Shown: piece after piece, positions 1-64,000 of the stretch | How positions within the stretch are numbered: position 1 is the first letter of the stretch | Layout: each line of letters starts with the position of its first letter | Source: Longimicrobiales bacterium | Lineage (GTDB): Bacteria; Gemmatimonadota; Gemmatimonadetes; Longimicrobiales; Gaopeijiaceae | Assembly: GCA_965226375.1 (NCBI GenBank) | Contig: CBDDCX010000007.1 | Location: forward strand, 224,001 to 288,000 | Direction of reading: 5' to 3' | DNA length: 64,000 nt | Position numbers and translations under genes: made by a program | The notes under the pieces: model-generated | Database searches by the model: none | Told to the model about the DNA's origin: nothing | Seen by the model: only the letters and a program-made list of their open reading frames with translations

Positions 1-831
1 ATCGCGTACCTGCCTACGGAGCAGTTCACCAACGATCTGGTCACCGCCATCCAGAACGGCACCACTGCGGAGTTTCGGCGGACCTACCGCCAGATCGATC
101 TGCTGCTCGTGGACGACATCCAGTTTCTGCAAGGCAAGGAGCGCACCCAGGAAGAGTTCTTTCACACGTTCAACGCGCTCTACGACGCTCAGAAACAGAT
201 CGTGCTCACCAGCGATCGACCACCGAAAGAGCTTCCCGGACTGGAAGAACGGCTTATTTCCCGCTTCGAGTGGGGGCTGGTGGCCGACATCAAGCAACCC
301 GACTACGAGACCCGCATCGCCATCCTCCGGAAAAAGGCCGCAGACGACGACCTGACTCTGGACTACGATGTGATCGATTTTATCGCACGTTTTTGTACGT
401 CTTCAGTCCGTGAACTCGAGGGCGCGGTAATCAAGCTCCTGGCTTATTCGTCGCTCACCAATCAGGAAATCACGGTCGACCTTGCCCGCAGGGCGCTTCA
501 AGCCACCTTCGGACACGAGTCGCATCAGGCGGGTGGAGCATCGAGCCCGCAACGGATTCGAGAGGTCGTAGCCAATCACTGGCACGTACGTGACGAAGCC
601 CTTAGCTCCAAACGCCGGACGAAAGACTTGACGGTCCCTCGCCAGGTCGCCATGTACCTGATCAAGGATCTCCTCGACTACCCTTTGGTGCAGATCGGAA
701 AGCTGTTCGGCGGCCGGGATCACTCGACGGTGATCCACTCGATTCGCAAAGTAGAGGAGACCATGGCGGGCGATTCCTCGTTCCGACGAAGCGTCGAAGC
801 CGTGCGCGACGAGCTGATGAGACCCGTCTGA
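1..831 (+). CDS. dnaA: Chromosomal replication initiator DnaA (5' partial)
   Basis: Frame is open from base 1. Walker B LLLVDDIQF, QEEFFHTFN, RELEGA and domain IV GGRDHSTVIHS. Confidence 0.97.
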   Translation: MAYLPTEQFTNDLVTAIQNGTTAEFRRTYRQIDLLLVDDIQFLQGKERTQEEFFHTFNALYDAQKQIVLTSDRPPKELPGLEERLISRFEWGLVADIKQPDYETRIAILRKKAADDDLTLDYDVIDFIARFCTSSVRELEGAVIKLLAYSSLTNQEITVDLARRALQATFGHESHQAGGASSPQRIREVVANHWHVRDEALSSKRRTKDLTVPRQVAMYLIKDLLDYPLVQIGKLFGGRDHSTVIHSIRKVEETMAGDSSFRRSVEAVRDELMRPV

Positions 832-1078
832 TGGTGTGGAAAGACGTGTGGAAGACCGCCCGGTTCTCCCGAGTTCTCTACGGGCGAGGGCCGTCGCAAG
901 AAGTCTTCATTCTTTTCCACATTGGTGTTGCACGGTGGAAATGCTTGAGGGCACAGGGCTATGTGCGGTCCTCCACAATTCCACACCCTCTACTACTACT
1001 AATTATTTCTTATAGTGTAGTCTTTAAATAGGTAGTCACTGTGAAAAACCCGGCCTCGACCGACGCCGTAAAACCTCA
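832..1078. other. Replication origin oriC with DnaA boxes, DnaA-trios and AT-rich unwinding element
   Basis: Lies between dnaA and dnaN. Box-like 9-mers at 835-843, 847-855, 913-921 (TTTTCCACA), 969-977/977-985 and 1040-1048 (TGTGAAAAA). CTACTACTACTA at 990-1001 is followed by an AT-rich tract. Confidence 0.85.
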
Positions 1079-1090
1079 ATGGGAGGCTCG

Positions 1091-2206
1091 ATGAACTGCA
1101 CCATCACTCGGCAGAATCTTCACAAGGGCCTCGCTGCCGTTTCCGCGAGCATCCCCACCAAAACGACTCTTCCGGTGCTTTCCAACATCTTGTTCGAGGC
1201 CGGACAAGACGGGGTGTGGATGAGCGGCACGGACCTCGACGTGGCAGTACGCGTCTGGGTGCCCGCCGACGTCAAGGAACAGGGCAGCCTGACCGCTCCG
1301 GGCAAGAAGCTCCAGGAGATCGCCCGTGAGCTTCCAGATGAGCCGGTCGAGGTGACTACACGAGGCGACCAGATCGAACTGAAGTGCGGACGAAGTCAAT
1401 TCAAGCTCAACGGTCTGCCCAGCGACGAGTTTCCCACGCTTCCCGAGGTCGACTTCGATGAAGGATGGAAGGTCAAGGGGAGTGAGCTCCACAGGTTGAT
1501 CAAGCACACGTCCTTTGCAGTATCCACCGAAGAGAGTCGTCCCATTCTGAACGGGGTGCTCTGGGAGCTTCGTGATGGGCACATGCGGATGGTTGCCACG
1601 AACGGGCACAGGCTTGCCCGCATGGGGATCCCAGCCGCTTCTTCGAGTGCACCGAGTGCAGACTTCATCGTGCCGCCCGTCGCGCTCCAGCAGGTTCAGC
1701 GGCTGTTCGAACATGAGGACGATCTGGAGGTGGCTCGCAGCGGAAATCATCTCGGATTCCGCGCCGCGGGCAGGGAAGTCTATACTCGCCTGATCGAAGG
1801 AGCGTATCCGAACTACGAACAGGTTATTCCAAAGGACAACGACAAATACGCCATCGTAGACAAGAAGGCGTTGGCGTCGGCGGTACGCCGGATGGCGATC
1901 CTGGCGAGTGATCAGACCCATAGGATCCGCATGGTGTTCGAGTCGGATCGTGTCCACCTGAACGTCCTGACCCCCGATCTCGGCGAGGGTGAAGACGAGT
2001 TGGAGCTCACCTATGAGGGCGAGGGTCTGGAGATCGGATTCAACGCCGCATACCTGCTCGAGGTGTTGCGGTACATGGAAACGGACGACGTGAAGCTTAC
2101 GTTCAAGGCTCCCGAGCGCGCTGCGACCATCGTGCCCGTCCCGCCGGAGGGCGAGGAGCCCGGCGACTACCTTTGTCTGGTGATGCCCCTCAGGCTACTC
2201 GACTGA
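1091..2206 (+). CDS. dnaN: DNA polymerase III beta sliding clamp
   Basis: TLPVLSNIL, VATNGHRL, YPNYEQVIP, IGFNAAYL and C-terminal VMPLRL. GGAGG RBS before ATG 1091. Confidence 0.97.
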   Translation: MNCTITRQNLHKGLAAVSASIPTKTTLPVLSNILFEAGQDGVWMSGTDLDVAVRVWVPADVKEQGSLTAPGKKLQEIARELPDEPVEVTTRGDQIELKCGRSQFKLNGLPSDEFPTLPEVDFDEGWKVKGSELHRLIKHTSFAVSTEESRPILNGVLWELRDGHMRMVATNGHRLARMGIPAASSSAPSADFIVPPVALQQVQRLFEHEDDLEVARSGNHLGFRAAGREVYTRLIEGAYPNYEQVIPKDNDKYAIVDKKALASAVRRMAILASDQTHRIRMVFESDRVHLNVLTPDLGEGEDELELTYEGEGLEIGFNAAYLLEVLRYMETDDVKLTFKAPERAATIVPVPPEGEEPGDYLCLVMPLRLLD

Positions 2207-2245
2207 GACCCGAGAGGCGGTCACAAAAACACCCGGCCAGTCGTT

Positions 2246-2830
2246 CTACTCAGTGCCTGCCGCCGCTCGGGCGGCAGCCAAGAGCTCGCTTCCGGTAAAT
2301 GCTGCCACGAAGGGGAGGTGCAATTCGTCCAACCGCTCCTTGCCACCCTCTTCTCGGTCCACGAGACAAAGCACTCCAGCTACGGTAGCGCCGTGCTCGC
2401 GGATTGCCTCGATGGCTTTGAGCGCGCTCCCTCCACTGGTGACGGCATCCTCGATAATCACCACGCGGGCATCTTCGGGAAGACCTCCCTCGATCTGACG
2501 CCCCGTCCCGTGGTCCTTGGCCTCTTTGCGGACCGTGAATCCGTCGAGAATCTGTTCACGATCAAAGCTGTGGTGGGCGATGGCGTAGGTGACAGGATCG
2601 GCGCCCAACGTGAGCCCCCCGATGTGGGACACGTCCCAGCCCGTCTCATCGATGAGATCGTAACAGACCTTCCCGGTCAGGTGCTGGCCCTCGGCCGTCA
2701 TCGTGGTCTGGCGAGCGTCCACGTAGTAGGACGAACGCGATCCACTCGCGAGGGTAAAATCTCCAATACGTACGGAGCGCTCGAGAAGAAGAGCCTTGAG
2801 TCGCTCTCGCTCATGCATTTGTTTGCTCAT
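2246..2830 (-). CDS. pyrE: Orotate phosphoribosyltransferase
   Basis: GDFTLASG..SSYYVD, RKEAKDHG and PRPP motif VVIIEDAVTSGGS. Confidence 0.93.
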   Translation of the reverse strand: MSKQMHERERLKALLLERSVRIGDFTLASGSRSSYYVDARQTTMTAEGQHLTGKVCYDLIDETGWDVSHIGGLTLGADPVTYAIAHHSFDREQILDGFTVRKEAKDHGTGRQIEGGLPEDARVVIIEDAVTSGGSALKAIEAIREHGATVAGVLCLVDREEGGKERLDELHLPFVAAFTGSELLAAARAAAGTE

Positions 2831-2868
2831 AGTGCGATCGAACCCTCAATGCTCGACTGGTGTTCCGA

Positions 2869-3846
2869 ATGACCCCCAATCCTCGCTTGATCAAAAGAAT
2901 TCTCGTTGTGGCCGCCGCTGGTCTGTGGGCGTGCGACGGCGGATCGAGCAGTATAGATCCCGATACGCTTCGTTTTGGCCAAGTCGGGCAGATTCGTGTG
3001 ACCCTGCTACTTCCGCTAGCGGTCGACAAGGGTGAGCTACAGCAGACCCTGATCTGGGCATCCTCCGGTGCGTGGGAACTCACAGAGCGTATCTCATATC
3101 TGGAAGTGCTGGGGGATGAAGACGTGAGGTCCAACCCCGGCGATCCGTCGGCGTATGCTGCGGCCTATGCCGGGATGATCATCCAGATCAACGAAACCGG
3201 GGGGTTGACGCTCTTTACCCCCGAACTCGATCCGGATCTGATTCCGACGTGTGGGATCACCCGCACCACGATCATCCTGACGGTCCAGGACGACTCACGG
3301 GGCCAATCCGAGACCTGGGTGCGCTGCTCCTCCGGGGACTTCAGCAACCTGACCCCGGCCGGCGCGGACCCGGGCCCTGCGGCCAGCCGGATCGCACAGG
3401 TGACCATCTTGGCCGGTGAGTTCACGTTGGGTGACGACTTCGTGTCGGTGTACAGCGGCAGCGTGCCGTTCTCCACCCTGGATCGTGGCGAGGACTCGTT
3501 CGCAGAACTGGGTGCGTCGTTCACGTTCACGTCCGCATTGGGTTGGCCTGAGTTCTGGAAGTCTCACGTGGGGCGTGACGAGGATCCTCCCGAGGTGGAC
3601 TTCGAGCGTGACATGGTCGTCATCGCGGCGGTGGGCTTGCGCGTCGAAGCGGGTGACAGCGTCGAGGTGAGGCGGATCCTTCAGATCGCCACCGGGACTC
3701 TCACCGAGGTCGTGGAGAGGGTGCCCGGCGACTTCTGCTCGCCGGCGGCTCGTCTTCACGTGCCGTTCCACATCGTTTTGGCGCCGACGACGGATCCACC
3801 GATTCTCTTTCCCGAGCCTCGGGTGGAGAGGATACCGTGCGGCTAG
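2869..3846 (+). CDS. Putative lipoprotein with C-terminal PrcB-like domain
   Basis: Signal peptide with lipobox LWAC. C-terminal PEVDFERDMVV...PFHIV pattern. Confidence 0.55.
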   Translation: MTPNPRLIKRILVVAAAGLWACDGGSSSIDPDTLRFGQVGQIRVTLLLPLAVDKGELQQTLIWASSGAWELTERISYLEVLGDEDVRSNPGDPSAYAAAYAGMIIQINETGGLTLFTPELDPDLIPTCGITRTTIILTVQDDSRGQSETWVRCSSGDFSNLTPAGADPGPAASRIAQVTILAGEFTLGDDFVSVYSGSVPFSTLDRGEDSFAELGASFTFTSALGWPEFWKSHVGRDEDPPEVDFERDMVVIAAVGLRVEAGDSVEVRRILQIATGTLTEVVERVPGDFCSPAARLHVPFHIVLAPTTDPPILFPEPRVERIPCG

Positions 3847-3908
3847 AGCAACCGGACCCCGCGGCAGTCCGGGTGGAACGCCGGCGCGACGCCCGGGGCG
3901 AGGGTGTG

Positions 3909-4631
3909 ATGTCCCTCCGGCGACAATTCATGCTTGTCCTCGTAACCTTCTCCGTAGTGCTCGCGGCGGTGGGCGGCTGGGGCACGTGGGTTATCGTCCA
4001 GGCCGACCTCGAGGCGGAGATGGACGACAAGCTCAAACAGGTGACGGGTACCGCCGCCAGAGTCGGGTTCTCCACGTCCGGCCTCGCTGCCCTTCGGCCC
4101 GGCGACGAGGCACTTCGAACGTACACGAGTCAACAGAGCAAACTGCAGCAGCTTCAGGCCTATGTGGCAGAGGCGTGGATCATTCGCACGGTGGACTACA
4201 CCTCCGTGGTTTCGACCCGACCCGTCGGCGAGGTGCCCATTGGTTCGTTGACCCGTTTCGAGGCATACGGGGCGGAAATCGCAGACGCGGAGCTCCGAAA
4301 CACGGCCACGACGTCTGATCTGTTTTCTGTGGACGGACAGCCGTTCAAGTACGGCTTCATCGGCCTGGGCGCGCAGAACCCGGGGCTGGTGCTGGCCGTG
4401 CGTATGCGAGCCGACTATCTGGTTCCTCTCGCCCTGCTCAGGGCAAAGATCCTGTGGGGGTCTGTGGTCGCCGCGGTTGCCGCGATACTGCTGGCCCTCT
4501 TTCTCGCCCGAAACGTGGCCCGGCCGCTGGAGCGTTTGAGCCGAGTGGCGCTGCGTATCCAGAGGGGCCGCTGGGCCGAGCCTGTGGGAGAAGAACAGGG
4601 CCGGGAGCTCAGGCAGCTGTCTAGAGCCATG
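3909..4631 (+). pseudogene. N-terminal fragment of a membrane sensor (TM-periplasmic-TM-HAMP), probably a histidine kinase, truncated
   Basis: Two TM helices, then HAMP (ARPLERLSRVALRI...ELRQLSRAM). No HisKA or HATPase follows. Confidence 0.7.
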
Positions 4632-6632
4632 GTTCCCCTGGCCGTTCGAGCACGAAGGCGAGATCGTCCCTGTTGTCAGCGACGGTACGGTGCAGACCTA
4701 CCGGCTGCGCTGGATTTCATTCGGGGGTGGTCGCTACCTGAGGAACCGATTCGGCAGATCGCCCTGTGGTTCAATCCCAGCGATCTGGCCAGCATCGACA
4801 TCCTGTCCATCACACTGGTCCCGATGGTGGCCAACTATGCCGCCGCGGGCGCGGCCTCGCGCTCGGAAAAGCGCAGCCGGATTCATCGACAGGCGTTGTA
4901 CACGCACACGCCGGGGCGCGTAGAGTATCGGGTCAAGATCCCGGAAGGTGGTCGGCTGGACTTCGGTATGGGGGTCGTGCGTGAGGACGTGCCCGTGACC
5001 TTCCGGGTCACGGCGATCGCTGATGGTGCCGCGGGCGGTGAATCAACCACGGTTTTCGAGGAGCACTACGCGAACAAAGAGGCCTGGGGCCAGCGTTCGG
5101 TGGATCTTGCCGACTTGGCGGGCCAGACCGTAACGCTCGCTCTGGAGGCCGAGTCGGAGACCGAAGGGCGGGTCGCTTTGTGGGGAGCGCCGACCGTAAC
5201 AGGCGGCGGGCAGTCGCCTCTTCCGAACGTCGTTTTCTACGTCTTCGACGGCGGTGCGGCGGACTACATGAGCGTCTACGGTTACAACCGTCGAACGACC
5301 CCGACCCTGGAGCGGCTGGCTACGGAGGGCGTCGTGTTCGAGCGAGCGTACAGCAACTCTTCCCGGACCCTGCCCTCGACAGCCTCCTTCATGACTTCCC
5401 TACAGACGAGTGTGACGGGGGGCTTTATCGGCGGCAGCAACCCTGTGCCTGCCGAGGCCGTGACCATGGCCGAACACATGCACCGGGCCGGCTACCAGAC
5501 CGCGGTGTTCACGGGAAACCCCAATGCCGGGACCTTGAGCGATCTCCAGCGTGGAGTCGATCTGTTCCGGGAGGATTGGGCGGATTTCTCGTACTTCGGC
5601 GGCAATAACCACAAGGAGTCCTCGAAGTACCTCCACGAGGGATTCTGGAGCTGGCGGGAGGACTATCCCAGCCATCCGTTTTGGGCGCACTTCCAGACCA
5701 CTGACACGCATGGGGACTTTCCGGCTCCGCCACCCTTTGGCGGCCTCTTTGTCACCGCGGACGAATGGGAAAGGGTGAGTGAGTCGGTTGACCGTTTGGA
5801 GGCGTTTGGCGGGCCTGGTCCCTATTCTCCCGCTTGGGATTCTACGGGGATCAGCCGGACGGCATTTTACACTGTGGGGAAGGGCCTGTACGATGAAGCG
5901 ATGGCTCACAACGACTATCGGCTCGGGCAGCTCATCGACCGGCTGAAAGCTGAGGGGGAGTGGGAGAATACGCTGTTGATCATCGGGGGCGATCACAGCA
6001 TCCGGGCGGCTTTCACGGACATGGGCCTCGCGCTCAGCGACTCGCTGCCTCCCCGATGGAGCCAACCGATGTTCCGGCCCACGGTCTCGAGGGTGCCGCT
6101 CATGTTCGTGTGGCCGGGCCACATCGAGGGGGGACAGCGGATCGACTACCCCGTATCGATGCTCGACGTACTGCCCACCCTGCTCGACTTGCTGGGGCTC
6201 CCCCCCGCCGAGATCGGACAAGGTCAGTCGCTGGTTCCTTTGCTGTCGGGTCGAGAAGGATGGGAGCCGCGACCGGTGATCCTCGACGAGTTCCGTGCCC
6301 ATCGTGCCGATCTCGAGACCGGCGAGCTGTCGGGCTGGATCGAGGTAGTGGACGGCCGTTGGGGCGCTTCGCTCGAGATCAACCCCAACCCGGAGAGGCC
6401 CGCGCCGCGCCGCCGTCCTTCCCCGCTGCTGCTTTACGACCTCTGGAACGATCCGATGGCTCTGTGGAGCCTGCACGAGGAACGGCCGGACCTCGTGGAG
6501 AAGTACACCGCCTTCCTGGAGGGACAGTTCGAGGCTCACCTGGCCTTGGCACAGTACTTCACGCCATCCGGTGAGGTCGAGCTGACCCCGGAGCAGCTTC
6601 AGACGCTACGCACGCTGGGCTACATCAAGTGA
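4632..6632 (+). pseudogene. Sulfatase-like (alkaline phosphatase superfamily) hydrolase lacking its 5' end
   Basis: PNVVFYVFD, TPTLERLATEGVVFERAYS, IIGGDH, LLYDLWNDP, LRTLGYI. No start codon or signal peptide of its own. An apparent frameshift lies near 4710. Confidence 0.7.
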
Positions 6633-6672
6633 AGCGGTGGTGAGTGCTGGTGGAGTCTGCCTGGTCGTCGTG

Positions 6673-6755
6673 AACTTCTTCGAGGAGTTGAAGGAGCGGG
6701 TGCCGAATTGAACGGTCAGGTCCCTTGGCTGCGCGTCTTCGTGGAAGGCGTGGTG
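6673..6755 (+). repeat. Dispersed repeat A (kinase 3'-end remnant plus start of next gene); partial copies at 7842-7880 and 9134-9194
   Basis: AACTTCTTCGAGGAGTTGAAGGAGCGGGTGCCGAATTGA vs AACTTCTTCGAGCAGTTGATGGAGCCGGTGCCCGACTAA. GAGCGGGTG...CCTTGGCT.CGCGTCTTCGTGGAAGGCGTGGTG occurs twice. Confidence 0.8.
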
Positions 6756-7406
6756 ATTGTGGGGTCGATTCTGATGGCGTTTGGGCTTCAGGCGTGGTGG
6801 GAGCGACGGCAGCAGCAGATCCTGGAAGTTCAGTACGCAGATCGCCTGAGGTCCGACCTCGCGGCCGACACACTGCGCTTCGCTGAAACCGGCGCTGTCT
6901 TTGGGGTCAAAGTCGATGTCCTGCGCGACTTCCTTGAAGCAGGGAGCCGCCCGCTCTCGGTCTCGGACGCCGATCGGATGATGGCCCGATTGGCCTTTTC
7001 GACCTACAACGCCTTGCCAGAGACCAGGTCCGCCACCTTCCGAGAGATGGAGAGTTCGGGTGCGCTCGGGTTACTCCACGACGTCTCACTACGCAACGCC
7101 CTCGCTGAGTACTACGCCCACAACGAACTCCTCTCGGGCATTCTTGCCGATCCACCCGGACCGTATCAGGTGATCCTAGTCGAGGCGTTGCCCGGCGACC
7201 TTTGGCATTCGATGAGGATCGACTCAACCAGCGTCGATCAGGCTGCGCTGGAACGCGGTCTACGTAAACTCGCCTCGTATCCTGACCTGGAAGGAACTCT
7301 GAATTCGGAGCTTGCCTACTCAACGGAACTAATGTTCTTCACTCGTCGGTTCAAGGCAGATGCCACGGGGCTGCTCGCACAACTCGACGAGGCATACCCC
7401 CAGTAG
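6708..7406 (+). CDS. Hypothetical membrane-anchored protein (DUF6090-like N-terminus)
   Basis: PWLRVFVEGVVIVGSILMAF TM, coiled segment and SSGALGLL motif. Confidence 0.6.
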   Translation: MNGQVPWLRVFVEGVVIVGSILMAFGLQAWWERRQQQILEVQYADRLRSDLAADTLRFAETGAVFGVKVDVLRDFLEAGSRPLSVSDADRMMARLAFSTYNALPETRSATFREMESSGALGLLHDVSLRNALAEYYAHNELLSGILADPPGPYQVILVEALPGDLWHSMRIDSTSVDQAALERGLRKLASYPDLEGTLNSELAYSTELMFFTRRFKADATGLLAQLDEAYPQ

Positions 7407-7469
7407 CACCCTCATTGCCTCCCCACATCCCGCAGCGCAGCCTGACGTCGCATCCGCTCGGGCGAGACT

Positions 7470-7532
7470 CGCATCAATCCCAAACCAGCCATCGCCCAAC
7501 CTCAGCATCACCCAATAGCTTGAGCGCATGGG
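7470..7532 (+). repeat. Dispersed repeat B; second copy at 9227-9287
   Basis: Both copies share CGCATCA.TCCC...CCATC.CCCAACCTCAGCATCACCCA...TTGAGCGCATGGG. Confidence 0.8.
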
Positions 7533-8048
7533 CTTAGCTTCTGGCCCAGCAAAATGTACTCCAACGCTGTGTTCTTCATCATAGTAAATAGATGCTGCCA
7601 AGCGGCACACTTGTTGCTCTTAGCTACGGGTGGACTTGTCCGGGCGGGCGAGACTGACCGCGAGAATCCTGATGTTGAGTGGTGTGCTCTGCGGACCCGC
7701 CCGGACAAGCTCCACTACTTGTTGTCAGGGTGCCACAGCAAGTTGTCGCGGCCAAGCCACGAAACCTCAGCTTGCTATGCGCACCGAAAGCAACATGGGC
7801 AGACCAGCCCCCTCCAGGGCTAACAACTTATCCTCCTCGATAACTTCTTCGAGCAGTTGATGGAGCCGGTGCCCGACTAACGCCGGTGTCGGTCCTTGTG
7901 CCAACGGTCGGGCGCTCTGGCCCAAGAGACAGCCGATTGGGTCGGGGCGGTCTGGAAGAGAAGACCCCTGAGTGGACCCGGAAACATGAGGGACAAAAAA
8001 GCGCGACTGACACACACTCCGTCTGAGCAGTCTGAGATCCAAGGAGGC

Positions 8049-9074
8049 ATGACCATGAACACCAAGCGACTTCGAGAGACCGCCCAGGCGATGGTCGCCC
8101 CTGGCAAGGGCATCCTGGCGGCTGACGAAAGTGCACCCACAATAAAGAAGCGCCTTGGGAGCATCGGTGTGGAATCCACCGAGGAGGCCAGGAGGAGCTA
8201 CCGAGAGCTGCTACTCACAACCCCCGGCCTCGCAGATCACATCAGCGGCGTTATTCTCTTTGATGAGACCCTGCGGCAATGCACCACCGATGGCACTCCG
8301 TTCGTCGATGTCCTGACCGACCAGGGGCTCCTGCCGGGGATCAAGGTGGACACGGGAGCACGAGACCTCGCCGGCTTTCCGGGTGAGAAGGTCACAGAGG
8401 GTCTCGATGGACTCCGCGAACGACTTGCTGGGTACCGAGAGCTCGGGGCACGCTTCGCCAAGTGGCGTGGAGTAATCGCCATCGGAAAGGGCCTCCCCAC
8501 GGAGTATTGCGTCGGCGCCAACGCGCACGCTCTGGCTCGATACGCCGCCCTTTGCCAAGCGGAGGGAATCGTTCCCATCGTCGAGCCAGAGGTTCTCATG
8601 GATGGCGACCATGATATTCACCTGTGCGATCGGGTTACGTCGCAGGTCCTTCGAAAGACCTTTGAGCAGCTGGCAGAGCACCGTGTCTTGCTCGAGGGTG
8701 TGATTCTGAAGCCCAACATGGTCCTTCCCGGCACCAAGTCCACAACCGCGGCGACAGTCGCAGAGATCGCAGAAATTACCCTGCGGTGCCTTCTAAACAC
8801 GGTGCCGTCCGCCGTTCCGGGCATCTGCTTTCTTTCCGGTGGCCAATCTCCGAAGGAGGCAACCGTAAACCTGAATGCCATGAACACGATCGGTCGGCAT
8901 CCGTGGGAACTGAGTTTCTCGTATGGGCGCGCGTTGCAGGCACCCGTCTTGAAGGCTTGGGGGGGCAGCGCAAAGAATGCCGTCGCTGCGCAACACGCTC
9001 TTACGGTGCGAGCCCGATACAATGGGGCTGCACGCGACGGAAAGTACTCCGCGGGAATGGAGCCTAATGCGTAG
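8049..9074 (+). CDS. Class I fructose-bisphosphate aldolase (eukaryote-type family)
   Basis: GKGILAADES, ILFDET, FAKWR, VPIVEPEV, LKPNMV, FLSGGQ, SFSYGRALQ. AGGAGG RBS. Confidence 0.95.
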   Translation: MTMNTKRLRETAQAMVAPGKGILAADESAPTIKKRLGSIGVESTEEARRSYRELLLTTPGLADHISGVILFDETLRQCTTDGTPFVDVLTDQGLLPGIKVDTGARDLAGFPGEKVTEGLDGLRERLAGYRELGARFAKWRGVIAIGKGLPTEYCVGANAHALARYAALCQAEGIVPIVEPEVLMDGDHDIHLCDRVTSQVLRKTFEQLAEHRVLLEGVILKPNMVLPGTKSTTAATVAEIAEITLRCLLNTVPSAVPGICFLSGGQSPKEATVNLNAMNTIGRHPWELSFSYGRALQAPVLKAWGGSAKNAVAAQHALTVRARYNGAARDGKYSAGMEPNA

Positions 9075-9308
9075 CGGGATCGACATCACTATCGGCTCGA
9101 TCTTGCACCTGCCTCTGTATGCCCTCGGCTGATGAGCGGGTGTCCAATTGGTCCGCCAGATCCCTTGGCTTCGCGTCTTCGTGGAAGGCGTGGTGCTCGT
9201 CGGCAAACTGGAGAACTAGCGGCCTTCGCATCAGTCCCCTCCAACCATCTCCCAACCTCAGCATCACCCATAGATTGAGCGCATGGGATCTGGCGAAGCT
9301 CGACGGGC

Positions 9309-9750
9309 TCACCTCCCGAAGGAGAAGTCGACCGAGGTCTGCTGATCTTCACGCACCGTGACACGCTGCGTCCGAATCCCCAGGGTCGCATGCCATGCCT
9401 CCACCAGGTATGCGCCGGGAGAAAGACTGTCCAGGCTGAAGCGGCCATCTTCGGTGGTGACCGCGAAGAAAGGATGATCCAGCACCAGAATCATGGCGGT
9501 CATCCAGCCGTGGATATCGCACTCCACGGGCACTAGGCCTGCGGCCTCCTCGAAGACCTTTCGGCTCTCGAGGCCCCGCAGCGGCTGGCCGATGTTGAAG
9601 CCGCGACCGGCGGCGGGTGACACGTGCACGTTGTGGAGCGTGGCGTCACTGTTCCGGATGACCAACGTCTGCCCCGCCTGTACGGCGAGGACTCTCGGGC
9701 CGTACATGCAGCCTTCCTGGTCCAGGACGATCTCTTCGATGGGCGGGGCG
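9309..9750 (-). pseudogene. C-terminal fragment of a cupredoxin-like / carboxypeptidase-regulatory-domain protein
   Basis: LDQEGCMYGPRV, NSDATLHNVH, CDIHGWM, GAYLVEAWH. The upstream frame is unrelated sequence and has no signal peptide. Confidence 0.65.
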
Positions 9751-9858
9751 GACGCTTGCCCACCTCCGCGGGCTCGCGATGCTCTCGACTCCGGTGGTTT
9801 GGGATGCCAACTTCGGCGGAGCGACCTGAGTTCGAGTCCCCTTCGGAGGCGGCAGTCG

Positions 9859-10908
9859 ATGCGCGAAGAGTCTAGCGAGAAGGTGCAGTCATCAGAGAGA
9901 GACGTCGCGTCAGAGAGAGACGTCCCGTCGCCTGACGCCGAAGGTCCTGTGGACGACGTCACCGAGCGCGGACTGGATCGCCGCGAGGCACTCAAGTTGG
10001 GAGCCGCCGGGCTCGGCCTTGCTGTGGTCGGAACCTCGGCCGGTTGCACGATCGAGTCCCACGCCCGAGGGTCCGGTTCTGTGCAGGATCTGGGCCCGGC
10101 ACCCACGGATCTCTTGTCCGCTCCTCCGATCGACCAGGTTCGCATCGGATACGTCGGTGTGGGCCTCCAAGGGAGCGCCCACGTCCGCAATCTGCTCAAG
10201 ATCGAGGGCTGCATTATCCAGGCGGTCTGCGACGTCGTCCCCGAAAAAGTCGAGCGAGTTCAGGATTGGGTAGTGGAGGCCGGCTTCCCTCGCCCGACCG
10301 GATACACAAGGGGCGAACGAGACTTCGAGCGCCTCTGCCAAGAAGAGGATCTGGACCTGGTGTACAACGCCACCCCCTGGGAGTGGCACGTTCCGATCTG
10401 CACGTCCGCCATGGAGAACGGAAAACACACGGCGACCGAAGTTCCGGCGGCCTACACGCTGGAGGACTGCTGGAAGCTCGTGGAGTACGCGGAAAAATTC
10501 GAAAAACACTGCTCCCTGATGGAAAACGTCAACTACGGGCGCATGGAGATGCTCGCCTTCAATCTCGTCCGCCAGGGACTGCTAGGAGAGATCCTGCACG
10601 CAGAGGGTGGATATCTGCATGATCTGCGAGCGATCAAGTTCGAGGACAAGGACGAGGGTCTGTGGCGCCGCGCCCACGCCATACAGCGGAACGGGAATCT
10701 CTACCCGACGCACGGGCTGGGGCCCATCGCCAACTGCATGGACATCAACCGTGGCGACCGATTCGCCACGCTGGTCTCCATGAGCAGTCCTTCCAGGGGT
10801 CTCCAGGACTGGGCCGAGGCCAACTATCCGGCGGTCGCGATAGTCGGGATGCCACGTCGCTGGGATTCCATTGAGATGCCCGGGGCGTTCGGCGTGCTTG
10901 AAAGATAA
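9859..10908 (+). pseudogene. Tat-exported Gfo/Idh/MocA oxidoreductase, GH109-like, 3' truncated
   Basis: RREALKLG Tat motif, VGVGLQG, NATPWEWH, TEVPAA, MENVNY, YPTHGLGP. Similarity stops abruptly near 10830. Confidence 0.75.
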
Positions 10909-11110
10909 GAGGCGGTTTTTCGAAGCTCTGACTGGCTTCTGGACGGACTTCAGAGGGGTCGGTGCATGTCTGAAGTGTCCCCGAGTCGTCGTCATCAGGC
11001 ACACTGTGAGGCAAGGGCCGTCAGACTCGTCCTACATGTCAGTCCCGGACCCCCACCATCGTGAGACTCAGAATCTGTCCATGTCTGGATGGGCCTATGT
11101 CTGAATAGGC

Positions 11111-12913
11111 CTACGTCATGAAGCCCACTCGCGGTAGCAGCTTGAAGACTCCCCAGCCGGACAACACCGCGACGATCATCCCGAAGGCGCCGGACGCCAG
11201 CTCTCCGTACAGCAGGAAGCCCGTTCCGAACAGCGCGCCGTACACCATGGTGCATCCCAAGAACCAGGAGAGCAGTCCGGCGGCGAGCTCCCCACCGCCC
11301 TGCGCATCGGTCCCCTCCACATCGGTGCCCTCCGAGGCCTTCAAATCGCCTATCACCGCATCCCACCCCCGGCCGAGGGGGCGGATGTCCCGGTAGAACG
11401 CCTGGAGCGTCTCCGTGTCCACCGGCGGCGTCATGAACGTCACGGCCAACCAGCTCACAGTGGTGATCGCAACACCCACCACCAGCGTGCTGGAAGGATC
11501 CCATGCCTCGAAGCCTAGGCGAGTGTGGAAGAAGGCGAAGTAGATGGCGACCAGGAACGAGATCACCATGGCGGAAATCTCACTCCAGGTGTTGACCCGC
11601 CACCAAAACCAGCGCAGGAGGAACACCAGACCAGTGCCCGCCCCGATCTGTAGCAGGATCTGGAACGCCTGCATGGCATTCTCGAGCTGTAGCGCTACGA
11701 TCGACGCGAGGATGATCAGCCCGACGGTTGAGAGGCGCGCCACCCGGACGTAGTCCTTCTCTTCCCGGTCCGGGGCCACGAAACGGCGGTAGACGTCGTC
11801 CACGATGTACGACGATCCCCAGTTCAGATGTGTGCTGATGGTCGACATGTATGCCGCGGCAAGCGATGCCACCACCAGGCCCAGAAGACCGTGAGGCAGA
11901 AAAACCAACATGGCGGGATAGGCCAGGTCGTGGCGGATGACGGATGGATCCACGTTGGGGAATGCGACCTGTAGGTCGGCGAGTGTCGGATAGACGATCA
12001 GCGAAGCAAGGGCCACCAGGATCCAGGGCCACGGACGCAGCGCGTAGTGCGCCAGATTGAACCAGAGCGTGGCCTGCATGGCGTGTTTCTCATCCTTGGC
12101 GGCTAGCATGCGTTGGGCGGCATAACCTCCACCGCCGGGCTCGGCGCCGGGGTACCAGGTACTCCACCACTGCACGGCGATGGGCACGATGAAGACGGCC
12201 GCCGCGGTGGACGGATCGGAGAAGTCCGGAAGGAAGGACAGCTTGCCCGAGACGGCCGGGTTGGAAATGAGGCCCGAGAGCCCCCCCACCTCGGGAAGTC
12301 GCAGCGCGTAGACGGCTGCGGCGACAGCACCGATCATCGAGATGGCGAACAGGAGCAGGTCCGTGACCAGGACGCCCCGCAGCCCCGAGGTGGCTGCGTA
12401 GAGGACCGTCGCGGTTCCGGCGATCAGCACCACCGTGTACTTGTCCGCCCCGAGGAGCACGCCACCGATCTTGATGGCCGCCAGGGTCACGGTAGCCATG
12501 ATCATGACGTTGAAGAACACCCCCAGATAGATGGCCCTGAACCCTCTGAGGAACGCGGCTGAGCGTCCGGAATAGCGGAGCTCGTAAAATCCGATGTCGG
12601 TAAGGACGCCGGACCGCCGCCACAGCTTGGCGTAGAAGAAGACCGTGCACATGCCGGTGATCAGGAAGGCCCACCAGATCCAGTTCTGGCTGACCCCCCC
12701 GGTACGCACGAGGTCTGTGACCAGATTGGGTGTGTCCGTCGAAAACGTCGTGGCCACCATGGAGGTCCCCAGAAGCCACCACGGCATGGACCGGCCCGCG
12801 AGGAAGTACTCTTCGGTGCCGCGCCCGGCCCGCCGGGCGAACGCCAGTCCCACGGAGAGGGCCGTCAAGCCGTATAGGCCCAGGACCCACCAGTCCAGTG
12901 TCGAAAGCTGCAT
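11111..12913 (-). CDS. Sodium:solute symporter (SSS) family transporter
   Basis: EYFLAGRSMPWW, TSMVATTFSTDTP, AQRMLAAK, AAYMSTISTHLN and many TMs. Confidence 0.92.
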   Translation of the reverse strand: MQLSTLDWWVLGLYGLTALSVGLAFARRAGRGTEEYFLAGRSMPWWLLGTSMVATTFSTDTPNLVTDLVRTGGVSQNWIWWAFLITGMCTVFFYAKLWRRSGVLTDIGFYELRYSGRSAAFLRGFRAIYLGVFFNVMIMATVTLAAIKIGGVLLGADKYTVVLIAGTATVLYAATSGLRGVLVTDLLLFAISMIGAVAAAVYALRLPEVGGLSGLISNPAVSGKLSFLPDFSDPSTAAAVFIVPIAVQWWSTWYPGAEPGGGGYAAQRMLAAKDEKHAMQATLWFNLAHYALRPWPWILVALASLIVYPTLADLQVAFPNVDPSVIRHDLAYPAMLVFLPHGLLGLVVASLAAAYMSTISTHLNWGSSYIVDDVYRRFVAPDREEKDYVRVARLSTVGLIILASIVALQLENAMQAFQILLQIGAGTGLVFLLRWFWWRVNTWSEISAMVISFLVAIYFAFFHTRLGFEAWDPSSTLVVGVAITTVSWLAVTFMTPPVDTETLQAFYRDIRPLGRGWDAVIGDLKASEGTDVEGTDAQGGGELAAGLLSWFLGCTMVYGALFGTGFLLYGELASGAFGMIVAVLSGWGVFKLLPRVGFMT

Positions 12914-13956
12914 CAGGGCTCCGTTCCCGAAGATTCGTTCTGGTTCGTCAACGCTCGGAACGCGCTCCGAAGATTCGCCGGATAGCGGCCCTCGGCAACG
13001 AGCGCCTCTATCCGCGACCCAACTTCCGATCGATCGTCCGGGAAGGTCACGCCGAAGCTCGGCACACCCGACTCCATGGCTCTCACCCGGGCATCACCGG
13101 TGGCGATGAGCCCGTTCAGCGCATCACTCAAGTAGAATTCAGGGGGGCCTTGGTCGGCCGGCTGTGCGAGAAGGGCGCGGAAGCTGCCCTCGAGAAGAGG
13201 GAAGATGTCGGGTGTGAATCCCCAGAGCCCCATGGAGGCCGGTTCGTCTCCGGAAAAAGCGAGCGATGTGCCGTCAGGAGTCTCGCCGACGATCCCGGAA
13301 GACGTCCGGTGGACTCGGAGCACTTCACGGATTTCCTGGACGTGCCCGCGGGAGTCTGCCTGGAGGATGGCCCTGGAGACCTGCGCCCCCGCTGACAGCG
13401 TATCCGTGAGACGATAGGTGACGGCCAGACACTCCCGTTCGCCACTCGCGCCCCGTGTGCCCAGTACGTTCCCCGAGCCAAGTCCGTTCAAGTACCGTGG
13501 AAGCACCTCCAGGGGGGCTCGCCCGTAGAAGTCGTCGGCATTCACGACGGCGAAGGGAACGTGGACGACGTCCCGAGCGCTCCACACGGCGTGGCCAGTC
13601 CCCCAGGGTTTGGTTCGGCTCGGGGGAAGTGCCACACCAGTAGGGAGGTCGTCCAGGCGCTGGCGAACAAAGCGACACGGCCACGAACCGGCAGTTAGTT
13701 CTTCGATGTGCCGTGACACGGCGTCTTCGATCTCACGACGCACCACCAAGACCGCGCCGCCATATCCGGACCGGGCGGCGTCGAAGAGGGTGTAGTCGAG
13801 GAGCGCTTCTCCCTGCGGGCCGACGGCGGCAAGTGGCTTCACCGCGCCATACCGAGTCGACATGCCCGCGGCTAACACGACGAGGGTAGGGGAGTGAGTC
13901 GGAGAGGGGTCGGGGTCTGGAGGCCCCACGTGCGGCGAGATCGAGGCGGGGCTCAC
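12913..13956 (-). CDS. Sugar-phosphate nucleotidyltransferase family protein
   Basis: VVLAAGMSTRYG, KPWGTGHAV, VNADDFYG, EFYL. Confidence 0.85.
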   Translation of the reverse strand: MSPASISPHVGPPDPDPSPTHSPTLVVLAAGMSTRYGAVKPLAAVGPQGEALLDYTLFDAARSGYGGAVLVVRREIEDAVSRHIEELTAGSWPCRFVRQRLDDLPTGVALPPSRTKPWGTGHAVWSARDVVHVPFAVVNADDFYGRAPLEVLPRYLNGLGSGNVLGTRGASGERECLAVTYRLTDTLSAGAQVSRAILQADSRGHVQEIREVLRVHRTSSGIVGETPDGTSLAFSGDEPASMGLWGFTPDIFPLLEGSFRALLAQPADQGPPEFYLSDALNGLIATGDARVRAMESGVPSFGVTFPDDRSEVGSRIEALVAEGRYPANLRSAFRALTNQNESSGTEP

Positions 13957-14034
13957 GCTTGGGGTCGGAGTGGGGTGGGTCTGAATGAGATCATGGATAG
14001 TCGTGGGAGACTACCCGCTGCTATGTCCGGGTGC

Positions 14035-14070
14035 AAAAAAAACTCGGCAGGGGGGCGAATCCCTGCCGAG
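14035..14070 (-). terminator. Rho-independent terminator
   Basis: 10-bp perfect stem CTCGGCAGGG/CCCTGCCGAG followed by T8 on the minus strand. Confidence 0.85.
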
Positions 14071-14205
14071 CTTTATACGGCGTCGAGCATCATCACGTCA
14101 TCCACACATCACCCACCCGGGCTCTTCCGCCGTCCCCACATCATCATCATCATCGTCACAGTTCACCGTTTTTTTCGCCGGACTTCGTCTCCTCCGTCCG
14201 ACGTC
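14035..14205 (-). ncRNA. Candidate ~170 nt small RNA or small-peptide transcript
   Basis: Bounded by a sigma54-like promoter and a strong terminator. Contains (GAT)n and multiple GGA motifs and no substantial ORF. Confidence 0.45.
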
Positions 14206-14215
14206 CATCTCTATG

Positions 14216-14230
14216 ACAAGGTCCGTGCCA
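14216..14230 (-). promoter_or_regulatory. Putative sigma54 -24/-12 promoter
   Basis: TGGCAC-GGACC-TTGT on the minus strand, one mismatch to TGGCAC-N5-TTGC. Confidence 0.45.
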
Positions 14231-14602
14231 GAATCGAAACTTGTCTCTAACCGACTTACTAATAACGAGTTACATCGATTCGACGTGAAAGTGCGGAGGC
14301 ACCGGAGGTGTTCGAATACGGGACAGGTGTCCCGAAAGCTGGACGGGAGTGGGGTGGGAAGCGAGAGATGCTACACGGCCAGGGCACACCTCACGATCCT
14401 CGTTGGTTGGGTCAGCATGCCGACCTCCGTGCCTACTCCACAGTTGGTGCACTCTTACGTTCTGGGGGGTTCGGGAGGCCCACAAGTCGGGGATCGCCAA
14501 TGTGCGTGCAGGGGGGCTCACCACAGTGTCGGCGGTTGGGCTCGCTCGGACGTTCAAGGGAGACCTTGGGGCAGATCGCCCACGCGTATAGAATAGGAGC
14601 CG

Positions 14603-14686
14603 GCCGGGATGGTGGAATTGGTAGACGCACCGGACTCAAAATCCGGCGGGCTTCGGCCCTTGGGGGTTCGAGTCCCCCTCCCGGCA
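14603..14686 (+). tRNA. tRNA-Leu (CAA)
   Basis: GCCGGGA/TCCCGGC acceptor stem, anticodon loop CTCAAAA, long variable arm GGGCTTCGGCCC, GGTTCGAGTCC T-loop. CCA is not encoded. Confidence 0.97.
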
Positions 14687-14688
14687 CT
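14633..14688 (+). repeat. attL: 56-bp direct repeat (3' half of tRNA-Leu)
   Basis: Identical to 20649-20704. Confidence 0.95.
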
Positions 14689-14804
14689 TAAGGTTTGAGC
14701 GGTTTTCCACATCGGAGGTCCCCGGTCTGGACATACCGATGGACATATAAGAAGGCCCCGACTCCCTGGTGGAGGTCGGGGCCTTGCTCCGTTGATGGGT
14801 CGGG

Positions 14805-15980
14805 CTAGGCCAGTTCCTTCAGTTCCACCCGTTCGTCGGGCTCGTTCTCCACCAGGTGCAACAGGTGGCTCTTCATGAAGGTGTAGTACGACATCGTCGT
14901 CTGAATATCAGCGTGGCCCATGGCGCGCTGAACGATCGCCGGAGACTTACCCGCTTCGAGCCAGTTCGTGACCCGGCGGTGGCGTAGATCGTGGGGTACG
15001 AAGTTCTCGGGTAGCTTTGCCCGATGGCATGCGTTGCTCATCGCCGCGCGGAACGCCTTCGGGCGGGTGCCAGCCTCCGCGTTCTTCTTCCTCCGTTCGT
15101 GGTGGAAGACCCAGGGGGTACGTCCGATGCCCGGATACGTCGCGAAGCGGTAGCGGCTCGCGTGCTCAGTCAGGGCACGACGGAGTCGTCGCGTTATCGG
15201 TACCCATCGGGACTTCCCCGACTTCGTTCGGTGGTCGTGGCGACCCGATACGATCTCGATGGCTCCATGGGAGCCGAACTCCCAATCGATGTCACCCCAC
15301 TGAAGCCATAGGCCCTCGCTCTTCGAGCGCATCCCCGTTTCGGCGAGGACGGTCACGTAGGTCTTGAGCATCGGGTTCGCCTCGCACTCGGCCAGCAGGC
15401 GATCGAGTTCATCGTCGTTCAGGATCACGGGTTGCCGCTTGTCGTACTTTGGGGGCTTCGTGGCGCGCACCGGGTTGGCGTCCAGCAGACACCACTCCAC
15501 AGCCTTCTCGAAGACTAGGCCGAGTATGGCACGGTCCTTCTCTATCGTCCTCCCGCTGAGCGGTTGCGAGAGGCGTTCACCGCTGGGTCCATGCGTTCGG
15601 CGCCAAGCCATATAGCTGGCCACGTCACCTCGATCGAGGTCGTGGAGCTTGGGATCGCGCAGTTTGACTACGAAGAAGTGGGCGAGGGGTTTGAGCGAGT
15701 GCGGATAGCTCTCCGCAGAATTCGGGGCGAGCCCGGGCAACACATCGCTCTCGAAGCGTGTGATGAGTTCCGACATGGTCGTTACCCCCGGGAGCCCGCG
15801 CTTAACCCGTCCGTGGAGTTTCTTGAGCCTCTCGTGCTCCTTCTTCGCAAACGTCTCGACCTCGGATCTCTTCACGTCAGAGAAGTTGTAGGTCTCATAT
15901 TTGCCACCGATGCAGAGGCGCAGCCGGTACGAGCGGCCTCGCTTGTCGATTGATCCGGGGTGCGTCTTTCTGCGTGCCAT
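14805..15980 (-). CDS. Tyrosine recombinase / phage-type integrase
   Basis: ETGMRSKSE, TKSGK, HDLRH, MGHADIQTTMSYY and an N-terminal arm-binding region. Confidence 0.95.
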   Translation of the reverse strand: MARRKTHPGSIDKRGRSYRLRLCIGGKYETYNFSDVKRSEVETFAKKEHERLKKLHGRVKRGLPGVTTMSELITRFESDVLPGLAPNSAESYPHSLKPLAHFFVVKLRDPKLHDLDRGDVASYMAWRRTHGPSGERLSQPLSGRTIEKDRAILGLVFEKAVEWCLLDANPVRATKPPKYDKRQPVILNDDELDRLLAECEANPMLKTYVTVLAETGMRSKSEGLWLQWGDIDWEFGSHGAIEIVSGRHDHRTKSGKSRWVPITRRLRRALTEHASRYRFATYPGIGRTPWVFHHERRKKNAEAGTRPKAFRAAMSNACHRAKLPENFVPHDLRHRRVTNWLEAGKSPAIVQRAMGHADIQTTMSYYTFMKSHLLHLVENEPDERVELKELA

Positions 15981-15983
15981 TCG

Positions 15984-16649
15984 TCAGTCCTCCTTGGGTG
16001 CTTCCGTGTCTTCGGCCAGTTGTTTGCGCAGGGCGACTTTCAGGCCCTGGCACGATAGAACGACGAAGTCGTTTAGTTCGGGGTTGGGAATACGGGCTGG
16101 GGCCACTCCAAGCACCTTCAGTGATGCGTTCAGCGCCTTCCCGGCTGCGACGGAGTCTTTCAGCCAAGTGCCTTCGAGCTTCGTGGCCTCGGGAGCAGCA
16201 CTCCGTACTTGATGGCTTCTAATGGCCCTCGTGAGGTCCCTTGCGGCTTCCTTGGCGAAAAGGGATAGGCGGGTGTACTCGGGGAACCCTCGTCTGACAG
16301 CCTTGGACTCAGCGTCCTGAAGGGTCTTCAGCTGGGACCTCGTCTGAAGACCGGTCACTGCCGGGCTCGCATCCGTCGGGTCGTCAACCTCTCCCATCAA
16401 CCATTCATAGGGTACACCAAGCACGCTGGCCGCAGCGCGCATGACGGTGGGTCTGGGGTGCGGGGGCGCGCCCTCGCTCATATAAGACCGAAGGCCAGAA
16501 ACGCTCGTGCCCCGACGATCCTCACCTGGTTGAAGAGCCTTCGTAACCCTTTCTGCGAACGTCTCGTAGCTCCACGCTCGGCTCTTCATCTCGCTCTTCA
16601 GACGTTCAGCGTAGATCCGCACTTTTCTGCTCCGTTCGTCGCGAAACAC
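15984..16649 (-). CDS. Putative XRE-like HTH repressor
   Basis: N-terminal helical domain ending AASVLGVPYEWLMGE. Co-oriented with the integrase and divergent from small ORFs. Confidence 0.55.
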   Translation of the reverse strand: MFRDERSRKVRIYAERLKSEMKSRAWSYETFAERVTKALQPGEDRRGTSVSGLRSYMSEGAPPHPRPTVMRAAASVLGVPYEWLMGEVDDPTDASPAVTGLQTRSQLKTLQDAESKAVRRGFPEYTRLSLFAKEAARDLTRAIRSHQVRSAAPEATKLEGTWLKDSVAAGKALNASLKVLGVAPARIPNPELNDFVVLSCQGLKVALRKQLAEDTEAPKED

Positions 16650-16719
16650 CCGCAGAAAGAACAGCTGGCTGTTGTTGGGGGTGAACCGTACACTTTAGTG
16701 TGGAGATCATCACTTTTCT

Positions 16720-16905
16720 GTGGTAAACCAAGAATACGAGGAACTCGACGTGAGATCAAGACCACTTACCGTGGCCACCAGGGTGACCGAAGCGGAGCAC
16801 GAGGCGATCTCGGCCGCTGCTGAAGACAGAGGCACCTCGGTTGATGGTCTCATCAGAGAGTGCTTGATCCCGAAGGTCGCCCAGATCCTCAAGGGACCTC
16901 GATGA
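16720..16905 (+). CDS. Small ribbon-helix-helix-like DNA-binding protein
   Basis: TVATRVTEAEHEAISAAAEDRGTSVDGLIRE pattern. Confidence 0.5.
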   Translation: MVNQEYEELDVRSRPLTVATRVTEAEHEAISAAAEDRGTSVDGLIRECLIPKVAQILKGPR

Positions 16906-17222
16906 CATCTCCCTCACGGATTCCTTCCGATTGCCACCATTCTTCCGTCTTGCTGCTCAGGAACTCCACGATGTAGTGGACGTTTTCTGACATGATGCGC
17001 CTCCCTCACTTGACCCGAAGACGGCAGCAGGGCGAACGTACAGAGCGCGGCCCCCCGGGGTCGTTGCACTTGTGAGGCGTCGGTGTTTCTTTCGCGAGAG
17101 CCCGGCGCCTCGCTTATTGTGATGGTGTCATAATGCGGAGGCGTTGGAACACCGTCAAGGATTATCATGTACACCCATTCGGGAGTGTTGAACTGAAGAA
17201 TCCTGGCAGGGATGTACGTGCT

Positions 17223-17432
17223 ATGCTCGTTAAGCGGATTCTCACCGAAGCCGGACTGACCCGTGCTCAACTCGCTCGTGATACGGGCTTGAATGAGGCC
17301 ACCCTGTGGGCGTGGGTGACTGGTCGCAGGGTCCCCGAACCCGAATCCCTACAGAGGCTGGCCGCTGGTCTCGAGCGTCGCGGCGGTGAGCTATCCGAGT
17401 TGGCGAAGGAACTGCGGAAGGCTGCCGAATGA
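17223..17432 (+). CDS. Small XRE/Cro-type HTH protein
   Basis: GLTRAQLARDTGLNEATLWAWVTGRRVP. Confidence 0.75.
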   Translation: MLVKRILTEAGLTRAQLARDTGLNEATLWAWVTGRRVPEPESLQRLAAGLERRGGELSELAKELRKAAE

Positions 17433-17550
17433 CCGGCAACCCGATCAAGTGCGCCAGATGCGGTGAGGTCATCGATCCCGCCGTGATTGACGAGACCTTC
17501 GAGTTTTGGACGGCGGACGGCAAACCTCGACACAGGGGTATTTGTCCGAA

Positions 17551-18615
17551 TGGGGTATTGCCTTAAGTCCACCGCCCACTACATGTTGTGGTCATGGCGG
17601 TTCCGGCTTCTCAGCTCCGTGGCGGCGTGGACTATCCCCGTACGCGGCTGGAGCTGGACGAGTTCTTCCCCGACGATGCGGCATGCCTGGAGTACGTGGA
17701 GGGTCTGCGCTGGCCGGAAGGGTTTGTGTGCGTGGGCTGTGGCGGGTTGGGAGAGGTCTGGCGAGCATCGCGGGGGCGTCTCGTCTGCCCACACTGTCGA
17801 AGGCAGACCTCGGTGCTGGCGGGAACCGTGTTCCACCGCACGCGCTCGCCCCTGCGTCTGTGGTTTCTCGCTGCCTGGGAGCTCACGAGCCAGAAATACG
17901 GAGCCAATGCTCTCGGGCTCCAGCGCGTGCTCGGACTGGGAAGCTACAAGACAGCGTGGGTCTGGCTCCACAAGCTCCGCCGGGCCATGGTCCGACCGGA
18001 TCGCGACCAGCTGAGCGGCGTTGTGCAAGTGGACGAGAGCTATGTCGGGGGCGTGGAGGCTGGAGTGCGGGGCCGCGAGACGATCAAGAAGGCCATCGTC
18101 GCGATCGCCGCCGAGGTCGACGGACGCAAGATCGGGAGAATACGGCTGCGTTGGGTGCCCGACCTCTCCGCTCCGGTTCTGCGAGGCTTCGTCAAGGATA
18201 GCATCGCACCGGCAAGCACGGTGCATACCGACGGATGGCCAAGCTATCAGGGACTCGCCAAACTGGGCTTTCGCCACACGGTCACGAACCTCTCGACCTC
18301 CGGCGATCCCGCTCACGTGCTCATGTCGGCCGTACATCGGGTGGCGTCTCTCCTCAAGCGCTGGGTCCTCGGAACCCTCCAAGGAGGGATCGCCCGCGAA
18401 CACCTCCCCTACTATCTGGACGAGTTCACCTTTCGCTTCAACCGACGCACATCCCGGGCTCGCGGCCTGTTGTTCTACCGCTTGCTTGAGCAGGCTGTTC
18501 AGTGTGCTCCCACGCCAGCTTCGGCCCTTTACCTCGGCACCGGACGTGGGAAACGGCCCGCAGAGCCCCGGTAACCACTATATCTTGGGGTCGGTGGACT
18601 TAAGGGAATACCCCC
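17551..18615 (+). mobile_element. IS1595-family insertion sequence, complete
   Basis: Terminal IRs GGGGTATT(G/C)CCTTAAGTCCACCG. Direct repeat TTTGTCCGAA at 17541-17550 and 18616-18625. Confidence 0.92.
17588..18574 (+). CDS. IS1595-family transposase
   Basis: Zn ribbon (LRWPEGFVCxxC...CxxC), VQVDESYVGG, VHTDGWPSY, YLDEFTFRFNRR. Confidence 0.93.
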   Translation: MVMAVPASQLRGGVDYPRTRLELDEFFPDDAACLEYVEGLRWPEGFVCVGCGGLGEVWRASRGRLVCPHCRRQTSVLAGTVFHRTRSPLRLWFLAAWELTSQKYGANALGLQRVLGLGSYKTAWVWLHKLRRAMVRPDRDQLSGVVQVDESYVGGVEAGVRGRETIKKAIVAIAAEVDGRKIGRIRLRWVPDLSAPVLRGFVKDSIAPASTVHTDGWPSYQGLAKLGFRHTVTNLSTSGDPAHVLMSAVHRVASLLKRWVLGTLQGGIAREHLPYYLDEFTFRFNRRTSRARGLLFYRLLEQAVQCAPTPASALYLGTGRGKRPAEPR

Positions 18616-18750
18616 TTTGTCCGAAGTTCAAGAATACCGAATAAACCCCGCAGACGCTTAGAACGTGAATACAAGCCTCTGAGACGGCTCCTGCTTGCGC
18701 TTCCCGACCTGCGGATAGGATGTTGAGCACCGCCTGATCTCGGAGTGCCC

Positions 18751-19865
18751 ATGTCCGATCCCATCGTCCGCCTGAACGCCGCCCTCGAGGGCCGCTACGC
18801 CATAGAGCGTGAGCTTGGCGAAGGCGGCATGGCCACCGTCTATCTGGCGGACGACCTGAAGCACGAACGGAAGGTCGCGCTGAAGGTCCTGAAGCCTGAA
18901 CTAGCTGCGGTTGTCGGCGCCGAACGCTTCCTCGCCGAGATCAAAACCACCGCAAACCTCCAGCACCCGCACATCCTGCCTCTCTTCGATTCCGGCGAAG
19001 CCGATTCCTTCCTCTTCTACGTGATGCCCCACGTCCACGGGGAATCACTCAGGGAGCGCATCGACCGCGAGAAGCAGCTCGGTGTCGAGGACTCGGTCGC
19101 CATCACGCGGAAGGTGGCCGACGCACTGGACTACGCGCACGGGAACGGCGTCGTCCATCGCGACATCAAGCCCGGCAATATCCTGCTCAGTGAGCGGGGA
19201 GAGCCGCTCGTTGCGGACTTCGGGATTGCTCTGGCCGTGGCACAGGCGGGTGCGGGGCGCATCACGGAGACGGGATTGAGCCTCGGCACTCCGCACTACA
19301 TGAGCCCGGAGCAGGCGACGGGCGACCGGGACGTGGACCCCCGCTCGGATGTCTACGCGCTCGGCTGTGTGCTCTACGAGATGCTCGCCGGGCAGCCACC
19401 CTTCTCTGCCACCACTGCCCAAGCGGTGCTGGTCAAGATTCTCACGGCGGATGCACCGTCGATCACGAGTGAGCGGAGGACCGTGCCTCCAAACGTCGGT
19501 GCGGCCCTGGTGAGGTCACTTGAAAAGCTGCCCGCCGACCGCTTCACGAGCGCGGCTGACTTCGCGGCTGCGCTCGCGGACCAGAGCTTCACGTATGAGG
19601 CGCGGGCTCGGACTTCCGTAGCGGCCTTTACCCCGGAGCCGGTAACCACGCCCGCCATAGTGCCTGGCCCTTGGAATCGGCTGACGGTCGCCTTGGGACG
19701 ACCGCTGTCCTCCTTGCAGGGTTGGCCGCCTGGGGCTGGCTCCGGCCATCTCCCGAGCCCGGCGTCACTACGCGGGCGTCAGTGACAGGTGTCGGCATAA
19801 CTGCCTCGGGTGGTGGCTGGAGGCTCGCGATCTCGCCGGATGGCCGTTCGATTCTGAAAGCGTGA
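18751..19865 (+). pseudogene. Hanks-type Ser/Thr protein kinase, frameshifted at the TM and truncated at the start of its propeller domain
   Basis: ELGEGGMATVY, VALK, HRDIKPGN, DFG, GTPHYMSPEQ. The TM and AISPDG continue in another frame after ~19697. Confidence 0.85.
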
Positions 19866-19930
19866 GTTGGGTGAAGGCGGCATGGCTACGGTTTATCTCG
19901 CCAAGGACTTGAAGCACAATCGCGAGGTGC
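19861..19930 (+). pseudogene. Second short kinase fragment
   Basis: Encodes RELGEGGMATVYLAKDLKHNREV, paralogous to 18808-18877. Confidence 0.7.
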
Positions 19931-19940
19931 GGATGGGTAC

Positions 19941-20420
19941 TTGCGGCGGTTCGCCGACCTTGAGATTGGGCTCCCCAAGCCCAACTCTCATGAGTTCTGT
20001 CTTAACCTTCTCAGGAATCTGAAGACCGCCGGGTTGTCGAGTACCGCTACCGAGACACTTGCCAGGTTCGCTGATCTGTTCGAGTTGCCGCTACGCACCC
20101 AGGAGCGATGTTTCACGGAGATGAGTGCTGTGGCAGCGACCATGCCAGGAGTAGCGGCAGAAGGAGCACTCGCCTTCATGTGCGCCTTCCGGGCTGCCGA
20201 TGTTGAGCAGTACCACGCTTACCGAACCGAAAGATCCAGCCTGAAGACTAGCCTGAGTCAGATGGGGGTGAAGCGGCAGCGTCGTGACGATGAGACGGTC
20301 TACTTTAAACAGACCAGTGAGATCCTAGGCGATACGATGACGGCACTGAACCAGAGGATCGGTTGGACAAGCAGGTTGATGGAGCGCCTTGAGGTGGTGG
20401 CGAACCTTCTTGATGAATGA
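19941..20420 (+). CDS. Hypothetical protein (possibly a 3' fragment)
   Basis: 159-aa ORF with no recognised motif. Confidence 0.35.
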   Translation: MRRFADLEIGLPKPNSHEFCLNLLRNLKTAGLSSTATETLARFADLFELPLRTQERCFTEMSAVAATMPGVAAEGALAFMCAFRAADVEQYHAYRTERSSLKTSLSQMGVKRQRRDDETVYFKQTSEILGDTMTALNQRIGWTSRLMERLEVVANLLDE

Positions 20421-20648
20421 CGAGAGGCGGAACAACTTCAGCCCGATTAACGTGCTCGACTACAACGGGCTCCGGGTGGTGTGGTCAGCGGTTGAAGGAC
20501 AGGACTGACTTTGGTCAGTTCTTGGTCAATTCCACTTGAAAAAGATGGTAGAATGGTGTAGACGTAGGAGACGGGCAGATCGGCACCTTGCCCTTCGGTT
20601 GCAACAGAATACGGTCGCCCGGCAAAGGCTTGAAAAGGCTACCCGTCA

Positions 20649-20704
20649 GACTCAAAATCCGGCGGGCTTCGGCCCTTGGGGGTTCGAGTCCCCCTCCCGG
20701 CACT
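20649..20704 (+). repeat. attR: duplicated 3' half of tRNA-Leu
   Basis: Identical to 14633-14688 and starts at the anticodon arm. Confidence 0.95.
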
Positions 20705-20732
20705 GGTCGCAAGTGCTGCTCCTGAGGAGATC

Positions 20733-21278
20733 ATGAGAACCATACTGACGGCACTCTTGGTGGTGGGATGCCTTTGGCACGGTGGCGTAGGGGCCCAGGA
20801 GCGCGTGCAGAACGGCGAGAGGATCCGTGTAGAACACCATGTGGACGGGGGAGACCCGGAGATGGTGGAAGGGTGGCTTGTAGGCATCCACCCGGGCGAT
20901 TCGATCGTCTTGGCCACCAGGGCCGATCGGGACAGGATTTCGTTCAGAACTACGCTCGTGGACCGGTTCCAGGTCTATCGCATCGACACCAAGGTCACCC
21001 AGGTGGCCCTACTGGGCACGGTGGCCGGCGGTCTAATCATGTTTCCCTTCACCGAGTCCGAGTGCTCCGACACCCGGACCGAGATCTGTCTCGGCCGTGT
21101 CACAGTGCTGTACGCGGCGGCCGGGGGCTTCCTGCTGGGAGGTCTTATCGGCTCTTTTTTCAAGGTCCCGACGTGGAAGGATGTGGCGCCCGAGTCGTTC
21201 CGATTTCCGTTGGTCCAACCCGCTTTGACCTTCGATGGTGGGGTGGGGTTTTCGGCGAGGGTTGCGCTGCCGCATTAG
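20733..21278 (+). CDS. Hypothetical exported/membrane protein
   Basis: GAGGAG RBS, signal peptide and Gly-rich hydrophobic segments. Confidence 0.6.
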   Translation: MRTILTALLVVGCLWHGGVGAQERVQNGERIRVEHHVDGGDPEMVEGWLVGIHPGDSIVLATRADRDRISFRTTLVDRFQVYRIDTKVTQVALLGTVAGGLIMFPFTESECSDTRTEICLGRVTVLYAAAGGFLLGGLIGSFFKVPTWKDVAPESFRFPLVQPALTFDGGVGFSARVALPH

Positions 21279-21441
21279 TGCCGATGGGTGGGTGACTCTC
21301 CCGTGGATAGGATGCGGTCCGCCTTCCTGTGCCAGGTCCTGCACAGCAACCTGTCTTACACCCTCGGGGCTCCTTAGAATGACCTCCTAGAGTCGGGCGC
21401 TCCTGACCGGTGGTCTCATCCCGGAACCGGATCGTCATGTT

Positions 21442-22284
21442 GTGTTTGCGGCTCGGATGCCGCTCCCACTCCGCAGAAGGCTGGAAATTGCTTTGGACGC
21501 CACTCCTACCCCCGTCCTCGTCGAACGGGACGAAGCGGTCGCGGTCCTCACGCTCAACCGTCCCGAGCGTCTGAACGCCGTAAGTCCCGACCTCTACCGG
21601 GTGCTCAAGCAGGCCCTCGACGACATCGAGTCCGATCGGGATGTAAGGGTCGTGGTGCTCACCGGCGCGGGCCGAGGCTTCTGCGTGGGGGCCGATCTCA
21701 AGTCCCACTCCGAGGGGCCCATGTCGGCGGAGGCACGGCGGGACTATATCGGCCTCGCTCAGACGGTGAACGCGGGCCTGCAGCACAGCCGGGTGCCTGT
21801 CGTAGCCGCGGTGAATGGCCACGCGATCGGGGCTGGGTTGGAGCTCGCCCTATCCGCCGACTTTATCCTGGTGGCCCGAGACGCGAAGCTCCGTCTTCCT
21901 GAGGTCGCTCTGGGGACCTTCGTCGGCGGAGGCGTTACGTACCGACTTCCGCGGCGTGTCGGTGACCTCAAGGCGAGGGAGCTCATTCTCGCGGGTGACT
22001 TCTTCAGCGGCGAAGACGCTGCAACCATGGGCTTGGCCAGCCGTGCCTTGCCCGCTGAGGATGTGCTGGCGGCGGCGCTCGTGCTCGCGAAGGAGCTCGC
22101 GCTCAAAGCGCCTCTCTCGATGACGGCGGCCAAGCGCCTGCTGAATCGCTCACGGGACATGACGTCCGAGGAGGCCATGGCCGAGGAAGCGGACGCGTTG
22201 GACGCGATCATGGAGAGTGAGGACTGGGGGGAAGGGGTTCGAGCGTTCGCAGAGAAAAGACCACCGCGTTTCCTCGGAAATTAG
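21442..22284 (+). CDS. Enoyl-CoA hydratase/isomerase family protein (start may be ~21493)
   Basis: LNRPERLNA, FCVGADL, AVNGHAIGAGLE, PEVALG, AFAEKRPP. Confidence 0.93.
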   Translation: MFAARMPLPLRRRLEIALDATPTPVLVERDEAVAVLTLNRPERLNAVSPDLYRVLKQALDDIESDRDVRVVVLTGAGRGFCVGADLKSHSEGPMSAEARRDYIGLAQTVNAGLQHSRVPVVAAVNGHAIGAGLELALSADFILVARDAKLRLPEVALGTFVGGGVTYRLPRRVGDLKARELILAGDFFSGEDAATMGLASRALPAEDVLAAALVLAKELALKAPLSMTAAKRLLNRSRDMTSEEAMAEEADALDAIMESEDWGEGVRAFAEKRPPRFLGN

Positions 22285-22322
22285 GCGATCCGGGTGACGA
22301 TCTGGACGTTGAGGCTGGTCGG

Positions 22323-24493
22323 GTGAATAAGCCGGACGGTCTCGAGGATGTGCCGCCGGAGCGTCCAGTGGACGGCAGCGGAGTACGGGCCGCACTCTAC
22401 CCTCGCTCCATCGCCGTGCTCGGTGCGTCCAGAAGCCCCAAGAAGCGAGGCAACCGAGTACTCCGCGCGCTTTCCGAGCTGGGATTCGAAGGGCCCGTCT
22501 ATCCGGTCAATCCCAACGCCACCGAGATCGACGGTCGGACGTGTTATCCAAACGTGGAGGCACTTCCGGAGGCGCCCGACCTGGCGCTGATCGCACTCCC
22601 GGGGTCGATGACTCCTGCGGCCGTCGAGGCGTGTGGGCGGGCGGGCGTCCGAGCGGCCATCATCCTGGCGGTGGGCTTCGCGGAGTCGGGCGAGGAGGGC
22701 GCTGAGCTACAGGCGAGCCTGCTCGAGGCGGCGCGCGACTCCGGGGTCCGGATCGTGGGTCCCAACACCTCTGGACTCCTGAACCTCGGCCTGGGACTCA
22801 ACCTGGTGGGTACGCCCGACCTCACTCCGGGCTCCATCGGCATCCTGAGTCAGTCGGGCAACATCGCGCTGGCCCTGATGAACGAGGGGGGACGCACTCC
22901 TGGGGTGGGTGTATCGGTATACGTGGGGGTGGGTAACGAGACCGACATCGGGTTCCACGAGTACCTTGACGTCCTCGCAGAAGATGACGGTACTGATGTG
23001 ATCGTGATCTACGCCGACGGCATGCGTGCCCCGGGAGCTTTCCTCCGCTCGGCCGCCCGCGTCACACGTTCCAAGCCCATCGTGTTTCTCAAGGGAGGGA
23101 GGCCGCCCGAGGGCTCGACGGCGGTGCTGTCGCACACCGGAGCATTGGCGGGAGATTACGCTGTGTTGAGCGCCGGTCTCAGGCAGGCCGGCGTGGTGGA
23201 GGTGACGCGTGAGGATGAGCTGCTCCCCGTGGCGCTGGCGCTGGCGAAACAACCTCCGGGCGCCGCGGGCGGTATCGCCATCCTCTCGGACGGGGGAGGG
23301 CAGAACGCCCTGGCCTGTGACCTGTTCCACGAGATGGGTTGTCCGACGGCGACGCTTTCGGCCGAGACGCGAGAAAGACTGGGGGTGATCCTCGGTCCGG
23401 CGGCCGCCGTGCGAAATCCCGTCGACGTGGCGGGAGCGGCCGACTCCAATCCGGGCGTGTTCGCCGACGCCCTCGGGGTTCTCGTCGGCGATCCGGGTGT
23501 GGCCGGTGTTCTGCTCGTGGGGTTGTTCGGGGATACCACATCGCATACTCGAAGACCTTCGAGCTGGTCGAGATGGAGGCCGCCGGTCGACTGATGAACG
23601 ATGCCGGGGCGGCGGGCAAGCCGGTGGTGGTGCACTCCATATACGCGAATGTGGATAGCCTTCCTCTCACGCACCTGAGAGAGGGAGGGGTGCCGGTGAC
23701 CTCTTCCCTGGAGATCGCCTGCCGGTGTGCGGAGGTAGTGGTTCGCAGGCGCGATCTTCTGCTTCGAGCTCCCGTTTGGGCGAGGGAAAATCTGGCGGAC
23801 AGGGCCGGCCTGAGGGCTCCGGCGACATCGCCTGCCTCTCTAACAGAGTGGCAGGCTCGTGAGGAGCTGTCGGCCTACGGGGCGCGCTTTGCTCCGGGAA
23901 GACTCGTGCGTACCAAGGACGACCTGGCCGGCCTGTCCTGGGACGCACCGTTCGCCATGAAGATCGTTTCGCCCGGCATTCCGCATAAGACGGAGGCCGA
24001 CGGTGTACTGCTCGACGTGGCCAGCCTGTCTGAAGCCGAAAATGGAATGTCACGGCTCATGGATTCGGCCCACACCTACCTGCAGGGTAAGGGGTCCGAC
24101 GCTTCGATCGACGGGATCCTGGTCACCGAGATGATGCCCGCTCCCGTCGCGGAGTTGCTCATCGGAGTTCGTCGGATGCCACGCCTCGGCTGTGTCCTCA
24201 CGGTCGGGGCAGGAGGGACCCGTACGGAGGCTCTCGGTGACGTGACTCACCGGGTCCTTCCCATCCACGCCACAGAGGTCGAGGAGATGCTCCTCGAGTT
24301 GCCCATAGCTCCCGTGCTCTCAGGCGCCCGAGGACGGCCTGCCGCCAGCCTGCAGGCAGTGTCGGAGTTGGTGTTGGCGGTGGTTCGATACGCCTTGCAC
24401 GATCCGTCGATCAGCGAGGTGGAGCTCAACCCCACCTTCGCTTATGCGGATCGGGCCATTGCCGTGGACGCTCTGGTGGTGCGACGCGCCTGA
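22323..24493 (+). pseudogene. Acetate/acyl-CoA ligase (ADP-forming) family, split by a frameshift near 23530
   Basis: CoA-binding domain, SQSG, SHTGALAG and NPVD in one frame. ATP-grasp domain (HKTEADGV, EVELNP) in another. GLFG-GY is broken at a G run. Confidence 0.85.
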
Positions 24494-24532
24494 GTATCAC
24501 CTGAGTATGGCATGAGTGTCCCCTGAGTATCG
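24489..24532 (+). repeat. 4 x 11-bp tandem repeat (CCTGAGTATCN)
   Basis: CCTGAGTATCA CCTGAGTATGG CATGAGTGTCC CCTGAGTATCG. Confidence 0.8.
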
Positions 24533-24679
24533 AGAAATCGTGAAAAGTGCACTTCATCGGGCGTGCATATTTCCTTAGTTTTAAACTCTGTCTTTCGGAT
24601 TGAGGCAATTGGCGGGAAATGCAGTGAATCAACGGCAATTTCGGCCTTGATTGGCAAATGTGCCGGCATCGGAGATGAA

Positions 24680-25987
24680 ATGGGTGACAACGGGAGTGAT
24701 GGAAACAACTCACTGACGGTTCGGGACAACCGTACGGGGCGTGAGTACGAGATAGATATTCAGGACGGCGACGTCATCAACGCGATGGACCTCCGCCAGA
24801 TCAAGGTCAATGAAGACGACTTCGGCATGATGTCGTATGACCCCGCCTTCTCCAACACGGCATCGACGCGCAGCGCCATCACCTTCATCGACGGTGGCAC
24901 GGGCATCCTGGAGTACCGGGGATATCCCATCGAGCAGCTCGCCGAGCGCAGCAACTTTCTCGAGGTAGCCTACCTGATCTTGAAGGGTGAGCTCCCCACC
25001 AAGCCGGAGTTGGACGAGTTCACGCAGAACATCACGATGCACACCTACGTGCACGAGAACTTTCGTCGCCTGATGCATGGGTTCCGCTATGACGCTCATG
25101 CCATGAGCATGGTCATCAGCGGTGTCGCGGCGCTCAACACGTTCTATCCCGACGGCACCAACGTCCGTGATGCGGACAACCGCTGGCTTCAGATCCAGCG
25201 TCTGGTGGCCAAGATGCCGACCTTGGCGGCTTACGCCTATCGACATCACCGGGGGCTGCCCGCCGTCTATCCGGAAAACGAGCTGTCCTATACGGCGAAC
25301 TTCCTGAACATGCTGTTCCGCATCGGTGGGCGGGAGTACAAGCCCAACCCGGTTCTGGAGCGGGCGCTCGATGTACTCTTCATTCTGCATGCGGATCACG
25401 AGCAGAACTGCTCGGCGACCACGATGCGGGTCATCGGCAGTGCGGAGACGGACCCCTACTCGTCCCTGGCCGGTGCCATGGGTGCCTTGTTCGGGCCGCT
25501 CCACGGTGGAGCGAATGAGGCCGTGCTGAGGATGCTCAACCGGATTGGATCCATGGACAACATCCCCGCGTTCATGGAGGGCGTAAAGAACAGGAAAGAG
25601 CGCCTCATGGGCTTCGGGCATCGGGTGTACAAGGCCTATGATCCCCGAGCCAGCATCATCAAGCGGACCGCGGATGAAGTATTCGAGGTCACGGGACGCA
25701 ATCCACTCCTGGACATCGCTCTCGAGCTCGAGAAGATCGCCCTCGAGGACGAGTTCTTCGTGTCGCGAAACCTGTATCCCAACGTCGACTTCTACTCCGG
25801 TCTCATCTACCAAGCTCTGGGATTCCCGGTCGAGATGTTCGGAGTGCTTTTCGCGATACCGCGCACCGTGGGATGGCTCGCTCAGTGGGAGGAGATGCTC
25901 GAGGACAAGGAACAGCGCATCTCCCGTCCCCGGCAGATCTTCACGGGGAGTGCCAAGAGAGATTTCGTGCCGATCGAAGATCGCTAG
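24680..25987 (+). CDS. gltA: Citrate synthase
   Basis: YRGYPIEQL, LHADHEQNCS, GPLHGGANE, GFGHRVYK, YPNVDFYSG. Confidence 0.97.
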   Translation: MGDNGSDGNNSLTVRDNRTGREYEIDIQDGDVINAMDLRQIKVNEDDFGMMSYDPAFSNTASTRSAITFIDGGTGILEYRGYPIEQLAERSNFLEVAYLILKGELPTKPELDEFTQNITMHTYVHENFRRLMHGFRYDAHAMSMVISGVAALNTFYPDGTNVRDADNRWLQIQRLVAKMPTLAAYAYRHHRGLPAVYPENELSYTANFLNMLFRIGGREYKPNPVLERALDVLFILHADHEQNCSATTMRVIGSAETDPYSSLAGAMGALFGPLHGGANEAVLRMLNRIGSMDNIPAFMEGVKNRKERLMGFGHRVYKAYDPRASIIKRTADEVFEVTGRNPLLDIALELEKIALEDEFFVSRNLYPNVDFYSGLIYQALGFPVEMFGVLFAIPRTVGWLAQWEEMLEDKEQRISRPRQIFTGSAKRDFVPIEDR

Positions 25988-26024
25988 TCCACAGTCGAAT
26001 CAGGGTTCGCTCAGAGGAGAAGAC

Positions 26025-26915
26025 ATGTCCGTAGTCCCGATTGACGTGATGCATCTCGGTCGCTCGGGCACGATCACCTCGTACTGGATCGACGGGCCCG
26101 AACCGGCCTTGGTGGATCCAGGACCGAGTACGTCGCTCGAAGGGCTGGAGGCGGGACTCCAAGAGCAGGGCCTCGGGTTCGCCGATCTGCGCCATCTACT
26201 TCTCACGCACGTTCACCTCGACCACGCGGGCGGCGCCGGGCACCTGGTCGAGCGGTTTCCCAACGTCCAGGTTCACGTCCAGGTGGACGCGGCGCCGCAC
26301 ATGGCGGATCCGGAGCGGCTCGTGTCGAGCACCAGACGAACCTTTGGGGACAGGCACGACCGCCTCTGGGGTGATGTGCTTCCGGTTCCCAAGGACCGCA
26401 TTCGTGCGTGGGAGCCGTCCACGCGTTTGTCGGTACCAGGAGTGCGAGTGTTTTCGACACCCGGCCATATCGCGCATCATGTTTCATACTTGGCCGAGGA
26501 CGACGGGATCCTCCTGGCGGGCGACGCTATGGGTGTCATTCTGGCTCCCGGCGCACCGACACATCCTTCGGGGCCGCCACCCGCGGTGAGCGTACCCGCG
26601 TGGCTCGAGACCTTGGAAGCGATCGAGCCGATCGACCCCGACCTCTTCGGCCCGACACACTCCGGGTTGCACGGGGACTTCACGGGACGTGTGGCGCAGT
26701 TGCGAGAGCGTCTCTTGGCGCTCCGTGACCGGGTACAGGAGGCCATCGAGGCCGGAGATGACAGCGATCGTGCGGTCTTCGAGTCCGAGGTGCGCGATGA
26801 GCTCGCCCAATTCCGTCCGAGAGAAGAGGTCGACGACTACTTCGATGCCTTCAACCCGACCATGGACTGGGACGGCATGAAGCACCACCTGGAACGGGCG
26901 GATCGATCGTCGTAG
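26025..26915 (+). CDS. Metallo-beta-lactamase fold hydrolase
   Basis: THVHLDHAGG, TPGH, AGD. GAGGAG RBS. Confidence 0.9.
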   Translation: MSVVPIDVMHLGRSGTITSYWIDGPEPALVDPGPSTSLEGLEAGLQEQGLGFADLRHLLLTHVHLDHAGGAGHLVERFPNVQVHVQVDAAPHMADPERLVSSTRRTFGDRHDRLWGDVLPVPKDRIRAWEPSTRLSVPGVRVFSTPGHIAHHVSYLAEDDGILLAGDAMGVILAPGAPTHPSGPPPAVSVPAWLETLEAIEPIDPDLFGPTHSGLHGDFTGRVAQLRERLLALRDRVQEAIEAGDDSDRAVFESEVRDELAQFRPREEVDDYFDAFNPTMDWDGMKHHLERADRSS

Positions 26916-26950
26916 GGCTGTGGGCAGGTTGCTGACGGAGGACTCAGCGG

Positions 26951-29900
26951 TCAGCCGAAGTTCTTCACCCCCGGAGGCGACTGCCGGAGTGCCGTCAGAT
27001 ATCGGAACGGCGTTCGGACACTACGCTCCGGCTCGGCCCACCACTCCAGCGCACCCGGCAGGGTAGGGTGGAGATCTTCGGGTTTGGCGGTTTCATTTAT
27101 CCGTACGGCCTTCACGTCGAACGCGATAACGTTCATGGTCAGCCCGTCTTTCTGTAGGCGTCCCCGAACCACGAGGAACGACTCCATACGTACGGTCGTC
27201 CGGCATGTTTCGTAGATCTTCGGCTTCACAATTACGTTTATGGGACCACTCTCATCTTCCATCAGGACAAAGCCATAGCCGTTTGCGGTTGAAGGCCTTT
27301 GACGGGCCACTACGATGCCCGCCACCGTCACGGTGGAGTGGTTCGGAAGGTCCGGGAATCGATCGCCGCTCACGGTTTCGGAAGGAAGCTCGTCCCGGAG
27401 TAGGGCCAGGGGATGGAGATGGGTGGAAAAGCGGAGCATGCGGTACTCCGCCACCATGCGTTCGGTGTCCTCGAGGCCGGGGAACGCGATACGCGCGTAC
27501 GGATCGTCTAGACCCAACTCGGCCTGGGGATGGTCGTCCCGGCCACCGCTCCGCTCCGCATCGTCCTCCGGGCCCAACCAGAGGCCGGCTTGCCACAGGA
27601 GCTGCCTGCGCGTGAGGCCGAAGCTCTCGAAGCCACCCACCCAGATGAGGTTCTCCACCGCAGGTCTCTTCAGGGTCGCAGGCGTCCGCCTCAGGAAGTC
27701 GGACAGGGAGACGAACGGCCCGTTCCGCTCCCGCTCTTCTACGACTCTCTCGGCGATATCGGTGCCCCAACCCCGGACGAAGCCCAGGCCGACCCTCAGG
27801 TCGTTGTCCTCGGCCGTACACTTCACCCGGCTTCGATTCACGTCCGGAAGGCGAATCCCGATTCCGTGGCGTCGGGCGTCCCGGCCAAGGGCGTCCAGGG
27901 AGTAGAAACCCATGGGCTGGTTGTTGAAGAGACCCACGTAGAACTCGGTGCCGTAGTAGTAGCGCAGCCACGCCGACTGGTAGGCCAGAAGGCCGAATGC
28001 CGCAGCGTGGGACTTGGGAAAACCGAATTCGCTGAACGCAGTCACCTGTTGGAAGACCTTCTGGGCCGTGATCTCGTCGACTCCTCGTGCCCGTGCTCCA
28101 TCCCGAAAGTCGTCCCAATGCGAGTCCATGGCTTGCCTGGAACGTTTGCGGCTCATGGAGCGTCGCAGGTTCTCCGCCTTTCCGTCGGAAAACCCCGCCA
28201 GGGCTTGGCAGACCTGGAGAACCTGATCCTGGAAGATGATGACGCCCAGCGTCTCCCCAAGAGCATCTTCGAGGAGGGGATGATCGTACGGGACGCGGAA
28301 GTCGGAATTTTCGCGGAGGAGCTCCCTGCGTCTTACGTACGGGTTGACCGCACCTCCCACGATGGGACCCGGCCGGACGATGGCCACCTGGACGGCCAGG
28401 TCCTCCAGATTCCGGGGCTGGACGCGCCGAAGCATCTGTATCTGAGCCCTGCTCTCCACCTGAAACATGCCGATGGTGTCGCCCGTGCAGATGCGTTCGT
28501 AGACTTCTGGGTCGGCGAAGTCGATGCGGGACAGGTCGGGCGCCTGGCCGTGACGCTCCGAGATGAGGTCCACCGCCTCTTCCACCAGCGACAGCATACC
28601 CAGGGCCAGGAAGTCGATCTTGATGAACCCGGCGTCGTCACAGGAATCCTTGTCCCATTGGCAGAGGACCCGACCCTCCCACGCCGCCGGTTCCAGGGGC
28701 ACGATCTCCACGAGGGGCCGGCTGGAGATGATCATTCCGCCCACGTGCTGGGAGATGTGACGGGGCAGACCCTTGATGTCGTCGGCCAGCTCGCAGAGCG
28801 CCTGCCACGAGGGTGACTCGGCCTTTTCTCGGAATTCCGGCAACCGGCGCAGTTCCTCCATGAGGCCTCCGCCCGAGCGCCGTTCCGCCAGCTTCGAGAG
28901 CTTTTCCAGATCTCCCATGGGAAGGTCCAGGGCTTTGCCGATCTCCCGTAGCGTGAAGCGGATCCGGTACGTGGGGAATGCGCACACCAGGCCGGCGTGC
29001 TCATTCCCGTATCGTTTGTAGACCCGCAGGATCAGCTCTTCACGGATGTCGCGCGGGAAGTCGAGGTCGATGTCCGGGACGCTCCGCATGGCCTCATTCA
29101 GGAAGCGTCCCAGGAAGAGGTTCGTCTTCACCGGGTCCACATGCGACAGCCCGATCAAGTAGCAGATGATGGACGACACCGACGACCCTCGGCCCCGCCC
29201 CGGCGGCAGGCCGGCATTGGCCCGTGGCGCGGTTCCCCGGATGTCGGCGGCCACCTCTCGAGCCAGCTCCATGATATCGCGGTAGACGAGGAAGAAGCCG
29301 CCCAGGCCGTGGAGGTCCACGAGCGCGAGCTCCTGATGAAGTCGGTCCCGGGCTTCGTTCTCCAGCTTCGAACCGCCATAACGCTCGTCCAGCTTAGCCA
29401 GACATACGGCGGCCAGGGTCTCGAGCGCTCCTCCTCGGTCGCTTCCTTCGAAGTCGGGAAACGTGTATCCCAGATCCTTGGTGAGATCGAAGGCGGCGCA
29501 CCGCTCGGCGATCTCGAGGGTGTGGGCCAGGGCGTCGGGCCGGCCCTGGAAGCGGTTCTCCATCTCCTGGGGAGATGCCAGATAAAAGCGCGCGTTGGGG
29601 CGCCTCTGCGCGTGAGATCCGTTCAGTGTGGTCCGGTTCCGGATCGACACGAAGACGTCCTGAAGCCGATGCCGCTCGGGGCTGTGGTAGTGGACGTTGC
29701 CTGTGGCCACCACGGGAATCTCGAGCCGGTCGGCCAAGCGGCCCAGGCTCCGGTTCCGGTAGCCATCCCCCTTCTCCTGGTTGTCCTGGAGCTCCACGAA
29801 GAGCTTCCCGTATCCGAAAGCGCCCTGAAGACGTCGGGCCAGGAGCTCTGCGGTTGCCACGCTGTCCTCGAGGGCGACCAGAAGGGGGCCTTGCCGGCAC

Positions 29901-30349
29901 CCGGTGAGGGCGATGAGACCCTCTGTGCGGGCGAAGAGGGAGGAGAGAGGAAGGGTGGGGCGGCCGCGATCACTCTCCAGATGTGCCTCACTCAGGAGCC
30001 GGCAGAGGTTGGCATACCCGGCCGGGGTCTCGGCCAGGAGGGTCATGTGGCAGCCGCGGACCAGCGCGTCACCGTCCGGGTCGGCGGCATCGAGCCCGTC
30101 CAGGCCCTGGGGGATTCCCGGAATGTCCAGGGCCACGGTGACCTCTGCACCCGTGATGGGCTGGAGTCCTTCGGTGCGGGCCGCCTGGGCGAACTCCATG
30201 GAGCCATAGAGGCCGTTGTGGTCGGTGAGGGCCAGGGCCGGATACCCCACCTCCAGAGCTCTGAAAACCAACTCCTCGGGATGGGAGGCTCCATCCAGGA
30301 AGGAGAAGCCGGAGTGACAGTGAAGCTCGACGTAGGGAGGTGTGGACAC
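26951..30349 (-). CDS. dnaE2: Error-prone DNA polymerase III alpha subunit
   Basis: ELHCHSGFSFLDGASHPEEL, PDIDLD, QHVGG, QWDKD, FGFPKSHAAAF, NNQPMGFY and C-terminal KNFG. Confidence 0.95.
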   Translation of the reverse strand: MSTPPYVELHCHSGFSFLDGASHPEELVFRALEVGYPALALTDHNGLYGSMEFAQAARTEGLQPITGAEVTVALDIPGIPQGLDGLDAADPDGDALVRGCHMTLLAETPAGYANLCRLLSEAHLESDRGRPTLPLSSLFARTEGLIALTGCRQGPLLVALEDSVATAELLARRLQGAFGYGKLFVELQDNQEKGDGYRNRSLGRLADRLEIPVVATGNVHYHSPERHRLQDVFVSIRNRTTLNGSHAQRRPNARFYLASPQEMENRFQGRPDALAHTLEIAERCAAFDLTKDLGYTFPDFEGSDRGGALETLAAVCLAKLDERYGGSKLENEARDRLHQELALVDLHGLGGFFLVYRDIMELAREVAADIRGTAPRANAGLPPGRGRGSSVSSIICYLIGLSHVDPVKTNLFLGRFLNEAMRSVPDIDLDFPRDIREELILRVYKRYGNEHAGLVCAFPTYRIRFTLREIGKALDLPMGDLEKLSKLAERRSGGGLMEELRRLPEFREKAESPSWQALCELADDIKGLPRHISQHVGGMIISSRPLVEIVPLEPAAWEGRVLCQWDKDSCDDAGFIKIDFLALGMLSLVEEAVDLISERHGQAPDLSRIDFADPEVYERICTGDTIGMFQVESRAQIQMLRRVQPRNLEDLAVQVAIVRPGPIVGGAVNPYVRRRELLRENSDFRVPYDHPLLEDALGETLGVIIFQDQVLQVCQALAGFSDGKAENLRRSMSRKRSRQAMDSHWDDFRDGARARGVDEITAQKVFQQVTAFSEFGFPKSHAAAFGLLAYQSAWLRYYYGTEFYVGLFNNQPMGFYSLDALGRDARRHGIGIRLPDVNRSRVKCTAEDNDLRVGLGFVRGWGTDIAERVVEERERNGPFVSLSDFLRRTPATLKRPAVENLIWVGGFESFGLTRRQLLWQAGLWLGPEDDAERSGGRDDHPQAELGLDDPYARIAFPGLEDTERMVAEYRMLRFSTHLHPLALLRDELPSETVSGDRFPDLPNHSTVTVAGIVVARQRPSTANGYGFVLMEDESGPINVIVKPKIYETCRTTVRMESFLVVRGRLQKDGLTMNVIAFDVKAVRINETAKPEDLHPTLPGALEWWAEPERSVRTPFRYLTALRQSPPGVKNFG

Positions 30350-30353
30350 GGCC

Positions 30354-30409
30354 TTCGGGTTTTATTTGGGAAAGGAACCGAATATAAACCGAAGATAGTC
30401 GGGGTGCAA
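30354..30409 (-). promoter_or_regulatory. dnaE2 promoter with candidate operator
   Basis: TTGCAC-N17-TATATT on the minus strand. ACCGAATATAAACCGAA (30377-30393) overlaps the -10, with an inverted second copy at 30354-30370. Confidence 0.7.
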
Positions 30410-30584
30410 CGATAGGGCCGACGGTGGAGCCGATATTGGACGGCTTTCGGGTCGCTTCCTCGTGATGAACCCGAGCGGCCGCACAACTGGGTCATCTGTA
30501 TTCCTTGCTACGTGGCACTGTCCTGGTGCATTTTCCCGTCTGGCATCCCGAGCGTCCGGGTGCACGACCGCCGACCAGAACTCC

Positions 30585-32671
30585 ATGTCCCAGACAAAGC
30601 GTTTTATCCGCGAGATCCACCGCCGCTCGCTATGGCAGGTGTTGTCGATCTATTTGACGGCTTCGTGGATCGCCGTTCAGGTCGTCCAGACCCTGGCGGA
30701 TAGCGCGGGTCTGCCGAGTTGGGTTCCTGCCATGGCTGTCGCCTTGCTGGTGATCGGGTTCCCGATCGTCATGGCCACCGCGTTCATCCAGGAAGGCATC
30801 GGACACGACCACGGCTCCACGGACGAGGAGCCGTCTGTGGAGGATATCAGGTCACGGTCGGCCGCCCGGTGACCCGACAGCTCTTTACCTGGCGGCACGC
30901 GATGGCCGGTGGTGTCGCCGCATTCGCGCTCTGGGGAGTCGTCGCCACGTTCTTGCTGCTGTCGGGCCCGCGTGGAGAGAGTTCCACCGCCGGCGCCGGG
31001 CCGGACCGGCCTGTCATCGCGGTTCTCCCCTTCACCAGCGGTGGCTCTGAAGAGGACTCGAAGACACTCAGCCTGGGGTTGCACGACGACCTTCTCACGC
31101 GACTGTCCAAGATCAAGGCGCTCCGCGTGATCTCGCGAACGTCGATGATGCAGTATCAGGAGACGACAAAGGATATCCGCGCCATCGGGCGGGAGCTCGG
31201 TGCTGCTGCGATCCTCGAGGGAAGCGTGCTCGCGGTTGGTGACCAGGTAAGAGTGAATGCGCAGCTCATCGACGCGTCGACGGACGAGCACCTGTGGGCC
31301 GACAACTACCAGATGGCGTACACGCTCAAGAACATCTTCGACCTTCAACGCGAGATCGCGGAGCGAATTGCCGAAGCCTTGAGCGCGACTCTGCTTCCCG
31401 ACGAGAAGACCGAGTTGGCGGCGGTTCCGACCGAGGACCTGGACGCCTACAACTTTTTCCTGAGAGGTAACCGCTACTTCGACGCAGGTCCGCGCTCGGA
31501 CGACTTCACTGTGTCGTTCCAGATGTACGAACAGGCGATCGAGCTCGATCCGGAGTTCACGGATGCCTACGTGCGGCTCGCGCTGGCCCGAAGCGAACGC
31601 TGCCAGAACCGCGGCACCTGCTTCCGTCCAGAGAATCGGATAGCCATCCTCGAGGCGGCTTCAAGGGCGCTATCGCTGGCGCCTGATCTGCCCCAGGCGA
31701 TGGTGGCGATGGGGTACTACCACTACGCCGTCGAGCGTGACTTCGAGAAGGCGCTCGACTATGGATTGCGAGCGGAGGAGGATGGTCTGGGTGATGCCGA
31801 GGTGCATCACCTGTTGGGAGCCGTGAAGCGTCGGATGGATGATTTCGAGGGCTCGATCGAGAGCTTCGCTGAGGCAGCGCGCCTCGATCCGCTTTCCGGG
31901 CACTTCCTGGAAGACCTCGGTCATACGTCGCTGTACGTACGCCTCTTCGAAGAAGCGGAGGAGATCCTCCGCAGGGCGATTGCGTTGGCGCCGAACGAGC
32001 GCACCGCGTACGGATACCTCGGTGACCTCTACTTGAGCGTCGATGGGACCGACACGAAGAGAGCACGGAACGCCGTGCTGGAGTTTTCGGATACCACCGT
32101 TGGAACAGTGCAATCGGTGCTTTAGAGGGCCGACTTGATCGACGGCGACTTCGCTGCTGCCCTGGCCAGACCATATACGCAGCGTAACACATACCGGCGC
32201 GCGAAGACCCTCGAGCTTGCCGGTCGCTTGGATGAGGCTCGGGTTGCCTGGGATTCCATGGCCATTAACACGGCACCTTGGGTCGAGGAGAATCCGGATG
32301 TCCGCGGGGCGAGAATCACACTGGCTCGGGCCTACGCGGCGCTCGGTCGAGGCGAGGAAGCCGTCCAGCACGCCACGATCGTGATGGAGGACATGCCCTT
32401 CACGCGAGATGCGGTAGCGGCAGTGGGTTATCACTACCAGGCGGCCGAGATTTTCGCGCTCGTGGGTGAGCCGACGCGGGCAGTACAACTCTTGGAGCTC
32501 CTGCTCGATCGGAACTCCGGGGTAACAGCTGCGGAATTGGCGGCCGATCCCGAGTTGGGTTCCCTCCGTGACCGTCCCGACTTCCGAGCGCTGATCGAGC
32601 GCTGGTACCTCGCCCGTGTGGGCGCCGTACTCGCGATGTCGCTGGTGATCTCCGCCGCCCTTCCGTCGTAG
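30585..32671 (+). pseudogene. Membrane-anchored TolB-like/TPR protein (adenylate-cyclase-associated type) with two frameshifts
   Basis: EIHRRSLWQV N-terminus, IAVLPF, LRVISRTS, VRVNAQLID, HLWAD and TPRs. Frame breaks near 30850 and 32120. Confidence 0.75.
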
Positions 32672-32695
32672 CCGTCACCCTTTACGTTCGTTCCC

Positions 32696-33751
32696 ATGGA
32701 AATCGGCATCTACTCCTTCGTCGAGACGGCGTTCGACTCCGAGACGGGACGCCAACTCAAGGTTGAGGAGCGGCTCGCACACCTCCTCGAAGAGATCGAG
32801 CTGGCCGATCAGGTGGGCCTCGACGTCTTCGGCGTCGGTGAGCACCATCGTGCCGACTATGCGGTCTCGGCCCCGGCCATCGTCTTGGCCGCTGCCGCGG
32901 CCCGTACCAGCAAGATCCGGCTCACCAGTGCGGTCTCGGTGCTGAGCTCCGACGATCCGGTGCGTGTCTTCCAGGACTTCGCCACTCTGGACCTCATTTC
33001 GGGCGGACGCGCGGAGATCATGGCGGGGCAGGGGTCGTTCACGGAGTCGTTCCCACTGTTCGGTCAGGACCTGTCGGACTACGACGAGCTCTTCTCGGAG
33101 AAGCTGGAGCTGCTGCTGCGGTTGCGGGAGGAGGAGCGTATCACCTGGTCGGGTCGGCATCGGCCGTCCATCGAGGATCGCGCCGTGTACCCGCGTCCCG
33201 TTCAGGATCCCATCCCGGTCTGGTTAGCCGTGGGCGGAACGCCTCAGTCCGTGATGCGGGCGGCCACGTTGGGTCTACCGATGGCGTTGGCCATCATCGG
33301 CGGTGCGCCGGAGCGCTTCAAGCCGGTCGTGGATCTCTACCGGGACACGGCGGCACGGGCGGGTCACGATCCGGCCACACTCCCGCTCAGCATCAACTCC
33401 CACGGTTTTATCGCGGACGACGCGGCGGACGCGGCGGACATCTCCTTTCCGCCCTATGCCGAGACCATGACGCGCATCGGAAGCGAGCGCGGCTGGCCGC
33501 CTGCTACCCGCCGTCAGTTCGACGCCGAGGCCGAGCTGAGGGGTGCACTGTTCCTAGGGAGTCCTCAGCAGATCATCGACAAGATCCTCTTCCAACACGA
33601 GATCTTCGGACATCAGCGTTGTCTGATTCAGCTCACGGTCGGGCCGACGCCTCACGACAAGGTCATGAGGGCCATCGAGCTGCTGGGCACCGAGGTCGCA
33701 CCGGTGGTGAGGCGGGAGTTGCGCGTGCCTACTCATCCAGCAAGCGATTGA
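32696..33751 (+). CDS. LLM-class flavin-dependent oxidoreductase
   Basis: [31 protein letters not shown]. Confidence 0.92.
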
Positions 33752-34292
33752 CGGCGATTCGAAGGGCCGGAGGCGGCATGAACCCGAAGATCCGGTGCCG
33801 GATGATGCCCTGGCGGTCGATGAGGAAGGAAGTGGGAATGGTGGTGACTCCTCCGAACGCCCGATCGGCGGTGGCAGAGGTCTGCACCACGGGGTAGGTG
33901 ATGTCACGCTCGAGCAAGAACGCTCGGACCTCGCTCCAGCTTCCTCGATCCGTCGAGACGCCCAGGATCGTGAAGCCCTGATCCCGTTTGTCATCGTACA
34001 GCTTCTGGAAGCCCGGCATCTCGAGCTTGCACGGGCCACACCACGTCGCCCAGAAGTTCACCAGAACCACTTGGCCTTCCAGGTCCGCCAAAACCACCGG
34101 TTGTCCGTCGGGGCTCTCGAAGACCACTGCCGGTGCCGTGCCTACAGGGCCGCCGACCCCGATCATTGCCGCCATCTGCGGCCACAGGCGATGCGCCGCG
34201 AAGGTGAGGATCGCCACGGTCAGGACCGTCTCCACGCGTTTCCACGTGAGCCAGGCGGGAATCCACCGCCGGTCTTCGACTCTCTCGTTCAT
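33729..34292 (-). CDS. TlpA/ResA-like thiol-disulfide oxidoreductase
   Basis: [27 protein letters not shown]. Confidence 0.9.
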
Positions 34293-34448
34293 GTCTCCAG
34301 AATCCTGCGATTGGCGGTCGAGTTCAAGAGGTGACTCCCTCCCGACCAACGGCTCGTCCGTTTGGCGATCGAGGTAGGAAACAGTGTGGACCGTCACCCG
34401 TAGCCTTCGAACCGTGCTCTCGACTAGCTTTCGGGACACCTGCTAACC

Positions 34449-34931
34449 ATGACCCAGGACGTGCCCATGAACGTGAGTGTAGGCGACCGAGCCTCTCGCA
34501 GCATGACGCTTACCGCGGAGCACGTGGAGCAGTTCTCCGCTCTCAGCGGGGACTATAATCCCTTGCACTTTGACGAAGACTTCGCGGCCGCGACGCCCTT
34601 TGGAAAGCTGGTCGTGCAGGGGGGACTGACGACCGGCATCCTGCATGCGCTGGTGGCCGAAGACATGCCGGGGCCAGGCACCGTGTTCCTCAGCCAGAAC
34701 TGGAAGTTTACCGCCCCCGTCTCCGTCGGTGACACGATCACGGCCGAGGCGGAGATACTCACGGTACACGCGACCAAACCGGTGACCAGTCTCGCCGTCG
34801 AGGTAAAGCGACAGGATGGGGAGACGGTCCTCGAGGGTGAGGCCTGGTGCTATACGTTTGCGGGGAACCGTGAGCCCGCCTCGGAGACGTCCCCCGACTC
34901 CACGCCCCCGCCTGATTCCACCACCACCTGA
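34449..34931 (+). CDS. MaoC-family dehydratase
   Basis: SGDYNPLHFD, PGPGTVF, FTAPV. Confidence 0.88.
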   Translation: MTQDVPMNVSVGDRASRSMTLTAEHVEQFSALSGDYNPLHFDEDFAAATPFGKLVVQGGLTTGILHALVAEDMPGPGTVFLSQNWKFTAPVSVGDTITAEAEILTVHATKPVTSLAVEVKRQDGETVLEGEAWCYTFAGNREPASETSPDSTPPPDSTTT

Positions 34932-34937
34932 CCGACC

Positions 34938-35708
34938 ATGAGCCCTCTCCCTCGCCGGCTCGCAGTCCCGACACTGTTGGCCGCCAGTCTCTGCGTGCTG
35001 GTCCCCGTCCCGACCCGTGCTCAGACGGCTCGGGAGATCATCGATCAAGTGGATCGCCTTCTCAGGGGCGAGTCCAGCGTGGCCCGGTTCACCATGGACA
35101 TCCGGACGGAGCACTGGGAGCGCTCGCTTACGCTGCGCGCCTGGTCGCTGGGAACCGAGTACGCCCTCGTGCGCGTCGAGACTCCCACCAAAGAGGCCGG
35201 AACGGCGACGCTGAAGGCGGGCCAGGAGGTCTGGAACTACCTGCCCAGGGTGGACCGCACCATCAAGGTCCCGTCGTCCATGATGATGGGGTCGTGGATG
35301 GGATCCCACTTCACCAATGACGATCTGGTGAAGGAAAGCACGCTCGTCGAGGACTACGAGATCGAGGTCGAGTTCGAGGGTGTCCGAGAGGATGTGAACG
35401 TTTGGGAATTCCTCCTTCTCCCGCTCCCCGAGGCTCCGGTCGTGTGGAGCAAGATCCGTTACCAGGTGCGGCGGGACGATCTCATGCCCACCTGGGCTCG
35501 TTACTACGACGAGCGGGACGATCTCGTCCGTACGATGACCTTCACCGAGCACCGGGTGATGGACGGCCGCTTGGTGCCGGCCGTCATGACCGTGGAGCCC
35601 GCCGACGATCCGGGTGAGGTCACGCGCATCCGCTACCACGAGCTGGAGTTCGACATCGGAGTCGACGAGGACTTCTTCTCTCTGCGCAACCTTCGGCGCC
35701 AGAGGTAG
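34938..35708 (+). CDS. Outer-membrane lipoprotein-sorting (LolA-like) protein
   Basis: Signal peptide, WNYLPRVDRTIK, SWMGSHFTNDDL. First gene of the ABC cluster. Confidence 0.8.
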   Translation: MSPLPRRLAVPTLLAASLCVLVPVPTRAQTAREIIDQVDRLLRGESSVARFTMDIRTEHWERSLTLRAWSLGTEYALVRVETPTKEAGTATLKAGQEVWNYLPRVDRTIKVPSSMMMGSWMGSHFTNDDLVKESTLVEDYEIEVEFEGVREDVNVWEFLLLPLPEAPVVWSKIRYQVRRDDLMPTWARYYDERDDLVRTMTFTEHRVMDGRLVPAVMTVEPADDPGEVTRIRYHELEFDIGVDEDFFSLRNLRRQR

Positions 35709-35712
35709 TCGG

Positions 35713-36975
35713 GTGGGGGATCGTTGGGTGTGGTGGCGGCTGGCGTGGCGCAACCTGTGGAGAAACCGGAAGCGTACGCTCATCACGGCCTCCGCGCTCA
35801 CCTTCGGCTATCTGGCCTCCGTGACCATGATCGGAATCTGGAACGGCATGGTGGCCGAGATGATCGAGACGGGGACCAACCTGGTCTCGGGGCAGTTGCA
35901 GATGCACGCTCCAGATTATTATCCCGAGCGCAGCATGTATGAGACGTTGGGTGGTCGGGCCGGGATCGACGTAGACGAGCTTGTTCGGGTGACCCAAGGT
36001 ATTCCAGGTGTGGTCGCGGCGTCTCCTCGCGTATACGGGGGAGGGCTCGTCAGCTCCGGTGATGAGACGGTAGCAGGCATCCTGGTCGGAGTTGACCCGA
36101 TCCGGGAAGCAGGAGTCACGCGGCTTCTGTCGTTGCCGGTGGAGGGTCGCGCACCCCGTAGGGGCGAACGCGAGATCTTCATCGGGCGGGACATGGCCGA
36201 CCTGCTACGGGTCGAAGCGGGAGACGAGGTAGTCCTGGTGGCGCCTGCCATGGACGGATCCCTGGGCAACGACCTGTACTCCGTGAGCGGGATATTCGAC
36301 ACCGGTATGGCGGCGCTCGACGGATCTCTAGCCATCATGCCCATCCGGTCACTCCAGGATCTCCTCGCCATGCCGGAAGATCGGGTGCACGAGGTGGCTG
36401 CGGCGCTCGCCGACCCCTGGACTGCTCCGGCTCTCAGCGATTCGCTCGCCTCCGTGGCAGAGGGTCTTGGCTACCCGGTCACCCCGAGGCCCTGGACGGT
36501 CTTTCGGGCGGAGCTCGCGGAATACGCCAGCCTTGCCAAGGCAGTGAACGGGATCATCGTCGGCATCGTCTTCGTCATGGCCATCTTCGGGGTCGCGAAC
36601 ACCATGCTGCTCGGGACCTTCGAGCGTCGCCGTGAGTTCGCCGTGGTGCGAGCCCTCGGCACCCGGCCATCGCGCGTGGCGCTGACCGTGGTCTACGAAG
36701 GCCTGATCCTGGGCATCATCGCCCTCGCTGCGGGGGCCGTACTTTCCGTACCGATCCTCTATTGGCTTCACAACTACCCGCCGGATCTCTCCAATCTTTG
36801 GGGTGACTTCACCATGGCCGGGGCCGTGGTTCGCCCCGTGCTCCGAGCCGACTATTCGCTCGAGGGTTCGGTATGGAGTGCGGCCGGCCTGTTGGTGACC
36901 TCGATCATTGCGGCGTTCTACCCGGCGATCCGTGCCGTGCGGATAGCGCCGGCCGACGCCTTGTCCGACGCGTGA
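35713..36975 (+). CDS. ABC transporter permease (FtsX/LolE-like)
   Basis: LAWRNLWRNRKRT, ERRREFAVVRALG, YPAIRAVRIAP. Confidence 0.9.
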   Translation: MGDRWVWWRLAWRNLWRNRKRTLITASALTFGYLASVTMIGIWNGMVAEMIETGTNLVSGQLQMHAPDYYPERSMYETLGGRAGIDVDELVRVTQGIPGVVAASPRVYGGGLVSSGDETVAGILVGVDPIREAGVTRLLSLPVEGRAPRRGEREIFIGRDMADLLRVEAGDEVVLVAPAMDGSLGNDLYSVSGIFDTGMAALDGSLAIMPIRSLQDLLAMPEDRVHEVAAALADPWTAPALSDSLASVAEGLGYPVTPRPWTVFRAELAEYASLAKAVNGIIVGIVFVMAIFGVANTMLLGTFERRREFAVVRALGTRPSRVALTVVYEGLILGIIALAAGAVLSVPILYWLHNYPPDLSNLWGDFTMAGAVVRPVLRADYSLEGSVWSAAGLLVTSIIAAFYPAIRAVRIAPADALSDA

Positions 36976-38231
36976 AACGGACGCCGACGCTGCTGCGATT
37001 GGCGGCCCGTGGGGTGCTGCGCGAGGCGAGGCGTAGCGTGCTCACCGCGTCGGCCATGGCGCTGGGCCTGGCTCTCCTCATGTTCTCCCGGTCCCTGGCG
37101 GACGGGGGCCACGAGGATTGGATCAACGCCGGCGTGCGGATGGGGGCCGGCCATGTCTTGATTCAAGCGCCCGGCCATCGGGAGAGCGGGAGCCTCGAAG
37201 ACCGACTGTCGGAGGCCCAGGCGAGTCTGTCGCTGGCTGCTCTGGAGGGTCTCGAGGGGCCCTTGGCACCTCTGGCCACCACGCTGCGCCTCTCCACGAA
37301 CGGCCTTGCCAGCTCGGCTTCGTCCGCTGTGCCTGCCGCGATCCAGGGCGTGGATCCAACCCTCGAGTCGGGATTCTCACATGCGGTGGACAAGCTCACG
37401 GACGGACGCTACCTGAAGGTCGACGACCGTTTGGCTGCCTATGTGGGCACGGCCATGGCCGAGCGCCTGGGGCTGTCCCTCGGTTCACGGTTCGTCCTGA
37501 CGGCTCAGTCGGCGAGCGGGGACATCGAGGGCCAGCTCGTACGGGTGGTCGGAATGTTTCGCACGGGGCTTCCCGAGGTGGACGAGGCTCTGGTGCACAT
37601 TCCGATCTCGACGGCACGCACCTGGTTGGCTGCCGAGGGGGCCGTGACCACGGTCGGGGCGATCCTGCCGGGCAGCCGGATCGTCCCGGACGTGGTGCGT
37701 GAACTCGAGGCCGCCCTGGAATCGGACGGCGTACGTGTGCTGAGTTGGCGTGAGGCCTACCCCCAGCTGGACGCCGCGGTACGCATCGACGACTACGGCG
37801 ACTTCATCTTCCATGGCATTCTGTTCGCCATCGTCGCGCTGGCCGTGCTAAACACCGTGCTCATGTCCGTGCTGTACAGGAAGCGGGAGTTCGCTGTGCT
37901 CCAGGCGCTCGGGCTGACCCCGGGCGAGACCGGTCTCGTGGTGTTCACCGAAGGCCTTCTGCTGACGGCACTGGCCGGTGTCGTCGGAATCATTCTGGGA
38001 GCCGCGGTGACCTGGGTGTTCTTTCGAGACGGGCTGGATTTCTCCGGCCTCATGTCCGAGGAGTTCACGTTCTCGGGCATCGTCATGGATCCGGTCATCG
38101 TTCCGGAATTCAGAATCGCGCATGTCCTGCAGAGTGCCTTTTCCATCGCCGTCGTCGGCGTCACGGTGTCCATCTATCCCGCTTACCAGGCCACCAAGAT
38201 CGACGTAGGGGAGGCGTTGAAATTCGAATGA
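36972..38231 (+). CDS. ABC transporter permease (FtsX/LolE-like)
   Basis: Paralog of the previous gene. RKREFAVLQALG, YPAYQATK. Confidence 0.9.
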   Translation: MKRTPTLLRLAARGVLREARRSVLTASAMALGLALLMFSRSLADGGHEDWINAGVRMGAGHVLIQAPGHRESGSLEDRLSEAQASLSLAALEGLEGPLAPLATTLRLSTNGLASSASSAVPAAIQGVDPTLESGFSHAVDKLTDGRYLKVDDRLAAYVGTAMAERLGLSLGSRFVLTAQSASGDIEGQLVRVVGMFRTGLPEVDEALVHIPISTARTWLAAEGAVTTVGAILPGSRIVPDVVRELEAALESDGVRVLSWREAYPQLDAAVRIDDYGDFIFHGILFAIVALAVLNTVLMSVLYRKREFAVLQALGLTPGETGLVVFTEGLLLTALAGVVGIILGAAVTWVFFRDGLDFSGLMSEEFTFSGIVMDPVIVPEFRIAHVLQSAFSIAVVGVTVSIYPAYQATKIDVGEALKFE

Positions 38232-38941
38232 CGACCGAGAGCCCGAGGGTGGCGACCGATATCGCCGTGCGTACCGAGGACGTCTGGAAGATCTACCCGC
38301 AGGAGCCGGAGCCCGTCGAAGCGGTACGGGGCGTGTCCCTCGAGATCCGGGAGGGCGACTTCATGACCATGGCGGGTCCGTCCGGGTCGGGAAAGACGAC
38401 CCTTCTCAATATGCTCGGGGGCCTCACACGCCCGACGAGAGGGCGTCTCTGGGTCCGGGATGACGAGATCACGGAACTTTCGAACAAGGAACTCGCACGG
38501 CTCCGACTCGAGAGCATCGGCTTCGTCTTCCAGGCGTTCAATCTGCTGCCCGTCCTGTCGGCTCTCGAGAACGCCGAGTTCTCGCTCCTGCTACGCGGCG
38601 TGCCGGCGGCGGAGCGCCACCGGCGTGTGCGAGAGCTCTTCCGGGAGATCGGGCTCGAAGGGCTGGAGGATCGCAGGCCGGGTAGACTGTCGGGTGGTCA
38701 ACAACAGCGCGTCGCGGTCGCGCGGGCGGTCATTGGCCAACCCACCCTGGTACTCGCGGACGAGCCCACGGCGAATCTGGACTCCCACACGAGCGACGCC
38801 CTGCTCGACGTGATGGAAGAGCTGAACCGGGAGCACGGCACCACGTTCTTGTTCTCGACCCACGATCCCCGGGTCGTCGAGAGGGCGCGCCGTCGCGTGA
38901 GCCTGGTGGACGGGCAGATCGCGACGGACGAGCGGGTATGA
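38228..38941 (+). CDS. ABC transporter ATP-binding protein (LolD-like)
   Basis: GPSGSGKTT, LSGGQQQRV, LADEPT, STHD. Confidence 0.93.
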   Translation: MTTESPRVATDIAVRTEDVWKIYPQEPEPVEAVRGVSLEIREGDFMTMAGPSGSGKTTLLNMLGGLTRPTRGRLWVRDDEITELSNKELARLRLESIGFVFQAFNLLPVLSALENAEFSLLLRGVPAAERHRRVRELFREIGLEGLEDRRPGRLSGGQQQRVAVARAVIGQPTLVLADEPTANLDSHTSDALLDVMEELNREHGTTFLFSTHDPRVVERARRRVSLVDGQIATDERV

Positions 38942-38985
38942 CGGCTCCCGAGGTGCTGCACGGGCGGCACGAAAGGCGCTGACGC

Positions 38986-40194
38986 TTGGGGGCATTGATC
39001 GGCGCGGTCGTGTGTCTTGTCGCGTGCCTCGCCTTGGGACCGGGCACGCTGGGAGCCCAGGTGGCCGATCTGTCCGCCTACTACTTCAACCTCGCCGGCC
39101 ACTCCGGGCCAAGCCCTGTCAGCGATTCGGGGCTCAGCGACTTCCAGCGCTTTCGTCTCATGTGGGCGCCCTCCCTTGGGTCCGTGGGTCTGGACGTGGC
39201 CTATGAGCATACGCTTCAGCTCAGCGCAGAAGGCGTGATGGGTACAGGGGCGGTGCTAGCCCCGACCGCCGGAGTCAACTGGCTGGACCTCGACTGGACC
39301 GTTGAGGAGAGTGACCACGTCTTGTGGCGGCATCGTGTGGATCGCCTGGCGCTCTCGTTTCCGATCGGAGAGTCGGTGGAGGTTGCCGTGGGACGGCAGG
39401 TCGTATCGTGGGCGAGTACGCTGATCCTTACGCCCGCCGATCCGTTCACGCCGTTCGACCCCGCGGATCCGTTTCGCGAGTACCGGGCCGGTGTCGACGC
39501 AGCCCGGGTTCGTGCCTACCCGGGGGCGTTCAGCGAGGTGGACATTATCGTGCGCCCGACGACGTCGTCGGATGGCGACCAGCTCACGGCGCTCGTGCGC
39601 GGAAAGACCAACTGGCGGGGGTGGGACGTCGCCGCGTGGGGTGGCGTGCTGTTCGATGACGCAGCCGGGGCGGTGAGCGCGGTTGGAGCCTGGGCCGGCT
39701 GGGCCGTACGTACCGAGGTTGCCGTTCGGGACGACGGGAACAGGTCCGTGCTCAGGGGCACGGTCGGACTCGACCGTCGGTTCGCGGTACGCGGCCGCGA
39801 TCTATACGTGATCGTGGAGTATCAGCACGACGGCTTCGGCGCGGCAGACGCGGACGACCTGTTCCAGACCACTCTTTCCGCAGCATTCCAACGGGGCGAG
39901 CTACAGCTCCTGGCGCGGGACGCGCTGGCCACCCAGGCCTCGTACCAGATCCAGCCCCTGTGGGCCCTCGACCTTTTGGCCCTCACCAGCCTTTCGGACG
40001 GTAGCGTCCTCCTTTCGGGCGGGGGAACGTGGGGGTTTTCGTCGCACTCCAGCCTGCGGGGTGGGACGTTCGTGGGCTTCGGCGACGATTCCTTGGCACC
40101 TATCGCGGCGTCAGCCGCGGCTCCCACCGGCATCGGCTCGGAGTTCGGACTGACCCCGTCCGTGCTCTATCTTTCGTTGACCCATTTCTTTTGA
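38986..40194 (+). CDS. Putative outer-membrane beta-barrel protein
   Basis: Signal peptide, VGRQVVSW and GVDAAR motifs, terminal Phe. Confidence 0.6.
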   Translation: MGALIGAVVCLVACLALGPGTLGAQVADLSAYYFNLAGHSGPSPVSDSGLSDFQRFRLMWAPSLGSVGLDVAYEHTLQLSAEGVMGTGAVLAPTAGVNWLDLDWTVEESDHVLWRHRVDRLALSFPIGESVEVAVGRQVVSWASTLILTPADPFTPFDPADPFREYRAGVDAARVRAYPGAFSEVDIIVRPTTSSDGDQLTALVRGKTNWRGWDVAAWGGVLFDDAAGAVSAVGAWAGWAVRTEVAVRDDGNRSVLRGTVGLDRRFAVRGRDLYVIVEYQHDGFGAADADDLFQTTLSAAFQRGELQLLARDALATQASYQIQPLWALDLLALTSLSDGSVLLSGGGTWGFSSHSSLRGGTFVGFGDDSLAPIAASAAAPTGIGSEFGLTPSVLYLSLTHFF

Positions 40195-40206
40195 TGCGGG
40201 AGATCG

Positions 40207-41052
40207 ATGGACGACCGTGTGCGAGTGGCACTCATCACCGACGTCTTTCATGACGACCCCGACCGGTCACGGCTAAAGAGTCGCCTGACGGAGGCGCGGG
40301 CGCTCGGTGCTACACTGGCTGTTCTGCCTGAGCTTCCGCTGAACGCGTGGTCGCCGGCCACGCGTGTGCCTCGCGATGAAGATGCCGAGCCGCCCGGGGG
40401 GCCGCGCCAACGGGTGCTTGCCCAGGCCGCAGCCCAGGCGGGCATCACCCTCCTGGGCGGCGCCATCATCACGGATCCCGATACGCACTCGAGGCACAAT
40501 ACCGCCGTCTTGTACGACACGGGTGGTCAGGAGCTGGGCCAGTACAGAAAGGTCCATCTGCCCGAAGAGGAAGGTTACTGGGAGACCTCGCACTACGAAC
40601 CGGGTGCGGAGCCGCCACGCGTGATGGCCGGGCCGGGCGTCGACGTGGGTGTACAGATCTGCTCCGACATCAATCGTCCTCAGGGGTCCCAGCTTCTCCG
40701 TAGTCAGGGGGCCGAGGTGCTCCTGGTTCCGCGGGCCACGCCCGTTGAGACCTACGAGCGGTGGCGGCTGGTGCTTCGGGCCAACGCGGTCATGGCCGAT
40801 GCGTATCTGCTCTCGGTCAACCGACCCCGACCGGAGTTCGATGTCGACATCGGAGGCCCCTCGCTCGCTGTCGCCCCGGACGGTGAGGTTCTCTACGAGG
40901 GGACCGATCCGGTCGCGATCGTGGAGCTGCAGGCCCGCCGGGCGGGTGAAGCGGTAGTGCAGTATCCCGGGTATCTGGCCAGACCGGCGGATCTCTACGC
41001 GCGGGGTTGGAGCTCGATCAGCGGAGGGAGCTCGATCAAGGGAGACGGATGA
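40207..41052 (+). CDS. Carbon-nitrogen hydrolase (nitrilase superfamily)
   Basis: E-K-C triad: LPEL, YRKVHLP, QICSD. Confidence 0.9.
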   Translation: MDDRVRVALITDVFHDDPDRSRLKSRLTEARALGATLAVLPELPLNAWSPATRVPRDEDAEPPGGPRQRVLAQAAAQAGITLLGGAIITDPDTHSRHNTAVLYDTGGQELGQYRKVHLPEEEGYWETSHYEPGAEPPRVMAGPGVDVGVQICSDINRPQGSQLLRSQGAEVLLVPRATPVETYERWRLVLRANAVMADAYLLSVNRPRPEFDVDIGGPSLAVAPDGEVLYEGTDPVAIVELQARRAGEAVVQYPGYLARPADLYARGWSSISGGSSIKGDG

Positions 41053-41068
41053 GGGGACTTCGGTTGCC

Positions 41069-41677
41069 CTACCCGGCCGATGCGCTCGTCGAACCGACCT
41101 TCGAGGACTTGGATCGGCGTGGCGTGCTTTTCCGATAGAGACAGAGTCCACCGTAGGCCGTGAGTAGCCCGGCGATCACCCACGTCGCGGTCGGGAAGCG
41201 TTCCAGCAGGAAAGGAAGACCGGCTCCCGACGCCGTGAACACGAGCGCGCCGGGAAAGATGCCCACCGCCGTGGTCCAGAAGAAGCGCCCACGCGGCACC
41301 GGGGTGAGGCCGGTGCCCCAGTTCAGCGCGGTGAAGGCGATCACCGGAATAAAACGTGGAAGGAGTAGGCCCCACCAATCCGCTTCCAGGACGAGCTGAT
41401 CCGCCTTCTCCAGTGACTTCTCCGGAACGAAGCGCTCGGCGAGAGGCCGCCCGAGCCTGCGGGCCAACTCGAAGCTGATCTGAGCACCGACCAAGGCTCC
41501 CCCCCAAGTGAAGAGGGTGCCCAGCACCGGGCCGCACATCATCCCGTTGAGGACCGCCGGGAATTCGGCCGGGATGGGAAGGATGGCAACGAAGGCCATC
41601 GCCAGGGGAGCCAGGACGTACGCCCACACCCCGATGGACTCGAGCCACGTACCGAATTCGTATACGAGTGCTTCCAC
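41069..41677 (-). CDS. VTT/DedA (TVP38/TMEM64) membrane protein
   Basis: GAQISFELARRLGR, RFIPVIAFTALN, FFWTTAVG. Confidence 0.85.
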   Translation of the reverse strand: MEALVYEFGTWLESIGVWAYVLAPLAMAFVAILPIPAEFPAVLNGMMCGPVLGTLFTWGGALVGAQISFELARRLGRPLAERFVPEKSLEKADQLVLEADWWGLLLPRFIPVIAFTALNWGTGLTPVPRGRFFWTTAVGIFPGALVFTASGAGLPFLLERFPTATWVIAGLLTAYGGLCLYRKSTPRRSKSSKVGSTSASAG

Positions 41678-41779
41678 CGTCCCCCCTCCTGGCCCCCGCC
41701 TAATCCCCGTCCGTATCGCCAGAGGAAATGCCCAGCCGTACTACCGAGCCCGCTCGAAAAAGGTGCGTTCCGATGGTGA

Positions 41780-42127
41780 TCACCCCCCGCATCCCGCGCA
41801 CTCACGCGATTCGGGAAAGACGGTGAGTCGCCCGATTTCGATCGGGCTCTCGCAGACGAGGCAGATGCCATACCGACCCTTCTCTACCCGCTCCAGGGCC
41901 CCCAGAACCAATGCGAGCTTCACCTGCTCCCGTTCCCCTAGGCTCTTTGCCATGCTCTGATTCTGGAGGGAGTCCATTCGGGAGAGCCTTCCCACCGCGG
42001 TTTGATCGAGCTCGACGACTTTACTGGCCCGCTCGCTGGCGCCCATGCTGCGCTCCAGTCGACGTAGCTCTCTTTCGAGGTCCTGCCGAAGGTCCTCGAC
42101 CTGATCCGGGGTCAACGGGGGAGACAT
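41780..42127 (-). CDS. DksA/TraR C4 zinc-finger protein
   Basis: GRLSRMDSLQ, YGICLVCESPIEIGRL...CAGC. Confidence 0.88.
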   Translation of the reverse strand: MSPPLTPDQVEDLRQDLERELRRLERSMGASERASKVVELDQTAVGRLSRMDSLQNQSMAKSLGEREQVKLALVLGALERVEKGRYGICLVCESPIEIGRLTVFPESRECAGCGG

Positions 42128-42245
42128 GGCTTCCAGTGTGGCTCGCGACGGGTGTCTCTCGCAACCACAGTGCGATCAGGCGGAACGTATGGTATTTTCC
42201 GGAGACGGGTGACATTGTCCCCGCGAACCCCGATCGAGAGGAACG

Positions 42246-45200
42246 ATGGCGTCCTGGATCAAGTCGCTCTTCGGCGGCAACGAAGAGCTTAGCGAGCTCA
42301 CGGAGCTTCCCGAGGATCTCCAGAAGATATTCGTGCAGGCCAAGAGAGACCGAAAAGCGCTCAGGGACCTTCTCAAGCGGTCGGAGAAGGCGCAGCAGGT
42401 GCTCCAGGACGTCTCGGCACCGCTGGCGGCTGTGCAGGCCAGTGCGGAGTCCATGACCCTGCAGATGAACGAGCTCCAGGCGCGGGTCGACTCGTTTACG
42501 GACGTCTCGGAGCAGGTGGACTCCGTCGAACAGCGCGCCATGGCACTCACCGAGTCGCAGAGCAAGGCGTCTACCACGCTGGACGACGCATCGAAGAGGG
42601 TCAGCGACCTGAAGATGCAGGTTCGGGACATTCGCTCGATGGTGGATGAGATCGTCACGGCCCGTGACGACCTGACGGAGATGGCGGGCCCCTACGGCAC
42701 CGTCGCCACGCTCCTCAAGCGGGTGAACGTGCTTCGTGAAGAGCTTCAGCAGATGCAGGACCGGGGGGCGGTGCTGAAAGAAACGTCGGATAAGCTGGAT
42801 CTGGTCGAGGGGCAGATCACCGAGATCACCGATTCCCAGAAAGAGCTCGCCGATACCGTGACGCGGGGCACCAATTCGGCCAACCGACTCGAGGGACAGG
42901 TAACGGAGCTGCAGGTGCAGGTCGAGAAGGTGTCCGACGCCAGGGCAGTTATGTCAGAGCTGCTAGGCCCCAACGGAGGTCTTTCCATAGTTCAGAAGCA
43001 GTTCGGCAAGCTCAAAGACGAGCTCGCCCGCATCGAGGGCCGCACGCTCGATCTGGGGCAGCTTGAGGAGCGGGTCTCCGTGATCGGCCGACAGGCCGAC
43101 TCGGTGGAGGAGGACCAGCGCAAGGGGCTCGAAGTGATCCAGTCCTCCGCCCACGAGGTCAAGGATCTGGACGCCAGGGTCGCGGATCTCCATGAGGCGG
43201 TACAGTCGGTGTCGGTGGCCAGACAGGAGATTGCCGAGTTGGCCGGACCCAAGGGGGCGCTCGCCAAGCTTCGCACCCAGATGGAGGAGGCCAGGGCGCA
43301 GTTCTTGGACTACGGACAGGACGTCGCGCGGATCCGGGAAGATCAGTCCGACGCCCGGAGCTCGCAGGAAACCATCCTCTCCCGGTATGAAGAGTTCCGG
43401 ACCAAGATGGACGCCGTGGATCAGGGCGTGGAGCATGCCACCAATCGCGTGGCCAGCGTCGAGAACACGATGCAGGATCTCACCAGGGCCGAGGAGCTGG
43501 CGAGCCGCACGGAACGACAACTCAACGCATTGCGGGGTCTTTCCGATCACGTGAGCCAGAAGACCACCGCGCTGGAGCGCCAGCGCGAGGCCATCGATCG
43601 CACGGAAGCCCAAGCCCGTGCCCTCACGGACCTTCACTGGGAGCTGGAGTCGAAGCTCAAGGAGGCCAAGACGCAGGTCAAAGAGGTGAAGAAGGTCAAC
43701 GCGAGCGTCGAATCGCTTCGGACTCTGCACGCGCAGGTGGCTGAACAGTCGGATGAGCTACGGGCGGGACAGGCGAAGATCCGGACCGAAGACCAGGCCT
43801 TGCGAGCTTCCCTGTCCGGGCTGCAGGAAGAGGTACGACGCAGTACGCAGAGTTACGAGCTCGGGCAGGCCAACCTCGAGGCCATCGATCATCGGATCAC
43901 GGATCTACGCGAGGGCGTGACCGAGTTCGAGAATCGTTTCCGCGCTCTCGACGAGGCGAGCCAGCGCGTAAGTGAGGCCACCCGTCGGGGTGATCACCTG
44001 TCCGGTCGCCTGACATCTCTGTCGGCCCGGCTCGATCAACTCGGTGAGCAGGTGGAGTCGGTCGCCGGGATGAGCGAAGGCATGACCAGGGCGGAGGAGG
44101 CGGCGGTGGAGGCGGCCAGTCGTCTCGAGCGTATCGAGGCGCGTCAGTCCGAGGTGCAGGACGCCGTGCGCGATCTCACCACCCTGAGAGGCTCCCGCGA
44201 AGAGGTGATCAATGCCCTCGAGCGGCTCAGGGCCACGCGGTCGGAGATCGAACGCATGCAGACCGGGCAGCTGGAGACCGGCGCGTGGCTTGCGAGCGCG
44301 CAGGAGTCCATCGTCGAGCTCCGAGAGAGGATATCCCAGCTCGATGACCTGACGGCCAACGTGGATCACATGCGCAGGAACGCCGATCGTGTGATCGCGG
44401 TCGCGTATCAACTGGAGCAACGCGAGCCGTCGCTCACAGAGCTGGACGACCGCATGTCGGAGTTGCGGGCCATCGGCACGCAACTCGACGAACGCACGAG
44501 CAACCTGCTCGCCGGCCTCGCCGACGCCGACCGCCGCTTCGAGGCCGTGGCCACCCGGGCCGCGGCGGCCGACCAGGTGCGTGACGTGATCGACGAGGTG
44601 ATGGCCGCCGTGCGAAAGGCCGAGAACCGGATGGAGGAGCTCGGAGAGGGTGTCGACACAGCGGTGGAGAGAGCCGAGTACATCAAGTCCCTGTCCGAAC
44701 GCGTGGATCGTGTGGCCGGCGACATCGCACAGCGTCAGCAGGCTCTCGACAAGGCCATGGAGCATCTCGATCGAGTCGCCACGCTGCGCCAGGAGGCAGG
44801 AACGGTCGTTCAGTCGCTCGAAGACCAGCTGCGTTCCGTCACAGAGCACCTTGCGCAGGCCGAGGAGCAGTCCGCCAAGGTTGGAAGCCGTGCCGAACTC
44901 CTGGAAGCGCGGGCCGGCAGCCTGCGTTTTGCGGAGAAACGCATCAGGCAGTTTGAGGACAAGCTCGCCGATCTCGACAAGGTCGAGCAGGAACTCGACC
45001 GCTCCATCGACACGTTGGTGGCCAGGCAGGGCAGCATCGACCAGGTGCGCGACGAGGTCCAGGAGCTCTTCGCCCGGGCGGAGAGCACGCTCAAGGACGT
45101 GCGAGCCATTTCCGCGGCCACCGACGAGGTGCAGACCGCCAGCGACAACCTCGCGGCCATCCGGGCCAAGGCCGAAGAGATGACCGAGGTGCTCGCGACC

Positions 45201-45473
45201 ATAGACAAGCGGCAGGAGCAGATCGAGCACGCCGAAGGGCGTCTCGCTCGTGCCGACGGCCTGCTCATGGACATCCGAGCGGGACTCGAGTCGCTGCGCA
45301 GTCAGAAGGCCGTCGTAGACCATGTCATTTCGACGTCCGGACAGCTCACCTACGAGGCCAAGGAGGCCGAGCGGCTGCTCGTGCAGCTACGCCAGGAGCG
45401 GGACCTGACTCAGGGCATCCACGATGCACTGAGGGAGATGCGCGACGAGGACTCAGAGGCCAGGGCGGGCTAG
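42246..45473 (+). CDS. 1075-aa almost entirely coiled-coil protein
   Basis: Heptad-rich (E/Q/L/A/R) throughout. No Walker motifs or TM. GAGG RBS. Confidence 0.8.
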   Translation: MASWIKSLFGGNEELSELTELPEDLQKIFVQAKRDRKALRDLLKRSEKAQQVLQDVSAPLAAVQASAESMTLQMNELQARVDSFTDVSEQVDSVEQRAMALTESQSKASTTLDDASKRVSDLKMQVRDIRSMVDEIVTARDDLTEMAGPYGTVATLLKRVNVLREELQQMQDRGAVLKETSDKLDLVEGQITEITDSQKELADTVTRGTNSANRLEGQVTELQVQVEKVSDARAVMSELLGPNGGLSIVQKQFGKLKDELARIEGRTLDLGQLEERVSVIGRQADSVEEDQRKGLEVIQSSAHEVKDLDARVADLHEAVQSVSVARQEIAELAGPKGALAKLRTQMEEARAQFLDYGQDVARIREDQSDARSSQETILSRYEEFRTKMDAVDQGVEHATNRVASVENTMQDLTRAEELASRTERQLNALRGLSDHVSQKTTALERQREAIDRTEAQARALTDLHWELESKLKEAKTQVKEVKKVNASVESLRTLHAQVAEQSDELRAGQAKIRTEDQALRASLSGLQEEVRRSTQSYELGQANLEAIDHRITDLREGVTEFENRFRALDEASQRVSEATRRGDHLSGRLTSLSARLDQLGEQVESVAGMSEGMTRAEEAAVEAASRLERIEARQSEVQDAVRDLTTLRGSREEVINALERLRATRSEIERMQTGQLETGAWLASAQESIVELRERISQLDDLTANVDHMRRNADRVIAVAYQLEQREPSLTELDDRMSELRAIGTQLDERTSNLLAGLADADRRFEAVATRAAAADQVRDVIDEVMAAVRKAENRMEELGEGVDTAVERAEYIKSLSERVDRVAGDIAQRQQALDKAMEHLDRVATLRQEAGTVVQSLEDQLRSVTEHLAQAEEQSAKVGSRAELLEARAGSLRFAEKRIRQFEDKLADLDKVEQELDRSIDTLVARQGSIDQVRDEVQELFARAESTLKDVRAISAATDEVQTASDNLAAIRAKAEEMTEVLATIDKRQEQIEHAEGRLARADGLLMDIRAGLESLRSQKAVVDHVISTSGQLTYEAKEAERLLVQLRQERDLTQGIHDALREMRDEDSEARAG

Positions 45474-45527
45474 AGGGCCACTGAAGCGGGTACGGAGGGT
45501 CGCTTTACGCGGCCGTAAATGGCCGCG

Positions 45528-46223
45528 TTAGGCGTCCACGACGGACAGCTGGGTGGCTCGCTCCAGGGCCGCGGTCAGAGCGGCGTTGATGGCGTCCGAA
45601 GCGAAGCCGCGCCGACTCAGGAAGGCGTGCAGACGGCGTCGACCCCGTTCGCGTTCCGGAGAGCGGTCGTTTGTCGCGAGCGCTTCGGCCACCGTGGGGT
45701 TCTGACGCTCCACCCACTTCTCCGCTACCTCCACGGCGAGCCTGTGCTCCGACGTTTCTTCTTCTGAGAATGCATCTTCGATGGCCTTGTCAGCGACTTC
45801 GCCGGGCACACCCTTCTGTCTGAGCTCCTGCATCAAGCGGAATCGTCCCCGCGGACGAAGCCGGATGCGGCTCCTCGCGAAGGCCGAAGCGAAGGCCTGA
45901 TCGTCCAGGAACCCTTGCTCCCGGAGGAGGTGGATACACCACTCGACCAGGGCAGGGGGGAAGTCCTTCTTGCGAAGCCGGGTGCGGAGCTCCTGTTCGG
46001 CTCGCGGCCGATAGGAGAGGAGATGTAAAGCCGCCTGGCGAACGCGCCACTTGGTGTCGTCCTCCTTGAGGCGGACGAGATCTGTGGGCTGGATCTCGGT
46101 GCCCACATGGATCCCGGAGCGATCCATGACGTCCAGGGCGATCTCGAGCGGCTCATGACCCTCGATGTGTACCAGAACCCGGTCTCTCTTCCGCGGGGCG
46201 AGATGGATCCGGAGGATCTTCAC
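45528..46223 (-). CDS. recX: Regulatory protein RecX
   Basis: ALHLLSYRPRAEQELRTRL, GFLDDQAFA, QELRQKGV, FLSRRGF. Confidence 0.9.
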   Translation of the reverse strand: MKILRIHLAPRKRDRVLVHIEGHEPLEIALDVMDRSGIHVGTEIQPTDLVRLKEDDTKWRVRQAALHLLSYRPRAEQELRTRLRKKDFPPALVEWCIHLLREQGFLDDQAFASAFARSRIRLRPRGRFRLMQELRQKGVPGEVADKAIEDAFSEEETSEHRLAVEVAEKWVERQNPTVAEALATNDRSPERERGRRRLHAFLSRRGFASDAINAALTAALERATQLSVVDA

Positions 46224-46262
46224 ACCGTCATTGTAGAACCGTCACTGTAGAACCGTCATTGT
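46224..46262 (+). repeat. 14-bp tandem repeat x2.8
   Basis: ACCGTCATTGTAGA ACCGTCACTGTAGA ACCGTCATTGT. Confidence 0.85.
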
Positions 46263-46564
46263 CCGTACCATCCTCCGGCCACGAGGTCCCGGAAGAGAAT
46301 GATTGGACGCCCGTCTTCCAAAACGAGGGCGAAGTACTCCCTGGAGATGGGAGTGCGCCACCACTCGTCGTCGATTCTCCAGCGCTCCCGTACCGCCACC
46401 ACCCGAAACCGCTTACCGCGTCGGTGCAGTTCGGCGGGTAACCCCTCTTCGTCGGTACGCACCTGAACGGGAGAAGGGGATTTCAACGGGCGAAGCCTCT
46501 GCCGTTGAAGCCTGCTCGGTCGCCCGTTGGAGGCGTCGTTGGATGATGGAGTCGGAGGGCTCAT
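46256..46564 (-). CDS. Small ImuB-C-terminus-like protein (DUF6504-like)
   Basis: RERWRIDDEWWRTPISREYF...LFRDLVAGGWY. Confidence 0.75.
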   Translation of the reverse strand: MSPPTPSSNDASNGRPSRLQRQRLRPLKSPSPVQVRTDEEGLPAELHRRGKRFRVVAVRERWRIDDEWWRTPISREYFALVLEDGRPIILFRDLVAGGWYGQ

Positions 46565-46594
46565 CACCTTCTCGGTGTCACGGTTATTATGGAA

Positions 46595-46627
46595 ACCGAA
46601 TATAACCCGAAAGTGTGGGCGATGCAA
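46595..46627 (-). promoter_or_regulatory. Promoter with candidate operator for the DUF6504-like/recX unit
   Basis: TTGCAT-N17-TATATT on the minus strand. ACCGAATATAACCCGAA at 46595-46611. Confidence 0.7.
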
Positions 46628-46676
46628 TTCATCAATGGGATGACTTCGACCTCCCGTGGTCATCCAGCCGGCCTCT

Positions 46677-47252
46677 TTATTCCCCGGATCGTTCTTCGCC
46701 CAGCAGCCGCGCAGTCTCGACCTGGCCAAGGCGTTCGAAGAACCGGTCGCCGAACGCCCGTAGCGTCTCGTTGTCCGGAAAGGCCGAGGACGGAATGGTC
46801 AGGAAGGAGTTGGCGCCCGAGTAGATGAGGAACGCCCCGTCCGACTCCTTGATGTCCTCGATGGCGCTCCACTTCACGAGCCATTCGTAGCCGGTGGTGG
46901 AGTCCAGGATGCCATCGTCCCGCAGCTCCACGCGATGAGGCCCGAAGATACCGTTGATGAGGCCGAGCTCGGCGACCTTTTTGATCTGGCGCTTCTGCGA
47001 ATGGCGAACGAGAGGCTTCAGCGCACCGACCAGGAGCGCGCCGGTGAACGCCATGACGAGGGCCCCCACGACCGATGCGCCGCCGATGAACAGGAGCAGA
47101 CTCATGAGCCCGACGATCACGGCGAACAGGGCCTGCATCTGCGTAAGTGCCTTCTTGGTCAGCTCCGAGTTCCAGGAGTGTGTGGCGTTGGCTGTAGCCC
47201 AGTCTTCAGGTGTGAACTCGAACTCGACCGTGATTGGGCCCGACTCTGGCAA
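46677..47252 (-). CDS. YcxB-family membrane protein
   Basis: Two TMs, then VKWSAIEDIKES...LTIPSSAF. Confidence 0.75.
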   Translation of the reverse strand: MPESGPITVEFEFTPEDWATANATHSWNSELTKKALTQMQALFAVIVGLMSLLLFIGGASVVGALVMAFTGALLVGALKPLVRHSQKRQIKKVAELGLINGIFGPHRVELRDDGILDSTTGYEWLVKWSAIEDIKESDGAFLIYSGANSFLTIPSSAFPDNETLRAFGDRFFERLGQVETARLLGEERSGE

Positions 47253-47376
47253 TTCCGGCCTCCCGACGGATGTGGGCCGACTGTCATGTGCTCTTGATAC
47301 TCAATTTACATGTGGGGCGGGTGGGTTGCGATGATAACGGGGTCGCATGCTGAAGACACGGGGCGCCGCACGAGAC

Positions 47377-47404
47377 TACGTATGATCTCGTTCCGACATA
47401 CGTA
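47377..47404. repeat. 28-bp palindrome (11-6-11), related to 57362-57390
   Basis: TACGTATGATC TCGTTC CGACATACGTA. Confidence 0.6.
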
Positions 47405-47509
47405 TGCACGGAGTGAGTGATGTCTTAGCGCATCCCGCGACCCTTGCGTGTCCCGTTGCCCCTGAGCAAGGTTCGCTGGCTCTTCCGAGGGGAAAGATTA
47501 ATGAGCAAA

Positions 47510-48040
47510 GGGGGTATTCCCCGCACTCCAGCCTCCACGCCCCCGACATAGCTCTCGTCCACTTGCACAACGCCGCTCAGCTGGTCGCGATCCGGTCGGA
47601 CCATGGCCCGGCGGAGCTTGTGGAGCCAGACCCACGCTGTCTTGTAGCTTCCCAGTCCGAGCACGCGCTGGAGCCCGAGAGCATTGGCTCCGTATTTCTG
47701 GCTCGTGAGCTCCCAGGCAGCGAGAAACCACAGACGCAGGGGCGAGCGCGTGCGGTGGAACACGGTTCCCGCCAGCACCGAGGTCTGCCTTCGACAGTGT
47801 GGGCAGACGAGACGCCCCCGCGATGCTCGCCAGACCTCTCCCAACCCGCCACAGCCCACGCACACAAACCCTTCCGGCCAGCGCAGACCCTCCACGTACT
47901 CCAGGCATGCCGCATCGTCGGGGAAGAACTCGTCCAGCTCCAGCCGCGTACGGGGATAGTCCACGCCGCCACGGAGCTGAGAAGCCGGAACCGCCATGAC
48001 CACAACATGTAGTGGGCGGTGGACTTAAGGCAATACCCCA
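47510..48040 (-). mobile_element. Internally deleted copy of the IS1595 element
   Basis: Matches 17551-~18072, joined directly to the last ~12 bp of the right IR. Confidence 0.9.
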
Positions 48041-48227
48041 TATACCTCATACGTTCACGGCGCGGCGTCCGCAGATCTGGATTGTGACGGAGACATCGTC
48101 CGTTCGGTGTGAGCCGCCGCTGGCGGAATCCCGTGGCCACGCCTTCCTAACACAACTTGAAAGCACGCCCCCTGTGGGTACCGTGGAGTTGCGAAACGAC
48201 CATGGACCACAGCAGAGGGCGGCTCTC

Positions 48228-49319
48228 ATGAAGCGGAACACCAAGTATGTGGGACTCGACGTGCACCAGGCAATGACGGTGGCGACGGTTCGGGGCCAAG
48301 GGGGACGAGTGATCGCGCGCAGCGTGATCGAGACGGGGGACGCATCGATCACGGAGTTCTTCAGCGCGATGCGCGGGTCGGTGCACGTAGTGTTCGAAGA
48401 GGGAACCCAGGCGCAGTGGCTCTACGACCTACTGAGTCCTCGTGTGGATCGGGTGATCGTATGCGATCGCAGAGGCGAAAAGCGTTCGGGCAACAAGGGG
48501 GACCAGGTCGATGCCGACGAGCTGTCGGAGCGGTTGCGGTGTGGCGGGCTGCGCGCGGTATACCACGGCGCACACGGCCGATCTGATCTCAAGGAGCTGA
48601 CTCGAGCCTATCGCAACCTCGTCGAAGACGGCACGCGCGTGATGCTGCGGCTCAAGGCACTCTTCCGTGCGCGGGCGATCCGAACCACGGGCGGCGGAGT
48701 CTACCAGCCGAAGCAGCGCGGCGCCTGGCTCGCGCAGCTACCGGAGGGAGGAGCTCGTCTACGAGCCGAGACCCTGTACGCTCAGCTCGATGTGCTTCGG
48801 GCTCAGCGCAAGAAGACCAAGGCGGCCATGGTCGCCGAGGCGAAGCGTGATCCGGCCTTCGGGGTGCTCGAGACGATCCCCTACTTTGGGCCCGTGCGTA
48901 TCGCACTGTTGCTAGCAACCATGGGTACGCCGTGGCGCTTCCGCACGAAGCGCAACCTGTGGGCCTATGCCGGACTCGCCGTGGTCACGCGCTCGAGCTC
49001 CGACTACGAGTTGTTCGATGGGCGTCCTCGCCGGCGGCGGCGCCCTCCGCTCACTCGAGGGTTGAACCGCAACCACAATCGAGTCCTCAAGAATGTCTTC
49101 AAGGGCGCCGCCAACGTAGCCATTGGACGTCCGGGCCCATTCCTGGACTTCTATAACCGAATGCTCGAGCGCGGGATGCGCGAGGAGCTCGCCCGTGTGA
49201 CGCTGGCTCGCAAGCTCGCAGCGCTCACCCTTCGTCTACTCAAAACCGGAGAAGTCTTTGATCCGACGCAGCTGAGTCGACCCCAAACATTGAGGGGGGT
49301 TCATCGTCCTAGGGTGTAG
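48228..49319 (+). CDS. IS110-family DEDD recombinase/transposase
   Basis: YVGLDVH, FEEG, NKGDQVDA, YAGLAVVTRSSS, LARKL. Confidence 0.93.
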   Translation: MKRNTKYVGLDVHQAMTVATVRGQGGRVIARSVIETGDASITEFFSAMRGSVHVVFEEGTQAQWLYDLLSPRVDRVIVCDRRGEKRSGNKGDQVDADELSERLRCGGLRAVYHGAHGRSDLKELTRAYRNLVEDGTRVMLRLKALFRARAIRTTGGGVYQPKQRGAWLAQLPEGGARLRAETLYAQLDVLRAQRKKTKAAMVAEAKRDPAFGVLETIPYFGPVRIALLLATMGTPWRFRTKRNLWAYAGLAVVTRSSSDYELFDGRPRRRRRPPLTRGLNRNHNRVLKNVFKGAANVAIGRPGPFLDFYNRMLERGMREELARVTLARKLAALTLRLLKTGEVFDPTQLSRPQTLRGVHRPRV

Positions 49320-49720
49320 GGGTGCAGCGCATGACCTTCGATCCCTTGGAACGTCGAATCCCTGGACGACGGTGCGGGAGGCAGTCTCAAGCAAATCCGT
49401 ACGCCCGGCTCGCAGTCATGCCGAGGCACGATCCTAACTCCAGGCCCTTCCGCAGAACCCGAAGAAGTGTCAGGCCGGCCCCGAGGCTGAGTCTCAGATA
49501 GAACCATGGTTCGCGTCGTACGACCTAGGTCCACTCAATCAAGTCCAGACGGATCGACCATCCAAGTGAGGATCATCGTGGCCGACACGAAGACTGACTC
49601 ATCCAGCACACCACTCCCTGACGATCCGGTCATTCCAGCCAAGCGGAGGCTGAGTGCCAAGCCCAACACGGCTTCGCAGACAGCCGGGGCGGAGCCCGGC
49701 CTTGACACTCTCTTTCATAG
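49320..49720 (+). ncRNA. Putative bridge/seek RNA region of the IS110 element
   Basis: Four short segments match the two strands of the target and of the donor junction (see findings). Confidence 0.65.
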
Positions 49721-49806
49721 AACCAATTTGCGATCCTGCTGCGCCCCGAGGATGCCAGATCGCGATAGCGCTACGCGAGTTTTCCGCAGCCATCGCTGGT
49801 TAGGGC
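49721..49806 (-). repeat. attC-like hairpin site interrupted by IS110 (other end at 48144-48151)
   Basis: AACCAATTTGCGATCCTGCTGCG ... CGCAGCCATCGCTGGTTAGGGC imperfect inverted repeat. Confidence 0.65.
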
Positions 49807-49836
49807 GTAGACTCACGGGTCTGCGGTCGTGCTGGC

Positions 49837-50358
49837 TCAGGGCTCGTTACTGACTAGGAGGTCCGGCGCCGACGCATTTGATCCCGACTGCAGCTCCAAA
49901 GGGTTTCGCTTCGCCAGCGAAACGGTTGCGGCTGCCAACCCCGCGGTAACGGCCCCGTAGGAGGCAGCACCCGCAACAAGGGCAGTCAGCTGCAAGGCGA
50001 TAGGGATAGGGAGACCCAGTATACCTTCGGCCATCCTGACCGCGTCCGACAGGCTTGCGACCGCGATCGTACCCACTAGGGCCACGGCAGCCCCCACGAC
50101 GAAGCCCCACAATGCGGCTCGGTGGGCCGTCAAGTCATCGAGGGTTCGCCGTCCTTCCATCACTGACAGAAGACCGCCGAAACCCACACCGAGGACAAGC
50201 CCAGCGACCCCTGCTACGACACCGAGGCCCAGAGCCGAACTCAAGAACGAAGTCGTGGAGATCAAACCCCCGAGTGCCGTGCCAACGGCGCCAAGGGCGA
50301 TACCCCAGATGGTCCCGATCCCCAGGGCAGCTTTCAACTTCCTTGTCAGGTTTCCCAC
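49837..50358 (-). CDS. Hypothetical membrane protein (putative cassette gene)
   Basis: Gly/Ala-rich multi-TM protein with a GGGAG RBS. Confidence 0.65.
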   Translation of the reverse strand: MGNLTRKLKAALGIGTIWGIALGAVGTALGGLISTTSFLSSALGLGVVAGVAGLVLGVGFGGLLSVMEGRRTLDDLTAHRAALWGFVVGAAVALVGTIAVASLSDAVRMAEGILGLPIPIALQLTALVAGAASYGAVTAGLAAATVSLAKRNPLELQSGSNASAPDLLVSNEP

Positions 50359-50421
50359 TGCTTCTCCCTACCGGCTAGCCTCTTCTACGCCCTAGCTAGT
50401 CGTTGTACTACGAAAACTCAT

Positions 50422-50586
50422 GTCCTATGACGCGCTCACTGACTCACGACGCGGAGGTGGCGTAGCCACCGGAATGTCCGCGAAGCGGCCGAGCCGTTGC
50501 TCATCGTAAGATCCAAGCTGCCGTAGCGCGACATGCGCGGAGGGGCACTTCGGCGGAGGTGGTGGTGAGTACCGGCCTCATCCGAC
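50422..50586 (-). repeat. Degenerate attC-like site
   Basis: GTCCTATGACGCGCTCACTGACTCACGACGCGGAG resembles GTCCGATAACGGGCTCACGCGCTCCCGCGCGGAG. Core triplets are mutated. Confidence 0.45.
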
Positions 50587-50660
50587 GGCGCAAGTTGCGT
50601 CCATTGGCGCCGACATCAAGGCGGCCTTGTCATAAAACAGATATCTGCCTATTAATTATC

Positions 50661-51026
50661 ATGCGTCGAAAACCGGGTGAGCTCATTCCGCTGGAAATAG
50701 AGATCCTTGAAGCCGCTGTGGCTCTCCAGCGGGAAGGCATCCCGGCCTTCCACGGTTATTCGCTCGCAAAGAGCATGAAGACCGACTCCGATCGCCGGAT
50801 GCTCACGGCCCACGGAACCCTATACCGCGCGCTTCATCGATTGCAGCGCGCAGATTTGCTCGAGGGGTTCTGGGAGGATCCTGTTGAGGCGGAGCAAGAA
50901 AGCCGCCCGCGCCGTCGTCTGTATCGGCTCACAGCGTTAGCGGTGGTCGCGCTCAGCCGCGCCCGAGCGCGGCAGCGCGCCAGCGGCGAACTACCTTCGC
51001 TAGAAGGTGGGCTGGAGGTTCCATGA
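50661..51026 (+). CDS. PadR-family transcriptional regulator
   Basis: FHGYSLAK, HGTLYRALHRL, RPRRRLYRLT. Confidence 0.88.
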   Translation: MRRKPGELIPLEIEILEAAVALQREGIPAFHGYSLAKSMKTDSDRRMLTAHGTLYRALHRLQRADLLEGFWEDPVEAEQESRPRRRLYRLTALAVVALSRARARQRASGELPSLEGGLEVP

Positions 51027-51739
51027 GCGCAGCCCGGCGGATCGCCGTGAACGTCGCACGCACCTGGGTGCATCTCTACACGAGCCGTATGCCGACGGAG
51101 TTGCGCGTGACCAGGCGCGCGGAGATCGATGCCGACCTTTGGGACCACGAGAAGGATGCGGAAGAAGGGGGTGTACCCCCGCTGGTCACTGCGCTGGAGA
51201 TCTTCCTGCGAACCTGTCTCGGCGTCCTGGACGACTTGAGCTGGCGTTTCGAAGCCCGTCAACCGGGAGTTGGCGCTTCACGAAAAGGAAGGAGTACCAT
51301 GATGGACTTCTCAGCAAGACAAACACGGTGGATGGGGATTCTCTCAGTCGCCGGCGGTGCGATCGTGATGCTGATGCTCGTGGTGATTCCTACCCTCCAG
51401 TCGTACTTCGCTTCGGCCGGAATTCCGCTGCCGCTCCCGACCCGCATCGTCATCGGTAGGTCCGCGTTCCTGACGGGCTATTGGTGGGCCTGCGTCGCGG
51501 GGATCGTCGCCTTTTCCCTGGCCGTTAGACAGCTCGACAAGATTCTGCGGGACACGATGCTCACCAGGGTCGCCGCCTTCTACGACGACGAGGTGGACAG
51601 CGCGGTGGAGGCGCTGCTCACGAAGATGGAGCCGATCATGATCGTCGGGCTGGGCGTTGTAGTGGGTGGACTGATTATGGCCATGTACTTACCGATGTTC
51701 GATGTTGGTCAACGCGGTGAAGTAAGACGTTGCTATTGA
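51023..51739 (+). CDS. PadR-partner membrane protein fused to type II secretion F/PilC-derived segments
   Basis: N-terminal WVHLYT...RRAEIDADLWDH. C-terminal LPLPTRIVI and FYDDEVDSAVEALLTKMEPIMIV...MYLPMF. Confidence 0.65.
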   Translation: MSAARRIAVNVARTWVHLYTSRMPTELRVTRRAEIDADLWDHEKDAEEGGVPPLVTALEIFLRTCLGVLDDLSWRFEARQPGVGASRKGRSTMMDFSARQTRWMGILSVAGGAIVMLMLVVIPTLQSYFASAGIPLPLPTRIVIGRSAFLTGYWWACVAGIVAFSLAVRQLDKILRDTMLTRVAAFYDDEVDSAVEALLTKMEPIMIVGLGVVVGGLIMAMYLPMFDVGQRGEVRRCY

Positions 51740-51882
51740 CAGAGTTTCGGCACGATAACGAAGAACCTACCCGGCCAGCACGGAACCGTGCGAAGCAGTT
51801 GCGGGGAATCCTGGGCCAAATGGCGCCCGATGTCCTTAGTGGAGAGGCGCGAGATTGAGGACGACGCGGCGAGGTCTCTTAC

Positions 51883-52386
51883 CTAGGGACACGCGTCTAT
51901 CAGCGCGAGGAAGTCCCCTCGGAGTGAGTTGATCGTAGTCCGCCACATCTCCGGAATCTCGATCTCGCGACCCCGGCAGGCCAATCCGTGGTAGGTGTCC
52001 CATTCGGCGTCCCCCAGCACACCTATCTGATGCTGAACGTAGGCGTTCTCCATGTTCCGCCAGAACACCCGCCGCACGTTGAAGTATTGGAGCTGATCGA
52101 GGCCGCTTAATCGCTCTCGGAGCGAGTCGTTGCTGGCCCTGTACATGATCAGAGAGAGATCGGGGTCTGTCCCGATCACAAGCAAATACTCGTTAGATGC
52201 CCGAATCATCTCTTGGTACGTCGCCGCTCGAGAAGCGGCGGTGTTCTGGCGGATTTCGAGGCCGACGAAGACAAGGGAGACAATCACTGCGATGCCGCCG
52301 AAGACCTCGGTCAACGACGTTAGTCTCGAAGGTGCTTTTGCCAAGCCGGCCTCCTCTGGCTTCTTCGTGGGACGGCGAAAGCCCAT
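51883..52386 (-). CDS. Hypothetical protein (putative cassette gene)
   Basis: ATG directly follows GTTATCGGAC. IAVIVSLVFVGLEIRQNT membrane anchor. Confidence 0.65.
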   Translation of the reverse strand: MGFRRPTKKPEEAGLAKAPSRLTSLTEVFGGIAVIVSLVFVGLEIRQNTAASRAATYQEMIRASNEYLLVIGTDPDLSLIMYRASNDSLRERLSGLDQLQYFNVRRVFWRNMENAYVQHQIGVLGDAEWDTYHGLACRGREIEIPEMWRTTINSLRGDFLALIDACP

Positions 52387-52540
52387 GTCCGATAACGGGC
52401 TCACGCGCTCCCGCGCGGAGTGAGCGTCGGCGAACGGAGTGCCCCGAAGGGACGGGCCCGTTGGTCTCCACGATAGTGTCACAACAGGTAATGCGCGAAG
52501 GCGCGCCGAAGGGTCCGGCGGGAGAGCAGCGTTAACCGAC
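52387..52540 (-). repeat. attC-like site (long form)
   Basis: GATAACGGGCTCACGCGCTCCCGCGCGGA ... TCCGGCGGGAGAGCAGCGTTAACC. Confidence 0.75.
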
Positions 52541-52557
52541 GTACCGACCTAGCGTTC

Positions 52558-52785
52558 TCAGACGTGTCCGAACATTTGCTCGAAGAGTTCACGTGAACGC
52601 TGCAACCCTTCTTCGGTGAGGGCGACAGATTTCCTCTTCGAAATCGGATCTCCAATCATCCCTTTCTCATGGAGACGGTTTAGAGCCTCCCAGTCGAACC
52701 CCTGCCAGGAACGGATTCCGTCATGCAGCGTCAGCCACATCAAAGCCAGAACGGCCTCGTCGACTTTTGTCTCGTCGAATTCCAT
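52558..52785 (-). CDS. DUF6429-like small protein (putative cassette gene)
   Basis: KVDEAVLALMWL...WQGFDWEALNRLHEKG...KSVALTEEG. Confidence 0.75.
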   Translation of the reverse strand: MEFDETKVDEAVLALMWLTLHDGIRSWQGFDWEALNRLHEKGMIGDPISKRKSVALTEEGLQRSRELFEQMFGHV

Positions 52786-52821
52786 AAAGTGCCATCCATG
52801 AACTCACTGTTCATCCAGTAT

Positions 52822-52871
52822 GTCGTCTAACGGGCTCACGCGCTCCCGCGCGGAGAGCGGCGTTACGCGAC
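52822..52871 (-). repeat. attC-like site (short form)
   Basis: GTCTAACGGGCTCACGCGCTCCCGCGCGGAGAGCGGCGTTACGC. 28 bp are identical to 52393-52420. Confidence 0.75.
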
Positions 52872-52886
52872 GCGCGTACGCGCAAA

Positions 52887-53141
52887 CTATCGATACACGT
52901 CTCGGCGGTGGCCAATCTTCACGACGATGACGACCTGGGCGTCATCGTCGACTTCGTACAAGACACGATGGGATCCCTGGCGTACCCGATACCGAGATCC
53001 ACTCGTAAGCTTCTCACAGCCACGAGGCCGGGGGTCCTCGGCCAGAGCATGGATGCGCTCAACGACCCGGCCGCGATCCGCTTCCTGGAGAGCTTTCAGT
53101 TCTTTGACGGCAGAGGGCTTGATCTGGAGATCATAGCTCAC
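52887..53141 (-). CDS. RelE/ParE-family toxin
   Basis: DPRPRGCEKL, YRVRQGSHRVLYEV, KIGHRRDVYR. Confidence 0.92.
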   Translation of the reverse strand: MSYDLQIKPSAVKELKALQEADRGRVVERIHALAEDPRPRGCEKLTSGSRYRVRQGSHRVLYEVDDDAQVVIVVKIGHRRDVYR

Positions 53142-53364
53142 CGCTCTGCCTCATCTCCTGCAGCACATCGGAGAAGGAGAGGCTTGGCTCGTTCGCGCGT
53201 GCCTCAAACGCCTCGAGATCCTCTGCGTCTTCAGAGAGAATCCCGAGGACTGCCTCGTTCACGAGGTCGGATACACTTTGCTCCGTCTCGGCGGCTTTGA
53301 GTCGCAAGGCTCGATGTACTGAAGGAGAGAAGTAGACCGTCGTTCGCTTTGTTTTCGTGCTCAT
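53131..53364 (-). CDS. CopG/RHH antitoxin
   Basis: KRTTVYF...ALRLKAA...SVSDLVNEAV with an acidic C-terminus. Overlaps the toxin start. Confidence 0.85.
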   Translation of the reverse strand: MSTKTKRTTVYFSPSVHRALRLKAAETEQSVSDLVNEAVLGILSEDAEDLEAFEARANEPSLSFSDVLQEMRQSGEL

Positions 53365-53415
53365 GCTGCCACTATAGCGTTATAGCGCCACAACGTCCAG
53401 ACGTTTTTCTAGCGT

Positions 53416-53567
53416 GTCGCGTAACGGCCCCACTCCCGACACCCTTGTCTCAAAGCAGGCATTCAGCGCCCGTATTGCGACGTATGTCGGTATGGCCTTA
53501 TGTGCGACGTGGGGAATTCCGCACCGCACCGTCCAACTCCCCAGCCTCGGGAGGGGCGCGCTCAGAC
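53416..53567 (-). repeat. Integrase-proximal att-like site
   Basis: GTCGCGTAACGGCCCCACTCCCGA ... TCGGGAGGGGC. The first 10 bp are the exact reverse complement of 52862-52871. Confidence 0.6.
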
Positions 53568-53613
53568 TAGGCACATTACCAACGATCCGCCACCCGCCAC
53601 ACACAACTCCCGC

Positions 53614-54537
53614 CTACTCCTCGTCCTTCTCCTCAGGGCCCCCGAACAGCGTATCCGCAGGACTGATCACCTTTACCAGAGCTTGGTTCGCCACATGCGT
53701 GTAGATCTCGGTGGTCGCCGACTTGGCGTGTCCCAACAGCTGTTGGATGTAGCGTTGTTGCGTCCCACTCTCAACGAGGTGCGTTGCGAACGAGTGCCGC
53801 AGTATGTGTGGAGTGACCGTCCTCCGGATTCTGGCTCGCTCAGCGGCCTTCTTCACAACGCGTTGGAGGCTCCGAGCGTTGTAGTGCCGATCGGGCCTTT
53901 CTCCTGGAAACAGCCATTTGTCCAGACGCTCAGTCCGCGCGTAGTCCCTGAGAGCTTCGAGGGTCACGGCGGAGAGCATCACATACCGGTCCTTCCGCCC
54001 TTTTCCCTTTCGCACTCTGATCATGCCACGGTCGGACTCGATGTCAGTGACCTGGAGGCGGATCACTTCGCCGACGCGTAGACCGCCGGAGTAGAGCACC
54101 AGCAGCATCGCTCGGTGCTTCAAGTTGGTGACGGCGTCGATGAGGCGCCGAACCTCGTCGCGGCTCAGGACCTTCGGCAACGATTTGTCTCGTCGCGGCC
54201 GAGGCAGCTCGAGCTTGGCGACCCCTCTACGCAGCACCTTCGAATGCAGAAACTTGAGCGCGCTCACCGCCTGATTCACGTAACTATACGAGCAGCCCTC
54301 ACGCATCAGACGCAGCAGCCACGAACGCATTTCCTCGGTCGTGGCGTTGGGGTCAGCGCTCGTCCGTCCCAGATAGAAGCGTTTGACGTGTGATCCGTAC
54401 AGCCGGCGTGTCTGTCGGGAGAAGCCGCGAAGTCGCATTTCCTCGTCCATGCGATCGAGTTGGTCTCCCAGCCACTCGGGTGCGTCGCCAGTCTCGGTCC
54501 TTTTTCGGTCGCGGCCCGTCCCTCGTCTCTTCGCCAT
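53614..54537 (-). CDS. IntI-like tyrosine recombinase without the integron-specific insertion
   Basis: SAM-like N-terminus (MRLRGFSRQT..Y, NQAVSALKFL), LPKVLS, GLRVGE, GKGRKDR, HILRHSFATHL, LLGH, IYTHV. Confidence 0.9.
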   Translation of the reverse strand: MAKRRGTGRDRKRTETGDAPEWLGDQLDRMDEEMRLRGFSRQTRRLYGSHVKRFYLGRTSADPNATTEEMRSWLLRLMREGCSYSYVNQAVSALKFLHSKVLRRGVAKLELPRPRRDKSLPKVLSRDEVRRLIDAVTNLKHRAMLLVLYSGGLRVGEVIRLQVTDIESDRGMIRVRKGKGRKDRYVMLSAVTLEALRDYARTERLDKWLFPGERPDRHYNARSLQRVVKKAAERARIRRTVTPHILRHSFATHLVESGTQQRYIQQLLGHAKSATTEIYTHVANQALVKVISPADTLFGGPEEKDEE

Positions 54538-54719
54538 CACGGACGCTCCCACCGGGGGCAGGGCGATGCCATGGCTCTTTCGGCGGGCGTACGGGCCGGA
54601 CACGGCGATACGCCCCGAACCGGACGCGGCCAATCCCCAATGACGGCTTCCGCGATAACCGAGCCTACTATACAATTAGTTGACACTCGACGGATCCGCC
54701 GTCTGCTTCAGGAAGCCCA

Positions 54720-56438
54720 ATGCTCATTGGACTGATCGCCGTGCTCTTGACCCTGGGGTCCTTGACGGCCCCGGGACACGCTGACCGGGCAACCCTCGCT
54801 GCGGGGGATTTGCAGGGCGAGATCCACGATCTCGTCGCCCAAGGAGATCTGGAGGCCGTCCGGGATCTACTGACCGAGGACCCCACACTACTCGAGTCGA
54901 GAGATGGCCTCGGCCACACCCCGCTCCATACGGCGGCGATCGAGGAGAACCCGGCGATCGTGCGCTTCCTGCTCGAGGCGGGGGCGGAGGTGGATGCCCG
55001 GAATGATCGCCAGCGCACGGCCATCTGGTTGGCCGCGTGGCAAAACGACGGGGTAGAGGTCGTCTCCCTCTTGCTGGCTCACGGGGCAGATATCGAGGCC
55101 GTTGGTTTCCTGGGCCAAACGCCTCTGTCGGCGGCCATCGTGGGTCGAAGGCATGTGGTCGTCGATGTGCTTCTCGACCAAGGGGCCTCACTTCCAACCG
55201 AAACGGGCCCCCGGATCGAACTCATGTATCGCGCAGTTACGCACGGCAACCTCCGGGTGTTCGAACGGATGTTCGAGGTCCTTCCAACCCTCGATCCCGC
55301 GAGCGAAGAGGCGGCCGACTTACTTTGGGGTGCGGCCGAGGGTGGCTCGGGGGCGATCATGGAACGCCTTCTCGCGACCGGCATCGACCCCGACTCGCCG
55401 GATGCCTACCAAGATCGGCCCATTCATACCACGAGTCAGAGCGGGTTCACCGAGGCGACCCTGGCGCTGATCGGGCGGGGAGCCGACCTGAACCGGCGAA
55501 ACCTGACGGGTGACTCTCCCTACAACCTCGCGGTGGCGTACGAACACACCGAACTAGCCGCACGGCTGACGGAGTTGGGAGCGGATTCGGGTCCCCCTGA
55601 GCCTCCCGTTTTACAAGGCGACTATCTGGGCGAAACGCTTCCGGGCGGGGAGCCCGTGGTGTTTGCTCCGGGCATTGTCTCGAGGGAGGGTTCACAGAGC
55701 GTTCACGCGACGACCGTCTTTTCTCGGGACGGTTCAGAGGTGTACTGGTCGGACGCTTGGCAGGCCCCGATCTCATATATGAAGCGGGTGGATGGTCGCT
55801 GGACGATGCCGGCCCATGTCCCGTTCACGACCGGATACATCGACGACATTCCGATGTTCTCCCCGGATGAGAAGCGACTGTATTTCCTGTCGTCCATGCC
55901 GATCGACGGCGGCGAGGCCAGTAATCGCGAATACCTCTGGTACGTCGAGCGGGAGAGCCCGGAGGACCCGTGGTCCGAGCCCATTCCCGGGCCCGCCGCG
56001 ATCAACGCGGTCCCCCTCCATTGGCAGTTCGCGATCGCGCCCAACGGAGATTTCTACCTACCGGCCGCGACCGTAGGAGGGCAGGGCAGGGACATTCATG
56101 TCTCCCGGTTGGTGGACGGCGAATACCAGAGTGTGGAGCGAATCGAAGGCCCGCTGAACACATCGGGCGATGAGCACATGCCGTTCATCGCGCCGGACGA
56201 GAGTTATATGCTGTTCGCCGCCCGGAATCGCCCCGGCACGGACGAACACTTCCGGCTCTACGTCAGCTTCCGGGGGTCGGACGGTTCGTTCCAGGAGCCG
56301 GAGCTCCTTCCTGAACGTATCACCGGAGGATGGGACCAGATCTGTCCGGTGGTGACTCCCGATGGCCGGTACCTCTTCTACATCTCAGGGAATGACGTTC
56401 GCTGGGTGAGTACGGAGTTCGTCGAGGGCCTTCGTTGA
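54720..56438 (+). CDS. Exported ankyrin-repeat protein with C-terminal PD40/TolB-like propeller
   Basis: Signal peptide, GHTPLHTAA-type repeats, FAPGIVS, FSPDEKRLYF, VTPDGRYLFY. Confidence 0.85.
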   Translation: MLIGLIAVLLTLGSLTAPGHADRATLAAGDLQGEIHDLVAQGDLEAVRDLLTEDPTLLESRDGLGHTPLHTAAIEENPAIVRFLLEAGAEVDARNDRQRTAIWLAAWQNDGVEVVSLLLAHGADIEAVGFLGQTPLSAAIVGRRHVVVDVLLDQGASLPTETGPRIELMYRAVTHGNLRVFERMFEVLPTLDPASEEAADLLWGAAEGGSGAIMERLLATGIDPDSPDAYQDRPIHTTSQSGFTEATLALIGRGADLNRRNLTGDSPYNLAVAYEHTELAARLTELGADSGPPEPPVLQGDYLGETLPGGEPVVFAPGIVSREGSQSVHATTVFSRDGSEVYWSDAWQAPISYMKRVDGRWTMPAHVPFTTGYIDDIPMFSPDEKRLYFLSSMPIDGGEASNREYLWYVERESPEDPWSEPIPGPAAINAVPLHWQFAIAPNGDFYLPAATVGGQGRDIHVSRLVDGEYQSVERIEGPLNTSGDEHMPFIAPDESYMLFAARNRPGTDEHFRLYVSFRGSDGSFQEPELLPERITGGWDQICPVVTPDGRYLFYISGNDVRWVSTEFVEGLR

Positions 56439-56472
56439 TCGGTGGAAACGGCCAGGGCCGAATCGGACCTAG

Positions 56473-56895
56473 CTAATCCCCCCAGGGATTGAGAACAGGC
56501 ACGCCCCGGTCAGCGTAGTCGCCAGCGTTGCGGGTGACCAACGTCAGGTCATGTACCTGGGCGGTGGCCAGCATGAGCCCGTCCACCACGGGCAGTTCTC
56601 TCCCGACGCGCCTTCCCTGGGCAGCCAAGCGGCCCCACGCGAGAGCCACGGCGTCATCGACGGCGAGCACGCGTCCCCGGAATCGTGGGCCCAGGTCCTG
56701 CTCCAGCCACTCCGTGAGCACTTCCTTGCGGCGCCCGGGGGCCATGAGCGCCACGCCGTTCGCAATCTCTCCCAACACGAGGACACTGATGGCGAGGTCC
56801 AGGGGGGTGTGATCTCGGAGCCACTCCACCACGCGCGGGTGCGGGGCCGGGCGCGCCGGCTCTGAGAGCACGTTGGTGTCCAGCAGATATCGCAC
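56473..56895 (-). CDS. VapC PIN-domain toxin
   Basis: YLLDTNVLSE, DGLMLATA, LVTRN. Confidence 0.92.
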   Translation of the reverse strand: MRYLLDTNVLSEPARPAPHPRVVEWLRDHTPLDLAISVLVLGEIANGVALMAPGRRKEVLTEWLEQDLGPRFRGRVLAVDDAVALAWGRLAAQGRRVGRELPVVDGLMLATAQVHDLTLVTRNAGDYADRGVPVLNPWGD

Positions 56896-56952
56896 AGTAG
56901 AGTCCTGAGTTGGGAGTCCGGCGTGCCACCGAGGGCGCCTAAGCACCGCCCT

Positions 56953-57210
56953 CTAAAGCGACACGTCCCGTCCGACGTCTCGGGACCGCTCCAGAACCAG
57001 GGTGCCATCCGCCATCGCTTCTGCGAGAGGAGATGCCTTCAGGAAGGAGACCAGGTCGCCCGGCTCGGCCAACTTCTCGTATTCCTCCGCGCTGAGAATC
57101 ACGACGGCCTTACGGCCGTGGCGGGTCACGAGCTGCGGGCCCTCAGAGCGAGCGCGGCGGACCAGCTCGCTGAACCGATTCTTGGCATCTTCGAGTTTCC
57201 ATCTCGTCAT
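56953..57210 (-). CDS. Phd/YefM antitoxin
   Basis: WKLEDAKNRFSELV, GPQLVTRHG. Confidence 0.92.
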   Translation of the reverse strand: MTRWKLEDAKNRFSELVRRARSEGPQLVTRHGRKAVVILSAEEYEKLAEPGDLVSFLKASPLAEAMADGTLVLERSRDVGRDVSL

Positions 57211-57361
57211 CGCGTCCTCATCTAGTCACTTTGGCCTGATCTGAGTCTGGCTAGTCTAGCTAGATGTGTCAATGGTGGCAGTGGCGTCGCTACAAGTTCG
57301 CCTCGATCGCGGGCGGGAGAATGCCCTGACGGGACCCAGAATATCAGACGCACGATTTCTC

Positions 57362-57390
57362 TACGTATGTTTGGAATCGAAACATACGTA
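57362..57390. repeat. 29-bp perfect-arm palindrome (11-7-11)
   Basis: TACGTATGTTT GGAATCG AAACATACGTA. Confidence 0.65.
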
Positions 57391-57421
57391 CGTCTCCGAA
57401 GGACTTGATCGCCCGGTACCG

Positions 57422-58768
57422 TCACGGCTCAAAGTTCAACAGCGCATGCCTCCGTTCGGGGATCCGCGACCAGGGGTCCACCTCTACGACCCGGTAGAGT
57501 GGGGAGTAGCCGAGCTTCAGCTTGAGCTCCTGCACGGCCTCTCTGAGGGCCGAGGGAACGATACCCTCCGACAGCTCCCGTCCGCCCTCTTCTCGGCTGC
57601 TGGATTCTGCTCGGTCGAAGAGATCGTTCTGGGACGTGGCGGGACCGAACTGGAAGAACTCGACGGTGAGGGCTTCCACGGCACGGGGGGGAGGAGACAG
57701 GGCCATCCGAGTCCGCAGGACGAACGCGATTCGCTCGCGATGTGCCGTGGACTCCCGAAGAACCGTTTCCATGGACCACGAGCCTCCACCCTCGAGGCGA
57801 GCCGCCAAGCCGACCCCTTGTATGCTCCGGCCCTGACGCTCCGGACGGGCCAGCGCCCGTTCCAGAAGACGGTCCAGAGCACCGTGGAGCGTCTGCACCT
57901 GACCCACGGGAGTATGGAAGTCCAGGGAAGAGCGGATCGGTTGGGGGCGATGATTCGGTTGTACGGGATCGATGCGTTCGCCGGTGGCCCATTCCCGAGC
58001 CTTTCGTCCGTCCGACCCGAACTGGCCGACGAGGGCTGGGGTCGGGAGACGGATCAGGTCGTCCAACGTGTCGACACCGAGTCGTTCGAGCCGCTCGATC
58101 ACCATCGTATCCACGGGGAGCACGGAGACGGGGCAGGGGCCCAGGAAGGAGAGGAGCTCTTCGTCTCTCACGATCACGGGCTGTCCGGGCCCCGCTCCGG
58201 CCGCGGCCACCCAGGCTCCGAATTTGCCAGGAGCCCATCCCATTCTCATGGCGGCCACCAGTGGGCGAGGGAAGATGGTGAGGAGGGCTCCGAGGACTCT
58301 GTCGACCTGGCGAGGTGGTGAGCCATAGAGTCGTCCGAGTCCGTCCATCCCCACGAAGACCCTTCCGCGGCCGGCCGGCTCCACGATGGGGCTCAGGTTC
58401 GACAGTGTCTCGAGAAGCTCTTCCTGGGCCGCGTCGTAGTGGGCCGGGTCTGGTTCCAGGAGGGTGAGGGAGGGACAGAGGGCGACGGCCTGGGAGATGA
58501 GTTGTCCGGGGCGTACGCCTGCGATGGAGGCTCGCTCCGAGACCTGCCAGACCGTTCTCCGGGTGTTTTCGCCGGGGGAGAGGAGGGCTACGGACGTGGT
58601 GTCCAGCTCCGGGGTTCGAACCAGCTCCAGCCGAAGCTCGAAGGTGGGTAGCCAGGCACAGAGGGCTTGGCGGCTTCCTCGGCGGGTGGTGGTGGTGCCC
58701 CTGGTCTCCCACCCGCGAACGGCCGGATGGGTGGGACCACTATACACACGAGAACGGGGCTCTGACAT
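57422..58768 (-). CDS. imuB: ImuB-like inactive Y-family polymerase
   Basis: GVRPGQLISQAVALCP, SPIVEP, LERLGVDTLDDL and C-terminal PWSRIPERR. Catalytic DxD/DE motifs are absent. Confidence 0.8.
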   Translation of the reverse strand: MSEPRSRVYSGPTHPAVRGWETRGTTTTRRGSRQALCAWLPTFELRLELVRTPELDTTSVALLSPGENTRRTVWQVSERASIAGVRPGQLISQAVALCPSLTLLEPDPAHYDAAQEELLETLSNLSPIVEPAGRGRVFVGMDGLGRLYGSPPRQVDRVLGALLTIFPRPLVAAMRMGWAPGKFGAWVAAAGAGPGQPVIVRDEELLSFLGPCPVSVLPVDTMVIERLERLGVDTLDDLIRLPTPALVGQFGSDGRKAREWATGERIDPVQPNHRPQPIRSSLDFHTPVGQVQTLHGALDRLLERALARPERQGRSIQGVGLAARLEGGGSWSMETVLRESTAHRERIAFVLRTRMALSPPPRAVEALTVEFFQFGPATSQNDLFDRAESSSREEGGRELSEGIVPSALREAVQELKLKLGYSPLYRVVEVDPWSRIPERRHALLNFEP

Positions 58769-58791
58769 GGACAAAACGGCCTTGAGCGGAT

Positions 58792-58808
58792 ACCGAATAA
58801 AAACCGAA
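58792..58808 (-). promoter_or_regulatory. Candidate operator upstream of imuB
   Basis: ACCGAATAAAAACCGAA, about 24 bp upstream of the start codon. Confidence 0.65.
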
Positions 58809-58886
58809 AGTCCAAAGTACTTCGAAGAGAAAAGAAGAGCAAGCAGATCTCGATGTGGTTGGATGGATTCCGTGAAGATTCGCGAG

Positions 58887-59660
58887 CTACTCGCCGCTCG
58901 AACCGCCTTCGTCTTGCCCCGGATCGAGCGCCGCGGGCTCGGATCCACCCTCCTCCAGAGCTTTTTCCGCCGTCCGCGACGCCTCGTCCATGATGGCTCC
59001 CAACTTCCGACGGAATGCGACGCTCGTGCGGCTCCAGATCGTCCGAGCTACGATGAACGCGCTTCCGAGCGTGCTTCCGAAGATTCCAGCGACCCCAAGC
59101 GCGGTGGTAGGCTCAATGACCTTGGCAACGAGGATCAACGAGCCTAAAAGGGCGGCGAAGGTTGGGATGAAGTACGTGAGCGCATATGCGGTCCTCCGGT
59201 CTCCCAGCACCTCGATGGTCGTGCCCGTGTCACGGGCGCTGACGTTCACGAAGATCTGGCTCGGCTCTTCTATGGTTTGCCACTCCAAGGAGTCGAGAAC
59301 GTGCTCGGTTTTTCCTTGATGGCCCGCCGCCCGGCGGATCGCCTGTAGTATCCGGCTCTGAGCCTCTTCGGAAACCTTCCCGGGGAGCGTCCGCTCATGA
59401 CGATACCTGGCCGGCCCGCCGAAGAAGGCGACAAGCCTGTCGTGACTTTGCTCCGGTAGGCCGGCGGCGGCCCGTGCGACGGCCGTCGGATCGATTCCCG
59501 CCTCTCCGGCGATCTGCTGGATCTCGGACAGAGACAACCCGCCGCCGGGCCGTGCATCCCCCACCTCGCTGATCTCCGAGGCCCTTCGGAGGATCAACGC
59601 GAACTCCTCATCGGAGTAGCGGCGTCCTCCCTCGTCGTCCCCGCTCATGAAATTCTCCAT
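58887..59660 (-). CDS. Hypothetical membrane protein
   Basis: RRYSDEEFALIL...LSEIQQIAGEAGIDP N-terminus and two C-terminal TMs. Confidence 0.65.
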   Translation of the reverse strand: MENFMSGDDEGGRRYSDEEFALILRRASEISEVGDARPGGGLSLSEIQQIAGEAGIDPTAVARAAAGLPEQSHDRLVAFFGGPARYRHERTLPGKVSEEAQSRILQAIRRAAGHQGKTEHVLDSLEWQTIEEPSQIFVNVSARDTGTTIEVLGDRRTAYALTYFIPTFAALLGSLILVAKVIEPTTALGVAGIFGSTLGSAFIVARTIWSRTSVAFRRKLGAIMDEASRTAEKALEEGGSEPAALDPGQDEGGSSGE

Positions 59661-59667
59661 GATATGC

Positions 59668-61383
59668 CTACGCCGACCCTCTGCCGTCTCTGCCGATAAG
59701 CTTGTTCAGCACGACCACGGGCACCAGGCCCACGGCGATGATGAGCAGTGCGGGCACGGCTGATTGGGTCAGCTGCTCATCCGTGGCGAGTTGGAAGGCG
59801 CGGGTGGCCAGTGTATCGAAGTTGAACGGGCGCAGGATGAGCGTGAGCGGTAGCTCCTTCAGCACGTCCACGAAGACCAGAAGGGCGGCGCTCAGAAGGG
59901 TCCCTTTGAGCAAGGGCAGGTCCACCTTCAGGAGCGTCTTGAACGGCGGCACCCCGAGCGACCTGGAGGTCTCGTCGAGATTGCCGCACAAGCGCTTGAA
60001 GCCCGACTCGAGCGGGTTGAGCGCCACGGCCAGGAAGCGCACGACATAGGCGAATGTGAGAGCCGCGAGTGTGCCACTCAGCAGGAGTCCAGTAGGGATA
60101 TCGAAGGTCGCCCTCATGAACGAATCGACCCGTCGATCCACCCACACGAACGGGATGAACACGCCCACGGCGATGACGGCTCCGGGAATCGAATAGCCGA
60201 GGACGGCTACCTTGGAGGCGAGTCGTAGGAGGGGCGTGGGGCTCAACCGAGTCGCATAGGAGATCAGCAGGGCTGCCAAGACCGCTGCACCTGCGGCCAC
60301 CAGGGCCAGCGAGAAGCTGTGAAGCGTGAGTTCGACGAAGCGTGCATCCAGCGCTCCGACACCGGATTTCGCCGCCCACCCCAGGAGCTGTAGGACCGGA
60401 ACCAAAAACCCCAGCGCGAGCGGAATGAGGCAGGCGGCGAACGAGAGCCATCGGCCCCTCGCTCCCAGCGTGCGCCGTACGTTCGGCCTGTAACCCCTGG
60501 CTCCGTCGTCGAAGCGAGCGCGGCCCCGCTGCGCCCGCTCGAAGATGATGAGCGAAAACACGAAGAGGAGAAGGATGCCGGACAGGCGCATGGCCGACAT
60601 GGGGTCGTTCAGGGGGAACCACGCCCGGAAGATCCCAGTCGTGAAGGTGGGTATGCCGAAGTATTTCACGGCCCCGTACTCGTTGAGCACTTCCATGAGA
60701 ACCAGCGTCAGACCGCCCACGACGGCCGGCCGGGACATGGGCAACGCCACCTTGAAGAAGGTGTTCCATGGTCCCCGCCCGAGGCTGCGAGCGGTCTCCA
60801 GGACAGCTCCCGACTGACGGACGAAAGAGGCCCGGGCGATTACGTACACGTAGGGGTAGAGCACCAGGGCCATCATGACCATGGCCCCCTCCCTCGACAT
60901 GATCGCCGCCCGGATCCGCCACGTCTCGCCGCCGGGCCACACAGCACCCAGGAGGCCTGACGTGGTGCTCCCGTACTCGAAGACCCCGGCATAGGTGTAG
61001 GCGATGATGTACGTGGGAATCGCCAGCGGCAGGACCAGGCTCCACTCGAACGTCCGTCGCCCCGGAAAGTCGTAGACCGACACCAGCCATGCCGGGGCCA
61101 GCCCGAGAACGAGGGCGAGAACGCCGACTCCCACCATGAGGAGCGCTGAATTCCCCACGTAGACCCAGAGGACCGTGCTGGCCAGGTGCTGCCAGATCTC
61201 GGTGCGAGGTCCAAAGACTCCCACCGAGATCACCAGCAGGGGGAGCGTCGTGAGCGTCACCACCACGAGGGCGGACACACTCCAGGGGGTGAGCCCGCCC
61301 CGGAACTCGCCGCGCGACTGACGCCAGAAAGCCCGGAGCGCGCTCCACGCGCTCCGGGCTCTCGGACGGATGGCCGCAGCCAT
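59668..61383 (-). CDS. Fe3+ ABC transporter permease (FbpB/FutB-like)
   Basis: Duplicated permease halves, LPLAIPTY, ETARSLG, KELPLTLILRPFNFDTLA. Confidence 0.9.
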   Translation of the reverse strand: MAAAIRPRARSAWSALRAFWRQSRGEFRGGLTPWSVSALVVVTLTTLPLLVISVGVFGPRTEIWQHLASTVLWVYVGNSALLMVGVGVLALVLGLAPAWLVSVYDFPGRRTFEWSLVLPLAIPTYIIAYTYAGVFEYGSTTSGLLGAVWPGGETWRIRAAIMSREGAMVMMALVLYPYVYVIARASFVRQSGAVLETARSLGRGPWNTFFKVALPMSRPAVVGGLTLVLMEVLNEYGAVKYFGIPTFTTGIFRAWFPLNDPMSAMRLSGILLLFVFSLIIFERAQRGRARFDDGARGYRPNVRRTLGARGRWLSFAACLIPLALGFLVPVLQLLGWAAKSGVGALDARFVELTLHSFSLALVAAGAAVLAALLISYATRLSPTPLLRLASKVAVLGYSIPGAVIAVGVFIPFVWVDRRVDSFMRATFDIPTGLLLSGTLAALTFAYVVRFLAVALNPLESGFKRLCGNLDETSRSLGVPPFKTLLKVDLPLLKGTLLSAALLVFVDVLKELPLTLILRPFNFDTLATRAFQLATDEQLTQSAVPALLIIAVGLVPVVVLNKLIGRDGRGSA

Positions 61384-61410
61384 GCTCTCGGTCAGCCTAA
61401 ACCGCCATCC

Positions 61411-62463
61411 CTACCGCCACCCGGCCCGGTCGAAGATCATCACGGCACGCGCGTTGAGCTCCCCGAGCACGGACAGGTTCAGCGTGTCGGCACGGAACTC
61501 TCCCCACTCCTGAAGCGTCTCCGCCCAAGCGATGCCGGGTTTTACCGGATACTCGAAGTTGGCCTCGGCGTAGCTGGTCTGGGCCTCTGAATCGGTCAGG
61601 AATTCCAGCAGCCTGAGCGCGTTCTCGGGATTGGGCGAGTGCGCGGTGACGCCGGCGCCGCTCACGTTTACGTGAGCACCCCGATCGGCCTGGTTGGGGA
61701 AGAAGATCCCTACCTCTTGGGCCAACTCGCGGTCACCCTCGTCGTCCCCGTTGAGCAACAGCCCGACATAGTAGGTGTTGGTGATGGCCACGTCGCCGAC
61801 ACCGGCCGCCACGTCCTTGACCTGATCGCGATCCCCGCCCTGGGGGGACCGAGCCATGTTCCGTACCACACCCCGGGCCCACTCTTCCGCCGCGTCCTCT
61901 CCGTGGATGGCGATGATCGACGCCAGAAGCGACTGATTGTAGATGTTTTCCGAGCTTCGCACGAGAACACGGCCCCGCCACTTGGGATCGGCCAGGTCTT
62001 CGTAGGTCGAGAGCTCGTCGGGCGAAACCCGATCCAGCGAGTACGCGATGACGCGGCCTCTCTGTGTCAGCCCGTACCAGTAGCCCTCCGGATCCCTCAG
62101 GTGGGGGGGGACGTTTGCATCGAGTACCTCCGAGCCCGAGCCGCGGAGCAGATTGCGTTCCTTGGCCCGCTGTAGACGACCCGCGTCCACGGTGATCAGC
62201 AGATCGGCCTGTGTGCTCGCACCTTCGGTCTCGAGGCGGGTGATCAGCTCGTCGGCCGAGGCCGTCTGGATGTTGACCTGTATGCCTGTCAGCTCAGTGA
62301 AGCGGCGAAAAAGCTCCTGGTCCGTGTCGTAATGCCTATGACTGTAGACGTTGACGACGCCGGCGTCCTCTGGGACACCGTCCTGCTGTCCGTCTCCGGT
62401 GCAGGCGGCAAGAAGGGCCACTCCCATGAGGGTAAAGAGGCTCGAAGTATGCAACGGCTTCAT
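61411..62463 (-). CDS. Fe3+ ABC transporter substrate-binding lipoprotein (FbpA/FutA-like)
   Basis: Lipobox LAAC, VYSHRHY, ITVDAGRL, YNQSL, NTYY, NFEYP. Confidence 0.92.
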   Translation of the reverse strand: MKPLHTSSLFTLMGVALLAACTGDGQQDGVPEDAGVVNVYSHRHYDTDQELFRRFTELTGIQVNIQTASADELITRLETEGASTQADLLITVDAGRLQRAKERNLLRGSGSEVLDANVPPHLRDPEGYWYGLTQRGRVIAYSLDRVSPDELSTYEDLADPKWRGRVLVRSSENIYNQSLLASIIAIHGEDAAEEWARGVVRNMARSPQGGDRDQVKDVAAGVGDVAITNTYYVGLLLNGDDEGDRELAQEVGIFFPNQADRGAHVNVSGAGVTAHSPNPENALRLLEFLTDSEAQTSYAEANFEYPVKPGIAWAETLQEWGEFRADTLNLSVLGELNARAVMIFDRAGWR

Positions 62464-62526
62464 GAACAGCTCTCCATGAGACGACGTGGAATCCAGAGTG
62501 AGAGGGGTAGTCCTCTGTTTCTCAGA

Positions 62527-62549
62527 TAGTTGAGAACGACTCTCAACTA
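62527..62549. promoter_or_regulatory. Fur-box-like palindrome
   Basis: TAGTTGAGA-ACGAC-TCTCAACTA upstream of the iron-uptake genes. Confidence 0.65.
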
Positions 62550-62727
62550 GTCGCAGGAAGATCGACTCTATGGGCCAGGCAGGCAAGAGATGGCGCGCAT
62601 AAGTCTTCAGTGGGGATCAATGGCGTCGACTCCAGGACGCCGGTATCTTTCGGGCTCCACAGGGGAGCCTTGTTTGAGGCGGAGCCTGCCTAATTCGACA
62701 CTTCACGACCCTGCACCGGAGCGTTCC

Positions 62728-63966
62728 TTGACCGAATACACCTACGCCACCGTCCCGGCGGATGGCGAGAAGATCACGATAGACGGTGGCAAGCCGGTCG
62801 TACCGGCCCAACCGATCATCCCGTTCATCGAGGGAGACGGGATCGGTCCCGATATCTGGCGCGCCACGCAGGCCGTTGTCGACGCGTCGGTCGCCAAGGT
62901 CTATGAGGGCGAGCGGCGGATCGCGTGGATGGAGGTCTACGCGGGCGAGAAGGCGAACGACAAGACCGGCGAGTGGTTGCCCGAGGAGACCTTCGAGGCT
63001 CTCCGAGAGTTCAAGGTCGGGATCAAGGGACCCCTGACCACACCGGTCGGTGGGGGCATCCGATCGCTCAACGTCACGATTCGCCAGGTCCTCGATCTCT
63101 ATTCCTGCATTCGGCCGGTCCGGTGGATCAAGGGAGTGCCTTCGCCGATGAAGGAGCCCGAGAAACTCGACGTGATCATCTACCGTGAGAACACCGAGGA
63201 CGTATACGCCGGCATCGAGTGGGTTTCCGGCAGCGCCGACGCCAACCGCGTCAGGGCGTTTCTGGTCGACGAGATGGGCGTCTCCATCCGTGAAGAGAGC
63301 GGCATCGGGATCAAGCCGATGAGCCCCTTCGGCACCAAGCGACACGTGGCTGCCGCCATTCGCTACGCCCTCGAGCGGAACCGCAGGCTCGTCACGCTGG
63401 TCCACAAGGGGAACATCATGAAGTTCACCGAGGGGGCGTTCAGAGACTGGGGATACGAGGTGGCCGCAGAGGAGTTCTCCGATACCACGATCGCCGAACC
63501 CGCGGTCTGGGAAGGCGCCGATCCTGCCGGAAAGCTACTCGTCAACGACCGGATCGCCGACGCCATGTTTCAGCAGGTGCTTCTGCGCCCGGACGAGTAC
63601 GACGTGCTCGTGACCCCGAACCTCAATGGCGACTACCTTTCCGATGCCTGCGCCGCGCAGGTCGGCGGTCTCGGCATGGCGCCCGGTGCAAACGTGGGCG
63701 ACGAGATTGCAGTGTTCGAGGCTACGCACGGTACGGCCCCGAAGTACTCGGACCTGGACAAGGTGAATCCTGGTTCGCTGATACTGTCCGCCGTGATGAT
63801 GCTCGAGCATGTCGGTTGGAACGAAGCGGCCGAGGCGGTGAACAGAGGCATAGAGGGAGCGATCGACGCCAAGACCGTAACCTATGACCTGGAACGTCAG
63901 ATGGAGGGGGCCACCCTATTGAAGACCTCCGAGTTCGGCCAGGCGATCATTGCCCACATGCGATAA
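62728..63966 (+). CDS. icd: NADP-dependent isocitrate dehydrogenase
   Basis: [57 protein letters not shown]. Confidence 0.96.
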
Positions 63967-64000
63967 GAAAGACCCAATGAACATTCATCTCGTCTCTTCG

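What the first reader, a model, noticed from the sequence alone, without database searches (positions are those of the whole stretch)
49381..49510. Readable bridge/seek RNA guides in the IS110 3' non-coding region
Seen, in order: GCAAATCCGT (49391; reverse complement ACGGATTTGC vs target ACCAATTTGC), TCCTAAC (49432; exact target left flank plus core), AAGAAGTGT (49462; reverse complement ACACTTCTT vs donor ACACAACTT) and ATAGAAC (49498; exact donor right end plus core). Known: IS110-family RNAs pair with both strands of target and donor. Inference: the programmed target is about TCCTAACGGATTTGC, and TAACGG is how the other array sites begin. This suggests a programmable recombinase with a 3-nt AAC core aimed at cassette att sites. 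Each match is short, so the support comes from their number and order.
Basis: partly seen in the sequence, partly recalled or inferred. Interest (0 to 1): 0.85.

Follow-up and report, generated by a model that had tools for sequence, protein, structure and literature searches.

The report
RNA-guided jumping gene targeting cassette junctions
This is the guide RNA of a bacterial jumping gene that finds its landing site by base-pairing, a known mechanism, here in a distant lineage that lands on the junctions of swappable gene cassettes.

Summary
The four motifs are at the stated places. They are the guide segments of a bridge/seek RNA (about 49373-49512) in the 3' end of a 1,572-bp IS110-family element with IS1111-type layout. 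Across homologues the guides change with the flanks: right target 5.1/7 matches vs 2.2 shuffled, 0 of 20,000, repeated on later-fetched loci. The two-loop scaffold shows compensatory pairs. Corrections: the core is 2 nt (AC), not AAC, because the base before it follows the target guide, not the donor, in 15 of 42 loci. The TAACGG sites of this array match only 3-4/8 and are empty. The element lands at the GTT crossover box (R') of attC-like sites, antisense to the cassettes; 29 of 41 close-relative right flanks begin with the att arm. Described IS1111-attC elements insert inside the site near its other end. In this genome 2 of 5 full copies sit in ordinary genes, matching the right guide only with a one-base slip. 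Verdict: real, mechanism known, new lineage and landing point. Expression and activity are not shown.

The parts
48150..49723 (+). IS110-family insertion sequence, 1,572 bp plus the second copy of the AC core (cores at 48150-48151 and 49722-49723)
   Evidence: Ends fixed by 8 left ends and 6 right ends with different flanks in this genome; 5 full copies
48228..49319 (+). DEDD recombinase, 363 aa; D11, E57/E58, D92, D95; S257 (S or T in 22 of 22 aligned) as likely nucleophile
   Evidence: Pfam PF01548 and PF02371 above cut-off; alignment; model pLDDT 87.5, best fold match IS621. Role of S257 is inferred.
49373..49512 (+). Predicted bridge RNA core: target-binding loop, then donor-binding loop
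   Evidence: 96.4% of cells paired, 11 of 20 pairs with two-sided changes in 36 sequences. Transcript ends not known.
49391..49400 (+). Right target guide (8 nt plus core); pairs with the top strand right of the core
   Evidence: Covariation
49432..49438 (+). Left target guide (5 nt plus core); pairs with the bottom strand left of the core
   Evidence: Covariation
49462..49470 (+). Right donor guide; core plus 2 nt, two mismatches, then 3 nt
   Evidence: 7 of 9 match here; positions 3 and 7 covary weakly (p 0.011 and 0.022; 15 of 20 distinct pairs used)
49498..49504 (+). Left donor guide
   Evidence: Identical to the element's last 7 nt in 62 of 65 loci, including ATAGAAG and CTAGGAG variants
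48157..48163 (+). Left subterminal inverted repeat, 7 nt from the end counting the core
   Evidence: TTGAAAG against CTTTCAT, 6 of 7 complementary
49712..49718 (+). Right subterminal inverted repeat, 3 nt before the core
49702..49707 (+). -35 box TTGACA of a predicted circle-junction promoter (its -10 would be 48153-48158, only 2 of 6 consensus here)
   Evidence: At 17 nt spacing A2 and T6 are kept in 21 of 25 distinct junctions (the -35 was the search anchor). No promoter in the linear element. Inferred.
49724..49805 (-). Body of the invaded attC-like site; R'' box at 49799-49805, its R' box split by the element (remainder 48145-48151)
   Evidence: Empty site folds as an 89-nt hairpin, -19.4 kcal/mol; -15.4 after insertion, with the AAC/GTT pairing kept
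49837..50358 (-). Cassette gene upstream of the invaded site (no Pfam family)
   Evidence: Stop codon about 30 nt before the R'' box
53614..54675 (-). Tyrosine recombinase heading the array; lacks the IntI-specific insertion (start codon uncertain)
   Evidence: 20 residues where VchIntIA has 62; below the TIGR02249 cut-off, 205.5 of 265 bits

Best explanation
An IS110-family element with IS1111-type layout encodes a bridge RNA in its 3' end. Shown by sequence comparison: four guide segments in two internal loops match, and covary with, target and donor around a 2-nt AC core; the element is recently mobile; it lands mostly at the R' GTT box of attC-like sites, antisense to the cassette genes. 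Inferred from IS621 and ISEc11/ISKpn4 work: the element excises as a circle, the joined ends make a promoter, the RNA binds the recombinase, the left guides pair with bottom strands and the right guides with top strands, and strands are exchanged at the core. The left guide reads the conserved start of a cassette (YCTA-AC) and the 7-8 nt right guide reads the att spacer, so point changes in the right guide retune the element to each host's att family. This copy's guide has no perfect site in this host and makes do with two-mismatch att sites and slipped sites in genes.
For: Right target: 64 loci, 34 distinct guides, 5.13/7 vs 2.19 shuffled, 0 of 20,000; left target: 53 loci, 19 guides, 4.18/7 vs 2.33, 0 of 20,000. 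Six right-guide variants within the close clade: the true pairing is the best of 720. Later-fetched loci: 19 loci, 11 guides, 5.36/7 vs 2.98, 0 of 20,000. Scaffold covariation. Five full copies at 99.4-100% identity with different flanks. Att arm at 29 of 41 close-clade right flanks; closed att hairpin at 27 of 84 right flanks of the whole set vs 22 of 300 random AAC sites. The gene beside the left end lies on the opposite strand in 16 of 31 flanks and on the element's strand in 2, with 13 unassigned. Guide order as reported for IS1111 seekRNAs.
Against: No experiment. The single strand folds no better than shuffles, and holding all four guides open costs about 9 kcal/mol. This element is the worst matcher of its clade, 3.83/8 in register over its 6 right flanks. 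L122 (2/7) and L083 (1/7) do not fit their guides. Related loci are not independent, so the shuffle tests overstate significance. The recombinase scores below the NCBIfam IS110 cut-off (118.3 vs 140). More distant homologues, for example most Acidobacteriota loci, do not land in att sites.
Confidence: 0.9

Rival explanations
1. Only the target loop is a guide (seekRNA reading); the donor ends are recognised by protein through the inverted repeats, and the donor-like segments in the RNA are relics.
For: The right donor guide covaries at only 2 of 9 positions and its core positions mismatch in several clades. Siddiquee et al. found short target-matching RNAs sufficient for movement.
Against: The left donor guide equals the element end in 62 of 65 loci and changes with it in two distant lineages. 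The donor loop is closed by stems with two-sided changes.
Confidence: 0.12
2. The target is the folded att hairpin or a protein-read structure; the guide matches follow from long residence next to att sites.
For: Most close-clade insertions are in att sites; this copy mismatches at the two bases next to the core.
Against: Insertions in ordinary genes also match the guides, and homologues with non-att targets match their own guides.
Confidence: 0.04
3. The core is 3 nt (AAC).
For: All 8 left flanks and the donor of this element have AAC.
Against: In 15 of 42 loci the target has GAC or CAC, tracked by the left target guide, while the donor keeps AAC. These are homologues at about 46-64% identity, not this element itself.
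Confidence: 0.07
4. The slipped matches in this genome are chance or were made later, for example by the array's recombinase swapping the right flank at the retained GTT.
For: Slips are rare elsewhere (1 of 19 later-fetched loci, L118). The copy at C8:2209702 has a cassette on its left and a cut reading frame on its right. A near-perfect slipped site is empty. The slip measure was defined after seeing the data.
Against: Two sites lie inside genes whose rejoined frames align without gaps to paralogues; their slipped matches have chance rates of 0.0057 and 0.0002.
Confidence: 0.2

Closest known systems
IS1111-attC elements (ISKpn4, ISPst6, ISPa21, ISPa25) and their seekRNAs
   Same: 3' non-coding RNA; top-strand match before bottom-strand match; 7/3-nt end extensions; aimed at attC; inserted antisense to the cassettes (PMC11187229 parts 1-5 of 9 read; PMC3001079 passages).
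   Different: Their target is given as ...TTGAA*CGAATTGTTAG, about 6 nt inside the GTT (PMC13604230 Table 1), near the 5' end of attC. This element inserts at the R' GTT at the 3' end. Six motifs of this clade are absent from the ISfinder-derived protein file while a control motif was found. No direct alignment to those transposases was made. The original papers (Tetu and Holmes 2008; Post and Hall 2009) were not available, so a described subgroup at this end cannot be excluded.
IS621 and ISCro4 bridge recombinases (IS110 group)
   Same: Same fold (Foldseek E 5e-14, TM 0.41-0.46); two loops, four guides, 2-nt core; off-targets with inserted bases were already noted for IS621 (PMC11208160 passages).
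   Different: RNA is 3' rather than 5' of the gene; the right guide comes before the left; core AC (AG in Myxococcota and related homologues) rather than CT; natural right target guide of 7-8 nt rather than 4; 20-22% identity; S/T-A/S instead of the SG motif.
Group IIC-attC introns
   Same: Independent parasites of attC sites, antisense to the array (PMC3001079 passages).
   Different: Retroelements, not DNA recombinases; different landing point.

Membership tests
IS110 family (broad) | DEDD RuvC domain plus C-terminal Tnp domain | tested here: met
   Pfam PF01548 33.5/29 bits and PF02371 41.2/21.3; D11, E57, E58, D92, D95 invariant in 22 sequences; fold matches IS621
IS110 family (broad) | NCBIfam equivalog NF033542 cut-off | tested here: not met
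   118.3 bits vs 140, though matched over profile positions 1-342 of 343 (scanned with residues 1-355)
IS110 family (broad) | Catalytic serine in a G--P----S(T)G motif | tested here: inconclusive
   S or T at position 257 in 22 of 22, but the P and G of the motif are absent
Bridge/seek RNA systems | Structured RNA whose loop segments match and covary with both strands of the target | tested here: met
Bridge/seek RNA systems | Donor-binding loop matching both donor strands | tested here: inconclusive
   Left donor guide 62 of 65 identical; right donor guide weak
Bridge/seek RNA systems | 2-nt core shared by target and donor | tested here: met
   AC; the base before it differs between target and donor in 15 of 42 loci
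Bridge/seek RNA systems | RNA is expressed, binds the recombinase and is required for movement | not testable with these tools
   Only assembled contigs were on offer
IS1111 group | Long non-coding region downstream of the gene; top-strand match first | tested here: met
   About 400 nt 3' vs 76 nt 5'; order as
IS1111 group | Subterminal inverted repeats of 11-13 bp (7-17 in Durrant et al.) with 7/3-nt extensions | tested here: inconclusive
   7/3 layout met; the repeat is only 6 of 7 bp here and 8 bp in L071
IS1111 group | Transposase related to IS1111 over its full length | tested here: inconclusive
   Best plasmid matches about 24-30% identical in the 25 of 95 records listed; clade motifs absent from the ISfinder-derived file; no tree with named IS1111 members was built
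IS1111 group | Circular intermediate with a junction promoter | tested here: inconclusive
   Promoter pattern kept in 21 of 25 junctions; no circle observed
IS1111-attC subgroup | Insertion inside attC near its 5' end, about 6 nt from GTT | tested here: not met
   Insertion is at the R' GTT
Canonical integron (for the invaded array) | Integrase with the IntI-specific insertion | tested here: not met
   About 42 residues missing against VchIntIA; below the TIGR02249 cut-off
Canonical integron (for the invaded array) | Cassettes bounded by AAC...GTT hairpin sites, gene starting after GTT | tested here: met
   the spacers are atypically asymmetric (about 2 vs 6-7 nt)

The most novel reading that the evidence does not exclude
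An uncatalogued IS110 clade has retuned a long right guide, host by host, to the att sites of integron-like arrays whose integrase lacks the IntI insertion. It lands on the very GTT that the array's recombinase would use, and its own right end rebuilds that GTT, so the element becomes the front of the next cassette and can be moved by either enzyme. Its two target guides can also slip by a base against each other. It would be an RNA-programmed cassette, and its guides would be a readable map of where these non-canonical arrays recombine.
Probability: 0.25. Interest if true: 0.7.

Novelty: new variant of a known kind. Interest (0 to 1): 0.42.

Why it matters
The mechanism (IS110/IS1111 bridge or seek RNA) and attC targeting by IS1111 elements are both in print. 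What this adds: a distant recombinase clade with an AC core and a naturally long right target guide, useful as a new scaffold for programmable recombination; a clean natural series of guide retuning among nearly identical elements; a landing point on the cassette crossover triplet, which may freeze cassettes or let the element ride with them; and natural insertions with a one-base slip, which bear on off-target rules for bridge editors.

Tried and rejected
Rfam: no family at the site. Single-strand folding: not significant. A first structure string mis-set one helix; corrected. Sequencing runs: all were contigs. No joint from right end to left end appeared in the 4 of 23 listed runs laid, and the two RNA-library runs covered parts of the element but not 49391-49461; contigs show neither absence nor expression. 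Handshake-guide covariation: listed, no consistent pattern by eye, statistic not completed. Orphan shorter guide at C8:1779380 as the cause of the slipped sites: it fits the -1 site 5/7 against 7/7 for the slipped main guide and does not fit the +1 site (read). A first orientation test by open frames alone was undecided (8 vs 10 of 24); the Pfam test settled it. A loose genome scan for att hairpins was noisy. In-register genome sites with 2 mismatches: 3, all empty, all lacking the A before the core. Searches that found no paper on this clade or this landing point.

Full report
Observation. The four motifs lie at 49391, 49432, 49462 and 49498 in the stated order; all four together occurred in 0 of 5,000 shuffles of the 3' region. 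Rfam has nothing here and the strand alone folds no better than shuffles, so the case rests on comparison.

The element. A 363-aa DEDD recombinase (48228-49319) carries both IS110 Pfam domains, invariant D11/E57/E58/D92/D95 and S or T at 257 in 22 of 22 aligned proteins. Its model matches IS621 and ISCro4 best. It is below the NCBIfam IS110 cut-off. The genome holds 8 left ends and 6 right ends, five full copies at 99.4-100% identity and 6 exact copies of the RNA region. This fixes the ends at AC dinucleotides, 48150-51 and 49722-23. Short inverted repeats lie 7 and 3 nt inside. Joined ends give TTGACA and, 17 nt on, a hexamer with A2 and T6 in 21 of 25 distinct junctions (-35 was the anchor, and the window's own -10 is only 2 of 6). 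The nearest relatives are in Gemmatimonadota and Myxococcota, further ones in Acidobacteriota. 22 of 301 genomes searched in the order, this one and two unpublished ones included, match the 3' region; no other claim uses the unpublished genomes.

The RNA. 36 of the 46 distinct RNA regions found were aligned. A four-helix scaffold has 96.4% of cells paired against 83.4% shuffled, and 11 of 20 pairs change on both sides. The guides fall in its two internal loops, although the window's own minimum-energy fold buries parts of them (about 9 kcal/mol to open). Right target guide vs right flank: 64 loci, 34 guides, 5.13/7 vs 2.19, 0 of 20,000. L056 and L061 were dropped as misparsed; several rows read in a wrong fixed register were left in and lower the score. 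Left target: 53 loci, 19 guides, 4.18/7 vs 2.33, 0 of 20,000, L026 dropped. Kin share both guide and flank, so these tests overstate. The sharper test is inside the close clade (88-95% identity where measured), where six right-guide variants pair best with their own flanks among 720 permutations. Nineteen loci fetched later and holding both RNA and right end gave 5.36/7 vs 2.98, 0 of 20,000; some share guides with the first set. The left donor guide equals the element end in 62 of 65 loci. The right donor guide covaries at positions 3 and 7 only (15 of 20 distinct pairs used).

Core. In 15 of 42 loci with both ends (11 with shifted or misread left ends left out) the target has G or C before AC, the left target guide agrees, and donor and donor guide keep A. 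The core is AC; distant homologues use AG.

Target. The empty site here is an 89-nt hairpin closed by AAC/GTT. The upstream cassette gene ends just before 49805 on the minus strand. Beside the left end of 31 close-clade flanks, Pfam-supported genes run away on the opposite strand in 16 (2 of them mid-gene insertions), on the element's strand in 2, none in 13. Three left flanks in this genome are mirrored 504-800 nt away, as cassette ends are. So the element sits at the R' box, antisense. That G|TT is the integrase crossover point is recalled knowledge of canonical integrons. 29 of 41 close-clade right flanks start with the att arm; 27 of 84 in the whole set close as att hairpins vs 22 of 300 controls. 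The donor's last bases rebuild GTT, and the hybrid still folds (-15.4 vs -19.4 kcal/mol). Homologues with non-att targets have the same donor end, so this is not a special adaptation. The array's recombinase (53614-54675) is co-oriented, upstream of the array, and lacks the IntI insertion, so 'attC-like' is the right word. Its activity is untested.

Poor fit in this host. No in-register site with 0-1 mismatches exists in the assembly (90% complete); three with 2 are empty. Of the five full copies two are in att sites (6/8), one joins a cassette to a cut frame, and two lie in genes whose rejoined frames align without gaps to paralogues. Those two match 7/8 with one extra base and 7/7 with one base missing (chance 0.0057 and 0.0002). 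TTGC starts 3-6 nt after the core in 5 of 6 right flanks vs 1.0% of AAC sites (measure chosen afterwards). Elsewhere one slip was seen in 19 loci (L118), and a near-perfect slipped site here is empty. Durrant et al. already note insertion-tolerant off-targets.

Literature seen. PMC11187229: parts 1-5 of 9 and supplement searches (file 5 unreadable, figures not visible, long runs shown cut; the target logos there may bear on the position claim). PMC11208160, PMC13626964, PMC11616780, PMC3001079, PMC8618304: passages. PMC13604230: passages and the tables section. PMC12288879: abstract. Tetu and Holmes 2008: not held; Post and Hall 2009: reference listing only. Searches found no account of this clade or of IS110 insertion at R'. 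An earlier unchecked note of this scan reports the same pattern in another genome; it is not independent support.

Verdict. Real, and works like a bridge recombinase (0.9). Member of the IS110 family broadly, IS1111-like in layout, not a member of the IS1111-attC subgroup as described in the sources I could read. New variant of a known kind; interest 0.42.

Noticed in passing
window 53614-54675 (-) and array 49724-53430: Integron-like array headed by a co-oriented recombinase without the IntI insertion; att sites have a 2 vs 6-7 nt spacer asymmetry and fall into at least three sequence families. Earlier notes of this scan report such arrays elsewhere.
   Followed up: partly
L010, L011 (G000 C8:1779380-1781190): Decayed orphan copy of the RNA with a right guide one base shorter, no recombinase upstream, split by another element; its guide fits empty half att sites at C8:978131 and C8:913095.
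   Followed up: partly
G000 C8:978131, 913095, 903920, 2266004; L088, L093, L099, L100, L104, L106: Many att 'half sites' keep the R' box and about 55 conserved nt but lack the far GTT; they may be attI-like sites or relics.
   Followed up: no
window 47425-48030: An IS1595-family fragment interrupts the cassette gene left of the element.
   Followed up: no
G000 C7:611374-611929 and C7:674310-675376: A left half and an inverted right half of the element lie 63 kb apart with a 40-bp overlap: possibly one copy split by an inversion, or an assembly effect.
   Followed up: no
L020: Right junction has AGC where the left has AAC, as expected if a mismatched target core was resolved differently at the two ends.
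   Followed up: no
L014-L026, L032: One Longimicrobiales chromosome holds 14 copies with a guide matching its att sites nearly perfectly, several in neighbouring cassettes.
   Followed up: partly
L122: Element in a complete att site whose spacer does not match its guide (2/7); a candidate for flank exchange by the array recombinase after insertion.
   Followed up: no
window 52887-53364 (-): ParE-type toxin with ribbon-helix-helix antitoxin as the cassette nearest the recombinase; DUF6429 next.
   Followed up: no

Follow-up and report, generated by a model that had tools for sequence, protein, structure and literature searches.

A cassette array headed by an integrase-like recombinase without the I2 insertion in a Longimicrobiales genome

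The I2 helix is regarded as essential to integron activity and as the innovation that created integron integrases, and it also defines them in detection software; missing intermediates have been named as a limit on studying the origin of these enzymes (PMC7790495, PMC4889954). In a 64,000-nt stretch of a Longimicrobiales genome (GenBank assembly GCA_965226375.1, contig CBDDCX010000007.1, positions 224,001–288,000; hereafter the window), a first-pass annotation had noticed small genes separated by inverted repeats next to a tyrosine recombinase lacking this insertion. Is this recombinase the integrase of the array, and does the array differ from those of canonical integrons?

The recombinase gene (53614–54537, minus strand) encodes a 307-residue IntI-like protein without I2, as indicated by profile search, alignment, tree and structure comparison. 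Its catalytic set (R154, K179, H244, R247, H270 and Y279) is complete and invariant across an alignment of 24 proteins. The previously reported motif DYARTERLDKWLFPGERPDRHY is present, and the absence of the IntI-specific insertion is confirmed: 19 residues of the recombinase lie opposite residues 178–240 of VchIntIA. Altogether, about 40 residues found in canonical IntI, I2 among them, are absent from the alignment; the spacing from KDR to HxLRH is 59 residues, against 100 in the IntI of the same genome, and the AlphaFold model has no additional helix at residues 203 to 221. VchIntIA holds the extrahelical bases with K209, Y210 and W219, together with P232, H240 and H241 (PMC3053210). The short recombinase lacks these base-holding residues, as the first three fall in the mostly missing stretch; among the other three, only H241 has an aligned His, which is not conserved in the family consensus.

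Profile searches place the protein below every relevant cut-off, with 206 bits for TIGR02249 (cut-off 265, split over two stretches), 219.4 for NF040815 (220), 185 for XerD (330) and 178 for XerC (335). Under the two-profile rule of IntegronFinder, the short enzyme would be missed by that tool. In a quick tree with two outgroup rows, which does not separate a never-gained from a lost I2, it falls outside the 23-row IntI clade with a support of 100. By HMM, sequence and fold scores it is closest to XerA/XerC/XerD (PDB 4a8e, 5hxy), whose catalytic domain is equally long; unlike these, it heads hairpin cassette arrays and carries an IntI-like SP-D motif at its C-terminal end. The genome encodes two further Xer-like genes.

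Directly behind the recombinase gene lies a conserved leader (53415–53613, minus strand), which ends in an attI-like dyad (53415–53441) with no hairpin partner. Homologous leaders head an integrase-free array elsewhere in the same genome (contig C8, 65031–65200) and occur at one locus of a relative, G001. An unpaired GTT core, a candidate attI, heads the first cassette in the window and in six other arrays of the ten examined; in 7/10 arrays the attI-like site is located 64–230 nt past the stop codon of the short enzyme. In the window, crossover would take place at G|TT between 53425 and 53424.

The cassettes follow on the minus strand. Cassette 1 (52832–53424) encodes an RHH antitoxin (53131–53364) and a ParE-family toxin (52887–53141) and has its own promoter-like site. 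Cassette 2 carries a DUF6429 gene (52558–52785), and cassette 3 a 167-residue ORF without a family match in the profile search (51883–52386), whose ATG directly follows the GTT box at 52386, as the annotation had pointed out. An inverted pair on the plus strand (50661–51739; profile search) comprises PadR together with a partner whose C-terminus is T2SSF-like. All ORFs of the first-pass annotation (the toxin–antitoxin pair, DUF6429, two hypotheticals and the PadR pair) were found in place; the PadR pair, proposed as cassette-like, is a candidate cassette at most, since no site was found between it and the third gene, and the site-model search found none downstream of cassette 3. A canonical-type cassette (49799–50396, minus strand), the own ends of which match at 11 of 12 bases, begins about 35 nt behind site s4 and contains a gene for a 173-residue protein with no confident family (49837–50358). 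The complementarity originally described for the cassette ends was reproduced at 10/10 positions for the toxin–antitoxin unit and 8/10 for the DUF6429 unit; in longer comparisons it extends to 13/14 and 11/14, respectively, each with an A·C pair at position 10. A sigma-70 scan for a cassette promoter Pc gave none in the leader, one site inside the toxin–antitoxin cassette and one in the gene, and an Rfam scan of 44000–58000 yielded nothing relevant (a single match, E 0.7). The array is a genuine platform of gene cassettes with the build of an integron.

Inverted repeats had been assigned to five positions. Paired hairpins between genes are indeed present; position 53416, however, is no inverted repeat, having the GTT half only, and is attI-like. 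The full-length site of what we term family A, s2 (52386–52541, minus strand), reads TAAC, 5 nt, an unbulged L stem, a long terminal region, L', 10 nt and GTTA. Its spacer register is backed by one compensatory C-G/A-T pair that is missing in the alternative; for the L stem, a shorter 5/2 register was discarded, with 71% pairing and no compensatory change against 88% and one. Site s1 (52821–52872, minus strand; 45.9 bits, included in the training set of the model) belongs to the same family, but is a 52-nt, internally deleted form. Site s4 (50421–50567, minus strand; 85.9 bits, also in the training set) was rightly called degenerate: its TAAC-L'' arm is gone and its R' is GTCA instead of GTTA.

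The grouping of the fifth position, 49721, with the other sites does not hold. Site s5 (49721–49809, minus strand) is a separate, canonical-type attC with a bulged G in L'' and a 9-nt spacer, and its apparent GTT is the end of an IS110-family element (48146–49723, plus strand; NF033542) inserted at R'. Past this element, the GTTA of s5 resumes at 48151 on the minus strand. The match of s5 to our own canonical model R1 is weak (15.9 bits, E 0.021), yet it is the best of that model in 14 kb and its sole hit in the window; R1 is lineage-biased, matches neither the class 1 nor the Pseudoalteromonas locus, and is no stand-in for the attC model of IntegronFinder. The element has four more full copies in the genome. 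Its position at one end of a canonical-type attC resembles that of the attC-targeting IS110/IS1111 elements ISKpn4 and ISPst6 described in PMC11187229, a family-level likeness (IS110) that accounts for site 49721 only. The array is thus hybrid and partly decayed, with s5 struck by IS110 and s4 without its left arm. A reading of the sites as classical attC in reverse orientation was also rejected, given the unpaired half-site at the integrase end and the single polarity of the A·C marker.

Comparison across genomes revealed that site geometry follows the type of enzyme. Beside canonical IntI genes from the same family as the window's genome, a bulge at L'' position 4 fits all 49 distinct sites. 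With an identical detector for both models, short-enzyme loci in kin genomes gave 25 unbulged sites, two ties and no bulged site (n=27), and loci fetched once the rule was fixed gave 37, two and one (n=40), with no upstream site in 52 kb. Mapping of the bulges located one in the AAC arm of 47/49 canonical sites and none in 25/27 short-type sites. In distant relatives, where the L test is weaker, the two sets comprise 15 unbulged and seven bulged sites (n=22), and 25 unbulged, seven bulged and four ties (n=36). The background of the detector is 31 sites in 8.45 Mb of the window's genome, both strands counted. Related short enzymes have 27 sites in 106 kb downstream versus none in 68 kb upstream, and one of their arrays can contain as many as 20 non-canonical sites in 14 kb; of the 16 short-enzyme loci whose downstream sequence spans 2.5 kb or more, six yielded no site on that side. 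In the relative G025, two sites that are ambiguous or bulged lie upstream, on the opposite strand. The bulged model, with a spacer of 5 nt, fits three sites from Pseudoalteromonas, and the class 1 control locus, with no site by the detector, provides no control value. A single GTT-arm bulge, seen in 23/27 sites of the first set, mostly failed in later loci and was dropped as a general feature; a loose cassette-end scan was discarded for its high noise.

A second marker lies in the cassette ends. In the short type, the paired stretch is about 14 bp long and includes a fixed A·C (T·G on the bottom strand) at position 10, which is found in 40/45 cassettes, of which a single array supplies 16, so the counts are not independent; positions 11–13 are paired in 91%–93%, and the canonical figure for the A·C pair is 0/34. 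A test free of any hairpin model found the pair in 39/40 cases of the same class, 8/12 from distant genomes and 21/23 from metagenomes, compared with 0/27 canonical ones. The bottom strand is more stable than the top in only 33/45 cassettes. In 41 of 50 adjacent pairs, the bases past GTTA fit the R'' of the next site better than that of the same site, which is what shuffled circular cassettes require. Two features discriminate, both overlooked in the first-pass annotation: L'' has no bulge, and position 10 carries an A·C pair. Two of the three differences it did name fail to discriminate. The GTT-side arm is longer in s2, with a spacer of 10 nt versus 5, but this spacer is also long (8–9 nt) in canonical sites of the same family; and of the 51 sites found in the vicinity of 20 canonical IntI genes from this family, every one is downstream on the same strand, the layout known as 'inverted integron-integrase' (PMC4889954). 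The central proposal of the annotation, a separate integron-like system linked to an insertion-less enzyme, is supported: relatives of this enzyme head non-canonical arrays, mostly in genomes that gave no canonical IntI match, and arrays recur behind the clade of the recombinase in 10 genomes.

The probable explanation is a second integron design, in which the short recombinase acts as the cognate integrase. This reading is favored because the recombinase heads the array, its stop codon is followed by an unpaired GTT site, and the cassette ends covary and are self-complementary; moreover, the R and L boxes are paired in the folded sites, and site geometry tracks the enzyme type across genomes.

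An unlikely alternative is that the enzyme, although cognate, is Xer/Cre-like and performs two exchanges at double-stranded L'-R' simple sites, the hairpins being a by-product of dyad symmetry. I2, said to block the second exchange (PMC7790495), is missing from it, its best profile and structure matches are archaeal XerA, and the fixed A and C might represent contacts specific to one half-site. GTT-side spacers are conserved inside each array family, and the attI and attC spacers of the window agree at 5/7 bases; yet in 6/7 arrays the 7 nt before GTT of the attI-like site share 0–3 bases with the attC spacers, which argues against a homology-dependent double exchange. Furthermore, arrays combine site families with differing spacers, and L'' and L' covary across 40–150 nt of variable sequence.

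Quite unlikely, too, is that the array forms an orphan cassette cluster on which a canonical IntI acts in trans, the short recombinase being a mere neighbour. Such an IntI, overlooked before, is encoded on contig C4 of the window's genome (308.6 bits), and the site search of the genome detected no array beside it. One canonical-type cassette sits in the window's array, and further family A sites lie far away from any integrase, others in G001, where the short enzyme was not found with the query used; IntI1 is still efficient on some attC sites with their extrahelical bases deleted (PMC5027507). In the window, only s5 has the L'' bulge of ordinary attC sites. Against service in trans, no TIGR02249 match above the cut-off was found in 7/10 array-bearing genomes (92%–97% complete), within a scope of 10 genomes checked individually plus a family-level search. 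The invariably bulged sites beside canonical enzymes of the family and the regular placement of the attI-like site behind the short enzyme also speak against it, and in the relative G002 the two systems coexist, each accompanied by its own type of site. Finally, that the recombinase belongs with IS91-associated resolvases and the units gathered beside it by other means is highly improbable: same-length relatives (41%–45% identical) do precede Y2_Tnp/Zn_Tnp_IS91 genes, and the locus of one carries canonical attC sites, but tblastn detected no transposase of the IS91 type within 1.5 kb of the enzyme in the window, where the leader and cassettes lie instead, the two sets form separate groups (support 89 each, quick tree), and the arrays recur behind the enzyme's own clade.

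If the short recombinase is the cognate integrase, a putative model can be proposed. As in integrons, the enzyme would join a folded single strand, the bottom one, to the double-stranded attI-like site, with crossover at G|TT, and one strand exchange would be followed by resolution through replication. In canonical integrons, I2 docks the extrahelical bases (PMC7790495, PMC3053210). In a system with neither an I2 helix nor a bulged L'' base, two features would set the strand choice and block a second exchange: the asymmetry of the central spacer (5 nt versus 7–10) and a longer outer stem, the fixed T·G wobble of which is possible on the bottom strand alone. The window's genome carries a partly decayed platform that has also taken up a canonical-type cassette. 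Cassette order is identical in contigs of four metagenome runs from four studies, and a 601-nt deletion (50705–51307) in the region of the PadR pair was seen in two of the four; no joints at att sites were found in these runs, the contigs of which break at repeats and drop rare variants.

Like canonical integrons (IntI1; VchIntIA, PDB 2a3v), above all those of the co-oriented 'inverted integron-integrase' group, the system has an integrase with PF13495 and PF00589 domains and an attI-like site. Its cassettes stand in tandem, have GTT/AAC cores and end in self-complementary sequences, and its sites have R and L boxes, a spacer of 5 nt on the AAC side and a variable terminal region; a toxin–antitoxin cassette is likewise shared. 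It differs in lacking the roughly 40 residues including I2 and the bulged L'' base, and in having an outer stem of about 14 bp or more with the fixed A·C/T·G at position 10. Cury et al. 2016 described four tyrosine recombinases without intI_Cterm beside attC, placed between IntI and Xer, with fewer than three attC by the canonical model and judged 'not IntI' (PMC4889954). By that published description, they resemble the short enzyme in lacking this region near sites and differ in array size (<3 versus up to 20). A search of the main texts of papers, largely from outside the subscription journals, found no published description of this system.

With slightly less than even confidence, we suggest that these arrays represent a widespread second integron class, in which folded single-stranded cassettes would be recombined without I2 through a site code of their own (an L box without a bulge, an asymmetric spacer and a long outer stem that carries the fixed bottom-strand T·G). 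This class may correspond to the pre-I2 state and would coexist with the canonical class in one genome, the cassette pools being largely separate. An I2-less enzyme with bulge-less sites points to a second, matched enzyme-and-site design for gene capture. Together, the lack of a bulge in the L box and the A·C pair at position 10 provide a simple detector with polarity, which would reach cassette pools otherwise listed as orphan clusters or missed in current surveys. An intact I2-less enzyme with matching sites makes the question of integron origin testable with one gene and three short sites, for which the canonical IntI and canonical attC of the same genome could serve as controls. If the reading is true, single-strand cassette capture would be older than the insertion thought to have created it.

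The array is headed by a 307-residue tyrosine recombinase with PF13495 and PF00589 domains (54537–53614, minus strand), encoded in a 4.2-Mb, 90%-complete assembly. It scores 206 bits, in two stretches, against TIGR02249 (cut-off 265) and 219.4 bits against the XerA-like profile NF040815 (cut-off 220). VchIntIA residues 178 to 240 fall in an alignment gap, opposite which it has only 19 residues, and 59 residues separate its KDR and HxLRH motifs, against 100 in canonical IntI; the span is 58–66 residues in the short relatives with both motifs found. These values bear out the first-pass annotation, which had read the recombinase as lacking the IntI-specific insertion. The catalytic residues are unchanged throughout a 24-protein alignment. 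An AlphaFold model (mean pLDDT 85.6) predicts that the extra helix is absent from the I2 region, and the top-ranked Foldseek structures are 4a8e, 5hxy, and 2a3v. In a quick 75-row tree, the IntI clade (23 rows, support 100) leaves the enzyme outside; its place is among the short enzymes encoded by kin genomes (support 89), next to an IS91-associated and a Bacteroidota group whose deep order the tree does not fix.

Behind the stop codon, a 188-nt leader ends in an unpaired GTT site. There follow a TA cassette, site s1 (52821–52872), a DUF6429 gene, s2 (52386–52541), a gene for a 167-aa protein, and a PadR pair in inverted orientation; beyond these lie the truncated s4 (50421–50567), a 173-aa gene, and s5 (49721–49809). 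Sites s1, s2, and s4 belong to one family, family A, with 10 members in the host genome, 8 in G001, and 13 in G002; s1 is an s2-type site with an internal deletion, and s4 is devoid of the left arm. The family A model was trained partly on window sites, so that hits on those sites are no independent test, and it found no match among 10 canonical IntI loci searched. Site s5 is unlike family A, its L'' box having a bulged G; no other place in 14 kb matches the canonical model better, although the match is weak (15.9 bits). The ends of the preceding 173-aa gene's own cassette agree at 11 of 12 bases and start about 35 nt behind s4; judged from its sequence, this cassette is probably of canonical type and probably came in at a secondary site. 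An IS110 element (48146–49723) has one end at the GTT of s5, and GTTA resumes beyond it.

Several neighboring features were also recorded. A 523-nt IS1595-derived element (47519–48041), with about 42 other near-identical copies genome-wide, splits the unit after IS110, and a YcxB-like gene past the array (46677–47252) is only a putative cassette member. The partner gene of PadR (51023–51739) carries a T2SSF/PilC-like C-terminal stretch (residues 177–228), an odd fusion. The opposite flank (56473–58948) holds a Phd/PIN toxin–antitoxin pair and an IMS-family (ImuB-like) gene. Elsewhere in the host, the final 16–17 bases of the leader and the GTT box recur at C8:483780–483800 and C5:107650–107676, and are not present at orthologous positions of G001 and G002; further copies occur in those two genomes (L216–L219). 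These dispersed copies lie at or just past stop codons of ordinary chromosomal genes, each heading a solo cassette with no integrase. The leader also precedes another family A array (C8:57289–65200), which is integrase-free and split by insertion sequences. At C6:226546–231040, the C-terminal part of another short recombinase remains; beside it, on the opposite strand, are three unbulged sites that belong to a different family. At a G011 locus (L100), a short recombinase and an IS91-type transposase form a unit with seven genomic copies; at this locus, canonical attC sites come next, along with a member of the IS110 family found in the window.

A profile search placed a canonical IntI of the host above the TIGR02249 cut-off (C4:70278–71219), with an attI-like GTTAGGC downstream on the same strand (within C4:70278–71420). 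The site detector and models detected no array beside it; elsewhere, the genome has five dispersed canonical-type attC sites, several close to IS110 copies or fragments. Of the alternative weighed by the first-pass annotation, ordinary attC sites served by a canonical IntI elsewhere, half was thus found, namely the IntI. Given this enzyme, site type was compared against enzyme type across genomes, using a single detector with two L-box models on canonical and short-enzyme loci alike (R'', L'', L', R', UCS, and EHB as named in PMC5027507). As controls, 20 canonical IntI loci were taken from the 24 matches that the host's family gave in genomes other than the host. Ten bore sites, and 8 of the site-free ten had <800 nt downstream. 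All 51 sites are downstream of and co-oriented with IntI, and all 49 distinct sites are consistent with a bulged base at position 4 of L'' and have a GTT-side spacer of 8–9 nt. Co-orientation and the longer GTT-side arm, both previously taken as differences from integrons, are therefore lineage traits; the inverted layout, with integrase and array co-oriented, is already in print (PMC4889954).

The type of site correlates with the type of enzyme. In the first set, which includes the window, 6 of 13 short-enzyme loci bore sites (n = 27), of which 25 were unbulged (no extrahelical base in L''), 2 ties, and 0 bulged, with 7–10-nt spacers; no site was found in 68 kb upstream of these enzymes. Thirteen more loci were retrieved once the geometry rule was fixed. 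Four long-flanked ones gave arrays of 20, 7, 4, and 11 sites, and the 40 distinct sites of this second set comprised 37 unbulged, 2 ties, and 1 bulged; of the other nine loci, seven had <1.7 kb downstream and two were site-free in 3 and 6 kb. Overall, 16 short-enzyme loci had a downstream flank of at least 2.5 kb, and in 6 of them no downstream site was found. L''/L' pairing averaged 6.6 of 7 within a site and 3.9 across loci, the detector selecting for at least 6. The distinction is less sharp in distant relatives, where 22 sites comprised 15 unbulged and 7 bulged and, in a second group, 36 sites comprised 25 unbulged, 7 bulged, and 4 ties; two divergent sites in G025 are ambiguous. At a G176 locus (L225), about 2.9–12.6 kb behind the recombinase, near-identical sites separate many cassettes of only about 190 nt, which are possibly gene-less or code for small RNAs or peptides.

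The cassette ends also distinguish the two types. Bases past GTTA agree better with R'' of the next site than with their own in 41 of 50 adjacent pairs, the canonical counterpart being 32 of 36. Pairing of short-type ends extends to about position 14–16, except at position 10: there, 40 of 45 cassettes, drawn from 7 loci, have A·C when read on the gene strand. In canonical cassettes, position 10 is 88% Watson–Crick, with A·C in 0 of 34, and pairing fades past position 11. A test on cassette ends only found A·C in 39/40 of the same class, 8/12 from distant genomes, 21/23 from metagenomes, 0/27 canonical, and 0/2 in each upstream control. All these counts are inflated by kin and near-identical cassettes (16 of the 45 come from one array). 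The pair is present in both intact cassettes of the window. A·C of the top strand is T·G of the bottom strand, and T·G-type wobbles are known to favor the attC bottom strand (PMC5027507).

Ten genomes, each with a short enzyme heading short-type sites, were compared. A canonical IntI over the cut-off is absent from seven (G040, G050, G058, G060, G076, G176, and G233; 92%–97% complete) and present in the host, G002, and G268. G002 holds both systems with a separate site type for each, its short enzyme being internally deleted. In 7 of the 10 arrays, the stop codon is followed after 64–230 nt by an unpaired GTT that has a cognate partner, and the 5' flank of this attI-like site is unlike attC spacers in 6 of the 7. 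In metagenome contigs from four runs of four studies, array order was constant with no joint at att sites; the sole clean joint, seen in two runs, was a deletion that removes 601 nt from the PadR pair. Cross-talk, in which the C4 enzyme acts on the window array, is possible because IntI1 is described as recombining some sites without extrahelical bases (PMC5027507); the one canonical cassette in the array also speaks for it.

We found no paper describing such a system in our literature search; Cury et al. (PMC4889954) mention four recombinases of intermediate type, each with few attC sites nearby, and judged them not to be IntI. We consider it likely that the array is served by the short enzyme as its cognate integrase. 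This enzyme would recombine the folded bottom strand of an att site with the attI-like site through a single strand exchange, and may be active at present. Strand choice may come from the T·G wobble together with the unequal spacers, in place of I2 and the bulged base. The window system would work like an integron, yet by the defining tests its enzyme is not an IntI and its sites are not canonical attC, and it is therefore not classed as a canonical-integron member.
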